The notes below the pieces were generated by a model that was not told where the DNA came from, ran no database searches, and was given only the letters and a program-made list of their open reading frames with translations. The translations under genes were made by a program, and so were the position numbers. A DNA stretch of 64,000 nucleotides from Raja brachyura (Eukaryota): positions 51,026,001 through 51,090,000 of the forward strand of contig OY740790.1 of assembly GCA_963514005.1 (NCBI GenBank), in the 5' to 3' direction. Position 1 is the first letter of the stretch. Every line of letters begins with the position of its first letter. Of the stretch, positions 1 to 64,000 are shown in pieces.

Positions 1-57
1 AGCATTTTGTGTCTTATCTTCGATTTAAACCAGCATCTGCAGTTCCTATACTTACTG

Positions 58-2619
58 AACAGTAGCCTGGGCATAGGGCGCAAGTTGAATCAGGAGTTAA
101 AATTGGCATGTAGTAAAAGTAATGCTGTGGTTGTTATGCAAGATTTCAACATGCAGGTAAACTGGGATAATCGGGTGGGTACTGGACCCCAAGAAAGGGA
201 CTTTGTAGAGTGCCTTCGTGATGGATTCTTTGAACAGCTTGTATTGGAGCCTACCAGGGAGAAGGCAATTCTGGATTTAGTGTTATGTAATGAAGCGGAT
301 TTGATAAAGGACCTCGAGGTTAATGATCCATTAGGAGGTAGTGACCATAACATGGTCAGGTTTAATCTACAATTGGAGAGGGAGAAGAGTAGATCAGAGG
401 TGTCAATGTTGCAGTTGAATAAAGGGGACTATGGGGCCATGAGGGAGGAGCTGGCCAAAGTTGACTGGAAAGATACACTAGCAGGGATGACAGTGGAACA
501 AAAATGGCAGGTGTTTCTAGAAATAATACAGAAGGTGCAGGATCAGTTCATTCCTAGGAGGAAGAAAGATTCCAAGGGGAGAAAGGGATGACCATGGCTG
601 AAAAGGGACGTCAGGGATGGTATAAAAATTAAAGCGAAGAAGTACAAAGTAGCAAAGATGAGCAGGAAGCAAGAGGATTGGGTAATGTTTAAAGAACAAC
701 AGAAGATAACCAAAAAGACAATACGGGGAGAAAAGATGAGGTACGAAGGTAAGTTAGCCAAGAATATAAAGCAGGATAGTAAAAGCTTCTTTAAGTATGT
801 GAAGAGGAAAAAATTAGTTAAGACCAAAGTTGGACCCTTGAAGACTGAAAAAGGTGAATTTATTCTGGGGAACAATGAAATGGCAGATGAGTTGAACAGG
901 TACTTTGGATCTGTCTTCACTAAGTAGGACAAAAACAATCTTCCTGATATAGTAGTGGCTAGAGGATCTGGGGTGACAGAGGAACTGAAGGAAATCCACA
1001 TTAGGCAAGAAATGGTGTTGGATAGACTGGTGGGACTGAAGGCTGATAAATCCCCACGGCCTGGGTCTGCATCCCAGGGTACTTAAGGAAGTGGCTCTAG
1101 AAATCGTGGATGCATTGGTGATAATTTTCCAAAGTTCCATAGACTCAGGATCAGTTCTTGTGGATTGGAGGGTAGCTAATGTTATCCCACTTTTTAAGAA
1201 AGGCGTGAGAGAGAAAAACGGGGAATTATAGACCAGTTAGCCTGACATCGGTGGTGGGGAAGATGCTGGAGTCAATTATAATAGATGAGATAGCCGCACA
1301 TTTGGATAGCAGTAACAGGATCCGTCCGAGTCAGCATGGATTTATGAAGGGGAAATCATGCTTGACTATTCTTCAGGAAATTTTTGAAGATGTAACTAGG
1401 AAAATGGACAAGAGAGAGCCAGTGGATGTAGTGTACCTGGACTTTCAGAAAGCATTTGATAAGGTCCCACATAGGAGATTAGTGGGCAAACTTAGGGCAC
1501 ATGGTATTGGGGATAGAGTGCTGACATGGATAGAGAAGTGGTTGGCAGACAGGAAACAAAGAGTAGGGATTAACGGGTCCATTTCAGAATGGCACGCAGT
1601 GCCTAATGGGGTACTGCAAGGCTCGGTGCTGGGATCGCAGCTATTTACAATATACATCAATGATTTAGATGAAGGGATTCAAAGTAACATGAGCAAATTT
1701 GCAGATGACACAAAGCTGTGTGGCAGTGTGAACTGTGAGGAGGATGCTATGAGAATGCAGGGTGACTTGGACAGGTTGGGGGAGTAGGCAGATGCATGGC
1801 CAATGAAGTTTAATGCAGATAAATGTGAGGTTATCCACTTTGGTAGCAAAAACAGGAAGGCAGATTACTATCTAAATGGTGTCAAGTTGGGAAAAGGGGA
1901 AGTACAACGGGATCTGGGGGTCCTTGTACATCAGTCTATGAAAGTAAGCATGCAGGTACAGCAGGCAGTGAAGAAAGCGAATGGCATGTTGGCCTTTATA
2001 ACAAGAGGAATCGAATATAGGAGCAAAGAGGTCCTTCTGCAGTTGTATAGAGCCATAGTGAGACAACGCCTGGAGTATTGTGTGCAGTTTTGGTCCCCTA
2101 ATTTGAGGAAGGACATTCTTGCTATTGAGGGAGTGCAGCGTAGGTTTCTAAGGTTAATTCCCGGGATGGCGGGACTGTCATATGCTGAGAGAATGGAGCA
2201 GCTGGGCTTGTACACTCTGGAGTTTAGAAGGATAAGAGGAGATCTCATTGAAACATATAAGATTGTTAAGGGTTTGGACATGCTTGAGGCAGGAAACATG
2301 CTCCCAATGTTGGGGGAGTCCAGAACCAGGGGCCACAGTTTAAGAATAAGGAGTAAGCCATTTAGAACTGAGACGAGGAAACACTTTTTCTCACGGAGAG
2401 TGGCGAGTGTGGAATTCTCAGCCTCATAGGGCGGTGGAGGCAGGTTCTGTGGATGCTTTCAAGAGAGAGCTAGATAGGGCTCTTAAAAATAGCGGAGTCA
2501 GGGGATATGGGGAGAAGGCAGGAACGGGGTACTGATTGGGATGATCATCCATGATCACATTGAATGGCGGTGCTGGCTCGAAGGACCAAATGGCCTACTC
2601 CTGCACCTATTGGCTATTG
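58..2619 (+). mobile_element. CR1 (HER1-like) LINE, 5'-truncated, ORF2 (APE endonuclease + RT) disrupted by stops and frameshifts
   Basis: ORF pieces 7-591 (DFNM, SDHN endonuclease motifs), 658-927, 1251-1787 (YLDFQKAFDKV, QGSVLG, KFADD) and 1803-2429; CR1 3' UTR stem-loop ggtgctggctcgaaggaccaaatggcctactcctgcacc. Confidence 0.95.
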
Positions 2620-4384
2620 AAAGCAATTTTTTTTTTCTCTTGGCACCCTGCTTCACTGACCTGGGACATGGACTTGAGTATAACTGCTGTGAATGGGTGC
2701 TGCGCAGACAGGAAAGCATACAATTAGAAGAAAAGGCAACATTTTTTTCACGTTTTCATTGCTTGTATGATTTCTGGTGGTTTACTTTTCTTGAGTGAAT
2801 AATGTATTTGCAATAAAGCATCTACCATCGTGGTTACTCTTCGAATTTTCTGCAAGTGAAGGAATTAACCTAAGAGAAAAGATTCTGGGATATGAGAGGT
2901 ACATTTGCAAACTGTCATCTTGTCCACATGCTTCCATCATTTAAATAGATATAAATGTTGCAATGTTTAAATACATTTATGAAATTACATGCTTGTTCAT
3001 GAAGCTCTTCCTCTTTATCATCAATGTTTTCAAACTGGTTCGAGGAAATCAGTTACAAGACCAATTAAGAATGAAACGTATTCATTCTACTCTCATTATT
3101 GGTAAAGTTGTGGGTTTTCAGAGAGGGATCTGAATGATTTGAGTGCATCATTTTGCACCATTACAACATTGACCAAAGTGTGATTTTTGTTCTCTTTCCT
3201 TTTCATTCATTAGTGTGTCTTATTGCATTGTATCCTGTACTCTGACAAAGAAGCTTTCTGCTTGTTCTCTTTATTAAGTGAAATGGAACAGAGTAGAATC
3301 GCTGAGAACTGAATTTTCTGCAGCTAGTTTAGCTCTTGCACAATAATATTGTTAATTCTTCCCAAGTGCGATTCTTCACCCCCCCCTCCCCCCCCCCCCC
3401 CAGTATCATTAGGACTCGTGGTAGAAACAAACAGATGATAATCCATTTTTAACTCGCTGTTCATTATTTTAGAGTGATGTTCTGCAGTCTTAGATGAGTG
3501 TACTTTTGTTCTACCAAACAAGAAAACCCATGTAACATTAGAACATAAATCTGTATATAAACCTCTAGTTTCTCCAGTTCATTTCTGTTCATTGGTGTAT
3601 GTGTGCTCAAAACCAAAAGACAGAAGCTTAATATTAAGAAGTTTCCAAGAAAGGTTGGCGATCAGAATGTGTTTTTTATTCCCAAACATTAGCAAAGAAA
3701 GGAGTAAGCACTCTGTAAACATTAACAAGACCAGGCATTTTATTCCATAGAGGGAATTTGATTCATTGGAACTTCTCTGAGGTGGTCCCAGGATAAGATG
3801 ACTCATTTGCGGAAGAAACTATGGCAGGTATCAGGATGTTGTTGAATGTTGGGGGTTGAAGGATATTGTGTAAGAAATAGATATACAGGAAAAAAAAGAA
3901 TAAAGTCTGAAACCAAAACAGAAAATGATAAAGCTCTCAACAAATTAAACGGAATCCATGGTCATTTTCACAGAGCTGCCTGTCTGAATTTGAAAAAGAT
4001 AAGGTAAATGGAGCACATTTTTATTTTTGTGCCTTGTTCTATAACTAGGCGTTGGCACCCAACTAGATTGGTTTTAGTTTTTCAAGAATACAACGAAAGG
4101 TGTTTAGCCACTGCTGATGACCGTGCACAGTGAGGGCTCACTACAACGCTGCTGATGCACAACCATCCAGTCTGTGCAAGGAACAAACTTGTTACGTGCA
4201 GTGGAATTCATTGTTTTCATACTTTCTTTTCTCCGCAGTCTAATTGCTATTTTCCTGCTCTTTGAATTATGGTATGCAATAAATTGGTGATCAACTTTTG
4301 ACTGGTTTGACTTGCAGGAAAAAAACGAAGTATTAAAAAAAACGACTATAGTGGCGAAGAGTATTTAGAGTATTACCATCTGAA

Positions 4385-4585
4385 TTGGAACTTAGTGGGT
4401 CAGACAACATCCATGCAGGCAGAGGGATGGTGGTGGTTTTGGGTCAAGATCCCATTGATCTGAGCCAATGATCATCCTCCTTTAAGTTGGCTTTCACAGC
4501 TCTGCCTGCACAGTTGCTCTCTGACCTGCTGAGTTCCTCTAACTTTGTGCCTCAGCTTACAGCAACTGCAGTCTCCTGTGTTTCT
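4385..4585. mobile_element. Degenerate inverted pair of PLE-derived 3'-end repeats
   Basis: Minus-strand arm at about 4385-4450 (aacttagtgggtcagacaacatcc...ttttgggtcaagatccc) and plus-strand arm at about 4510-4585 (gacctgctgagttcctct...cagcaactgcagtctcc). Confidence 0.55.
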
Positions 4586-5569
4586 TGGTAAAACTCTTGT
4601 ACCTGTATCTGTGCCAGGGCATGTGTGTGGCTGGATTTGGGAGGTTAGGTGGTGCAGATGTGATCTTATCAGCACTTTCCCGCAGACCTGCGATGAAACG
4701 AACAATCAAAGTCAGGCTATCCTCCTTAAATTGGCTTTCATAGCTTTTTAGCCTTTGGTGAAAGCCTGTGATCAGTCATTTGATGATGGCATTTGATATT
4801 TTTAAGTGATCAGCATTCATATGATCATATTTCACACACTGCCAGCATAAATATTGCAATGGTGGCATGTTACCGACTGATATTATATTTTGTTTTGTCA
4901 TTGGGTAACTGTGAGATATTCCCCATCTCAAATGGCCAAGCAGAATAAAATCCAATTGCTTTCTAGAACATTTTTATCCATAGGTATTCACCAGAGGGCT
5001 GGAGGGCCATTTCCAGTTCTGTTGCTCCTTAAACTTTGTTCTCGACAAAGAAGGGAAAAGGTAGATTCAACGAATGATAGTTTCAATGTATGATGGGGGG
5101 TGGTGAGGATTTGTTGAGAGTGAGGGAAATGCATGACATTAGACAAAGATGAGCGAGCATATGAGTCGCAAAGAGTGGTAGATGTGAGGGAGTACAAAAA
5201 TGGAAGAATTCCTGCAAGATAAGAAGTCGGAGAAGTGGCATACTGGAAAAGGCACAAGAAAGCAGATTTAAGTATTCATAGATGTTGTATGCAATATACT
5301 ATTTATTGTATTTGCCTTTTCTGCCCTGCTTTTAGCATTGACTCCATGAATAAGGCTCTGTTCTGCTGCAACTGATCTCCTTGATGTACCATTGCTGCAT
5401 CTTCCTTCTGTAGAGAGGGATTTCTCTCCCAGGACCCACATAGACCCATGCAGTACATCTAAAAAGCCTCACCAAGATGCATCATTCAAACATCTGGAAT
5501 CCATTCCTTGAATTCCTCTTGTTGTATTCATTGCAAAATGTATTGAATTGGATGTTTGGGAACATCCCT

Positions 5570-5668
5570 CAAACTTCAACTGTCCACAGATGATGTCCGA
5601 TCTGCTTAGCTCCTCCAGCAACTTGTTTTTTGGTATCAGGTCCCAGCATCTGCAGTCTCTTGTGCCTC
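5570..5668 (+). mobile_element. PLE-derived 3'-end fragment
   Basis: cagatgatg...gctcctccagca...ccagcatctgcagtctc matches the terminus of the other copies. Confidence 0.6.
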
Positions 5669-7530
5669 CTTAAATTCTGATGTTGACATACTAAATGAAC
5701 TGTAGATACTGACCGATGTGTAATTTTATAGGCACTAGCAGCACTCTTGGGTGTTACTAGATGGCCCTGCAACTATGTCAACTAGACTTGGATTTTGAAA
5801 AGATTACCGAACTGGACATCCTTGAGACACCATCAGGTATTAACAACGATAGCCAAATTGTATTCCAGCCACGGTTAACAATTTTGTGGCTCACTCTAAC
5901 ATTTTCATGGAGTCATTTTCTTTTCCCCAGTCTCCGTTTTGTGCTCAGAGTAGGAAACAACTTGTTCCTTCCTCTACTTAGTGTAGGACACTAGCCTGGT
6001 TAAAATGTTACAGCATTTTTTAGGAATTATGGTGGCAAAATTAGATTATGATCTTACTTATCAAAGGAAACAATTATGGATATTAAAAAAATATCTTCAC
6101 ATGGTAGGCGGGAGGATCTGGAAGTCACTGAGTCTTTGGTTTACTTAAGAAGTGCCTGGATTTATATTTGAGGAACCACGACAACAGGGCTACAGATCAA
6201 ATGCTGGAGATGGGATTAGATGGCACTGCTCTTTCTCTAAAACACAGGATGCTGGGTGGATTAGCTTTCCGTGTTGCAACCTTTTAGTGGTGGAGAAGGA
6301 GGCTTCTGGGCTGGATGCCATTTCCTCTCTTGTACTTCTATTTCCTGTGCTCCATTGTTCACTCCTCAATCAAATTGGCAAGTCTTTCTAAAAACAAAAT
6401 CAAATAATTGAGATCTTAGTCTGGCAAGAACATGTGACCCTTTAAATTAAATAACAAGAATACCAAGGGAATATCTGCACAGAAAAGGGAACTTGCTCTG
6501 TTACCAGGAAGTTGACACAAGTATGAACTACATGTGATCCTTGAGACAAAATAAGGAATTGGTAAGGATTTATTTATGTTGATTGCGAAGTTTGATTTAC
6601 TTTAAAAAAAAACCCCTGCAATTATAGGCACTTTCTGCAGTCAAAATGTCTGATATTTGAAAGATCCATGTTCAATTTAACATTACACCCCCCCATCTTT
6701 CACAGTTTTTGTTTCCTTGAGTAAGTGACTATAAACATTTCTGGATGATATTTGTGAAAATACTTCATAGGAATGTGCGTACATTTGAAAATGATTTCTA
6801 TTACACAAGGTAAAAGTTAAAATGCTGATCTATCTGTATGTCAATGAATGCCAGAACGCAACACTTCTTTTGTCGGCTGCAATAGTTTTTAAAGCATATT
6901 TTGTTGGTAATTCCTGGGCAGACAAGCAGTCTCTTATGTAAATTTGCACTATATAGAATTTCTTTTAGCAATTGTTTGCTCTGGCAATTTGCGGCAAAAT
7001 GGAACCTTCACAAATGGATAGAGATTTAAAAAAATATTATCTCAGTTTAAGTGAAACTTGAAGAAAAGCTAAAGTTGGAATAAATGCTTATCGATTCAGT
7101 AGAATCTTAGCAGCTACTTGTGTCAGCCGTTTTGTGGAATAACTCTGAGGAAGAATTACATTAATAAAGATGATTTTCTTCAGATAGAACGTTATCTGAT
7201 GTAAGCAAAAGCCATAAGGTGCTGTTTGGGGAAAAGAAGGGATAGATCTTTCCATGTCCAGGCCAATGGTTATTCTTCAACTAACATTACCAAAATAATT
7301 GAGTTTTCAATCATCTTGTTGTTGAAGTGACCTTGCTACGGTGAACTGGTTGCAAGAGAAACAAAATGACTAAATTCCTTCCAAGTTGGATATATACCTG
7401 TCTGGTGTGGGAATCACATGTTATAAAAAGATAGGCATGTCAGAAAATGTAGTGTTTTTTTTTCTACATTGTTTTTGGGCAACAATTAATTGCAATTTCA
7501 ATATTTTTTGCCCTTTTCACCAAAATCTGT

Positions 7531-7973
7531 TAGACAATAGGTGCAGGAGTAGGCGATTCAGCCCTTCGAGCCAGCATCGCCATTCACTGTGATCTTGGCT
7601 GATCATCCACAATCAGTACCCCGTTCCTGCCTTCTCTCATCTCTTGACTCCACTATTTTTAAGAACTCTATCTAACTCTCTTTTGAAAGCATCCAGAGAA
7701 TTGGCCACTGCCTTCCACAGATTCACAACTCTGGGTGAAAACGTTTTTCCTCAACTCTGTTCAAAATGGCCTACCCCTTATTCTTAACCTGTGGCCTCTG
7801 GTTTTGGACTCCCCCAACATCAGGAACACGTTTCTTGCCTCTAGCATGTCCAATCCCTTAATAATCTGATATGTTTCAACAAGATTCCCTCTCATCCTTC
7901 TAAATTCCAGTGTATACAAGCCCAGTCGCTCCATTCTATCAACATATGATTGTCCCGCCATCCTGGGAATTAA
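7531..7973 (-). mobile_element. CR1 3' fragment
   Basis: ORF 7761-7961 (RLGLYTLEFRRMRG...TRGHRLRI) plus the reverse-complement CR1 3' UTR. Confidence 0.93.
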
Positions 7974-8360
7974 TACGGATACGGTGTATGTCTATATGTG
8001 ACGCAAAATATCGTAGTTTTGAGGTCTAGACTGTGTGGACTAGAAATCTATTGTTACATAGTTTTACATTATTTACCTTTACTGTAAGAATATTTCCATA
8101 ATAGAAAATAAATTATGTGCAATCAAGCATCTGGGAACATCCTGTGGACATGAATGGGGGCATGGATGTGACTATCTGACAGTACGATTGAACTCCATCG
8201 CATAGTCAATCTTGACCCGTATAGTAGCAGCAGATTTTCATATCTTTCGAGAAGTAACTCTCTAGCCGCCTTTTGGATGAGCATGGATAAGGGGAATATC
8301 TTCGATACGCATGCGAGCTCACTCAGAGCTTCTTCACAGATATAGCTTCAACCCATAGTC

Positions 8361-11300
8361 TTTTTTTTTAAATATTTTTTTATTTGAAGTAACCAGTTTA
8401 CAATGTATAACACACATTTAAAACATCATCTTAATTCAAAATTTCTACAAATAGCACATCGATAATTAATATCGTCTGTTTTTTTGGAAATAAAGATAGA
8501 AAAAGATATATAATAAAGAGGAAAAGAAAAAAAGAGATAGAAATAGAAAACAATCTACAAATACAAATTTAAAAAAATATATATATTATATATATATAAA
8601 TCAAAAACAACTAAGTACATTATACATGAAATTATTTCAAACAATAATATCAATGGGACATGCGCATTAATCCCATATGTAAATAAGTTATTCTCATCGG
8701 ATTCCGTAGGGTGCCCGTCGAGCCGTGATGCCAAGAACAGCTACTTCTCTAGATACTGTATATATGGAGACCATATCAGTTCAAAAGAATTATACCTGTC
8801 CAATAGGACAAATCTAATTCTTTCCAAATATAACGTCTCCTGCATCTCTGCTGTCCACATTTTAATTGTTGGGGATAATGTTCCCTTCCAAAATTTCAAT
8901 ATGATTTTTTTCCCTATTATCAAACAGTAATCAAAGAAATTTCTTTGATCTACTGTCAAAACCAAACTTAATTCCGGAATTCCAAATATTATTAATTTTG
9001 GGTCAGGGTCCAGTTTAACTTTAAGAACTTCAGAAATTACTTTAAAAATTTCTGTCCAGTAATAATTCAACTTAGGGCATGTTACAAAACTATGTATTAA
9101 GTTTGCTTCTAGATTCTTACATTTATCACAAATAGCGGAGAGATTGGGAAAAATACTATTTAATTTGGTTTTCGAATAATGTAATCTATATAGTACTTTA
9201 AATTGTATTAATATATGTCTAGCATTTAAAGAACACCGATTTATTCTCTGTAAGCTTTCTTCCCAAATTTCTTTTGTTATAGGTAATCCAATTTCATTTT
9301 CCCATGCTTGGCGATATGTTTCAGTTATTGGGGTCTCTTTATCTAGAATAATATTATATATATGAGCTATTAACTTTTCCGTATTTGGATGTAAATTAAA
9401 CAAACCATCTAATAAGCCTGGTTCTTTATTTTTATAATCTTGTGTATTACATTTAATGTAATCTCTAATTTGTAAATATCTAAACAAATGTTGTGAAGGC
9501 AATCCAAAAATATCTTGCAACTCTTCAAATAATAAAAAATTTCCATTTCTATAAAGGTGTCCTATCCTTTTAATTCCTAAATCCTCCCAGAGTCTAAACC
9601 CCGCATCTAATATTGAGGGTTTAAACAATGGGTTATTCCTAATTGGTAACCTGAAGGATAGATTATCCAGATGTAAAGTCTTAACTATCTGTTTCCATAT
9701 ACGCCTATTATTATAAATTATAGGGTTATCCCTATAAATCTTTTTTTGTACTTCCTTTGGCGCAAAGAGAATCGAGCCTATATTAAAAGGTAAACAGTCT
9801 TCCTTTTCCATCTTTAACCACATTGGTTCATTATCCAGATTTATCCACCAAAAATTCATATTCTTAATCTGAACTGCCCAAACGTAATATAAAAAATTTG
9901 GAAGTGCTAACCCTCCATTTATCTTAAACTTACATAAGTGTTTTTTTACTTATTCTATGACTTTTATAGTCCCAAATAAAACTATTAACAATATTATCAA
10001 TTTTCTTAAAAAAAAATTTCGGGAGAAAAAAAGGAATAGCCTGAAACAAATATAACAATTGTGGTAAAAAAATCATTTTTATAGCATTAATTCTACCAAC
10101 CATAGATATAGGAAGTGTTTTCCAATATGAAATATTTTTTATAAGTTTATCTAATAATTGAGGACAATTAGATTTAATTAATAATTTATAGGATTTAGGT
10201 ACATTAATTCCTAAATATTTAAATTTATCTGTGACTATTTTTAATGGATATTGTTGCAATATATTTACATTTATGCCAGTTATAGGCATAATTTCACTTT
10301 TATTCCAGTTAATCCTATATCCTGAAAATATACTAAATTCATTTATAACATTAAATAAGTTGGGAATACTGCATTCCGGTCTTGTAATATAAATCAAAAC
10401 ATCATCTGCATATAAAGATATTTTATTAATTGTTGTATCAGTATTATAACCATATATTTCAGGTTCAGATCTAATTCTTTCAGCCAAAGGCTCTATGACC
10501 AAGGCAAATAATAAAGGGGATAACGGACATCCCTGTCTGCATCCCCTAAATAGTTTAAATTTAGGTGATAGTATTTGATTAGTTAAAATTCTTGCAGTAG
10601 GATTAGAGTATAATATTCTTACCCATTTACAGAATCCATCCCCCAATTGAAACTTTTCCATTATATTAAATAAATATGACCATTCCACCTGATCGAATGC
10701 TTTTTCTGCATCCAACGATATAACTGCTAATTCTGTGTCTCTTTTTCTTTTCGAATATATGATATTAAACAGGCGCCTGAGATTGTGTGATGAATAACGT
10801 TTTGGAATAAAACCTGTTTGATCGTGATGTATTATTTTAGAAATCACTAAACTTAGCCTCCGAGATAGTACTTTAGTTAATATTTTTTGGTCAGTATTTA
10901 AAAGAGCAATCGCTCTATATGATCCAGGATCTTCCAGATCCTTGTCTAACTTAGGAATGAGTGTAATTGTAGATTCGTTTAAGGATTCTGGTAATTTTCC
11001 TAGTTCATATGCATATCTATACACTGTCTGTAATCTTGGTGAGATTAGATCATTAAATTTTTTATAAAATTCTGCACTCAGGCCATCAGGGCCCGCGGTT
11101 TTTCCATTTTTTAACGAACCAATTGATTCTTCAATATCTCTTACTGATATTTCAGCATTTAACAATTGTCTACTTTCCAGATCTAGCCTATTAATATGAC
11201 ATTTGTCTAGAAATTTTTCCATTTCATCTGTTTGCCCTGTTGATTTTGATGAATAAAGATTTTGATAATATTGTAAAAATGTGTCATTAATATCCTTTGG

Positions 11301-11460
11301 TATAGTCAGTATGTTTCCCTGCATAGATCTAATACTATGTATAGTTTTTTCATCGTCTAATTTTCTGAGTTGTCGTGCTAATAATTTTTGTGGCTTATCT
11401 CCAAATTCAAAATGTACTTGTTTGGTTTTTTGAAAAAGTTTAATAACTTGGTCAGAATAT
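8361..11460 (-). mobile_element. L1-clade LINE, 5'-truncated, with poly(A) and a 14-bp TSD
   Basis: RT motifs SLDAEKAFD, GCRQGCPLSPLLF and LYADD in ORF 9930-11522; C-terminal CxxC..H..C in ORF 8741-9859; T-tract at 8361; TSD acccatagtctttt (8351-8364) / acccacagtctttt (11461-11474). Confidence 0.95.
8741..11460 (-). pseudogene. L1 ORF2 (RT + Cys-rich domain), endonuclease lost by truncation, one frameshift
   Basis: Removing one T from the T7 run at 9941-9947 joins the two ORFs (…ISKKHLCKFKINGGLALPNF…MNFWW). Confidence 0.88.
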
Positions 11461-12028
11461 ACCCACAGTCTTTTGATGAATAAATGCTTTATTGTTGATA
11501 GAAAACAGTGAGATACATCCAAATTTAATTCGACTCGTTACTGCAATCTTCATCGAATTCCAGCTTATTACGTTAAACATTAGAAAACTCGCATGATCTC
11601 CTTTATAGCTCGAAACACGCCCAAAAACACTTCTTAAATCCCACCCACAATATAACAGGCCGTCTAAAATTTAAAGGCACATGCCATCATCAATGACATT
11701 CAAAGCAGGCCAAATGGCCACTACAGTAGTTGCTTGGGAATTGAGAAATCTGAAATAGGATTGTGCAAAAACGTATTTTGTGCTACTTAGATTTTGTCCT
11801 TTCAAATTTAAGAGCCAACTTTAAATTTACATGTGAGTTAGAAGAGGGGCAATCTGAAGTATTTTAAATTTCTATTGAAGGGATAAATATGTCACAGAGA
11901 TCATTTCAGGTGCCAAATGGAAAATAATTCACATGAGGTTCCTTGAACACCATGAAAACACATGTTTTATGCATTATGTTGTTGCTGGTGTAACTAAAAA
12001 AAAGATGGTTAACCAATTCTGTAATGAG

Positions 12029-12085
12029 GCCAGCTCTTGGCCTCTGCATTTCATAATATGAATTTTTATCATTATCATTTTTCAA
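12029..12085 (+). repeat. 57-bp dispersed direct repeat, copy 1
   Basis: 55/57 identical to 16550-16606. Confidence 0.9.
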
Positions 12086-12544
12086 GCACTACAATTGGTT
12101 AATAAGAAGCAACCAATCTACAATATCCTGTTCAGAAATCCTAGTATCTCTCATAAATTGGTTCAAATTTCTCCATAACCTTTTTTCATCAGCTGTTTTA
12201 TTCCTTTTTGCTATTTTAATTACCTCTTTTAATTCTGCTTATTTATAATTTTATAGATAAAACAATTTAAGTGTTGCCTTAATTTTTAATTCTACAATTA
12301 ATATTGTCAATATTGAGAGTATTATTATGTTGATGGTAAATATAAAATGGGATTTTTTTTTTTTTAAGGTCATCCCAACATTTAATATCCTCTTTTAATA
12401 AATGCTCTTGGATGATTTGTTTTCAGAAGTATTTTGCATCCATTGGCAAAAGGAATTAGCTACTGGGGGAAAGCAAGCCCAGGGTTGAAATAAGTCATGA
12501 ATTAATAAAGGCATTATAAATGAACCCAAGTTATCTGATGTGTT

Positions 12545-12755
12545 GGTAGACACAAAATGCTGGAGTAACTCAGCGGGTGTGGCAGCATCTATGGAGAGAA
12601 GGAATTGGCGATGTTTCGGGTCAAGACTGAAGAAGGGTCTCGACCCGAAACATCGGCAATTCCTTCTCTCCATAGATGCTGCCTCACTCACTGAGTTACT
12701 TCAGCATTTTGTGTCTACCTTCGATTTACCAGCATCTGCAGTTCTTTCTTAAACA
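12545..12755. mobile_element. Palindromic (fold-back) PLE-derived element with a hammerhead motif
   Basis: About 80-bp arms, 12545-12627 and 12637-12719, are reverse complements of each other; both strands encode AASMERRN in the ORF track. Confidence 0.88.
12627..12654 (+). ncRNA. Minimal type I hammerhead ribozyme motif (ACGU palindrome mutated to ACAU)
   Basis: CTGAAGA-A-GGGTC-TC-GACCC-GAAA-CATC. Confidence 0.6.
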
Positions 12756-12779
12756 AAATGTAGCTAACTTATTTTTTGT

Positions 12780-12865
12780 TTATTATGAATACTATTATGC
12801 TACTGTAAGTAAGAATTTTGTTGTTCCCTTTTCAGTACATATGACAATTAAACACCCTTGCCTCT
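12780..12865 (+). mobile_element. Short LINE 3'-tail fragment (Rex/L2-type)
   Basis: ctgtaagtaagaattttgttgttccc...catatgacaattaaac resembles the tails at 33660-33806 and 59060-59130. Confidence 0.5.
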
Positions 12866-13481
12866 CGATTCCTGATTCTATGTCTGCTGATATTTAGCTT
12901 CCTCCTGTTTCCCGCGATGCTAATGATGCACAACACGTGCTTGAACTTACTTTTAATAAAATAAATATTCTAACATTGAAGCTTATTTTTTGTTACTGAG
13001 TACATAATAGTAATGTGAAATGACAGTTGGATGTATCAAAGGCCAGTGATCCACCTATCCTTTGTGTTCACATCAGCAAGTAGTACAAGGAAGTTCACTG
13101 AGTGAAGATCACTCAAAATCAAAGTTGTACTTTGGAAATGTGAAATTGCTTGCTTTTTATATCGCGATTGGTGAACATGTGTTTTTGATATTACTTCTAA
13201 AACCTCATTCAAATGATATACATTAGCCTTGAATTGCATTTCTTGCCAGGTTAATTTGTCATTGTAGGTTATTTCCTGAATGTTAGATAATTGAACCGTT
13301 ACTAATCTGAATATCTTTTCTTGATGATATAAGACTACCACAAATTTGCTGTAGGTAGTCTGTTACAGGTAGAGCCATGAACATTTGTAGGTTTTTGAGT
13401 GTTAAAACCATATTTTATTAAACAAACACATCAGTTGCCTATTAGTGCAGTAGGTTGGAAGAGTTTGTGATGCATGCTTTA

Positions 13482-13703
13482 AGGGCCAGTCCAACTTGGG
13501 CGTCATTTGCGCGTTGCACAGATGGCGCGCAAAGATGTGGTACATCCCAAAATCCTGGGGCACCGCGTGTCACTGCCTACGTCGCCACTCACCATGCTCG
13601 CGTAATGCGCACCCTGAGCGTGTAATGCGCGCATAACGTGCGCATCATGCGTCGTGACGCGTAAATGATGTCGTGCAAATGACGCCCAAGTGGGCCAGGC
13701 TCG
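13482..13703. mobile_element. Harbinger/PIF-type MITE
   Basis: TIRs agggccagtccaacttgggcgtcatttgc / gcaaatgacgcccaagtgggccaggctcg; TTA on both flanks; CpG-rich. Confidence 0.8.
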
Positions 13704-14089
13704 TTAGTTTCATGCTATCTCTCATCATGGCTTTTGTCTCCTGCGATGATCACTTCTGTTAACCATCACCTCTTCCTGTTTCCTTGTACTTGTTTTCTTT
13801 TCTCTCCTTTGCTCCTTCATCAGTTTATTTATAACATTCTCTGATTTTGATAAAAGACTGAATTCATGAACCCCTCGACAGATTGTGTTCCAGATGTGCT
13901 GAGTGTTTCAAGCATGCTTTCTTAATGTATAATGGTTTTTGGACAGTTTTGCAACAATTGCAGAACTATTGTTCTAGTGAGAAGTACAGATGGAATGAAT
14001 AAGACCAGTAAGGTCAGTATAAATGGTAATAAATACAGCATATGGCACTATTTTAATTCTTGAGAAAAGTTATTTTTCCCTTCGACTAC

Positions 14090-14725
14090 CGGTAGTAAAG
14101 AAAGCAAACTCAATGCTAGCATTTATTTTGAGAGGGCTTGTATATAAAAACAGGGATGTAATGTTGAGACTCTATAAGGCGCTGGTAAGGTTGCATGTTA
14201 AATATCGTGAACAATTTTGGGCACCATATGAGGAAGGATGTGCTGGTTCTGGAGAGTGTCCAGGAGGTGTACAAGAATGATCCCAGGAATTAGTAGGTTA
14301 ACCAATGATGAGCATTTGTCGGCACTGGGCCTGTACTCACTGGAGTTTAGAAGAATGAGGGGTGGACCTCATTGAAACATACAGAATGGTGAAAGGCTAG
14401 GATAGAGTGGATGTGGGGAGAATGTTTCCACTAGTGGGAGAGTCTAGGACTAGAGGTCATAGCCTCAGAATTAAAGAAAGTTCTTTTAGGAAGGAGACGT
14501 GGAGGAATTTCTTTAGTCAGAGGGTGGTGAATCTGCACGGAAGGCTGTGGAGGCCAAGTCAGTGGATATTTTTAAGGCATATATATAGATAGATTTAATT
14601 AGTACAGGTGTCAGAGGTTATGGGGAGAAGGCAGGAGAATTAGTTTAGTAGGGAGAGAGATCAGCCATGATTGAATAGAGGAGTAGACGTGATGGGCCGA
14701 AAGGCCAAATTCTATTCCTATCACA
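14090..14725 (+). mobile_element. CR1 3' fragment
   Basis: VKKANSMLAFI..., GESRTRGHSLRI, and the CR1 3' UTR. Confidence 0.9.
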
Positions 14726-14969
14726 TGACTGCAACTGCATTTCCTCTCCCACTGGTTCCTCATGGGACCAAAACAGTGACTGGTTATTGTAAATATTTTC
14801 ATAATCTGTCTTTAACATACACCCACAATATTGTGCCTCAATCCCACAATGACTAAAGCTATTGATGATGTCTGCAATGGAGTTATTTTAATTATGTGAT
14901 AGATGTCATGAAAGAAAGGCAGCAAGGTTTCACCTGTAATATCTACAACATGACACAGATTTACATGTT

Positions 14970-15150
14970 CTAATAGTTGAGGCAGGTACTATAAAACATT
15001 TAAAAGAGATTTGAACCGGTACATGGATAGGAAAGGTTTAGAGGGATGCAGGCCAAATGCTGTCAGGTAAGACTAGTGTAGATGGGGCATCTTGGTTAGT
15101 ATGGGCAGGTAGGGCCAAAGGGCCTGATTCCATGCTGTACGACTCTAACT
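14970..15150 (+). mobile_element. CR1 3' end (older subfamily)
   Basis: tagttgaggcaggtact...ggtacatggatagg...gggccaaagggcctg...ctgtacgactcta. Confidence 0.75.
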
Positions 15151-15799
15151 GGAGTCTCGCTCATAGATCCTCAGTCAGAGGGAACATCCTCCCTCCATTG
15201 AACTTGTCCATTTAGATGCCTTCTTTATTTTCAACATAGTGCCAGGATTAGAGCATTTAGTTCTTGCCTATTTCATCATTCAAAAAGATGCATGGCTGAT
15301 CTTTCATTTCATGCTCATTGTTATTTTCTTACGGTATCACAATATCCCTTCATTTTCTTAATATGCAGAAATTCTATTGATCTCTGCTTTGAAATAACCC
15401 TCAGCCCTTTGGGACGGAGAATTCCAAAGATTCACCCTCCTGAGGAAATTTCTCCTTGCATTACTCATCACAGTCCTAAACAACCTACCCTAAATTCAGA
15501 GATGTTGATCCCACATTCTGACTTCTCTGCCAGGGGAAATATCCTCCCTGCACCACGCTCCATTAGATTTTTATAGGCTTCAGTGGAACCACCTCTTACT
15601 CTGTTATATTTCAGAATAAACCTGGTTCAACCTATTTTTTGGTGCAATCTTAATGGAACTCTTTTGAGGTTCACTTTGAAGTCTTATCAGAGTATAACTT
15701 CCTTTTGTCATTTCGCACAGAAATGCTGTGACGGTCATGAAAACACATTACAGTTCTTTCTTTCGTACGTTGTAGAAATCATAAACATTGTGCAAAACT

Positions 15800-15885
15800 G
15801 AAGCTGCTCGATTCAGCAGGCCAGGCAGCATCTGTCAAAAGTAAAGAATAGGTGACGTCTCGCATCAGGACTCTTCTTCAGACAT
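15800..15885 (-). mobile_element. PLE-derived 3'-end fragment with a degenerate hammerhead
   Basis: ggcagcatctg...aataggtgacgtctcg...ttcttcagac. Confidence 0.65.
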
Positions 15886-16549
15886 ATCTTGTGGCTCCAT
15901 AAATGTTTTTGTTTAATCTTCTAGCTATAATGTGGCAGGAAACCGAGAGAGAAAAGAATCGGTAATGACTTTTGTTTAACAGGTTTATAGAAGATCTTTG
16001 AAATATCATCTTCTTTTACACTAATGTACTTCACACCTAACTTTATTTCACAAAGGTTCATTTTTAGAACTTGAAGCATTAGGGCCCACGGGAAAATTTT
16101 CTTGGTAGTATATTTTAGGATAACAAAATTACAGTTGAAGATAATAAAAGTGAACATTTGGTTGATGAGGATGCGAACCTAGGTACTGTCTAAATTCCAG
16201 TTTTCTTGCAGCATAGCAGCTTATGCAAAATACACCTTTCACACTAGGTTCAGAAAAAACAATCACATCATCCAAACTTTGGACCACAATTAAGGCTGTT
16301 TTGTAAACACAATGTAGGGTCAAAGTACAGTTGCTCCAAGAATACTCTGTAGTGTTTAAACTTGTCCAAACTCTTGCGCTTTGGTTATGAATTGCAACAG
16401 CAGTGTTCATCAATAACTCGGCTGTGGTTTCAACACAGTTCAAAGCCAGACGCTATTAGCCCTTCAGCTACTGTTAAACTTGAGTGGAAAGTTTGAGTCA
16501 AAGTCTCAGTTTGCTTTCAACTAGAGATGGTTGTGGTTAGCTAATAACT

Positions 16550-16606
16550 GCCAGCTCTTGGCCTCTGCAGTTCATAATCTGAATTTTTATCATTATCATT
16601 TTTCAA
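16550..16606 (+). repeat. 57-bp dispersed direct repeat, copy 2
   Basis: 55/57 identical to 12029-12085. Confidence 0.9.
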
Positions 16607-16695
16607 AAAGACTTGAGATAAGCTTTGATTAAAATGAAAAAGTTGGCCAGTGGTAAACTAACACATTTTTTACTGTAAATAGGGCTTACACCGCA

Positions 16696-16932
16696 AGGAC
16701 CTGTCCCACTTTCACGACCTACTTCACGGTCTTTTTTACTCGGGGACATTTTTCATCATGCTAGAAAAACGCCCCAACCAACTTGATGCCTTGAGTACCT
16801 ACGACTAGCATCGTGGCCTGCTACGACCTACCTACGACCTCCTACGACCTCGTGACAACCATGCTGCGAGAATGAGTCGAGGGCAAACTTGGCAGAGGTC
16901 GTGAATTAGGTCGTGAAAGTGGGACAGGCCCT
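16696..16932. mobile_element. Harbinger-type MITE (same family as 47437-47641)
   Basis: TIRs aggacctgtcccactttcacgaccta / taggtcgtgaaagtgggacaggccct; 3' flank TAA; internal (ctacgac) repeats. Confidence 0.82.
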
Positions 16933-17699
16933 TAATACCATTATTCTTAAGCAGAGTATTATTTTCTCATAAGACTCCCCACTCAAAATTATTTGCCTAC
17001 CATACTTTGAGACCTAGAATTTGAGGCCCAGTGCCCTGTCTTTTTGTAGTACCAAGCCTTTAAGCACCACTCTTCACTGCCTCAAAGACAAGGTAAGTAA
17101 AAATGACACCATCCCCTTTACTGTTCTGATTGTAAAGAATGCATATGGTTGACATTTAGGTATTATACATAGGATTTTTCCTTGTGCATACCACTAGTTT
17201 AACCTGGTGCCCAAATAACTGTTGATTTCTTTATATCGTACATGTTTATTACAATCAGTCACTTTTGGCTAGCTCGCTCAAGTCGCCTTTGTAAATGACC
17301 GTAAGCAGTTTTGTCAAGAGAATACATGGCGGAATCCTATCCAAGCAGAGTAGTATGGAACTTCATTCAGATGGTAGACCTGGGCTTCTTCACCCCTATT
17401 GGAATGTCAGATGACATTCGTTGAAGAGCATCGATCATTGACTGCTTGAGAATAGATAACATGACAGAAGTTGAGGATGAAATTTATACGGGTATTTCCT
17501 ACAGTATTATTTCTGCAGTGCACTTAATGCTCGTAAATAAGATGAAATACTGCACTACAAATTGCTGCATCATAGATTGTAAATGAGAAGTATTGGAAAA
17601 AAAGTTTGTGTATTATGCTGTTTTTTAATCTTTTATCAAGGGAATTGTTGTTTTGATGCTAAGATTCATTTTATTTTGCTACATAAATTGATTCCCCAC

Positions 17700-18078
17700 A
17701 ATTGGAGTGCAGGAGGCTGAGGGGTGATATTTACTGGGGTATATAAAATCATGAGGGGAGTAGACGAGGTGAATGCAGTCTTTTTCCACGATAGGGGAAT
17801 CAAGAACTAGAGGAATAGGTGTAAGGTGGGAGGGGAAAGCTTCAAAAGGAACCCGAGGGGCAGGTTTTTGACACGGGTGGGTATGTTAATAAGCTGTCAG
17901 ATTAAGTTGCGGAAGCAGGCACAATAACATTTAAAATACATTTGGACAGGCACATGGCAAGGAAGAGATTTCAAGAGATATGGGCAAGGGGTCTAATGGG
18001 GATAATTTGGATGGGGCACCTTGGTTGGCATTGGCAAGTTGGGCTGAGGGGCTTCTTTCGTTGCTTTATGACTGACTC
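17700..18078 (+). mobile_element. CR1 3' fragment, degenerate
   Basis: ggagtgcaggaggctgaggggtgat...caagaactagagga...gttgggctgaggggc. Confidence 0.8.
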
Positions 18079-20231
18079 TATTTGGAGATGGCTAAAAATT
18101 TAATTTTAATATCAGATGATATTGAACCTTTACAAAAGTATTATAGTTTTATAATGTTATCCCCTTCTCTGTCTGCCCTCGCCTTTACATTGTTCTGCAT
18201 GGCTTGGAATTGTGGGTGATATTCCTGATTTGATTTCCATTTCTGTAAATTACAGTTTGAGGAGGGAATTGAGATCACCACTTATTGTGTACATTTGTTG
18301 CATACCTGGTGGTAATCAAAGTAAAATATTAGAATGAGGGCAAGGAAATTATCTCGGCACAACTCTCCAAAGACCTTCACAAGGAGACATGAAAATCGGA
18401 GCAGAGTTAGGCCTCTAAGTAGGCCCTTCAAACCTGTTCTGCCATTTAACATAATTATGGCTGACCTGGCCATTTATCCATGCCTCTCTATTTCATGATC
18501 TATTACATTTATCCCCATTAAATACCTATTATGATATGGCTTCCACTACACTACCAAAGTCCCTAGAAATTTCTTCTTGCAAAATGTAGGGGATAAATAT
18601 GATAAAAGGAGGTGGGTGCCTCATGAAATCACATCAGCTGAAAAAAGAATGAAGTGAAGTTAAATAGTTGGCTTTCCTCAGAACATGAGAAATGGGGATA
18701 GCATCCTGATCTGCCATTTAATATGGTTATGACTGTTCTGATCTTTGGTGTCCACTCCTTCCAAATATTCGTAAACCATAATTTATCTTGTTTGGCATTC
18801 ACAGTTCCGTGGGGTAGAGATTCGATGTTGCTTCTGAAGTAATTCCTCTATCTCATTTTTAAATGTGTGACATTATCTTAAGAATAGGTTCCACATTTCA
18901 AATTTTGGTTATCCCCTTGGATTGTTATCACAGCACTACCCTGTCACGCCCCCTTGGAGTCTTGTTTTAATTAAACCTCCTCTCATTCTTCTGAAATATA
19001 ATGCAGAAACATTGCACAACATGCACAGCTCAATATACTTGAGTTGCTCACCTGTTCCATGAATAAAGTAGGTTTAACATTTAACAAAAAAAAAATCATT
19101 TTTTAGTTAATTCAAGTCCTCCTGCATTTTTCTTCCCAGGTGCTATCTAGCCTAAAGTGGCACCATAAATGAACTTCAGTTTCATTGTTCCTATGTTGTG
19201 TCTTGATCTTGGGGATTTTAGAATATTTTTTGTCCATATTCCACCCATCTAAAAACATCAGTGTGCCCCTCCCTGGTCATTACTCTCATCCTTTGCTATC
19301 TCTTCCATTACATTCTCTTTGGATGTCATGCATGTAATAATCGTGTTAAATGATTTTTTTTAAAGCCATATGTAACAATCTATTGTATACTATGTTGCTA
19401 GTTCCATTATTTTGGTGGAAAATACACCAATTAACTGTAGCAAATTTTTTTTTTTGGTGTTTCTATTTAGCCAATGCATTCTAAATGTTCCATTAATTCC
19501 TTTCAATTCATTTTGTGTTATGGAAAGTTTCAGGCTTATCTAGATTCACAGTAGGACCAGATGCCTTATGCTAGGCATCTTAAAAACATGCTTACTCTCT
19601 TAACGATTCCCAGTTTTGATAGAAAGCCATTGACCCAAATGCCTGACACTATTTCTTTATATCTGTGGAACCTTTCCCCTTATTAGGCCATGTCTTTTCC
19701 TCTTTGAATAAAGGTGCAACATTTTCCATTATCCAATTGTTTAGCATTGTTTATTTTATAAAGATGCTATAACAGAGGTTAATTTGGCCAAAGTAATCAT
19801 TTAATTGCCTATTGGTGATAAACCAACAAACAAATAAGCTTGGCAATTAATCTCAAATAAGAGGTGGGATTGAGAAAGGAGGGATGGAGAGGGGTTAAAA
19901 TGATGATACAATGTTTATTGATGTTGTGTAATTCATCCATACTGGATACGTTACGTGAAGAATTGGTGATATAGCATGTGCCTTCTTAGCTTTTACATTT
20001 TTTTCAAAATTGTTTTTGGTATTTTGATCAGGCCCAGATGCTCAAAAGGTGCATGTGACTCCAACCCATGTCATCACCACTACTGAATCAAACATCTCTC
20101 TGTTTCACTGTGATTGTGTGTGCTGATATTGAATTTAGAAAGCAAAGGGTGGCAGCTCTGTGACCTGAATAAATTTAGTTTGATGGATAAATACTGTCAT
20201 CACGAAGCTGGTGGTAGGTGAAGGTGGTGGG

Positions 20232-20362
20232 TGTCGAGGGTTATGGGGAGAAGGCAGAAGAATGGGGTTAGGAGGGAGAGATAGATCAGCCATGATTGAA
20301 TGGTGGAGTAGACTTGATGGGCCGAATGGCCTGATACTGCTCGCATCACTTATGACCTTATG
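20232..20362 (+). mobile_element. CR1 3' UTR fragment
   Basis: ggttatggggagaaggcag...gatcagccatgattgaatgg...gggccgaatggcct...(ttatgacc) tail. Confidence 0.85.
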
Positions 20363-21549
20363 AAGCAAGGTTTAATAGAAAGGTTAGGCATGAACTCCAC
20401 ATGGTTTATTTTCTACCCAATGCAAAACCTTGTGGACAATGCAAAGAATTAACTTGTTTATTTAATGGACAGGTGTTGTACATGCATCAGATTTCACTTG
20501 AATATATCATGGTGATGAAAGCTTGTTCAATTTTCAAACATTGCAAAATCTAGAGGTGTGTCACCGATTGAGCTTCAATTGCTATGCAGTATATAAGATC
20601 TAAAACTATTATCCTTTTGAATGTTTACAGAAGTCCCTTGATAACAAAGAAAATGAAATGTTCAAACTGAACATATTTGCAATAAAGCAACGATAATCTG
20701 TCATCTGATTGCTCGGAAATCCTAACCACTTAATGTTTAGTTTGAACATTAATCCTGCATGTGAACCTGGGGTCTGGAGTGTGGCTGAGGTGTGGGCCAG
20801 GTATGCAGTGAGCACAAGGGCTGTGTTCGGGATCACCAAGCATCAGGAAGAGGGGTAGGATTGCAGCTGGACCTGAAATCCTGAGTATTTGTGATTTGCA
20901 GCTCCCTTTAAATTTGCTGGCCTCACTGAAAAAATGTATTGCACTACTAATACCTAACTGTTTGGATATTAAGAGGATGAACAAAAGGGTGCCAGATTAT
21001 CAAAATGCTACTGTATTGAACTTAACTGCAAAATCCTCTGGTGGTTGCCAAAGTCTTTCATGGATTTATATAAGCTAGTTATGTTGCATTTTTCAGTCTT
21101 TTATGGCCTGATGATGTGAACAGATTTAAAACATTTTCAGTACAGCTTGCTGTGTTTTAGTAATCTTAAACTTGAAATGAAGCGGAACATATCAATGCTT
21201 TCTTCAGAAAAATCATTTTAGTATGTGAATTAGATGTGAATCAAACTGTGATGAGACACAATAATGTGTTTAGTGATGGACACTACATACTCCTTGTTAA
21301 TTGATTCATTGTGTATTTGAATTAATAGAAACCTTTTGAATCTTGAATGACAAGAGCAAGCCGAGTCACAGCATGTAAAACTTTAGGAAATAGTGTTAAA
21401 GCTATTGAATAAATGTAAATTTCTGTTTGTGACATTTGCAAATAAAAAAATCTGATTTATCCATCAATGTGGATTAAGCATTATTATTGAAGCAGCACCT
21501 CCAAGGATCACAGCAATGCTATATGATAATAAATTAAGCAAAATAAAAA

Positions 21550-21740
21550 ACTTTGTGAGGAACTCCGTTCTGATCAGGCCGCATCCATTGAAGTAAATGG
21601 ACAGTCATTGTTTCAGATCGATAGCCTTCCTCAGGGCATATTGACCCAGAACATCAATTGTCCATTTTCACCCAGTTCCATCAGCAGTTTTGTTTTTTTT
21701 GTTCCAGATTTCAGCATCTGCAGTAATTTCTGTCTCTGAT
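21550..21740. mobile_element. Degenerate inverted PLE-derived pair
   Basis: aaatggacagtcattgtttc (minus arm) versus gaacatcaattgtccattt...cagcatctgcagt (plus arm). Confidence 0.6.
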
Positions 21741-23844
21741 AATATAAGTGAAGTGGTAGGTTCAGCCATTACATAAAATACTCATGATTGTGGTTTGTCC
21801 AGCGAATGGTGTATTTGGCCAAATGAATTTTAATTCCATCCATCACATCATAAATTCCATTGGGACATCTGACTATGTTTTTGACCAATGCTTTAGCAAT
21901 TATGTGTATCTCTATACCTTGGCAGTGATGAAGAGTTGATTTTTACCTCAGTCTGGTAGCTGGATGAGCCCATGTCACTTGGATCTCTTACTCACTTGTG
22001 CTAACTAACATTAGCACCCTTGCACAGATCAGCAATTTCCAAGTTGATCAGCAATCAGGGAGAACACTTTCTATTGTACAATGGTCTGCTGATTTTCGGA
22101 ACAGAAGACTTGAACACTCAAGTGGGTTTATTGCTTCAGAGTTGGTCATGGTGCCTTTGTGTATCTTTGATTTGCGTCTTCTGTAGCCGCTTGCTGTGCT
22201 AGTGCAGCTAGTTTACATTGCCAACAGCAGCTGCTATCATGCAAAGTAACATTACATTCTTTTCAGAATTTCAAATCACAATTGATTTTTTTTCTCTCAG
22301 TTATCCAGGCACATATGTAACTTAGAATTATGTCTTCCTGATTGTTCTTCAGTGCAGCTTGTCAAAGGGTCATTTTCTTTTCAGAATTAAAAATGCTGTT
22401 GGCTCAGGAAAGAAATGAAATTCAAGAAATATCAGAAATGTTGTCATTTGCCACCAACCTGCTTGTCTCCCTTTATGTGTATCTCAGTTTGATATTTGTC
22501 TTGCTATTTGAGCAGCTGATCCACTATGCAAATTCAGGAACAATCAACATTTTTTAACTGAATTAATATACCTTTTTGAGGACGATGAAGCCAGATAACT
22601 GGGGAAGGTTACCTGTTCCAGCTTGATGTGACAAGCTCAGCGAAACCTACTTGTGTATTATTTCTCTTCAATAGTTCTAGTAATTAATGGTTGTTCCTTT
22701 CCTGCTTTGGGGACAGGTGGATGGTTCGAGCATGTCATGTTGCATTTTTGCATCATTTCTGCTTTTATGTCAGATTATGTAATTCCAGGGTCTTTTGTAT
22801 TATAAAATTGCCTTCTTCGGTCACTGGTTCATCATTTCACTCAGGGGATGGGGAGTTGTTGCTTCAAACATTGACTTTTACTTGTCAGAGCCCACTTACA
22901 GTGGGAATTCGAATATAAATTAACCGGTAATTCAAATTAAGATGTCTGAATTAAACATGGTTTCAGTGGAGAGTATTTTTGCATTATTTTAATTCAAATT
23001 AACAGACCACTCAAATAAAATAGCCTTGCTACAAAGATCTCTAAAACAAAATCTTGTAGTTGCTAGTCAGACATAATAATTCTTGTTTTAAATGCAAAAA
23101 GATTCCTGTCACCCTGGGTCAAATGGCTTGAATGCTATGGTGCTGAAAATTACATAAATATTACAATAAGGCCCTTGAACATTAAGAATACCATTACAAT
23201 AGCCTCTTAAAATAAACCAAGAAACTATTTTAACCAGACGTATTAGTTAAACGTGCTTTGTACAAAATCTGATATCACTTTTTTTTCCACAGATTGTTTT
23301 GATTGTTCCCAGAATCTTTGATTTGATTCTCAACAGTTTTTGCTAATATGTTATGTATTCTTCGTAGCTTAAGTTTTTTTATCATACTTGAAAGATTCAA
23401 AGCAATTTTAAAAAAAGTTGTGTTTCTTCCATGCTCTTAAAATTGCATTTATAGAGTAACTTTAAAAACATTGACTTTTGATTGCTGGAAAACTAGTCCT
23501 ACCATTGTTTATCTTGACTAGAGTGATATTCACTTAATGGTATTCCGTCTCTCGATGTATGATTTGCAAATAAGTCAGTAAGTTACAAATTGGGGTGGTG
23601 ATTATTTATTGGACAGCAGCCTGTGTAATAAAGGTGAAAATAAAATTACACTCTCTTCTACCCCCACCCTCCCAGTCACATGTCAGACTATAGATTGAGA
23701 CATTTACAGCAGAACACCTCATGAGGTACACACTACATGTACGGTCATTGTAAATTCATTTCAGAAGCAGAGATTAATTTTCTGTTATACTTCCCGTGTA
23801 ATGAAAAACTTGTCTTATTTTAACACTGGACATCATATTCAAAA

Positions 23845-23938
23845 GATAGGCACAAAATGCTGGAGTAACTCAGCGAGACTGGCACCATCTCTGAATAGAA
23901 GGAATGGGTGACGTTTCGGGTCGAGACCTTCTTCAGAT
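23845..23938 (-). mobile_element. PLE-derived 3' end with a hammerhead motif (23910-23936)
   Basis: Reverse complement reads ctgaagaaggtctcgacccgaaacgtcaccc...gagttactccagcattttgtg. Confidence 0.8.
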
Positions 23939-24071
23939 GTTTCAATGGTTGCATCGCACTTTATGAAAGGCGTTATAAATTACCAGTATTTTATTCTTCA
24001 CTATTTTCCACTTCCACTCCAATTCCTAGCCATGAACATTTTCATGTTAGTTAAGTCACTAAAGCCAGGGG

Positions 24072-24240
24072 TTTGGCACATTGGCACAGCAGTGAGTGCT
24101 GCAGCCTCTCAACGCCATCGATCTGGGTTCAACCATGACCCAAGGTTCTGTCTGTGTTGAGTTTGCACAATCTCCCCGTAACCAAAGCAGTTTGCCTCGG
24201 GTGTCCATTTCCTTGCTTGTTCCAAAGATTATTTGGCCAT
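24072..24240 (+). mobile_element. Degenerate V-SINE
   Basis: tRNA-like head (tggcacagcagt...gggttcaacc) followed by gagtttgcacaatctccccgt...tccaaaga (V-domain-like). Confidence 0.65.
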
Positions 24241-24956
24241 TATAAATGATCCGCACTAGAGATTAGTAACAAAAGAATCAATGGGGAGTTCATGGGTGTG
24301 TGAGAGAGTAAATTGCAGGACTACATTAAGAAATATGAATGGAGTTGATGGATTGTTTTGCTGGGAGCTGGCCTAAACCAAGTGGCCTCCTTTTGTTTCA
24401 TAATTATGTAAAGCTGCTTTCTTTCCATCTCTCTGATGTGTCCTCCCCCCACGGAATATTCAAACGAAAAGCAATTGGGTGTGTATTTTTTTCCATTTTT
24501 CACATTATGCATGTGAAGGCTGGGGAATGATATTTCTAGATCTGTTTTATCTCATTGATGTACATTGAAAACTAGGATGAGACGAGGAAAGACATTTCAC
24601 TGACGGCTCTTATGGCAAACAGGCAGTAGTAAATTTTTTTCTTGTAATCTGAACATAATTTGATTCTCTCGGCCCCAGTAATCCCATTGAAAAATGTCAT
24701 GCTCTTGCACCATTCTAACCACCTTCTCTGTCATTCTACTTTTATTCTTAGTTCTACACATGCAAGTTGTAACATGGTAAATGTGCTGCTGTGGCTGAAT
24801 GAAGGATGCCTCCCAATACGGAGGTCTCGCAAATGTGTTGCGTGCAATGAAACTTAATACAGTAAAGAGCTGGCAATCTGCTCTCTGACCATTTAGAAAT
24901 CCTGATGGTTCATTATCTAGCTTACCTGGTAATGTTAACCCTGCCCTCACTCCTCT

Positions 24957-24984
<28 letters not shown>
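24957..24984. repeat. poly-C run (28 nt)
   Basis: Seen directly. Confidence 0.9.
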
Positions 24985-24990
<6 letters not shown>

Positions 24991-26606
24991 TGACTGGATT
25001 CCCAACACTTTCCTGAAGCTTTCTGGTTCACAGTGAAGCTCTAATACTCTACAACGCCACACAACAAATTAAAATTGTATTGAACTTGATAACATTCAAT
25101 AATCTGGAAAATCTGCTAACCCGTCGCCACAAGTCCTGAGTGCTCCAATGCATCTTCCTGCAGGGGAAATGTAGCAAATAACTGGTTTTCCTCTTTGCTC
25201 ATTTCTATTCTTAAAATGTGTCTCATTCAAAAAATGTTTTTACTCGAACAGTAAATTCCCCACCAGCACCTCTCCCCCAAACCAATAAACAAGGAACCAG
25301 CAGCATTAAAATTTGAGAAGGTTGTTCATGCTGCCAAGTCGAAAGTACTTGCTCGTTTGTTTCAAGTTGCCACATAAAAAACAAAAGCTACTGAGCCAGG
25401 TTTCTAAAATTAAAATCAGTGTACTTTTCAATTGCCTTGGTTGTTTAGTGGTTTAACATGTTGCCGTCTTTATATTGAGCTGCATGGTACTCGTGTTTGC
25501 TGAATGATGCGTTGTCTCAGTTGGAATCAAAGATCATAGAGCTTTAGTATCTTTGGTTGGAATGGCCAAGTTCTGCATTGCTGGAGATTAACAACTTGCC
25601 TTCACTGGACAGTTGGATCATTTATATGGATGTTAAGTACATACAAAGCAATTGCCATGGTACAAGGCTCCCCAATTTGACAGTTTACTAAATAATTGTG
25701 CTCACAAATTTATTATCACTTTGGTAAATGGTGATGGATTGATACCATTTGTGGAACCATATCTTGGTGTGAATCCCTGCCTCCAGGATAAAAGGGAGGA
25801 GAAGGTATTTGCTTCAGTGATTTCTCGCTTTTTATTAGCTACCTGTGCTTATCTGGCAGGTGCCGAGTTTGCATATTCCGGCTCCCTAAAGTTCAGCCAT
25901 GCATTTTGAGTTGAATTGCTGATCTGCATAATGTGAAAGCAGTAGGTTGTGATGAAATTGCTCATTTTATACAGTAAATTTGTACCAGAAGAAACTCCCT
26001 CTGTAACTATGAGGTCTGAAGCTGGGTTTGAAATAGCAGCATTTGAGCTGTGGTCAGCTAAGATTTTAAACAGTTTGGCAAAGTCAGAGAGAAGGGAACT
26101 GGCAAACCACACTTCTTGGATCAGTTGCCACTAACAGCAACACACTGTGTATGTTGATCCGTTGGCCAATTGAGTTATGGTTTGGCTTAAGAGGAAGTTT
26201 TCTAGTGAAATGAAACTGTCTTGCATTTCATGCAGGAAAATGTGCCTCTATCTGTAGAGCTTGAGGTTTAAGTGGTGAGTAAAATAGAGCTGTGGTGTTT
26301 TTGTTTTTTTATTATCCTTTTTAACATTAACCATTAAACTTTCTGGGGCTTGATATTCAATGTAGTCCAAAAATATCCAGTGTTGCCCAGATCTATACCG
26401 TGGGAATGCAAAAGACCTGCAGACAAATGTAATTTTGTTTCATCTAAATGGTAGAGTTGTTGAAAAGTGGATTAAATAGATTTGGAAAAAACACATCATT
26501 AATGTCCAAATAGTGTAGTTGCTGCATTAATGTCCTGTTATATTGGACAATCTGCATGAACTTGGTTGAATTCATTGGTGGCTTCAGCTTTGCATCTGCT
26601 TGCTTG

Positions 26607-26790
26607 TAGCATCTATGGAGCGAAGGAAATGGGCAACATTTCAGGTGGAAACCCTTCAGACTCTGATGAAGAGTTTCAACCCCAAACGTTGCCTATTTCC
26701 TTCGCTCCATAAATGCTGCCTCACCCGCTGAGTTTCTCCAGCATTTTGGTCTACCTCCGATTTTCCAGCATCTGCAGTTCCTTCTTAAAC
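26607..26790. mobile_element. Inverted PLE-derived pair
   Basis: gcatctatggagcgaaggaaatgggcaac / gttgcctatttccttcgctccataaatgc arms around a degenerate ctgatgaag...aaacgtt core. Confidence 0.8.
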
Positions 26791-26849
26791 ATTACTTTTC
26801 TTCAGGTTCAATTTGTAGTCGGCCACAAAATGTTTAGAGGGACAAGTTT

Positions 26850-27805
26850 GAGGGTACTGTGCAGGACATTTTTTTTACATAGAGAGGGTAGAGTGCCTGG
26901 AATGTGCTGTCAGGAGCAGTGGTGGAGGCAGGTACATGCTGTATCTCTAGACTAAACTAAGTGGCATTTAAGAGACTTCTGGATTGGCACATGGATATAC
27001 AATAAATGGAAGGATACGGATTATGTGCTAGTGGATAAGAGTTGGTATTGGTATTATGTTTGGCACAGACATTGCAGGCTGAAGGGCCTGCTCGTAAGAT
27101 CATAAGGAATAGGCCATTCGGCCCATCAAGTTTACTCCGCCATTCAATCATGGCTGATCTGTCTCTACCTCCTAACCCCATTCTTCTGCCTTCTCATCAT
27201 AACCTCTGACACCTGTACTAATCAAGAATCTATCTATCTCTGTTGCTGTGTTGTATTGTTCTATGTTCATTAAGGGTGGGTGCTGTGGGGCAGAGCTCAC
27301 AGTAACAGTTAAAAGATTATACTTTTCAAATTATTCTGTTTCCCATTAATCATATTTGGACAATCTCAGCAAACTGACCATTTTGGCACGTAGTCATTTC
27401 TCATTTTCAAGTTGTCACGATGTATTTGATCATTCGTTTCATATTTTTACCTTTGCTGCTAAAGCTTTTGACAAGGCCCAGCTTTGAATTTACCTATAAT
27501 GGAGGAATCAAAAACCAGGGTACATAGGTTTAAGATGAGAGGGGAAAGATTTTATTGGAACCCGAGGGGAAAAGAAATTCACACAGAAGGTGGTGGGTAT
27601 GTGGTAAGATCTGCCGGTGAGGTAGTTGAGGTAGATACTATAGCAACACTTAAAAGATATTTGAACAGGTAAGTGGATAGGAAAGGTTTAGTGGGACATG
27701 GGCCAAACCATGGCAAGTGTGACCAGCATATGTGGGGCATTTTGATTGGCGTGGGCAAGTTGGGCCGAAGGGCTTGTTTCCATGCTGAATTACTCTATGA
27801 CTCTA
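26850..27805. mobile_element. Cluster of CR1 3' fragments (+ 26850-27092, - 27095-27240, + 27490-27805)
   Basis: CR1 C-terminal peptide remnants (FFLHRE, ESKTRVHRFKMRG) and 3' UTRs on both strands. Confidence 0.8.
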
Positions 27806-28175
27806 ATAGACGCTAAGATTCTTGAAAAACACGACAGGTTTATTCTAAAAGACCTAACTATATTAAAATTGAATACCCTTTTCAGGTTTTCCCATCAGTG
27901 ATAACATCTACCATGTTAAATCTCTTAACTATTTGGCGTACCATCCTTCTCATCTTGTGAATGCCAGTATAATTATGCAACATATCCCCATAATTTAGCT
28001 CTTCAAGTATTACTCCTGGTGCCAAATGTTACCCATGCAATGGTGGTGGTCCTTTGTAACTTCCCATTCTTATCCATGCTATGATTCCTCATTTAATTTA
28101 GTATTGGTTCCAACCTTGGACAAACAACTCTATGCTTTAATTCATGAATTCTATGCCTGAATTGAAGCATAGAGT

Positions 28176-28179
28176 TGTG

Positions 28180-28210
<31 letters not shown>

Positions 28211-28229
28211 ATATATGTGTGTATATATA
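28176..28229. repeat. (TA)/(TG) compound microsatellite
   Basis: Seen directly. Confidence 0.9.
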
Positions 28230-28909
28230 CTATGTTAAAAAGCTGTGGCCACAATTAAGATGCGCAGAGAATAGTACTTGTTGCATCTTGACAATCAGAA
28301 AATGTATTTTTATTTCCATTGTGCAACATCTACCTCCTAAGGCATTGCAAGGTTAATTCCAATTGTGCTCTCATTTTTGTTTTGCTAATAATCCCTCATG
28401 CAAAGGCTCAACGATGTCAAATAGATTAATCAGATGTAGATTGCAGGAAATGGAAGATGATGATTATTGTTCACAAGGCATATTGTATGATACTGAATTA
28501 GCCACAGGGAAGCAGGATTTTCTGAATCGAATTGATGTTTTGTTACGAACAAATATACTTATGCAACAAATTCTATATGCATTTACTGGAATGAGACGGC
28601 AAAGAATTCCATTCCCTAACTTCCTAAGCTGCACTTCTAATTTAAAATAACCAACCAAAGGCAATTTTCTCTCATTTCATTATTTCTCTGGAGATAATTT
28701 AATGGGAAAGTGTCTTTGGCCATAATAAACTTACACCTCAAATAGTCTGTCCCTGCATGCAGAATAACTGGGCAACATTCAAACATGAGGTGCAAAACAT
28801 CATCAACATCTCTATCATGAGTACCAGTCTTGAGCTAATTAGAGGGTTACACAAAAGGCTGGAGAAACTCAGCGGGTGCAGCAGCATCTAAGGAGCGAAG
28901 GAGATAGGC

Positions 28910-28937
28910 GACGTTTCGGGTCGAGACCCTTCTTCAG
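28910..28937 (-). ncRNA. Minimal type I hammerhead ribozyme, intact core
   Basis: Minus strand reads CUGAAGA-A-GGGUC-UC-GACCC-GAAACGUC; sense to the GIY-YIG ORF and downstream of it. Confidence 0.72.
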
Positions 28938-29160
28938 ACTGGTCAGGGATCAGGGAAACGAGAGATATAAACAGTGATGTGGAGAGATAAAGAACAATGA
29001 GTGAAAGATATGCAAAAAAGTATTGGTGATAAAGGAAGCAGGCCATTGTAAGCTGTTTGTGGTGTGAAAATGAGAAGCTAGTGCGACTGGGGGGGGGGAG
29101 ATGGAGAAGGAATGTCAGGGCCCGAGGGCTGAGGGAGAGGTGGGGAGGAGGCAGTCTGGG

Positions 29161-29694
29161 TTAACAGAATTTAGAAAATTCAATGTTTAAGCCCAGAGGA
29201 TGCAGACTCCCCAAGCGGAATATGAGGTGCTGTTCCTCCAACTTGCGGTGTTGCTCACTCTGGCCGTGGAGGAGGCCCAGGACCGAGAGGTCGGATACGG
29301 AGTGGGAGGGGGAGTTGAAGTGCTGAGCCACCGGGAGGTCGGGCTGGTTATTGCGGACCGAGCGGAGGTGTTCGGCGAAACGATCGCCCAGCCTCCGCTT
29401 GGTCTCACCGATGTAGATCAGCTGGCATCTGGAGCAACGGATGCAGTAGATGAGGTTGGAGGAGGTGCAGGTGAACCTCTGTCGGACTTGGAAGGACTGC
29501 TTGGGTCCCTGAAAGGAGTGGATGGGGGAGGTGAAGGGACAAGTGTAGCATCGCTTGCGGTTGCAAGGGAAAGTGCCCGGGGAAGGAGTGGAGCGGGAGG
29601 GAAGGGAAGAATTGACGAGGGAGTTGCAGAGGGAGCGGTCTTTGCGGAAGGCAGACGGGGGGAGATGGGAAGATGTGGCGAGTGGAGGGGTCAC
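29161..29694 (-). CDS. PLE C-terminal fragment: Cys-rich linker + GIY-YIG endonuclease (uninterrupted frame, no native start)
   Basis: CNRKRCYTC linker, NLIYCIRCSRCQLIYIGET, RFAEH, HFN, GLN motifs. Confidence 0.88.
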   Translation of the reverse strand: MTPPLATSSHLPPSAFRKDRSLCNSLVNSSLPSRSTPSPGTFPCNRKRCYTCPFTSPIHSFQGPKQSFQVRQRFTCTSSNLIYCIRCSRCQLIYIGETKRRLGDRFAEHLRSVRNNQPDLPVAQHFNSPSHSVSDLSVLGLLHGQSEQHRKLEEQHLIFRLGSLHPLGLNIEFSKFC

Positions 29695-29784
29695 ATTGGA
29701 GGTGGCGAATTAGACCCTCCCTCCCCACTTGACATTCAATAATCTTATCATCACCAAGTTCTCCATCTGTGGCGACAAAAGAGA

Positions 29785-29989
29785 CTACATAGGCTGGAAT
29801 ATTGAGCAAAAAAATAAAGTGCTCGAGAAACTCAATGGGCCTGCAGCATCTGTGGTGAGAGGTGGATAGTGAAGTTTCTGGTTAGAAACCTTCTTCAGAT
29901 AGAAGGAGCGGCTAGGAGATAGTTTAGTTTAGAGATACAGCATGGAAATAGACTCTTCGGCCCACCGAGTCTGTGCCGACCAGCGATCC

Positions 29990-30023
<34 letters not shown>

Positions 30024-30520
30024 GGGATAATTTACAATTTTACCAAGTCAATTAGCCAACAGATCTGTACGTCTTTGGAGTGTGGGAGCACCCTGAGAAA
30101 ACCCACACAAGTCATGGGGAGAATGCACAGACAGCTGATAGAAAGAGGTGAGGGGAAAGGGTGGGGTGAGAGCTGGAAAATATTACTGTCACTCGTACCA
30201 GCTCTTGTTCCACCTCTTGCCCTCTACGCCACCAGTCTGACGAGGGGGACCGACCAGAAATGTCTGTCCATGTCTCCGCGCGATTGCGGTCTGACCCACC
30301 AAGTGCCTCCAACAGAGACACAAGGGACAGTAGATGTTGGAATCTAACACAGTGCTGGAGTAACTCAGCGGGTCAGGCAGCATCTGTAGAGAGAATGGAT
30401 GGCCATTGATTCATGTTAGGACCCCTTTCGGGATCCTGAAAGGTCTGTACCCAAAACGTTGCATATGCGTTCCCTCTAGAGAAGGTACCTGACCCACTGA
30501 GTTTGAGATCCTCCAACAGT
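29785..30520. mobile_element. Two consecutive inverted PLE-derived pairs, the first enclosing a V-SINE
   Basis: Minus arm 29785-29900, plus arm about 30235-30312, minus arm about 30315-30430, plus arm about 30435-30520. Confidence 0.65.
29922..30135 (-). mobile_element. V-SINE (HE1-like) with an internal (CA)n expansion
   Basis: gtttagtttagagatacag tail, gtacgtctttggagtgtggga V-domain; (CA)n at 29992-30022. Confidence 0.85.
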
Positions 30521-31717
30521 CGTATTTTGCGCAGAATATGTTATCTGCATGGGTTTGTAAAATCCCGTGGTGATGAAGTGAACACGGTTTAGTTGGCAGG
30601 AAGCCTGTACACATTCCTTCTGATTGAAAGTGCTTTACAGTTGTACTGTTGAGTTATATGTTTTTCAAACTCCTTTAGTTTTAGATTTAGTGGGAAGGAA
30701 TTAAGGTTGTCATTTCAATAGGGAGAATGTCAAGAAGAGCTGGGATTAAATCATAAGCTTTGACCAGGAGTCGATGCTTTTTGAGAATGTAGAAAAGCAA
30801 TCAATCAGATTGGAAGGGAATTAATTTCAGTTTTTCTTTAATTTATAGTTCTTTTGTCTTTATCAAGCATGTTTTGGATTTAAATTCAATTAACCTTAAT
30901 TTCAGTCATCAGTGAAGAAACGATTTGAAGATTTTAAAAAGCTTTATTTTTGGCAACACAGTAAAACAATTTGCTCTTTCAATTAAAGCGATCCTTAATG
31001 TGCCTTTACCCTCAGATTACTTTGTAGTGAACCATTCTTCCCTTTTCCACACCTGAAAGCTATTTTGATTCAAAGTCTTTATAATTTAAATAGTTTATCA
31101 AAGTGATGTGGTGAATAGATGTTAAAAACCAAGCAATTGGTATCTATTATTAAAAAACAATAAGAATTGGATTTTCTTTCCTAAGCTTTGTTTTAAAGTT
31201 GATGCCACAAACTGCGCGCTAAGCAAGCAGCTCAATACCACCTGTTCAGTTGTTTGGAGTGCACAGTATTTCTTCCTAACGATTTGGGAGGCAAAATAAA
31301 TAGAAACTACTCATCTTACTCACTTATGATACTGCCTCATATGATGCTTATTGCAAATCACTTTTAATATTCAAGTGTTTCATTCAGATCAGGCATTATT
31401 GTCAATCTGATGCAATAGTGCTGTACACATTATAATGAAGGTTTGATTCTTGCCTACATTTTTCGAGTGGAGTAAGAATGTAAAAGCAAACATGTGTATC
31501 GTAGATTCATAGAGTTATCCAGCACAGAAACAGGCCCTTCGGCCATGCCAACCAAGATGCCCCATCTAAACTAGTCCCTTTTGGTCCATCTCCCTCCAAA
31601 CCTTTCCTATCCACGTACCTGTGTCTTCTAAATGCCGTGATAGTATCTGCCTTATCTACCTCCTCTGGAAGTTCGTTGCATATACCCATCGCTCTGAGTA
31701 GAAAAAGTTGTCCACAA

Positions 31718-32394
31718 TGGGCCTTTCCCACTTAGGTGATTTTTCAGCGGACTGCCGGTGACTGTCAAAGGAACCAGGGCAAGCGGGGGGAGCCCTGAAA
31801 TTCACGCAGTGCAAAACAAAGGTGATACAGACACACACAGCGATGAACAGGAAGGTTGGCGCTGTAATTAAGATGGCTAGCACAGTATACGATAAGTCCT
31901 TTAAAAAGGGGGGGGGGGGGGACGATAGAGTGGAGACAACTTTTAAGAAGCCAGACAACTTTTAAGAAGCCAGAGATACATGGCTGTGAAGCTCGGCGGA
32001 CATTTAACATTACTGGTCGGTTATCCTTGGTTCCGAAAACTACTGCTTACATATTTTTTCCCCAATGAGCCAATGGAATTCACCGGTCAGCACCGGCTAC
32101 AACCTATGAGAACCTAAGAGAACCTTCGATCTCTTGGCAACCCACTAGGACCTCCTGGCGACCCACCTACGGCACCAGAATTCTCGCTACTCTCCATGGC
32201 GGCTTCATTCGGGTCGCCGCTAATTTTTCAACATGTTGAAAAATTCTCGGCGGCCATAATGAGGCTGCGATTAGTTCCCAGAATGTGGGAACTCCTCACG
32301 ACCATGTAGGCGACTCCCCGGCAACCACCCGTGAACATGTGGCGACCACATAGTCTCCTGCAGTCACCTAAAAACTTGCTGTGGGACAGGCCCA
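31718..32394. mobile_element. Harbinger-type non-autonomous DNA transposon inserted in CR1
   Basis: Ends tgggcctttcccac / gtgggacaggccca; internal 19-bp tandem duplication at 31934-31971. Confidence 0.78.
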
Positions 32395-32481
32395 TTAGGG
32401 CTGTATTAAATCTTGCGCCTCTCACTTTAAACATGTGTCCTTTTGGGTACCCTTGGTAAAAGACTGTGCATCCACCCTATC

Positions 32482-32578
32482 TATGTTTCATGTATTTTGT
32501 GTTTTTTTATGACTGTTGGCAGATTAATTTCCATCCTGGGATAAATAAAGTTATATCGTAGTTTCGTATCGTATCGTA
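32482..32578 (+). mobile_element. Short LINE 3' tail with a (TATCG)n end
   Basis: gggataaataaag followed by tatcg repeats, lying inside the CR1. Confidence 0.6.
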
Positions 32579-33309
32579 CCGCTATAAGATCACATCTCAG
32601 CCTCCTGCCTCCAAGAAATAAAGTCCTAGCCTGCCCAAACTCTCCATATAGCTCAGCCCTCAAGCCTTAGCAACATCTTTGTAATTTTTTTCTGCATTCT
32701 TTCCAGCTCAAAGGCATCCTTCCTATTGCAGGGTGACCAAACTGAACACAATACTGCAAGTGTGGCCTCACCAATGTCTTGTACAACTGTAACATAATGT
32801 CCCAACTTCTATACTTAGTACTCTGAATAATGAAGGCCAATGTGCCAAAACAAAGCACCTTGACCACCCCATCTACCTGTGATGCCACTTTCAGGGAACT
32901 ATGTACCTGTACTCCAAGATCACTCTGCTCCGCAACACTCCCCAGGGACCTACTGTGTAGGTCCTGGCCTGGTTTGACTGCCCTGGCATTAAACTCCCAT
33001 TAGCCATTCTTCGCTCTACTTTCCTACCTACGATGCCACCCTTTAACGTTATCTGCTAATTTACTAATCATCCTTTGTACATTCTCATCCAAATCATTGA
33101 TTAAAAACCACAAACTGCAATGGGCCCAGCACCCAGCCCTGAGGCATGCCACTTGGCATAGTAACTCCTTTCTACCACCATCCTCTGCTTCCTTCCATGA
33201 AGCTCAATCTGTATTCAGTTTTGTAGCTCTCCCTGGATCCCATGTATAAAGTATCCTTTACACCTTTGGCCATGCACCTGCCTGTTGGTCTTTTGTCAGT
33301 CAGTTAATT

Positions 33310-33645
33310 TACAGATGTTGAATAATGCATTGATAGAGTAAACAAGTCAGAACCTTTTTTTCCCAGGGCAAAAATATCAAAGATATTTTATGGAGGCTTT
33401 ATGGTGCGAGGGGCAAAGTTTAAAGGAGATATGCTGGACAATTTTTTTACACATAGAATAGTAGGTGCTGGGAACATGCTACCAGGGGTGGTAGTGAAGG
33501 CAGATACCATAGTGGTGTGCAAGAGTTTTTATGATAGGCATATGTATAAGCAGGGATATGGATCACGTGAAGGCAGAGGAGTTTAGATTAACTTGGCATA
33601 ATGTTCAGCAAGGGGTGAAGAATCTGATCCTGTGCTGCCGTGTTC
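33310..33645 (+). mobile_element. CR1 3' fragment
   Basis: ORF 33401-33586 (FFTHRIVGAGNMLP). Confidence 0.75.
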
Positions 33646-33658
33646 GAAAGACAAGTTT

Positions 33659-33806
33659 TTTCCCAGGGCATTATATTTATATAATGGTATAGGGACACAC
33701 TGATCTATTTTGTAGTCAATGCCTACTATGTTTTGTTGTGCTGAAGCAAAGCAAGAATTTCATTGTCCTATCAGGGACACATGACAATAAACTCACTTGA
33801 AGTTGA
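33659..33806 (+). mobile_element. Rex/L2-type 3' tail with an 8-bp TSD
   Basis: gaatttcattgtcc...catgacaataaa, (ttgaa) tail; acaagttt at 33651-33658 and 33807-33814. Confidence 0.6.
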
Positions 33807-34339
33807 ACAAGTTTATAGCCTCGCTGAAATGAATTTGCTTTTGTAGTCAAAATTGCAACGTTCTTCAGCTGTACAGTCTCATATTTCAACTGGAATGGAA
33901 GTTGGGATGTAATTCCATGGGCTGTAGTAAGATGCCACCAAGGTTTCCAAGTGAAAGAGGAGCCCGTAACCCTGAGAAAACAGATGTGTGAAGCTTGCTT
34001 AAGAAATGGTGCCATGTGATTTTGAGATCAACAATAGATATTTGGTTTTGTACCAAATTTTGTATGGAACTGTTTAATTATCTAGTTTTGCATACGAAAA
34101 GAGTGTTACTTGAAGATATGAAGTATGCATAAAGCTATTGTACTTGTTTTATCTGTGTGGTTAGAAGTGGGAGGTCGTGTGATGAAATCTCAAAGATGTG
34201 ACATTCAGAACTGGCAACCCCAATCAGCCAGAGATTACACTTTGTTCAATTTGTTTTTATTTTCAGATGTAGGTTATTATCCAGAAGAGAGATGGGCAGT
34301 TAATTTCACATTGTTATTGCAAATTATATTCAATATTTA

Positions 34340-37096
34340 TATTCAATATTCAGGAGGGATAGACGAAAAGGAAAAGGAGGTGGGGTAGCGTTGCTGGTGA
34401 GAGAGGAGATTAATGCAATAGAAAGGAAGGACATTAGCGTGGAGGATGTGGAATCGATATGGGTAGAGCTGCGAAACTCTAAGGGGCAGAAAACGCTAGT
34501 GGGAACTGTGTACAGGCCACCTAACAGTAGTATTGGAGTTGGGGATGGCATCAAACAGGAAATTAGAAATGCGTGCAACAAGGGTAACACGGTTATAATG
34601 GGTGACTTCAATCTGCATGTAGATTGGGTGAATCAAATTGGCAGGGGTGCTGAGGAAGAGGATTTCCTGGAATGTATGCGGGATAGTTTTCTCAACCAAC
34701 ATGTGGAGGAACCAACGAGAGAGCAGGCTATTCTAGACTGGGTATTGAGTAATGAGGAAGGGTTAGTTAGCAGTCTTGTTGTGCGTGGCCCCTTGGGCAA
34801 GAGTGACCATAATATGGTTGAGTTCTTCATTAGGATGGAGAGTGACAAAATTAAGTCAGAAACAAGGGTTCTGAACTTGAACAAAGGTAACTTTGAAGGT
34901 ATGAGATGTGAATTGGCCAAGATAGACTGGCAGGTGATTCTTAAAGGGTTGACAGTGGATGTGCAATGGAAGGTATTTAAAGACTGCATGAATGAAGTAC
35001 AAAAGTTGTTCATACCAGTTTGGCAAAAGAATAAATCGGGGAAGGTGGTGCATCCATGGATAACAAGGGAAATCAGGGATAGTATAAAAACAAAAGATGA
35101 GGCATACAAATTTGCCAGAAAAAGCAGCCTACCGGAGGACTGGGAGAAATTCAGAATCCAGCAGAGGAGGACAAAGGGCTTAATTAGGAAAGGGAAAATA
35201 GATTATGAAAGGAAACTGGCAGGGAACATAAAAACTGACTGCAAAAGTTTTTATAGATATGTAAAGAGAAAGAGACTAGTTAAAACAAATGTTGGTCCCT
35301 TGCAGTCAGAAACAGGTGAATTGATCATGGGGAACAAGGACATGGCAGACCAATTGAATAACTACTTTGGTTCTGTCTTCACTAAGGAAGACATAAATAA
35401 TCTGCCGGAAATAGCAGTGGAACGGGGGTCAAATAAGATGGAGGAACTGAGTGAAATCCAGGTTAGCCGGGAGGTGGTGTTGGGTAAATTGAACGGATTG
35501 AAGGCCGATAAATCCCCAGGGCCAGATAGTCTGCATCCCAGAGTACTCAAGGAGGTAGCCACAGAAATAGTGGATGCATTAGTGATAATTTTTCAAAATT
35601 CCTTAGATTCTGGAGTAGTTCCTGAGGATTGGAGGGTAGCTAATGTAACCCCACTTTTTAAAAAAGGAGGGAGAGAGAAAGCGGGGAATTACAGACCAGT
35701 TAGTCTAACATCGGTAGTGGGGAAACTGCTAGAGTCAGTTATTAAAGATGGGATAGCAGCGCATTTGGAAAGTGGTGAAATCATTGGACAAAGTCAGCAT
35801 GGATTTACGAAAGGTAAATCATGTCTGACAAATCTGATAGAATTTTTCGAGGATGTAACTAGTAGAGTGGATAAGGGAGAACCAGTGGATGTGTTATATC
35901 TAGACTTTCAGAAGGCTTTCGACAAGGTCCCGCATAAGAGATTAGCATACAAACTTAAAGCACACGGTATTGGGGGTTCAGTATTGATGTGGATAGAGAA
36001 CTGGCTAGCAGACAGGAGGCAAAGGGTAGGAGTAAACGGGTCCTTTTCAGAATGGCAGGCAGTGACTAGTGGGGTGCCGCAAGGCTCAGTGCTGGGACCC
36101 CAGCTATTTACAATATATATTAATGATTTGGACGAGGGAATTCAATGCAACATCTCCAAATTTGCAGATGATACCAAGCTGGGGGGTATAGTTAGGTGTG
36201 AGGAGGATGCTTGGAGGCTGCAGGGTGATTTGGATAGGCTGAGTGAATGGGCAGATGCATGGCAGATGCAGTACAATGTGGATAAATGTGAGGTTATCCA
36301 CTTTGGTGGCAAAAACATGAGGGTAGACTATTATCTGAATGGTGGCAGATTAGGTAAGGGGGATATGCAACGAGACCTGGGTGTCATGGTACACCAGTCA
36401 TTGAAAGTAGGCATGCAGGTGCAGCAGGCAGTGAAGAAAGCAAATGGTATGTTAGCATTCATAGCGAAAGGATTTGAGTATAGGAGCAGGGAGGTTCTAC
36501 TGCAGTTGTACAGGGTTTTGGTGAGGCCACACCTGGAGTACTGCGTACAGTTTTGGTCTCCAAATCTGAGGAAAGACATCCTTGCCATAGAGGGGGTACA
36601 GAGAAGATTCACCAGACTGATTCCTGGGATGTCAGGACTTTCATATGAGGAAAGATTGGATAGACTCGGTTTGTACTCGATGGAATTTAGAAGATTGAGG
36701 GGGGATCTTATAGAAACCTACAAAATTCTTAAGGGGTTGGACAAGCTAGATGCTGGAAGATTGTTCCCGATGTTGGGGGAGTCCAGAACAAGGGGTCACA
36801 GTCTAAGGATAAGGGGGAATTCCTTTAGGACCGAAATGAGGAAAACATTCTTTACACAGAGAGTGGTGAGTCTCTGGAATTCTCTGCCACAGAAGGTAGT
36901 TGACGCCAGTTCATTGGCTATATTTAAGAGGGCGTTAGATGTGGCACTTGTGGCTAAAGGGATCAGGGGGTATGGAGAGAAGGCAGGTACGGGATACTGA
37001 GTTGGATGATCAGCCATGATCACATTGAATGGCGGTGCAGGCTCGAAGGGCCGAATGGCCTACTCCTGCACCTATTTTCTATGTTTCTATGTTTCT
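34340..37096 (+). mobile_element. Young CR1 (HER1-like) LINE, 5'-truncated within the endonuclease
   Basis: Open frame from about YSIFRRDR to the stop at 37000; 3' stem-loop; (TTTCTATG)n tail. Confidence 0.97.
34391..37000 (+). CDS. CR1 ORF2 (partial APE endonuclease + complete RT), 869 aa uninterrupted
   Basis: YRPP, GDFN, SDH, NYRPVSLTS, YLDFQKAFDKV, GVPQGSVLGP, KFADD motifs. Confidence 0.93.
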   Translation: MLVREEINAIERKDISVEDVESIWVELRNSKGQKTLVGTVYRPPNSSIGVGDGIKQEIRNACNKGNTVIMGDFNLHVDWVNQIGRGAEEEDFLECMRDSFLNQHVEEPTREQAILDWVLSNEEGLVSSLVVRGPLGKSDHNMVEFFIRMESDKIKSETRVLNLNKGNFEGMRCELAKIDWQVILKGLTVDVQWKVFKDCMNEVQKLFIPVWQKNKSGKVVHPWITREIRDSIKTKDEAYKFARKSSLPEDWEKFRIQQRRTKGLIRKGKIDYERKLAGNIKTDCKSFYRYVKRKRLVKTNVGPLQSETGELIMGNKDMADQLNNYFGSVFTKEDINNLPEIAVERGSNKMEELSEIQVSREVVLGKLNGLKADKSPGPDSLHPRVLKEVATEIVDALVIIFQNSLDSGVVPEDWRVANVTPLFKKGGREKAGNYRPVSLTSVVGKLLESVIKDGIAAHLESGEIIGQSQHGFTKGKSCLTNLIEFFEDVTSRVDKGEPVDVLYLDFQKAFDKVPHKRLAYKLKAHGIGGSVLMWIENWLADRRQRVGVNGSFSEWQAVTSGVPQGSVLGPQLFTIYINDLDEGIQCNISKFADDTKLGGIVRCEEDAWRLQGDLDRLSEWADAWQMQYNVDKCEVIHFGGKNMRVDYYLNGGRLGKGDMQRDLGVMVHQSLKVGMQVQQAVKKANGMLAFIAKGFEYRSREVLLQLYRVLVRPHLEYCVQFWSPNLRKDILAIEGVQRRFTRLIPGMSGLSYEERLDRLGLYSMEFRRLRGDLIETYKILKGLDKLDAGRLFPMLGESRTRGHSLRIRGNSFRTEMRKTFFTQRVVSLWNSLPQKVVDASSLAIFKRALDVALVAKGIRGYGEKAGTGY

Positions 37097-37493
37097 AAAT
37101 GATATCATGAATGATTTGCAGTTAATTTGTTAACTTCATAATCCAAAAATATGAGGGAGAATGTATTTCTGTATTTATGTAGGACTGTGAGATCAGTGAG
37201 GCGAATACTAATATGGAAGGGCAGTAGAGAATAAGGAGGAGGCGTTGGGGTTCTTGAAGTCCTTGGGGCCTGATGAGATCTATCCCTGATTTTGAGACTG
37301 GGAAGACAGAGGATTTCAGGAGCATTGATGAAGATCTTTGTATCTTCTCTAGCCACAGAGGAGGCCCTGAAGGGCTGGAGAGAAGCCAATTTAGTGTGGA
37401 CACTTTAATGAGCAATTTTGGAAAAAGATTGCGGACCAATATGTGAGAGGAAGAAGTGATATATATTGATGTGATGATGATGATGGAGTTTTC

Positions 37494-37760
37494 TTTAGTT
37501 TAGAGATACGGCACGGAAACAGGCCCTTCCGTGCACCGAGTCCGCACAGACCAGTGATCCCCGCATATTAACACTATCCTACACACACTAGGGACAATTT
37601 ACACACAAACCAAGCCAATTAGCCTACATACTTGTACGTCTTTGGAGTGCGGGAGGAAACCGAAGATCTTGGGGGAAACCCACGCAGGTCACGGGGAGAA
37701 TGTACAAACTCTGTACAGGCACCACCCGTAGTCGGGATTGAATCCGGATATCCGGCGCTA
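37494..37760 (-). mobile_element. V-SINE (HE1-like); copies at 39981-40247 and 42468-42734
   Basis: tttagtttagagatac tail, gtacgtctttggagtgcgggaggaaaccg V-domain, and a box-B-like gggattgaatcc. Confidence 0.88.
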
Positions 37761-38218
37761 CAAATCTTTATACACTTTAAAGTGATTTGTCATAATAATG
37801 CTGACCTGCACACATTTGGTGCTAGATTCCCCAAATTATGTGGTGCTTGTGCTGGTTGGAGAGAATTGTCCTCATTGTTGAAGTTTTAGAGATAAACTTT
37901 CTGGAGTACAAAATACAACATTATATCATTTTGAAATGGGATGACAACTGTAGAAGAGCAAATAATGCATTTTCATGCCAAAATGCTAAACATCTGTATG
38001 CTAATATCTCAGCATCATTTAGTTTCTTACTGTTCCTGCAAAAAGTATATTTTAAATTGTCTTTTTTTTTAAGCTGTAAACTTAAGTTTAAATTGAATGG
38101 TAGTGCTTTATTTTAATTGTAAACTGCCTGGTTGAAAGAAGTGCTCCGTGCTGACTTATTGTGAAATGAACTGTTTATCTCTCTGACACTTTTTGAAAAT
38201 CCCGAATTGCCTGTTGAA

Positions 38219-39487
38219 ATGGTTTATTCTCTTGAAGGGATAGCAGCGCATTTGGAAAGTGGTGAAATCATTGGACAAAGTCAGCATGGATTTACGAAAG
38301 GTAAATCATGTCTGACAAATCTGATAGAATTTTTCGAGGATGTAACTAGTAGAGTGGATAAGGGAGAACCAGTGGATGTGTTATATCTAGACTTTCAGAA
38401 GGCTTTCGACAAGGTCCCGCATAAGAGATTAGCATACAAACTTAAAGCACACGGTATTGGGGGTTCAGTATTGATGTGGATAGAGAACTGGCTAGCAGAC
38501 AGGAGGCAAAGGGTAGGAGTAAACGGGTCCTTTTCAGAATGGCAGGCAGTGACTAGTGGGGTGCCGCAAGGCTCAGTGCTGGGACCCCAGCTATTTACAA
38601 TATATATTAATGATTTGGACGAGGGAATTCAATGCAACATCTCCAAATTTGCAGATGATACCAAGCTGGGGGGTATAGTTAGGTGTGAGGAGGATGCTTG
38701 GAGGCTGCAGGGTGATTTGGATAGGCTGAGTGAATGGGCAGATGCATGGCAGATGCAGTACAATGTGGATAAATGTGAGGTTATCCACTTTGGTGGCAAA
38801 AACATGAGGGTAGACTATTATCTGAATGGTGGCAGATTAGGTAAGGGGGATATGCAACGAGACCTGGGTGTCATGGTACACCAGTCATTGAAAGTAGGCA
38901 TGCAGGTGCAGCAGGCAGTGAAGAAAGCAAATGGTATGTTAGCATTCATAGCGAAAGGATTTGAGTATAGGAGCAGGGAGGTTCTACTGCAGTTGTACAG
39001 GGTTTTGGTGAGGCCACACCTGGAGTACTGCGTACAGTTTTGGTCTCCAAATCTGAGGAAAGACATCCTTGCCATAGAGGGGGTACAGAGAAGATTCACC
39101 AGACTGATTCCTGGGATGTCAGGACTTTCATATGAGGAAAGATTGGATAGACTCGGTTTGTACTCGATGGAATTTAGAAGATTGAGGGGGGATCTTATAG
39201 AAACCTACAAAATTCTTAAGGGGTTGGACAAGCTAGATGCTGGAAGATTGTTCCCGATGTTGGGGGAGTCCAGAACAAGGGGTCACAGTCTAAGGATAAG
39301 GGGGAATTCCTTTAGGACCGAAATGAGGAAAACATTCTTTACACAGAGAGTGGTGAGTCTCTGGAATTCTCTGCCACAGAAGGTAGTTGACGCCAGTTCA
39401 TTGGCTATATTTAAGAGGGCGTTAGATGTGGCACTTGTGGCTAAAGGGATCAGGGGGTATGGAGAGAAGGCAGGTACGGGATACTGA
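38219..39487 (+). CDS. Chimeric junction ORF: unique-DNA ATG fused in frame to CR1 RT (no endonuclease)
   Basis: gaaATGg at 38219, then MVYSLE|GIAAHLES...; the listed ORF starts at TTG 38207. Expression is unknown. Confidence 0.45.
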   Translation: MVYSLEGIAAHLESGEIIGQSQHGFTKGKSCLTNLIEFFEDVTSRVDKGEPVDVLYLDFQKAFDKVPHKRLAYKLKAHGIGGSVLMWIENWLADRRQRVGVNGSFSEWQAVTSGVPQGSVLGPQLFTIYINDLDEGIQCNISKFADDTKLGGIVRCEEDAWRLQGDLDRLSEWADAWQMQYNVDKCEVIHFGGKNMRVDYYLNGGRLGKGDMQRDLGVMVHQSLKVGMQVQQAVKKANGMLAFIAKGFEYRSREVLLQLYRVLVRPHLEYCVQFWSPNLRKDILAIEGVQRRFTRLIPGMSGLSYEERLDRLGLYSMEFRRLRGDLIETYKILKGLDKLDAGRLFPMLGESRTRGHSLRIRGNSFRTEMRKTFFTQRVVSLWNSLPQKVVDASSLAIFKRALDVALVAKGIRGYGEKAGTGY

Positions 39488-40705
39488 GTTGGATGATCAG
39501 CCATGATCACATTGAATGGCGGTGCAGGCTCGAAGGGCCGAATGGCCTACTCCTGCACCTATTTTCTATGTTTCTATGTTTCTAAATGATATCATGAATG
39601 ATTTGCAGTTAATTTGTTAACTTCATAATCCAAAAATATGAGGGAGAATGTATTTCTGTATTTATGTAGGACTGTGAGATCAGTGAGGCGAATACTAATA
39701 TGGAAGGGCAGTAGAGAATAAGGAGGAGGCGTTGGGGTTCTTGAAGTCCTTGGGGCCTGATGAGATCTATCCCTGATTTTGAGACTGGGAAGACAGAGGA
39801 TTTCAGGAGCATTGATGAAGATCTTTGTATCTTCTCTAGCCACAGAGGAGGCCCTGAAGGGCTGGAGAGAAGCCAATTTAGTGTGGACACTTTAATGAGC
39901 AATTTTGGAAAAAGATTGCGGACCAATATGTGAGAGGAAGAAGTGATATATATTGATGTGATGATGATGATGGAGTTTTCTTTAGTTTAGAGATACGGCA
40001 CGGAAACAGGCCCTTCCGTGCACCGAGTCCGCACAGACCAGTGATCCCCGCATATTAACACTATCCTACACACACTAGGGACAATTTACACACAAACCAA
40101 GCCAATTAGCCTACATACTTGTACGTCTTTGGAGTGCGGGAGGAAACCGAAGATCTTGGGGGAAACCCACGCAGGTCACGGGGAGAATGTACAAACTCTG
40201 TACAGGCACCACCCGTAGTCGGGATTGAATCCGGATATCCGGCGCTACAAATCTTTATACACTTTAAAGTGATTTGTCATAATAATGCTGACCTGCACAC
40301 ATTTGGTGCTAGATTCCCCAAATTATGTGGTGCTTGTGCTGGTTGGAGAGAATTGTCCTCATTGTTGAAGTTTTAGAGATAAACTTTCTGGAGTACAAAA
40401 TACAACATTATATCATTTTGAAATGGGATGACAACTGTAGAAGAGCAAATAATGCATTTTCATGCCAAAATGCTAAACATCTGTATGCTAATATCTCAGC
40501 ATCATTTAGTTTCTTACTGTTCCTGCAAAAAGTATATTTTAAATTGTCTTTTTTTTTAAGCTGTAAACTTAAGTTTAAATTGAATGGTAGTGCTTTATTT
40601 TAATTGTAAACTGCCTGGTTGAAAGAAGTGCTCCGTGCTGACTTATTGTGAAATGAACTGTTTATCTCTCTGACACTTTTTGAAAATCCCGAATTGCCTG
40701 TTGAA

Positions 40706-41974
40706 ATGGTTTATTCTCTTGAAGGGATAGCAGCGCATTTGGAAAGTGGTGAAATCATTGGACAAAGTCAGCATGGATTTACGAAAGGTAAATCATGTCT
40801 GACAAATCTGATAGAATTTTTCGAGGATGTAACTAGTAGAGTGGATAAGGGAGAACCAGTGGATGTGTTATATCTAGACTTTCAGAAGGCTTTCGACAAG
40901 GTCCCGCATAAGAGATTAGCATACAAACTTAAAGCACACGGTATTGGGGGTTCAGTATTGATGTGGATAGAGAACTGGCTAGCAGACAGGAGGCAAAGGG
41001 TAGGAGTAAACGGGTCCTTTTCAGAATGGCAGGCAGTGACTAGTGGGGTGCCGCAAGGCTCAGTGCTGGGACCCCAGCTATTTACAATATATATTAATGA
41101 TTTGGACGAGGGAATTCAATGCAACATCTCCAAATTTGCAGATGATACCAAGCTGGGGGGTATAGTTAGGTGTGAGGAGGATGCTTGGAGGCTGCAGGGT
41201 GATTTGGATAGGCTGAGTGAATGGGCAGATGCATGGCAGATGCAGTACAATGTGGATAAATGTGAGGTTATCCACTTTGGTGGCAAAAACATGAGGGTAG
41301 ACTATTATCTGAATGGTGGCAGATTAGGTAAGGGGGATATGCAACGAGACCTGGGTGTCATGGTACACCAGTCATTGAAAGTAGGCATGCAGGTGCAGCA
41401 GGCAGTGAAGAAAGCAAATGGTATGTTAGCATTCATAGCGAAAGGATTTGAGTATAGGAGCAGGGAGGTTCTACTGCAGTTGTACAGGGTTTTGGTGAGG
41501 CCACACCTGGAGTACTGCGTACAGTTTTGGTCTCCAAATCTGAGGAAAGACATCCTTGCCATAGAGGGGGTACAGAGAAGATTCACCAGACTGATTCCTG
41601 GGATGTCAGGACTTTCATATGAGGAAAGATTGGATAGACTCGGTTTGTACTCGATGGAATTTAGAAGATTGAGGGGGGATCTTATAGAAACCTACAAAAT
41701 TCTTAAGGGGTTGGACAAGCTAGATGCTGGAAGATTGTTCCCGATGTTGGGGGAGTCCAGAACAAGGGGTCACAGTCTAAGGATAAGGGGGAATTCCTTT
41801 AGGACCGAAATGAGGAAAACATTCTTTACACAGAGAGTGGTGAGTCTCTGGAATTCTCTGCCACAGAAGGTAGTTGACGCCAGTTCATTGGCTATATTTA
41901 AGAGGGCGTTAGATGTGGCACTTGTGGCTAAAGGGATCAGGGGGTATGGAGAGAAGGCAGGTACGGGATACTGA
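40706..41974 (+). CDS. Second copy of the chimeric RT ORF
   Basis: Identical to 38219-39487, shifted by 2487 bp. Confidence 0.45.
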   Translation: MVYSLEGIAAHLESGEIIGQSQHGFTKGKSCLTNLIEFFEDVTSRVDKGEPVDVLYLDFQKAFDKVPHKRLAYKLKAHGIGGSVLMWIENWLADRRQRVGVNGSFSEWQAVTSGVPQGSVLGPQLFTIYINDLDEGIQCNISKFADDTKLGGIVRCEEDAWRLQGDLDRLSEWADAWQMQYNVDKCEVIHFGGKNMRVDYYLNGGRLGKGDMQRDLGVMVHQSLKVGMQVQQAVKKANGMLAFIAKGFEYRSREVLLQLYRVLVRPHLEYCVQFWSPNLRKDILAIEGVQRRFTRLIPGMSGLSYEERLDRLGLYSMEFRRLRGDLIETYKILKGLDKLDAGRLFPMLGESRTRGHSLRIRGNSFRTEMRKTFFTQRVVSLWNSLPQKVVDASSLAIFKRALDVALVAKGIRGYGEKAGTGY

Positions 41975-44039
41975 GTTGGATGATCAGCCATGATCACATT
42001 GAATGGCGGTGCAGGCTCGAAGGGCCGAATGGCCTACTCCTGCACCTATTTTCTATGTTTCTATGTTTCTAAATGATATCATGAATGATTTGCAGTTAAT
42101 TTGTTAACTTCATAATCCAAAAATATGAGGGAGAATGTATTTCTGTATTTATGTAGGACTGTGAGATCAGTGAGGCGAATACTAATATGGAAGGGCAGTA
42201 GAGAATAAGGAGGAGGCGTTGGGGTTCTTGAAGTCCTTGGGGCCTGATGAGATCTATCCCTGATTTTGAGACTGGGAAGACAGAGGATTTCAGGAGCATT
42301 GATGAAGATCTTTGTATCTTCTCTAGCCACAGAGGAGGCCCTGAAGGGCTGGAGAGAAGCCAATTTAGTGTGGACACTTTAATGAGCAATTTTGGAAAAA
42401 GATTGCGGACCAATATGTGAGAGGAAGAAGTGATATATATTGATGTGATGATGATGATGGAGTTTTCTTTAGTTTAGAGATACGGCACGGAAACAGGCCC
42501 TTCCGTGCACCGAGTCCGCACAGACCAGTGATCCCCGCATATTAACACTATCCTACACACACTAGGGACAATTTACACACAAACCAAGCCAATTAGCCTA
42601 CATACTTGTACGTCTTTGGAGTGCGGGAGGAAACCGAAGATCTTGGGGGAAACCCACGCAGGTCACGGGGAGAATGTACAAACTCTGTACAGGCACCACC
42701 CGTAGTCGGGATTGAATCCGGATATCCGGCGCTACAAATCTTTATACACTTTAAAGTGATTTGTCATAATAATGCTGACCTGCACACATTTGGTGCTAGA
42801 TTCCCCAAATTATGTGGTGCTTGTGCTGGTTGGAGAGAATTGTCCTCATTGTTGAAGTTTTAGAGATAAACTTTCTGGAGTACAAAATACAACATTATAT
42901 CATTTTGAAATGGGATGACAACTGTAGAAGAGCAAATAATGCATTTTCATGCCAAAATGCTAAACATCTGTATGCTAATATCTCAGCATCATTTAGTTTC
43001 TTACTGTTCCTGCAAAAAGTATATTTTAAATTGTCTTTTTTTTTAAGCTGTAAACTTAAGTTTAAATTGAATGGTAGTGCTTTATTTTAATTGTAAACTG
43101 CCTGGTTGAAAGAAGTGCTCCGTGCTGACTTATTGTGAAATGAACTGTTTATCTCTCTGACACTTTTTGAAAATCCCGAATTGCCTGTTGAAATGGTTTA
43201 TTCTCTTGAAGGGATAATGCTTTGACTTTAATCCAAGGTTGCATCTTAATGACCAATCTGAACACCTTAGTCCAAAGTGGGCAGAAGCAGAAGTGGTAAC
43301 GTTGAACCTTTGCAGCGACTGTCTTCTCAAATAACCTTCTATTAAGAAAAAAAAACTTTTCTATTCCAGATTCCTTTTAATATTGAATCAATGTGGATTT
43401 TCAATGACGTGAAAAGAAGAAAATAAATGCAGGCTGCAGAGTAAATGAGAGACTTTCTCTTTTCTGTGTATATAATACGATATAACAACTCCCCTTGTCA
43501 TGGATGAGAGCTATTATAGTGTAGAGATGAATGTTACTGAGAGCCACAGAAGTAGATTGCAATACACCTCATGAAAGGTTTTTGTCTGCTGTTTCAACTT
43601 GCTGTTAACTGTGACAAAAGCATTACATGTACTGGCCCAAATGTTATAACCTGCACTTGCACCTTGCAAAACAAAGGAGTCATAATACAGTGCTGAACAA
43701 AGCATTTAGAATAGGGAGACTGCAATGTAAACAGAATTGTTCAGCTCTGATTGATAGTATTCTATTTAATGTAACCCATTCAGGACTGCACACATAAATG
43801 GATGTAATCCATAAAAAACATTCTGAGGTAGAATTTTCTAATAACAAATTGTCATGTTCATGTATGTTGATGGTTTTTGTTTCTATTAGATTCAGTTGTT
43901 CTCTATTTGTGAAGAATCTGATTTTTTTTAAATTTGTTTAAGCTTTGCACATTGTAACAATACTTATTAGGCATTTGAATTTTGCAAGATGGTGGGGTTG
44001 GATAAGGGTCAGGAGCCATTTTCCTCTATTTCAGTAATT

Positions 44040-44442
44040 TCCTGCAAGAACACAATTCCAGATGCCCACCACCATGACCGTTCCCTTTCTCTCTTCTACA
44101 TTCTGAGAAGATGCAGGAGCTCGAAAGCACGGATGTCTAGACTAGAGCAGCTTCTTCCCCACTGCTATCTGACTCCAGACCCAATCATTTCTTTCACATC
44201 CCTTTCCCAGAGCTGCTGCCACGTCCTCTTATCAAATTCTATTCTGTTATTGAGCTTCAGTATTTCTATGGTTAACTTCATCCTGCACTGCAATCTTTGA
44301 AGCAATTTACCATTTTGCACTCGTCATTGTATATATTGTTGTATTTATCATTGCTGTATGTATACTGTTTACTCTGAGCTTCATTTGAACAAGGAGTTTT
44401 ATTGCACTATAGTGTGTATGATAATAAACTAAACTAATCCAA
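44040..44442 (+). mobile_element. Degenerate Rex1/Babar 3' fragment
   Basis: DAHH...RRCRSSKARMSRL resembles the Rex C-terminus; tail tgataataaactaaactaa. Confidence 0.55.
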
Positions 44443-45081
44443 ACCCATCACCATGACTTTCATTTCCCTACGCCGTTTACAAACAACTGCTTCTACCTAC
44501 AGTGCCCTCCATAATGTTTGGGACAAAGACCCGTCATTTATTTATTTGCCTCTGTACTCCACAATTTGAGATTTGTAATAGAAAAAAAATCACATGTGGT
44601 TAAAGTGCACATGGCCAGATTTTAATAAAGGCCATTTTTATACATTTTAGTTTCACTATGCAGAAATTACAGCAATGTCATGTCAATGAAAGTAGTAATG
44701 TTTAGTATTTTGTTGCATATTCTTTGCATGTAATGACTGCTTGAAATCTGCGATTCATGGACATCACCAGTTGCTGGGGGTCAGTTGCTGGGGGTCTCCT
44801 CTGGTGATGCTCTGCCAGGCCTGTATTGCAGACATATTTAGCTTATGCTTGTTTTGGGGACTAGTCCCCTTCCGTTTTCTCTTCAGCATATAAAAGGCAT
44901 GCTCAATTCGGTTCAGATCAGGTGATTGACTTGACCCCTCAAAAATGACAATATTTTAGCTTTGAAAAACTCCTTTGTTGCTTTAGCAGTGTGTTTAGGA
45001 GCATTGTCTTGCTGTAGAATTAACCGCCAACCAATGAGTTTTGGGGCATTTGTTTGAACTTGAGCAGATAGGAAGTGTCTA

Positions 45082-46580
45082 CAGTGCATTCAGAAAGTAT
45101 TCAGACCCCTTCATTTTCCCCCCACATTTTGTTTGATTGCAGCCTTATTTTAAAATGGTTTATTTCATTTTTTTTATCATCAACCTACATACAATACCCC
45201 AGAAAGAAGTTAAAACAGATGTTTAGAAATTTTTGCAAAGTAATTAAAAAAAAAACTGAAATATCACATTTACATAAGTATTCAGACCCTTTGCTATGAC
45301 ACTCAAAATTGAGCATAGGTTCATCCTGTTTCCATTGATTATCCTTGATATATGTTTCTACGACTTGATTGGAGTCCACCAGTGGTAAATTAATTTGATT
45401 GGACATGATTTTGAAAGGCACACGCCTGTGAATGTAAGGTCCTGCAGTTGACATTACATGTCAGAGCAAAAACCAAGCCATGAAGACAAAGGAACAGGAT
45501 AGTGTCGAGACACAGATCTGGGGAAGGGTATAAACAATTTATGCAGTATTGCAGGTCCTAAAGAGCACAGTGGCCTCCATCATTCTTAAATGAAAGAACT
45601 TTGGAAGCACCAATTCTCTTCATAGAGCTGGCCGCCCGGTCAAACTGAGCAATTGGGGGAGAAGGGCCTTTGTCAGGGAGGTGACCAAGAACCTGATGGT
45701 CACTCTGACAGAGCTCCAGATTTCCTCTGTGGAGATGGGAGAACCTTTCAGAAGGACAACTATATCTGCAGAACTCCACCAATTAGGCCTTTATGGTAGA
45801 GTGGCCAGACAGAAGCCACTCTTCAGTAAAAGGCACATGGCAGCCCACTTGAAGTTTGCCAAAAAGCACCTAAAGGACTCTCAGACCATGAGAAACAAGA
45901 TTATCTGTCTGATGAAACCAAGATTAAAATCTTTGACCTGAATGCCAAGCGTCACGTCTGGAGGAAAGCAGGCACCGCTCATCACGGTGAGGTATGGTGG
46001 TGGCAGCATCATGCTGTGGGGATGTTTTTCAGCGGCAGAAACTTGGAGACTAGTCAAGGTCGAGGGAAAGACAAACGGAGCAAAGTACAGAGAGATCCTT
46101 GATGAAAACCTGCTCCAGAGCGTTCTGGGCCTCAGACTGGGGCAGAGGTTCACCGTCCAACAGGACAATGACCCTACGCACACAGCCAAGACAACGCAGG
46201 AGTGGCTTTGTGACAAGTCTGTGAATGTCCTTGAGTGGCCCAGCCAGAGCCCGAACTTGAACCCGTTCGAACATCTCTGGAGGTACCTGAAAATAGCTGT
46301 GCATCGACGCTCCCCATTCAACCTGACAGAGCTTGAGAGGATCTGCAGAGAAGAATAGGAGAAATTACCCAAATATAGGTGTGCCAAGCTTGTAGCGTCA
46401 TACCCAAGAGGACTTGAGGCTGTAATTGCTGCCAAAGGTGCCTCAACAAAGTACTGAGTAACGGGTCTGAATATTTATGTTAATATTATTTACATCAGTT
46501 ATTTATGTTTAATTTGCAAAAATTTCTAAACACGTTTTTGCTTTTTTATGATGGGGTATTGTAGGTAGATTGCTGATAAG
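45082..46580 (+). mobile_element. Tc1 IR/DR-type transposon (inner), right TIR truncated
   Basis: TA-cagtgcattcagaaagtattcagaccc; internal DR aagtattcagaccc near 45276; reversed inner DR gggtctgaatatt near 46463. Confidence 0.9.
45480..46458 (+). pseudogene. Tc1 DD34E transposase, frameshifted
   Basis: SDETKI, YGGGSIMLWGCF, QQDNDPTH, WPSQSPNLNPFEHLW. Confidence 0.92.
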
Positions 46581-46979
46581 TTTCCAAAGGTGATGGAAAG
46601 ACTGGAGGAAAGACTAGGTGCTGAGAGCTCTCTTACACCTGCATTGAGGCAATTAAACACACCTGAGCAATTACAAACAGCTGTGAAGCCATGTGTCCCA
46701 AACATTATGGTGCCCTGAAATGGGTGGACTATGTATAAACACTGTTGTAATTTCTATATGGTGAAACCAAAATGTATAAAAATGACCTTTATTAAAATCT
46801 GACAATGTGCACATTTTTTCACCATATTCCTATCACAAATCTCAAAATATGGAGCACTGAGGCAAATAAATAAGTGAAGGGTCTTTGTCCCAAACATTAT
46901 GGAGGGCACTGTAGTAGTGACAGAATTTAGGATTTATGAAGGATACGAGTGGGTGAAGCAACCAGCACCCGGGATGCAT

Positions 46980-47225
46980 TTATTCGGCCCAACATGCCCA
47001 CACCAACAATGTCCCAGCTACACTAGTCCCATCTGCCTGCGTTTGGTCCATATCCCTCCAAACCTGCCCTATCCATGTACCTGTCTAACTGTTTCTTAAA
47101 CAATGGGATAGTCCCAGCCTCAACTACCTCCTCTGGCAGCTTGTTCCACACACCCACCACACTTTGTGTGAAAAGGTTACCCCTCAGATTCCTATTAAGT
47201 CTTTTCCCCGTCACCTATGTCCTCT
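46980..47225 (-). mobile_element. CR1 3' fragment
   Basis: ORF 47023-47214 (FTQSVVGVWNKLPEEVVEA). Confidence 0.88.
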
Positions 47226-47249
47226 GGGACATTTAGAGCTGTAACAACT

Positions 47250-47375
47250 GGGAGCTGCAGATGCTGGTTTACAAGAAGCAACACAAAGTGCTGGAGTAAG
47301 GCAGCGGGCGGGTCAGGCGGCATCTTTGGAGTACATGGATAGGCGACGTTTTGGGTCGACACCTCGTTTCAGACT
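47250..47375 (-). mobile_element. PLE-derived 3' end
   Basis: ctgcagatgctgg...gataggcgacgttttgggtcgac...ttcagact. Confidence 0.78.
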
Positions 47376-47394
47376 ATTTTGAGATCAAGAGCTG

Positions 47395-47925
47395 GCAGCT
47401 GTGGCACAGTGGTGCAGCAGTAGAGTTGCTGCCTTAAGGGCCGGTCCCACTTTCACGACCTCTGCCGAGCTTGCCCGTGACTCATACTTGCAGCATGGTC
47501 GTCACAAGGTCGTAGGAGGTCGTGATTCTGGTCGTGGGTACTTGTGGCATCAAGTAGGTCGTGGCATTTTTTCTAGCATGATGAAAAATGTCTGCGAGTA
47601 AAAACGGTCGTGAATTAGGTCGTGAAAGTGGGACAGGCCCATTTCAAATCTAGACATCTAGGTTCAATCATGACTATAGGCGCTGTCTGTACAGTTTGTA
47701 TGATCTCCCTGTGACTGTGTGGGCTTTCTCTAGGTGCTCTGGTTTCCCCCTGCATCCCAAAGATCTATAGGTTTATTGATTAATTGGCTCTGTTAAAAAT
47801 TGTAAATTGGCCCTAGTGTGTAGGATAGTGGTAGTGTACAGGATGATCGCTGGTCGACGTGGCTCGGTGGACCGAAACTAAAGGCATCTTTCTGCACGAC
47901 ATCTCTAAAGTCTAAGTTTAAGGTC
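47395..47925 (+). mobile_element. V-SINE interrupted by a MITE
   Basis: Head gtggcacagtggtgcagcagtagag, box-B-like ggttcaatc, V-domain ggtgctctggtttcccc, tail tctaaagtctaag. Confidence 0.8.
47437..47641. mobile_element. Harbinger-type MITE
   Basis: agggccggtcccactttcacgacct / aggtcgtgaaagtgggacaggccc; its interior is the reverse complement of 16696-16932. Confidence 0.85.
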
Positions 47926-48252
47926 AAAGTTCATCGTAGTAGATGATGTTGATTATAAAGAAGGAGAAGACTGGCAAAATACTCATGTCTTTAATGCTGT
48001 GAATGAAGATCTGAAAGGGCAGCAGAAGAACATTCTGTTTTGACCAATTGATTAAGTAATTTTCTAAAAGCCGCAGGAATATTGGAAGAGAGCAGAGAAA
48101 CATTACATGGCAAGTTAATTCAAGAAGCCTCCAGTGCAGAAAAAGTGGGACGAGCTTTCGAAATGCAGGTTACTGTGATTTTAACAGAAAGGGAAACCTG
48201 CTATTCTGGGAAGTAGCTCTTTCTATATCATTAGTTCTTTTGTGAACGGGGA

Positions 48253-48372
48253 AAGGGTCTCGACTTGAAACGTCACCTGTTCCTTTCCCTCAGAAAGGCT
48301 GCCCGACCGCTGAGTTACTCCAGCTTTTTGTGTCTATCTTCGGTTTAAACCAGCATCTGCCGTTCCTTCCCA
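48253..48372 (+). mobile_element. PLE-derived 3' end (partial hammerhead)
   Basis: aagggtctcgacttgaaacgtcacc...ccagcatctgccgttcc. Confidence 0.8.
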
Positions 48373-48471
48373 CATTAAGATTGTTCCTGTTGTGGGGTTA
48401 GCTGGCAGAACAAAGCGTGCAATAACGGCCTGTATTTCCTTCAGTAGTGCTGAATGCAGAAGCCATGGAGT

Positions 48472-48502
<31 letters not shown>
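48472..48502. repeat. poly-G run (31 nt)
   Basis: Seen directly. Confidence 0.9.
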
Positions 48503-48503
<1 letters not shown>

Positions 48504-48794
48504 ACGGGCTTTTGAAATTGTGACTTTGCTGGTGATTTGGGGGAAACTAAGTGCTATTTAGTAGCATGTGGTACAATGTATGAAGGGAATTTGTACAAAA
48601 TTGAACAGAAAAATCATACTTTTGTTATAAATTCTATGAAAGTATTTGTGGTATTTTTAGGCTAGTGTTAATCATTGACATTAATGGTTATTATATCTTT
48701 AAAAGGAAATGTATAAAATAGAGTATATATATTTAAAGTCTAGGATTTTCAAAAATGTACCTTTTTAAAACTTGGTTGTGCAGCATGCCAATGA

Positions 48795-49590
48795 GTAGAC
48801 CTGCGCCGCCTTCAAGAAGGTACTCGGATCCCGATGGTGGGCATCAGCCGTGCGGTCCTGCTGGGGATGCCCGGCATTCTACAGGGACTTGTTGAGGGTC
48901 TGGAAGCTGGTTGCCGTCGACCGGGCCCCCCCTTCACCTGCGGAGGGCGACGGCCCGGGCATGAGGGCAGCCGGCCCTTGTCCCGCCCCCACCGGGTGTC
49001 GGAGGGTACAGCACCGAGGGGTTCCCTGCAACTTGTTTCTCTCGCGGTTCACAGACTCGCCAGCCGCCTGCCACTTTTGTGGGCTGGAAGAGTTTGTGTG
49101 CTATGAGTATATGGAGTGTGTGAAGCTGCAGCCCCTGTTCCATTATCTAAAGGGGCTGCTCCTTGCCCTCTGGCTGCATTTTTCACCCACATCCTCATCT
49201 TTGGACACTCTGTGCGTAGGGGAGAGAGAGGGTAGGGCTGATGATGTCCTGGTTGGGTTGCTCCTGGGCCTGGCCAAGCTGGCCATCTGCGAGTCACGGT
49301 GCCAGGCGGAAGAGGGCTCTGCCCGAGCTGGTTGCCTGCCGCTTTCCCGGGGTTACGTCCGTGCCCGAGTGGGGTTAGAAGGGACTACGCGCTGTCCACG
49401 GGCACCCTGGGGGATTTCCACTGGGCACCGCAGGGAGTTGAATGCATCCTCAATAAAGATTGTAACATAGTTGTATAGTAGTTTCTGTAGGATATTTGTT
49501 TGTATTGTATTATGGTGGTGGGTTCTGGTTTGTTTTATTGTAGTGTAAATATTTTTTAATAATTGAATAAACCTTTTCATAAATAAAATG
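48795..49590 (+). mobile_element. Tx1-like (L1 clade) 3' fragment
   Basis: PAFYRDLLRVWK, CHFCGLEE...EC..LQPLF, LLLGLAKLAI; T-rich UTR with aataaa. Confidence 0.8.
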
Positions 49591-49667
49591 AAATTTTTTT
49601 TTTTAAGTGATTAGACCTGCTGCTTGCTGGGAGTAAGGGAGGTCAGAAATCAGGGTCTAGATGAACG

Positions 49668-50150
49668 GTAGATAAACATAAAAAGCTGGAGTAACTCAGC
49701 GGGACAGGCAGCCTCTCTGGAAAGAAGGAACGGGTGACGTTTCAGGCCGAGACCCTTCTCAGACTGGTTAGGGATAAGGGAACGAGAGAGATAGACGATG
49801 ATGTAGAGTGATAAAGAACAATGAATCTTCTTCTTGCGTATGGCGTGCACAGCCTACAGTAGGTCAACTATTTCTATTTGATCTTGTTTGTGCACATCCG
49901 GTTGATTGCATAGTAGAAACAGGGTAGACCACATGAAGGTTGCAATCTCCCCACCACGAACAATGATGAAAGATATGCAAAAAAAAGTAACGATGATAAA
50001 AGAAACAGAACATGTAAGTTGATTGTTGGGTGAAAACAAGATCTAGTGCGACTTGGGTAGGGGATGGATAGAGAGAGGTGGAATGCCGGGGTTACTTGAA
50101 GTTGGAGAGATCAGTGGGCTGTAAGCTGCCCAGTCGAAATATACGGCGCA
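49668..50150 (-). mobile_element. PLE 3' end (last GIY-YIG codons + UTR + degenerate hammerhead)
   Basis: Collinear with 28844-29230. Confidence 0.85.
49825..49957 (-). mobile_element. Short retroposon with a (GAA)n tail and 9-bp TSD (tentatively Vingi-like)
   Basis: Minus-strand end cacgccatacgcaagaagaaga; gaacaatga at 49816-49824 and 49958-49966. Confidence 0.65.
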
Positions 50151-51263
50151 TGGTTAGTTAATAATGTGGCCATGGAGGGTGCAAGGGGTCTCTGAACATC
50201 ATGATGCAAGTTCAAAGATCAGGGCTGGTGAGAGTGGGATGCACTGGGTTGGTGGTGGAATGGAGAAGGTGGCGAGGGTGGTTTGCGATGTGACATGGAG
50301 AGTAGCCAATGTTTTAAAGATAATGCTTCTATTGGTGGCATGAGACCTGATTCTGAGCCAGTAGCAGTATGAATGCATCGTTGTCTGGAAGTTGTTTTGG
50401 AAACAGTTCTGCTGTTGCTCAGTCACACTCTGATAAGTAAATCTCGCACTTGCATGTACTTGTTGTCTCCCTGAGCAGAACATTCAAAAACTGTTTTAAA
50501 GCCATGACAACTTTGTTGGGCACGACTCTGCCACCAGCTTTGCCTCCTTGTGAAGGGGCATTATTTACTTGGCCATTGTACTATGCAGCCTGAGGACTTG
50601 CCATTATCCTGGGTATGGTAAGGTGGCTGGGAGCATGTGAGGGAGGCAATAGTCAGCTCATCCTTACCCCCCCCCCCCCTTGTGTGGCTCGCCTGGGATC
50701 GTGTAGGCTGATGGAAACCCCACTTGAGTCATCCCAATCTGGACTCGTTTACTGGGCAACAGCCAACCCATTTGTGACCTACTTCTTGGAAAGTCCATCC
50801 TCAATGCATGGGTGAAATTCACTGGAACGATCTTCTGCATCTTCTCCCAAACCAACTTGCGCTGCATTAAGTCTCCTCGTTACTGTCCTCTGGTTACATT
50901 GGGTAGGCCACATTGTAGACAAGACACAAGGTGCTGAAGTAACTTAGTGGGTCAGGCAGCATCTCTGGAAAAAATGGACGGTTGAAAAAGGGCAGCAAGG
51001 TGGCACTCCAAGAGCATTGAATTCATTCTGCTTCAAGCACAAATGTCCAACTTGTATAGGCCCTACTTTCCCCCGGAATTCTCCCAGTGATCCAAAAATG
51101 TAAAGCCCTCCATTCTCCACTATCTCTATACATCCTCTTTATTCCTATACTCAACATTACTTTATACCAGAAATAATCCTATCATTTCATCCTTGGAGAT
51201 TGTGCTTCAGCTCCAGTTTGGGGGTTCAATGATGGTTTACTGAGCTTAACGTGTAATCTGCTG

Positions 51264-51510
51264 AATAGACAATAGGTGCAGATATAGGCCATTCGGCCCT
51301 TCGAGCCATTACCGCCATTCAATGTGATCATGCCTGATCATCCCTAATCAGTACCCCGTTCCTGCCTTCTCCCCATTTCCCCTGACTCCGCTATCTTTAG
51401 TATCCAGAGAACTGGCCTCCACCGCCCTGCCCTCTAAGACAGAGAATTCCACAGACTCACCACTCTCTGTGTGAAAAAGTGTTTCCTCATCTCTGTTCTA
51501 AATGGCTTAT
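51264..51510 (-). mobile_element. CR1 3' fragment
   Basis: aatagacaataggtgcag...ggccattcggcccttcgagcc. Confidence 0.88.
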
Positions 51511-51664
51511 AGCTAAATGCCACAGAAGAGAGAGATCATGCGTGTGACACTATGTGCCAGTGCGAGGAGAGTGAAGGTGATATAGATTAAATTGTTTTTT
51601 TATGTCATGTAGCTTAATTCAACACCAGCACCCGAAGAGGTTCTTTGGCCCACAATGTCTGTGG

Positions 51665-52958
51665 TAACAGTGTCATTGGCAACAGTGCAGAGGAGGAGGA
51701 TTTCCTGGAATGTTTACGGGATGGGTTTTTAAGCCAATATGTAGAAGAACTGACTAGAGGGCAGACCATCCTAGACTGGGTATTGTGTTATGAGGAAGGA
51801 TTAGTGGGCGATCTTGTTGTGCAAGGCCCCTTGGGCAACAGTTACCAAAATATGGTGGAATTCTGCATTAGGATGGAGGGTGACACGGTTAATTCAGAGA
51901 TTAGGGTCCTGAACTTGAATAAAGGAGACTTTGAAGGTATGAGACAGGAATTGGTTAGGATGGACTGGCAAATTATACTTAATCGGTTGACAGTGGAGAT
52001 GCAATGGCAAAAATTTAAACACCGCATGGATGAACTCCAGAAATTGTTTATCCCTGTCTGGCAAAAAAAAACCTGGGAAGGTGGCTCAACCGTGGCAGAC
52101 GAGGGAAGTCAAGGATAGTGTTAAATCCAAGAGACGCATATAAATTGGCCAGAAGAAGCGGCAAACCAGAGGACTGGGAGAAATTTAGAACTCAACAGAG
52201 GAGGACAAAAGGGTTAATTAAGAGGGGGGAAAAAGAGCATGAAAGAAAGCTTGCGGGGAATATAAAAACTGACTCTAAAAGCTTCTTTAGGTATGTAAAA
52301 AGGAAAAGATTAGTGAAGACGAATGTAGGTCCATAACAGTCAAAGACAGGTGAATTTATAATGGGGGACAAGAAAATGGCAGAACTGTTAAACAAGTACT
52401 TTGGTTCTGTCTTCACTAAGGAAGACACAAACAATCTCCCGGAAATACTAGGGAACTGAGGATCTCGTGGGAGGGAGGAACTGAAGAGAATCCACATTAG
52501 TCAGAAAATGGTGTTAGGTAAATTGTTGGGACTGAGGGCCGATAAATCTCCAGGGCCTGATGGTCTGCATCCCAGAGTACTCAAGGAGGTGGCCCTAGAA
52601 ATCGTGGATACATTGGTGATAACTTTCCAATGTTCTCTCGACTCTGGGTCAGCTCTTGTGGACTGGAGGGTAGCCAATGTAACTCCACTTTTTAAGAAAG
52701 GAGGGAGAGAGAAAAAGGGGAATTATAGACCAGTTAGCCTTACATTGGTAGTAGAGAAGATGCTGGAGTCAATTATTAAAGATGTTATAGCTGTGCATTT
52801 GGAAAGTTGGATTTAGCTCTTGGGGCTAAAGGAATCAAGGGATATGGGGAAAAAACAGGAACGGGGTACTGATTTTGGATGATCAGCCGTGATCACATTG
52901 AATGGCGGTGCTGGCTCGAAGGGACAAATGGCCTACTCTTGCAGTTATTGTCTATTGT
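51665..52958 (+). mobile_element. CR1 with the RT domain missing (internal deletion or fusion)
   Basis: ORFs 51645-52118, 52118-52336 and 52508-52816 end at AVHLES, then the sequence jumps near 52806 to the last codons and the 3' UTR. Confidence 0.9.
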
Positions 52959-53876
52959 TATTTAGACACTGGCCCATTTGCAGCAAATCTCAATTTGTTT
53001 AAGTTGAATAGTAGATCCACTTTTTCAGTCAACCAATTTTTATTCTTGATTTCAATTGTATCACTGTTATGGACATAAACTCCCCTTGCACACAGTGATT
53101 AACTCCAGTGAGGGAGAGTGTTGCCTTCTTTTCCAACAGGACAATTGGAAAATGTAAATTGGGGCTGCAAAGTTCTTGGTTGCACTCTACTTGATTAGCA
53201 TTGTGCACTTCCTGTTATTTTATAACCAGATTTATGGCTTTAAACTTGTACATTCATCATGCGGTTCATTCTAATTCGTCTTTTCCTTGCGCTGCAAATA
53301 CAAAGCCAGATTATTAGTTTTTCTTTCATTATAATGAGTTTATTTTGTCTGGAAGGAATTGCATTTACTTACATATTTAAAACTGCTCGAAGGGTTGTGT
53401 GTTTTCCCATCCTGTTTGAGTGATTTAGATCTTTCATGGGTAATTGCCTGAGTGCATTTGTTCCAAATGTGAGCACAGTAGGACTTAATATTGCAATGTA
53501 TTCTAAAAGATTTATTTGGAGAGGAGCATCTTGACGCTCTGAGCACTGAGAGTTTTAATGCTGATTATGGAGTATTTGGATGAAATTTTGAAGGAAAAAT
53601 AATCAATTTATAGACAAACTTTAGCTTTTTTTCTTACTTTCTCAGTTTAGTCTGCAGCATGCATATCCATTACCACTGGCACTGTTTGTCTTGGGCTTCG
53701 TCTTTGGCACAACCCGTTAATTGCAATAAAATTACAGTACAAGTTGTAGCCGAGGAAAGACTATTTGTATTTTATTTCAAAAATAAATTTTATTCAGATA
53801 TATATATATATATATTAATGGGATAGGCAGCATCTCTGGAGATTGAAGAAGGGTCTCAACCCAAAACGCCTATTCC

Positions 53877-54035
53877 NNNNNNNNNNNNNNNNNNNNNNNN
53901 NNNNNNNNNNNNNNNNNNNNNNNNNNNNNNNNNNNNNNNNNNNNNNNNNNNNNNNNNNNNNNNNNNNNNNNNNNNNNNNNNNNNNNNNNNNNNNNNNNNN
54001 NNNNNNNNNNNNNNNNNNNNNNNNNNNNNNNNNNN
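53877..54035. other. Assembly gap (159 N)
   Basis: N run; preceded by a PLE-derived inverted fragment at 53821-53876. Confidence 1.
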
Positions 54036-54049
54036 ATTCTCTGTCTATA

Positions 54050-54765
54050 CAGTAAATCCTCGTCTTAACGACTCACTTTATAAATGGATTTTGGTTATAG
54101 CGGGCAGATCTGCGAAAGCTGCTTCTGGCTCACACCACCTTCCTGGCCACTTAGTCCCGGTTTCCGCTGCCATCCCCAGCTTGCAAGGTGCACCACCAGC
54201 CCACTGCATGGCACGACTGACACCACATTTGGTGCAGCTCCCATTTTGGCCCCTGGGGGCAGTGCTTTCGTCGGTCAGCTGTCACCGACAGGATATGCTC
54301 AGTAACCATGGAGCTCCCTCCCCTCTCACCATCTCCTTCCTGTCGACCGTCACGTTGTCCACTCCACCACTACCTCCTCCTCCTCCTCCTCCTCCTCCTT
54401 CTCCATCACTGTCCACTGGGCCTCTCCCCCACCTCCGCCTCCTCCTCTGGAATCACCAACATACTTCACCTTCGAAGATGTCAGCGACTCTGGAAGAGGA
54501 CGTGATGGTGGAGAAGGGAGTGGCAGAGTGGAGAAAGAGACGGGGAAGGAGGAGGAGAAGGCTGTGGAGCAGAGCACACAAAGTGACGGCCGACAGGAAG
54601 AAGCTGGTGAGAGGGGAGGGAACCCCACCGTGACTGAGCGCATTCTGTCAGTGGCAGTGGCCTAAAGAGCTCCTGGCCAGGGGCTACAACGTGAGCCGCA
54701 ACAACAGCTGTGTCAACCGGACCTTGTGGCAGCCCCTTATGGTCCGCTATAACGAGGGTTTACTA
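54050..54765. mobile_element. Tigger/pogo-like non-autonomous element, GC-rich interior with (CCT)n
   Basis: TA-cagtaaatcctcgtcttaacg / cgctataacgagggtttacta. Confidence 0.7.
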
Positions 54766-54825
54766 TTGAAATATAGGTTCTGCATTCGTGGTTCATTGGA
54801 AACTCTTACCTCGAAAAGCATTCTC

Positions 54826-54940
54826 TCAGTCTGAAGAAGACTCCTGAACTAAAAGTCACCTATCCCTGTTCTCCAAAGATCCTGAGTTACTCCAGTACTT
54901 TGTGTCCTTTTTTTGAATAAAGCAGCATCTGCAGTTCCGT
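54826..54940 (+). mobile_element. PLE-derived 3' end, degenerate hammerhead
   Basis: cagtctgaagaagac...aaaagtcacctatcc...gcagcatctgcagttcc. Confidence 0.75.
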
Positions 54941-54954
54941 TCAGTTTCAGCATC

Positions 54955-55190
54955 TTAACACTATCGCACACACAGTGGGGACGATTTTTTTAATTTACTA
55001 AACCAATTTACAGACATACCTGTATGTCTTTGGAGTGTGGGAGGAAACCGAAGACTCGGAGAAAACCCACGCGGTCGCGGGGAGAACATATAAACTCCAT
55101 ACAGACAGCACCCGTAGTCGGGATCGATCTGGGGTCTCCAGCGCTGCAAGGGCTGTAAGGCAACTCTACCGCTACGCCACAGTGCCGCCC
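54955..55190 (-). mobile_element. V-SINE with a tRNA-derived head
   Basis: Minus strand gggcggcactgTGGCGTAGCGG...agatcgatccc, plus the V-domain. Confidence 0.88.
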
Positions 55191-55754
55191 CTAAAAATAA
55201 AAGGATATATAAAGTAGCAACTCTCAGAGAACTTTATTATGTGCTTGTCAGTTTTTTTCGTTCAGGCCAGGGCTTGGGCTACTGTGACACTTCCTTCAAG
55301 CAAGAAAGGTTGTAATGAGATAAATCCTGAGTGAAGAAGTGATATTTTGTGGAAATTTGTTAACTGCTTTATAAAGTGGAGAGGAATTGGATTAATATTG
55401 GCACAACTATTATGTTGGTTACCATACTTTATCCATTTAAATGAGCATATTTCTCCCTGCTCTGTACTGCAAGTGACTTAGCAGCTGATCCAGTCGAGAA
55501 TTAGCTGGAGCAGAGCAGGTAGAAATTGAGGAACATTTGAAAGCAAGGATAGAATGACATCGAGCAGTATAATATGTCGTGTGAATCCTGTGTGATGCAA
55601 CTGGGAACTTGTATGTCCTCTAAAAATAAAAAGGCTATATAAAGTAGCAATTTTCAGAAAACTTTATTGAGAAAATTATGTGCTTTTCGTTCAGGTCAGG
55701 GCGAGGACTTCATCCACATGCATCATAGCACCTTATTTGTTGAATAATTGCACA

Positions 55755-55828
55755 GTCTGTTCAAAGAAAATGTATTCATTTCCAAATACGGGTCTGTTCA
55801 AAGAAAATGTATTCATTTCCAAATACGG
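55755..55828 (+). repeat. Perfect 37-bp tandem duplication
   Basis: gtctgttcaaagaaaatgtattcatttccaaatacgg x2. Confidence 0.93.
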
Positions 55829-56354
55829 GAACCCGTAAAAGGGACTACATCACCCCGATCCTGGCCTCTCTCCACTGGCTCCCAGTACGGGATAGAATCA
55901 ACTTCAAGCTCCTCCTATTCGTTTACAAAGCCCTTAACGGGCTCCCCCCCCCCCCCCCCCCCCCAATAACAAAAATATTCTAACCCACCATTCTACCTCC
56001 AGGTCCCTCAGGTCGGCCAACTTGGGGCTACTGACTATCCCGCGGTCTAGGTTTAAGCACAGGGGTGACCGCGTTTTTGCGGTTGCAGCACCTAGACTGT
56101 GGAATAGCATCCCGCTCCTCATCAGAACTGCACCCACCATCGACTCCTTTAAGTCACGACTCAAAACCTATTTCTACTCCCTAGCGTTTTTGAGCCCCTA
56201 TGAGGGGGCGCTGTAAACAGTTTATGTATGTATTGTTAGGTCTGTCTACCGTAGTATGTATCAAATTACTACCTGCACTGATGTAAAGCACTTTGGTCAA
56301 CATGAGTTGTTTTTAAACATGCTATACAAATAAATTTATTATGATTATTATTAT
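55826..56354 (+). mobile_element. L2 LINE 3' fragment
   Basis: DYITPILASLHWLPV, RVFAVAAPRLWNSIP, FKSRLKTYF; aataaa + (TTA)n tail. Confidence 0.92.
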
Positions 56355-57184
56355 AAAAGCATCTTCACAGACTAATTTCCATTGTTTACAAGATTCACAA
56401 TGTCAAAATTTCGATGCCCGAGCAAATGCCATGATTTTTGTTAAGTTAAAAATATGACGGCATTGATAAGGTACAAATATGCAAAATAAACTTGAAAATT
56501 AGAGACAAAAAGGAAGGAATATTAACGGATGTAATTATTTTCAAGAGGAGGAGGGCGTTACTTGGTTGTTCGTTAAGCAGAGGGCAGCGGAAGCCCGGAC
56601 ATGATGGCTGAAATAGGCTTTTCCTTTCTTGTAAAATTTTACGATTTTGTGGCAAAATTCTGCCTTCAAATTCTATTGTAAGGGCACCAGTCAGAGGATG
56701 CCATTTACAGGAAAACAATATATTCTGTAGCCTGTGAACTATGGAAGTGTGCAGCATGCCTCTGAGGTTCATGTCCGATTTTATTTTTAGTTCTTTTGAA
56801 TAAAATCAGATCCCCAGGGTTTAACGCTACCAGATGTTTTGTGTGTAAGAAAGAAGTTAGGTCATTTCTAAACATGGGTGATAAAAATCCCAAATCATGC
56901 AACAAATTATGCCAAATATTAGTACAGTAGAGTACACTCTGTGCATAGGACATGAGTTTATTTACGAGTTAAAATTCTGCATTCAAACTTATGAACTTGC
57001 TGAGTAATAAAATGATCATTACTGAGTGTCCTCAATTTAGATGGCGGGAATTGTAAGAAGTAATTAGTAAAGAGTGAAACTTAGTTCGCGACTCATTCCA
57101 CATTTGTCGATTATTGTTTTTGCAACAATTATGAAGTTGTAAACTGAATAGAAATCTATGAATTTAAAAAATGTTAGGATAAAT

Positions 57185-57268
57185 GTCTCGACCCAAAAGG
57201 TCGCCTATTCCTTCGCTCCATAGATGCTGCCTCACCCGCTGAGTTTCTCCAGCAGTTTTGGTCTACCA
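57185..57268 (+). mobile_element. PLE-derived 3'-end fragment
   Basis: gtctcgacccaaaaggtcgcctattccttcgctccatagatgctgcc. Confidence 0.8.
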
Positions 57269-58524
57269 GGATATCAACTAAATGTTTTTTGACTTTCAAT
57301 AGTGAAAGAGTTGATTTTTTAAAGAAAAATTGACATTTTATCCATTTTGGATGCAAATACCTTCGAATTTATTTCATACTTTGTCATCATGATCACCACC
57401 AAATAACGAATTTTCTTTATTTTAAAGCATGTGATGACCCAGACTTAAAAACATTGGCTATTTGCAGCATATTTCTGAGCAGATTACCAAAGTTGATTTT
57501 CCTCCCCGAATGAGCATAGTTAAAAAAAACCTGTGATATGTAATCAATGCTTTATTTTCTCACTGTGGGCAGTGCTGGTGATCAGCAACTAACCTGTAGC
57601 TGTGCACATTAGACGAGGCCTGGTGCAAGATTAACGTGTCCAGGGCTTCCATTGCATTTGTAATAGTTTTATATCTGTGTGGAAGGAATCCATCTCCACA
57701 CTGGACTGGATCATCTGATTGAACATCTGCCAAAGGCCCTGATAGTTTGCGGTTGCAATGCACACGCATGGCTGTCAGACAATGAGCCTGCTTAACTCCC
57801 AACTGAGCTGATGATATTGCTTCCGCCCTTTGGCAGGTGATAGACATGCAAAGCGTTGATGCTTTTTGTCTGCTGATTCCATGTCTATAATCTGAGACGT
57901 GAGAATCTGAAAAATGCTTCAAATGGCTTTTTGTATATAAATCACAATATATTATGACCTGCTCCCACCTTCATTTTATTATCTGTCCAAAACACCTCTT
58001 CCTTGTCAGCTAGTATTTTAGACACACAAAATTAGAGAAGCAAAGTTCACCAATTTCACTCAATCACTCAGGATTCCCTAACTGAACCAGAGATTCCGGG
58101 AAAGGTTGGAGTCTTACTTGGCTGGAACTTCTCAACAGTCAGCAGTTCACTTGCATTAAACTGTTCATTAAGCATTTTATCGGGATGCATCACAGCTTAG
58201 TTTGGTAACAGCGCCATCCAAGACCGCAAGAAATTGCAGCAAAAAATTGTGGTCGGAGCCAGGACCATCACACAAACCAATCTCCCTTCCGTTGACTCCA
58301 TTTATACCTCACGCTGCCTCGGCAAGGCCAGCAGCATAATCAAGGACGAGTCTCACCCTGGCCACTCCCCTCTTGCATCGGGCAAAAGATATAGAAATGT
58401 GAAAACGCATACCTCCAGATTTAGGAACAGTTTCTTCAAATCAGGCAACTGAACCATCCTACCACAAATAGAGAGCAGTCCTGAACTACTATGTACTTCA
58501 TTGGTGACCCTCGAACTATCTTTG

Positions 58525-58950
58525 TTTAAGAAAGAACTGCAGATGCTGGAAAAATCGAAGGTAGACAAAAATGCTGGAGAAACTCAGTGGGTGAGGCAGC
58601 ATCTATGGAGAGAAGGAATAGGCGACGTTTCGGGTTGAGACCTTCAGACTGTTGTCGGGGGGGGGGGGGGGAAGGGGAAAGAAAAGAAGAGGCGGAGACA
58701 ATAGGCTTGTGGGAGAACTGGGAAGAGGGGGGAGAAAGCAAGGACTATCTGAAATTGGTGAAGTCAATGTTCATACCGCTGGGGTATAAACTTCCCATTT
58801 CTCCCACAAGTCCTACTGTCTCCGCCTACTTCCTTTCTCTTTAATGCCCCACCCCACCCCCGACATCTGTCTGAAGAAGGGTCTGGTCCCGAAACGTCGC
58901 CTATTCCTTTGCTCCATTGATGCTGCCTCACCCGCTGAGACTCTCACATG
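58525..58950. mobile_element. Inverted PLE 3'-end pair inserted in Rex with a 7-bp TSD
   Basis: atctttg at 58518-58524 and 58951-58957; minus arm includes the last GIY-YIG codons; plus arm has a hammerhead at 58871-58898. Confidence 0.87.
58871..58898 (+). ncRNA. Minimal hammerhead motif (one stem II mismatch)
   Basis: CTGAAGA-A-GGGTC-TG-GTCCC-GAAACGTC. Confidence 0.6.
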
Positions 58951-59639
58951 ATCTTTGATCGGTCTTTAAGGGCTTTATCGTGCACTAAATGTTATTCCCT
59001 AATCATGTATCTGTACACTGTGAATGGCTCGATTGTAATCATGTACTGTCTTTCTGCTGGCTGGTTAGCATGCAACAAAAGCTTTTCACTGTACCTCGGT
59101 ACACATGACAATAAACCAAACTGGACTGAAACTATCCCAGGGAGCTGGTTAGCTCAATGGCAGAGCTGCCATATGTACTTCCCAACAATGTAGTGAGGAA
59201 CTGGCTTTGGCTGCGAGGAGGCAGGCAATTTGTCCATCAACAGACCATTCTGTTGACCTGGCTATATTTAAACTGGAAATGAAGGTACAGTACATCACTG
59301 GAACCACTGCAGTAGCTGTAATCAATGTGTGGTAAAATCCAGCCTAATATTGCTCTTTTAGGTAAGCATGCATTTGAAATTTAATTTGAGCAGACTATGT
59401 ACTAAAGCACTTTTGGAAACAAAAATGTTTACAATGATTTACAATTAGCAGTGATTACAATTAACATTGGAGCAAATATTTACACATTTTTCAGTAATGC
59501 TTTCATGTACATAGTGTACCATTTGAAATATGATTAATTTGTTAACAAGACATTGAAGGAAACAGGGAAAACAAGTTCTGTTGTGTGATGGTGAGCTTCA
59601 TACGAATCTGTTTACAATGTCAACAGGGTTGGGTAGATC

Positions 59640-59830
59640 ATCATGTTCATGGAAACTTTTCAACAATGGAAAAAGGTTATTGTTGCAACAGTCCAGTATT
59701 GCTTGTTTTGGTATTTATAAATGATTTGACTGTTGGAACACACTACATACTTTCCAAATTTGCCTCAATAACCACCCCATGAGAAGGTGCTGATCTTTTA
59801 AGAAGAAGCACAGATAGTTTGGATTGTAAT
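59640..59830 (+). mobile_element. Ancient CR1 RT remnant
   Basis: PVLLVLVFINDL...SKFA. Confidence 0.5.
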
Positions 59831-60624
59831 TCAGTCTAAAAATTACTTAAGTGGAACAAAGGAAGTAAACTCACATAGTTGTAGGGAATAGTCATGAAGT
59901 ATTCTAAACAACAAATACTTTGGAATTTGTTGATGAAAATCACCACAAACAACAAAGTAGGGCATCGAAACGAGGACCCAAACTTTGTTCAGTAAATAGT
60001 TCTGTATTAAGTAAAAGAAAATAACCTAAAAGTTCTAAATATTCAATTTTACTGTGAAAAATAGGCAATTGTAGTAAAGCACAAATAATTATTTTGGCTG
60101 AGAACTCTTCAACTACGTTATAACAGCATCTATGACCAAGCCTCGGGTGACACAATAATGGCATTGCTCAATGAAAACTTGAGGCAGAGCCTGTGGAGCA
60201 ATGGAAGAGAGGTTGGGTTGTTGACGGTGCCAAATGGCTAGGGTCGGGACTGTTTTCAGGAAGGATCAAGAGCTGTGAGTCTCAATGTGAATTTCATTGA
60301 TGTTTGGAGCTTAGAGGCAAACTGGGAGGGCATTTCAACACGCGATTTTTTAGGCGACTTGGCTGTCACCACATGTTCGTCGTGGTGTAGCCTGTATGGC
60401 CGTGAGTAGTCTCCTCAGTCGCCCAAAGAGTCGTAGTGTATTTCTGGTCGCCGCAATGTTGAACATGTTTCAGCGACAATGGGTTTGACGCATATGAGCG
60501 TTCCTTGACTTCTCCTGATGTAGGTGCTATGGTAGAATGTCGCCAGGTTAACGTAGTTGTCACCAGGATGATGTAGGTTGTCGCCGGTGCTGACTTCCAT
60601 TGGGACTACCTACGTCAACCGGCG

Positions 60625-61359
60625 GTAGACAGAATTGCTGGAGGAACCAAGCTGGCGAGGCAGTATCTATGGAGTGAAGGAATAGGTGACGTTTCGGGTC
60701 AAGACCCTTCTTCAGACTGATGTGTGGGGGGGGGGGGGTGAAGAAGAAAGGAAGAGGCGGAGTCAGTAGGCTGTGGGAGAGCTGGGAAGGGGAGGGGAAG
60801 GAGGGAGAAAGCATGAGCTACCTGAAATTGGAGGTCAATATTCATACCGCTGGGGTGTAAATTGCCCAAGCGAAATACGGGGTGCTGCTCCTCCAATTTG
60901 CAGGGGCCATGGAGGAGGCCTAGGACAGAAAGGTCGGATTCGGAATGGGAGGGGGCGTTGAAGTGCAGGGCCACCGGAAGATCAGGTTGGTTAATGCGAA
61001 CCGAGCGGAGGTGTTGGGCAAAGCGATCGCCAAACCTGCGCTTGGTCTCACCAATGCAGAGCAGTTGACACCTAGAGCAGCGGATGCAATAGATGAGGTT
61101 GGAGGAGGTGCAGGTGAACCTCTGCCTCACCTGGAAAGACTGCTTGGGTCCTTGGATGGAGTCGAGGGGGGAGGTAAAACGACAAGTATAGCATTTCCTG
61201 TGGTTGCAAGGGAAAGTACCAGGGAAAGGGATGGTTTGGGTGGGAAGGGTGAATTGACCAGGGAGTTACGGAGGGAGCGGTCTCTGCGAAAAGCCGAAAG
61301 GGGAGCAGATGGGAAGATGTGGCCAGTGGTGCGATCCCATTGGAGGTGGAGGTTGGAGG
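60625..61359 (-). mobile_element. Neptune-type PLE, 5'-truncated, with a 14-bp TSD
   Basis: GIY-YIG remnant 60699-61130 (NLIYCIRCSRCQLLCIGET); TSD tacgtcaac[c/t]ggcg at 60611-60624 and 61360-61373. Confidence 0.92.
60688..60715 (-). ncRNA. Minimal type I hammerhead ribozyme, intact core
   Basis: Minus strand reads CUGAAGA-A-GGGUC-UU-GACCC-GAAACGUC. Confidence 0.72.
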
Positions 61360-61729
61360 TACGTCAACTGGCGACAGGTACCAGCGACTGAATTGTCTTA
61401 CCTTGTAGCTTGTTGCGGGTGGATGTGGTTTGTCGTAGGTGGACGTCCTAATGGTCGCCGGTTGTCGGTAGCTTGCCATAACTTGAGGTCAACAAGGAGG
61501 GTAGGTTGTTGTAGACATTGTCGTAGGGGGGGTCCAGTCGCCGTTTTTTTGACGACCTGCTATGGCTATGGCAGTCGCTGAAAAAATCGTCTTGAGTGAG
61601 ACGGGCCCAATAGTGAGTTTGTTTACAATGTAGTTAACTAATAATTTTTACATCAACAGCCTGTATCTCTGCTCCACTTAACAGCCTATTTCACCTTCAT
61701 AGAGAACTTGATGTGAGAATCAGCAAAAC

Positions 61730-62200
61730 CGCTGATATCTTTAACAAACTTGACTTCACATGTTTGGAATAACAAGCTGGAAACCACAACCGCAGAGGTA
61801 TCCATGTGTCAGACTTTTGGCCAGACTACCCTTTCTTTCGCTGAAAGGAGAGTCGCGTACTCCCGAACTGAACTGGAATTTGAACTGCTCCTCCAATCAA
61901 CATTTTGCAGTCAGTCACTTGAGACTAATAGATCACCAGCAATTAAATCCTTAAGAGAAACAGCCTATGGTCTATTGATTCTTTCAAGCCTTGGTGGTTG
62001 CGTTAGGTGCAATGTACGCTTCAATATGTTTGTCTAAGGCTGTACTTGGGGCCTAATGTGAACCATGCAAAATGCCGAGAAATGCTATAGGCAAAAAAGG
62101 TCTCAAGAAATTCTGCATTCCCATTGATAGCTGGAAGAATCTTGTTCACAATTGCTTTGTCTGCACAAGCCAGGTAAAGACTTGTTTAATCACCAAATAA
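61730..62200 (+). mobile_element. Possible ancient RTE-clade remnant
   Basis: LTSHVWNNKLETTT...TTL...YSR weakly resembles the RTE post-RT region. Confidence 0.3.
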
Positions 62201-62351
62201 GTCAGTCTGTAGGAATGGTAAAAGCCGAATGAGCTTCAACCTTGCAACTCCTTTAACCTCTCTTAAATTGTACTTTTCTTAAACACCGTCTGTCTTCATT
62301 CTCTGCTTCACCACCATCATAGAAATAAAACAAAACTGAGCTTCTACTCCT

Positions 62352-63985
62352 AAAAAAAATAGACACAAAGTGCTGGAGTAACTCAACATACCAGGCAGCA
62401 TCATGAGTAACATGGACAGGTGATGTTTTGGATTGGGACCCTCCTTCAGACTGATTATGGTGGGGTAGGGAGGTGAGTGGGGTGGGAAAAAGCTAGAAGA
62501 GAAAGGGGCAGGACAAAGCCTGGCAAATAATAGGTGGACACACAAACCCCCTTTTTAATATGAATCTGAGGGGTACCTTTTTCACACAAAGGGCGGTGGG
62601 TGTATAAAACGAGCTGCAAGGGGAGGTAGTTGAGGCAGGGATGATTGCAACGTTTAAGAGACAAATAAAAAGGTACAGGTTTGGAGTGATGTGGGCCAAA
62701 CGCAGGCAGGTGGGACTCAGACATGTTGGTTGGTGTGGGCAAGTTGGGCCGAGGGGCCTGTTTCCACGCTGTATGACTGACTTGCCAGGCTTTGTCTCGT
62801 CCCACCTCTCTCCCAACTTTCTAGGTATGTTACAATGCTTACCTTGAGCAGCGCTGCAGTTCTGCCGCTCCCCGTGTGCGCGACTTTGGCACCTTTCAGA
62901 GGGGGGCGGGCTTAAAGTGCCGTTTTTCCACAGGCAGGAAAAATCGATCAATGTCGGGCGATTTCGTTGCGGAAGAAAAATCGCTCCGACATTTCATGAA
63001 TGAAGGTATTTTTAAATTACTCTAAATTATTTATTAACTAGAGTAATTTAAAAATCACCTTCAAAAGCCGTGAGCGCCGACAACCGGAAGGATTTTGCGT
63101 AGGGGAGAAAAAAAGGTAAATAGTTTATTTTTATATTAAAAGTTGGTTTTTCGGGAGGCTTTAATAACATTTTCATGTTGCGAAATGGGGTCCAAAAAAA
63201 TGTATGAACAAACAGTATTTTTCCTCCCGACTTAACCACTAACCGCAACGTTCCAATCCACCACATTCCACTAAAACCCATTCACTAGTTGATTGAAATG
63301 GCCATTAATTTACAGGAATCAAACACTAAATTCCTTCCATTTGGCCCAGAAATTCATGAAAATGAGATTTAAAAATTATGTTATATTGTGGATCATTGTG
63401 TGAATGTTATTTGGACACTTAGGCAATTTTTAAAAAGTTTATCTTTTCTTAAGAAATGGATAGATGTTTAGATCTACTCATTGAATTTTGTAATTAGCTA
63501 CAATTAGATAACTAACTAATTATATGCTTTAATTTCAGGTCATCCAAGTAAGATTGTTTCATATTTATTTCAGAATGCTTCAATCTATAATAACTGAAAA
63601 TTTCATTTAGTTCTCTTAATTTTTAAGAAGGTTATGGGCTTTTAACTGTTCCAGATCACAGCTTTTTGAGTTAAGTCAATTGAAAGGCAATGGGGAACAA
63701 GATGCTAATTTCCGAGTATGAAAATGGCCATAACTGTCTTAATACTGAAGATATGAAAGTGAATTGGGTGTCAAATTAAACTTCTTTTTATGCTTTATCT
63801 GATGGGATAAATTGCAGACCTGATTTTTAAAATCTCAAAATTTTGTAACATTGCTAAACTTTCTATTTTGTATGCCTCCACTCCCCCAGTCAGTCTGAAG
63901 GTCTTCAGAGATGCTACCTTACCCGCTAAGTTACTCCAGCACTTGTGTCCTTCAAAAAAAAAACCCAGCATCTGCAGTTCCTTGC
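62352..63985. mobile_element. Composite: PLE minus arm (62352-62545), CR1 3' end (62560-62778), PLE plus arm (62780-63985) split by a DNA element
   Basis: ggacaaagcctggcaa versus ttgccaggctttgtc; the plus arm resumes at 63857 and ends ccagcatctgcagttcc. Confidence 0.75.
62822..63856. mobile_element. About 1-kb non-autonomous DNA element of unclear superfamily
   Basis: Imperfect TIR taggtatgttacaa / ttgtaacattgcta; aactttc at 62815-62821 and 63857-63863. Confidence 0.7.
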
Positions 63986-64000
63986 TTCTTGTTCTTATTC

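Follow-up and report, generated by a model that had tools for sequence, protein, structure and literature searches.

Minimal hammerhead ribozymes have been described in the pLTRs of metazoan Penelope-like elements (PLEs), among them the fish elements Xena, Poseidon and Neptune (PMC4209133). Relatives of the motif show weak cleavage as dimers (PMC4209133), cleavage only with protein in the anole PLE (PMC11167929), or cleavage in one of nine dimers tested (the 2026 preprint of Li et al.). The route of PLE transposition and the role of the hammerhead are open questions (PMC8557442, PMC11167929). A one-sided tail is known in PLEs (PMC8557442), and in the anole element the tail's two ends are the start sites of reverse transcription (PMC11167929). 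Arkhipova et al. (2013, PMC3846280) accounted for head-to-head repeats by self-priming, with an antisense strand as the template, and the Penelope element of D. virilis has an internal promoter of the Inr/DPE type (PMC2377424).

The window, the whole 64-kb stretch of DNA analysed here, contains two long copies of such an element and many shorter modules. Positions relative to the hammerhead are counted with the C of CUGAAGA as 0, which places the predicted cut between +27 and +28. The features are as follows.

28844..29707, minus strand: 5'-truncated young Neptune-type insertion, with ORF end, 3' UTR, hammerhead and leader hairpin
29161..29709, minus strand: C-terminal piece of the ORF, with a CX4CX2C linker and a GIY-YIG domain with CCHH motif (translation, PF01541)
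28910..28937, minus strand: minimal type I hammerhead motif (CUGAAGA, A, GGGU/ACCC, GAAA, ACGU)
Between 28910 and 28909, minus strand: predicted cut after the GUC of the hammerhead
28936..28942, minus strand: Initiator match CCAGTCT (YYANWYY consensus), where the 5' ends of short copies pile up
28940, minus strand: putative transcription start, 3 nt ahead of the hammerhead core
60624..61348, minus strand: second long copy, of a sister subfamily (81% identity), with an intact hammerhead at 60688-60715
12546..12762, no single strand: head-to-head pair of short modules, arms ending near +91 and +135
26608..26799, no single strand: head-to-head pair of short modules, decayed
30292..30518, no single strand: head-to-head pair of short modules, decayed
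58500..58939, no single strand: two opposite-facing modules ~190 bp apart, the plus-strand copy with an intact core and a stem II mismatch
23838..23939, minus strand: short module whose first base is at -3, with an intact core and a missing stem II G
49657..50091, minus strand: module with part of the 3' UTR, one core base deleted
1-50, 4388-4579 (pair), 5572-5675, 15811-15893 and 21557-21747 (pair): decayed modules, none intact
29757-29919, 30217-30314, 47241-47387, 48253-48384 and 50920-50985: decayed modules, none intact
53818-53875 (pair, running into N), 54826-54940, 57181-57269, 62355-62472 and 63902-63988: decayed modules, none intact

The 27-nt hammerhead pattern CTGAAGAAGGGTCNNGACCCGAAACGT has exact matches in the 64-kb window at 28911-28937(-) and 60689-60715(-) and one-mismatch matches at 12627(+) and 58871(+), against 0 matches in 100 shuffles; an Rfam scan of the window at gathering thresholds returned no match, a result that is uninformative against a minimal motif. 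The initial annotation had placed minimal hammerheads at 28910-28937 and 60688-60715, in sense orientation downstream of the GIY-YIG ORF, and both are present and intact on the minus strand, the motif lying ~220 nt after the stop codon on the same strand and ~165 nt before the next start codon. At 28910-28937 the core reads CUGANGA...GAAA...UH, an unpaired A precedes stem II (GGGU/ACCC, with G10.1-C11.1 paired), and, as had also been proposed, a palindromic ACGU stands in place of stem III and stem I is very short, only 2 bp being able to form (U-A or U-G, and G-C). The extra A after A9, likewise pointed out at that stage, is a general feature of such motifs (PMC4209133). The ACGU dimer interface is predicted to form a 4-bp self-duplex of -1.7 kcal/mol. 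A difference in the stem II loop between the two copies had been noted as well: the stem is kept and the loop is UC or UU as described, but this is a C-to-T change at a CpG and hence no evidence of selection. With the core, the extra base after position 9, the stem II and the palindrome given for PLE minimal hammerheads, the motif is, judged from its sequence, a hammerhead by descent, and the ribozyme is a new instance of a published class, the extra-A minimal hammerheads in fish Neptune repeats (PMC4209133). Full-text literature searches returned no description of the motif in cartilaginous fish; the supplements of PMC4209133 and of the 2026 preprint, whose sample included one cartilaginous fish, may list it.

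The insertion at 28844..29707 is flanked by a 7-bp duplication (AATTAGA, 28837-28843 and 29708-29714), ends at the +93 point without the 35-nt tail, and shares 97% identity with the 3,965-bp unit of an array on contig C18 (G000:C18:46361252-46377113) and 96-99% with 40 other scored places in the 2.7-Gb genome. In that array the full unit occurs four times head to tail with five hammerheads, whose spacing of 3,965-3,966 bp implies a location in the pLTR, with two copies in tandem elements. The GIY-YIG frame in the window (29161-29709, minus strand) matches PF01541 with E=1.5e-4 and is 97% identical to residues 611-776 of the RT+EN frame of a longer copy, L031. There, RT and, at the C terminus, GIY-YIG share a single 776-codon frame, in which the RVT_1 and GIY-YIG matches are both below curated cut-offs and the DKG and YIDD motifs are present; the closest named relatives of the 776-aa protein are from sharks and rays, which suggests a cartilaginous fish as the host. 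Its linker, CNRKRCYTC, fits the CX2-5CxxC defined for Neptune, a form also found in Nematis and Naiad (PMC8557442), and the CCHH motif appears as CIRC...H...H. The carrier further displays a pLTR, partial tandems, an inverted 5' arm and an optional 30-40-bp tail. We assign it, from its protein motifs and architecture, as a young Neptune-type Penelope-like element. Young copies terminate at ~+93 or ~35 nt further (+128), and this ~35-nt difference is the optional tail of PLEs. One junction, in copy L032, had been read as an intron; that reading was rejected, the junction being a one-off deletion. Among four contig sets from other organisms, whose origin from RNA is mostly a guess, matches run along the element in three and over part of it in the fourth, and yielded no start, end or reliable joint.

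All 20 places at which related copies had been claimed are covered by a profile search, which finds 30 pieces in the window (an earlier profile built from the window gave 28 matches, and 0 on the reversed window). The accompanying remark that some copies lack the core proves apt, since only 2 of the 30 pieces keep both the core and a 4-bp stem II. Genome-wide, the exact hammerhead 28-mer has 56,295 matches, and a pattern that leaves non-core bases free while requiring an intact core and stem II has 63,094, with 0 matches for the reversed control in each case. The module itself was matched 403 times in 810 kb (81 stretches of 10 kb at round coordinates; reversed control 0), which corresponds to ~1.34 million modules genome-wide (bootstrap 1.16-1.53 million), the arms of pairs being counted singly. 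A structural descriptor found 31 matches in 920 kb (control 0), or ~90,000 genome-wide, and set against the ~1.34 million modules this means that roughly 5-7% are intact. One young subfamily alone provides 67,600 exact matches to a 33-mer. The very high abundance suggested from the window thus extends to the whole genome, at ~1.3 million modules and 63,094 intact motifs.

Six subfamilies, with 1-15% internal divergence, account for 367 of 402 full-span copies. In their six majority sequences the core is constant except for C17/U17, base 1.1 is only ever A or G, facing U, and changes in stem II fall in the loop or give G-U pairs, the sister subfamily pairing through two G-U wobbles. Covariation of stem II within this genome is limited to one-sided or loop changes, with no two-sided change. 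On contigs of other organisms, a redundant set, 86 of at least 124 pattern matches form a stem II of at least 4 bp with varied sequence; of these 86 matches listed, again from the redundant set, 84 have C or U at position 17 and 57 have a stem I of 2-3 bp (PMC4209133 gives 4-5 bp), so that a 2-bp stem I may be normal for the class. Across individual copies, core A's are off the majority less often (30 of 822) than other invariant A's (90 of 1,098), but core U16.1 is not (23 of 277, compared with 159 of 2,463 for other T's); alignment in A-runs and unseparated subfamilies may explain this pattern.

The value of these copies lies in their ends. We read 5' ends from the first 103 young copies on contig C1 (first 3 Mb), found through an anchor downstream of the ribozyme so that their selection is blind to the 5' end; the sample contains one three-fold local duplication, and three apparently short copies are long copies of a sister subfamily. 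Fifty-five of the 103 begin at -8..+2, with the mode at -4/-3, another 19 begin at +4..+37, 29 are long, and none begins between -11 and -71. Perfect matches starting from -3 number 11,198 genome-wide and drop to 5,333 when 8 more upstream bases are required. Duplications of at least 7 bp flank 23 of 50 non-inverted short copies (mean of 3.4 with shuffled flanks) and mostly lie directly at the junction; the flanks are unrelated to one another, and the short copies examined share no head or exon between the duplication and the core. In sum, most insertions terminate at +93 or +128, and roughly half of them start no more than a few bases from -3. Two candidate sources of the short copies were rejected, random 5' truncation alone by the lack of ends from -11 to -71, and cleavage by the position of the peak, at -3 and not at +28.

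Several features of the -3 junction resemble a transcription start. CCAGTCT at -5..+1 is an exact 7/7 match to the Initiator YYANWYY (PMC4581360; matched by hand), and sister subfamilies carry TCAGTC, the Drosophila form of the Initiator (PMC4581360). With A(-3) taken as +1, CGACC at +18..+22 corresponds to Bridge part I, the MTE matches at 9/12 and the DPE at 5/6, all with exact spacing from this putative start; two subfamilies break CGANC, and the downstream promoter match is a lead only. There are 4,464 non-C junctions, and the first 100 of these have G ahead of A(-3) in 54 cases (28% expected, p=7e-8), compared with 16 of 100 for the junction at position 0, 3 nt inward; both were counted by hand. 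In L1 and SVA, untemplated G has been attributed to copying of the cap (PMC3287187). Since A is also common ahead of A(-3) (35/100), and a lone G was resolved by the duplication at only 1 of 30 fetched loci and at 3 of 23 in a second set (G, G, GG), untemplated purine addition could contribute to the excess. Taken together, we put at about 0.65 the probability that transcription starts 3 nt before the core and that reverse transcriptase runs off that end of the RNA, a reading that draws on genomic junctions.

Under this reading Pol II would start at A(-3), from a promoter internal to the element, and the hammerhead would form the first 31 nt of a capped RNA, in which stem I could be at most 2-3 bp because the RNA starts at A(-3). 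The element protein would nick the target and prime at either of two internal sites. If it primed within the repeat's 3' copy, long insertions would result, randomly truncated or full-length; if it primed at +93 or +128 in the 5' copy, synthesis would run off after 97-131 nt and leave a stub. The template would be uncut in the great majority of copying events, and genomic stubs would mostly be dead on arrival and then decay. The short copies are thus likely to be leader-only reverse transcripts made from the RNA of the element itself, and not a family apart. Full-text literature searches returned no account of a fixed start at the ribozyme edge, of leader-only stubs, or of the arm asymmetry described below.

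A fixed 5' end could also be produced if reverse transcriptase stalled, or its product were trimmed, at the ribozyme, through RNA structure or bound protein, with no transcription start involved. Some ends do fall at +6..+9 and +20..+22, within stem II, and the leader and tail are predicted to pair in a long helix that includes the CUGAAGAAGG stretch and has its base near -2. Such a stall is nevertheless unlikely: the main peak, at -4..-3, coincides with the Initiator match and carries a G excess specific to it, and about half of the perfect copies read through the site with almost no ends in the next 60 nt upstream, which points to two classes of template rather than to a leaky stall. The CAG ahead of the core invites another explanation, that it is a splice acceptor and that short copies come from spliced RNA; several subfamilies have a pyrimidine-rich stretch with CAG before the core, and the intron of D. 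virilis Penelope ends at helix I (PMC4209133). Yet the short copies have no upstream exon in common, their flanks being unrelated and their duplications adjoining the junction, the AG itself is retained in many copies, and the best-supported joints listed from related organisms' contigs include no consistent joint here, so that splicing is scarcely credible as the source.

The remaining question is whether start and end mark a product of the element or a family in its own right, a SINE- or retrozyme-like lineage that would arise from short source copies and use the Neptune protein in trans, as the initial annotation had supposed. Short copies do have defined 5' and 3' ends and duplications, the ORF end lies upstream in only 39 of 443 random matches, and retrozymes have been proposed to derive from pLTRs (bioRxiv 10.64898/2026.07.22.740005). 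Short copies are also more variable, at 4.3% divergence from the reference against 1.6% for long ones; this higher divergence comes partly from sister subfamilies and leaves room for some short source copies. However, ORF-bearing members occur in all six subfamilies (76, 11, 2, 10, 3 and 3 copies), none of which shows a separate source lineage, and the main short-copy variant, with stem II GGGUUUCGGCCC, is found in long copies too. There is no Pol III head (tRNA, 5S or 7SL) and no other head sequence between duplication and core, the duplications adjoining the front edge of the ribozyme. Stubs from -3 lose the first two bases of the Initiator, and those ended at +93 are without the second priming site that hairpin pairs need. 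As for a retrozyme, short tandem repeats with a canonical type I hammerhead were not found: the motif is minimal, the copies are dispersed monomers or inverted pairs, a tandem array of the module is absent among the 15 TRF rows of the window, and such short multi-unit arrays as turned up are all without the hammerhead. An independent family is, on this evidence, quite improbable, although minor short-only lineages may exist. Given the fixed start, the flanking duplications and the ORF-bearing members in every subfamily, the short copies are best seen as something that the element itself makes in a defined form, and not as random truncations, a separate SINE or a tandem retrozyme.

The head-to-head pairs add a second aspect of the same process. 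Of 58 pairs, 53 have one arm that stops no later than +104 and another that extends past it, typically with ends at +93 and +128; about half of pairs would show this asymmetry by chance, and a few pairs may share an origin. A hairpin stub would result from priming on both nicked strands, once at each site. We favor such two-strand, two-site priming because the arm asymmetry fits it and because the anole protein extends both strands, and the 53/58 asymmetry fits it better than it fits antisense self-priming.

Whether the hammerhead cuts was approached through junctions at the predicted site. Junction patterns, which differ slightly in length and CpG content, number 394 at +28, 236 at +31 and 131 at +25 genome-wide; sorted by eye, 12, 18 and 14 of 20 loci each are true junctions, and once mutated continuous copies are removed the counts become ~236, 212 and 92, with no clear peak. 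Plain, non-inverted junctions, estimated from the same 20 loci each, are ~3-5-fold more numerous at +28 (~158) than at +31 (59) or +25 (33), and in two arrays flanked by duplications all units (6 and 4) begin again at +28, so 'never cut' would be an unsupported conclusion. We place rare cleavage, as read from these genomic junctions, at slightly less than an even bet; if it occurs, it is probably dependent on protein and on a tandem partner.

Efficient dimer cleavage of tandem transcripts, as a regular step of the cycle that releases unit RNAs or circles, is a stronger proposition. It would accord with the +28 arrays, with tandem arrays placing two motifs in one RNA, with the near-invariant core and pairing-preserving stem changes of the six majority sequences, and with the same architecture and freely covarying stem II elsewhere (86 of at least 124 matches). 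Against it, starts at +28 make up <1% of at least 67,600 young copies, and 0 of 25 full-length upstream junctions fall on the cut site, with the caveat that RNAs, once cut, may be degraded and so give rise to no copies. As the purine-rich core is predicted to pair downstream, stem II is expected at no more than 1% in five of the six subfamily leaders and at 20-40% in the sixth, and the one-site active dimer is predicted at -9.7 kcal/mol compared with -19.7 for the best two-strand fold. The folding of the whole leader is no more stable than that of shuffles (z -0.34 and +0.50). Relatives, moreover, cleave weakly, need protein or fail (PMC4209133, PMC11167929 and the 2026 preprint), and we regard efficient cleavage as very unlikely. 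A more speculative synthesis, which we hold to be less likely than not, is that the first 31 nt of the capped RNA might be the hammerhead and overlap the Pol II core promoter, the same bases acting as DNA promoter and as a folded-off, protein-gated ribozyme; the stubs would then record the start, the two priming sites and two-strand priming, and the +28 arrays occasional germ-line cleavage.

Pairing in cis of half-ribozymes within host pre-mRNAs, which had been put forward as a consequence of the abundance, is unlikely. On each strand, one intact motif occurs every ~60-85 kb on average, and the window's two are separated by 31.8 kb on the same strand; at such range the 4-bp interface, the stem I of only 2 bp and the competing fold would all weigh against it. 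The result argues against a broad half-ribozyme effect on host transcripts. The ribozyme and its host element are both of known kinds; the interest is in the ends of the copies, where the junctions of near-identical young insertions, at least 67,600 in number, predict a start site with single-base precision and two priming sites, as well as two-strand priming and an upper bound of ~1% on cut templates.

Compared with the minimal hammerheads of PLEs (Cervera and De la Pena 2014, PMC4209133), stem II here is 4-5 bp, against 7-8 bp in Schistosoma, and stem I is 2 bp, against a typical 4-5 bp and the 2 bp of D. virilis. Intact motifs number 63,000-90,000, against published minimal-motif counts of ~4,000 for coelacanth and ~9,000 for Xenopus; the axolotl has up to 120,000 hammerheads according to a section title of PMC7229834, so that the density is high, yet the count is no record. 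The excerpts of PMC4209133 term solo motifs 'probably truncated PLEs' and describe no fixed 5' end. Like EN+ PLEs of the Neptune clade (Craig et al. 2021, PMC8557442; Arkhipova et al. 2013, PMC3846280), the carrier has a single ORF with RT and C-terminal GIY-YIG, DKG, the CX2-5CxxC linker, CCHH, a pLTR, an inverted arm and a tail at one end. Unlike in the excerpted descriptions of that clade, ~70-90% of insertions here are stubs that consist of the leader alone and begin sharply at the front edge of the ribozyme.

The two proposed internal RT start sites bounding the tail are like those of the Anolis Poseidon element PAc in vitro (Frangieh et al. 2024, PMC11167929), where both target strands are nicked and extended, which fits the pairs seen here, and where insertion does not need the hammerhead, uncut RNA is the main template and cleavage needs protein. 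PAc belongs to a different clade, its ORF starts inside stem II and not ~165 nt after the core as here, and leader-only run-off products are absent from the main text of that study. With non-LTR retrozymes (Cervera and De la Pena 2020, PMC7229834; Li et al. 2026) the short copies share a non-coding, hammerhead-bearing, PLE-pLTR-related and very numerous character; retrozymes, as presented in the excerpts of those sources, are tandem repeats of 170-400 nt that have circular RNAs and canonical, active type I hammerheads, whereas the copies described here carry a minimal motif and occur dispersed, as monomers or inverted pairs.

The predicted cut of the minimal hammerhead lies between +27 and +28, counted from the C of CUGAAGA as 0, and +28 is the exact start of all units in two short arrays of the element's leader sequence (6/6 in L440 and 4/4 in L443). 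An extra G or AG precedes this start in both arrays, and in each the final unit extends to the end of the tail, the optional ~35 nt after +93.

G000:C1:74835228-74835645 (L440), six units of 62-63 nt, duplication-flanked
G000:C1:117724438-117724728 (L443), four units of 62-63 nt, duplication-flanked
C2:55272483, third candidate array of the same type, 61-nt period, in the +28 junction listing

Comparable arrays restarting at the comparison sites +31 and +25 were absent among the matches listed for those junctions. The arrays restarting at +28 either record cleavage of the RNA or go back to one common source locus.

Tandem arrangement also occurs at full length, in units whose N-terminal part lies out of frame with the 1,033-codon RT-EN frame.

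G000:C18:46361252-46377113 (L076-L079), four complete head-to-tail element units with five hammerheads

Elsewhere, at G000:C1:3050290-3057580 (L232), a single hairpin stub (a head-to-head pair of short copies) is present three times at ~3.5 kb spacing, within a stretch that has been duplicated locally in tandem.

Fold prediction for L077:5214-5345 pairs the CUGAAGAAGG half of the hammerhead core with CCUUCUUUA in the tail, a weakly conserved partner, and in shorter leaders with CCUAUCUCCUUC instead; either pairing would keep the ribozyme off.

Within the window, a 2,487-bp stretch carrying the 3' portion of an APE endonuclease- and RT-encoding LINE is present in three copies (35747-43216, 99.98% identity), representing either a very recent tandem duplication or an assembly expansion. 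Two further LINE fragments jointly give RVT_1 / Exo_endo_phos_2 domain matches.

34304-37000, LINE frame, 898 codons
at 38165 and at 40652, LINE frames in the 2,487-bp repeat, 440 codons each
1-1787, + strand, LINE RT fragment
9930-11537, - strand, LINE RT fragment

The module copy at 53835-53875 is interrupted by a run of 159 N (53877-54035), so its end is unreadable.

Many minimal hammerhead motifs of the same architecture occur in metagenome contigs (L244-L366), where, among the matches listed, stem II has 4-7 bp and stem I mostly 2-3 bp. Because the bases upstream of these listed motifs are mostly CTTCTT, in contrast to the Initiator-like CAGT of the element, the putative overlap of promoter and ribozyme may be particular to the element's lineage.
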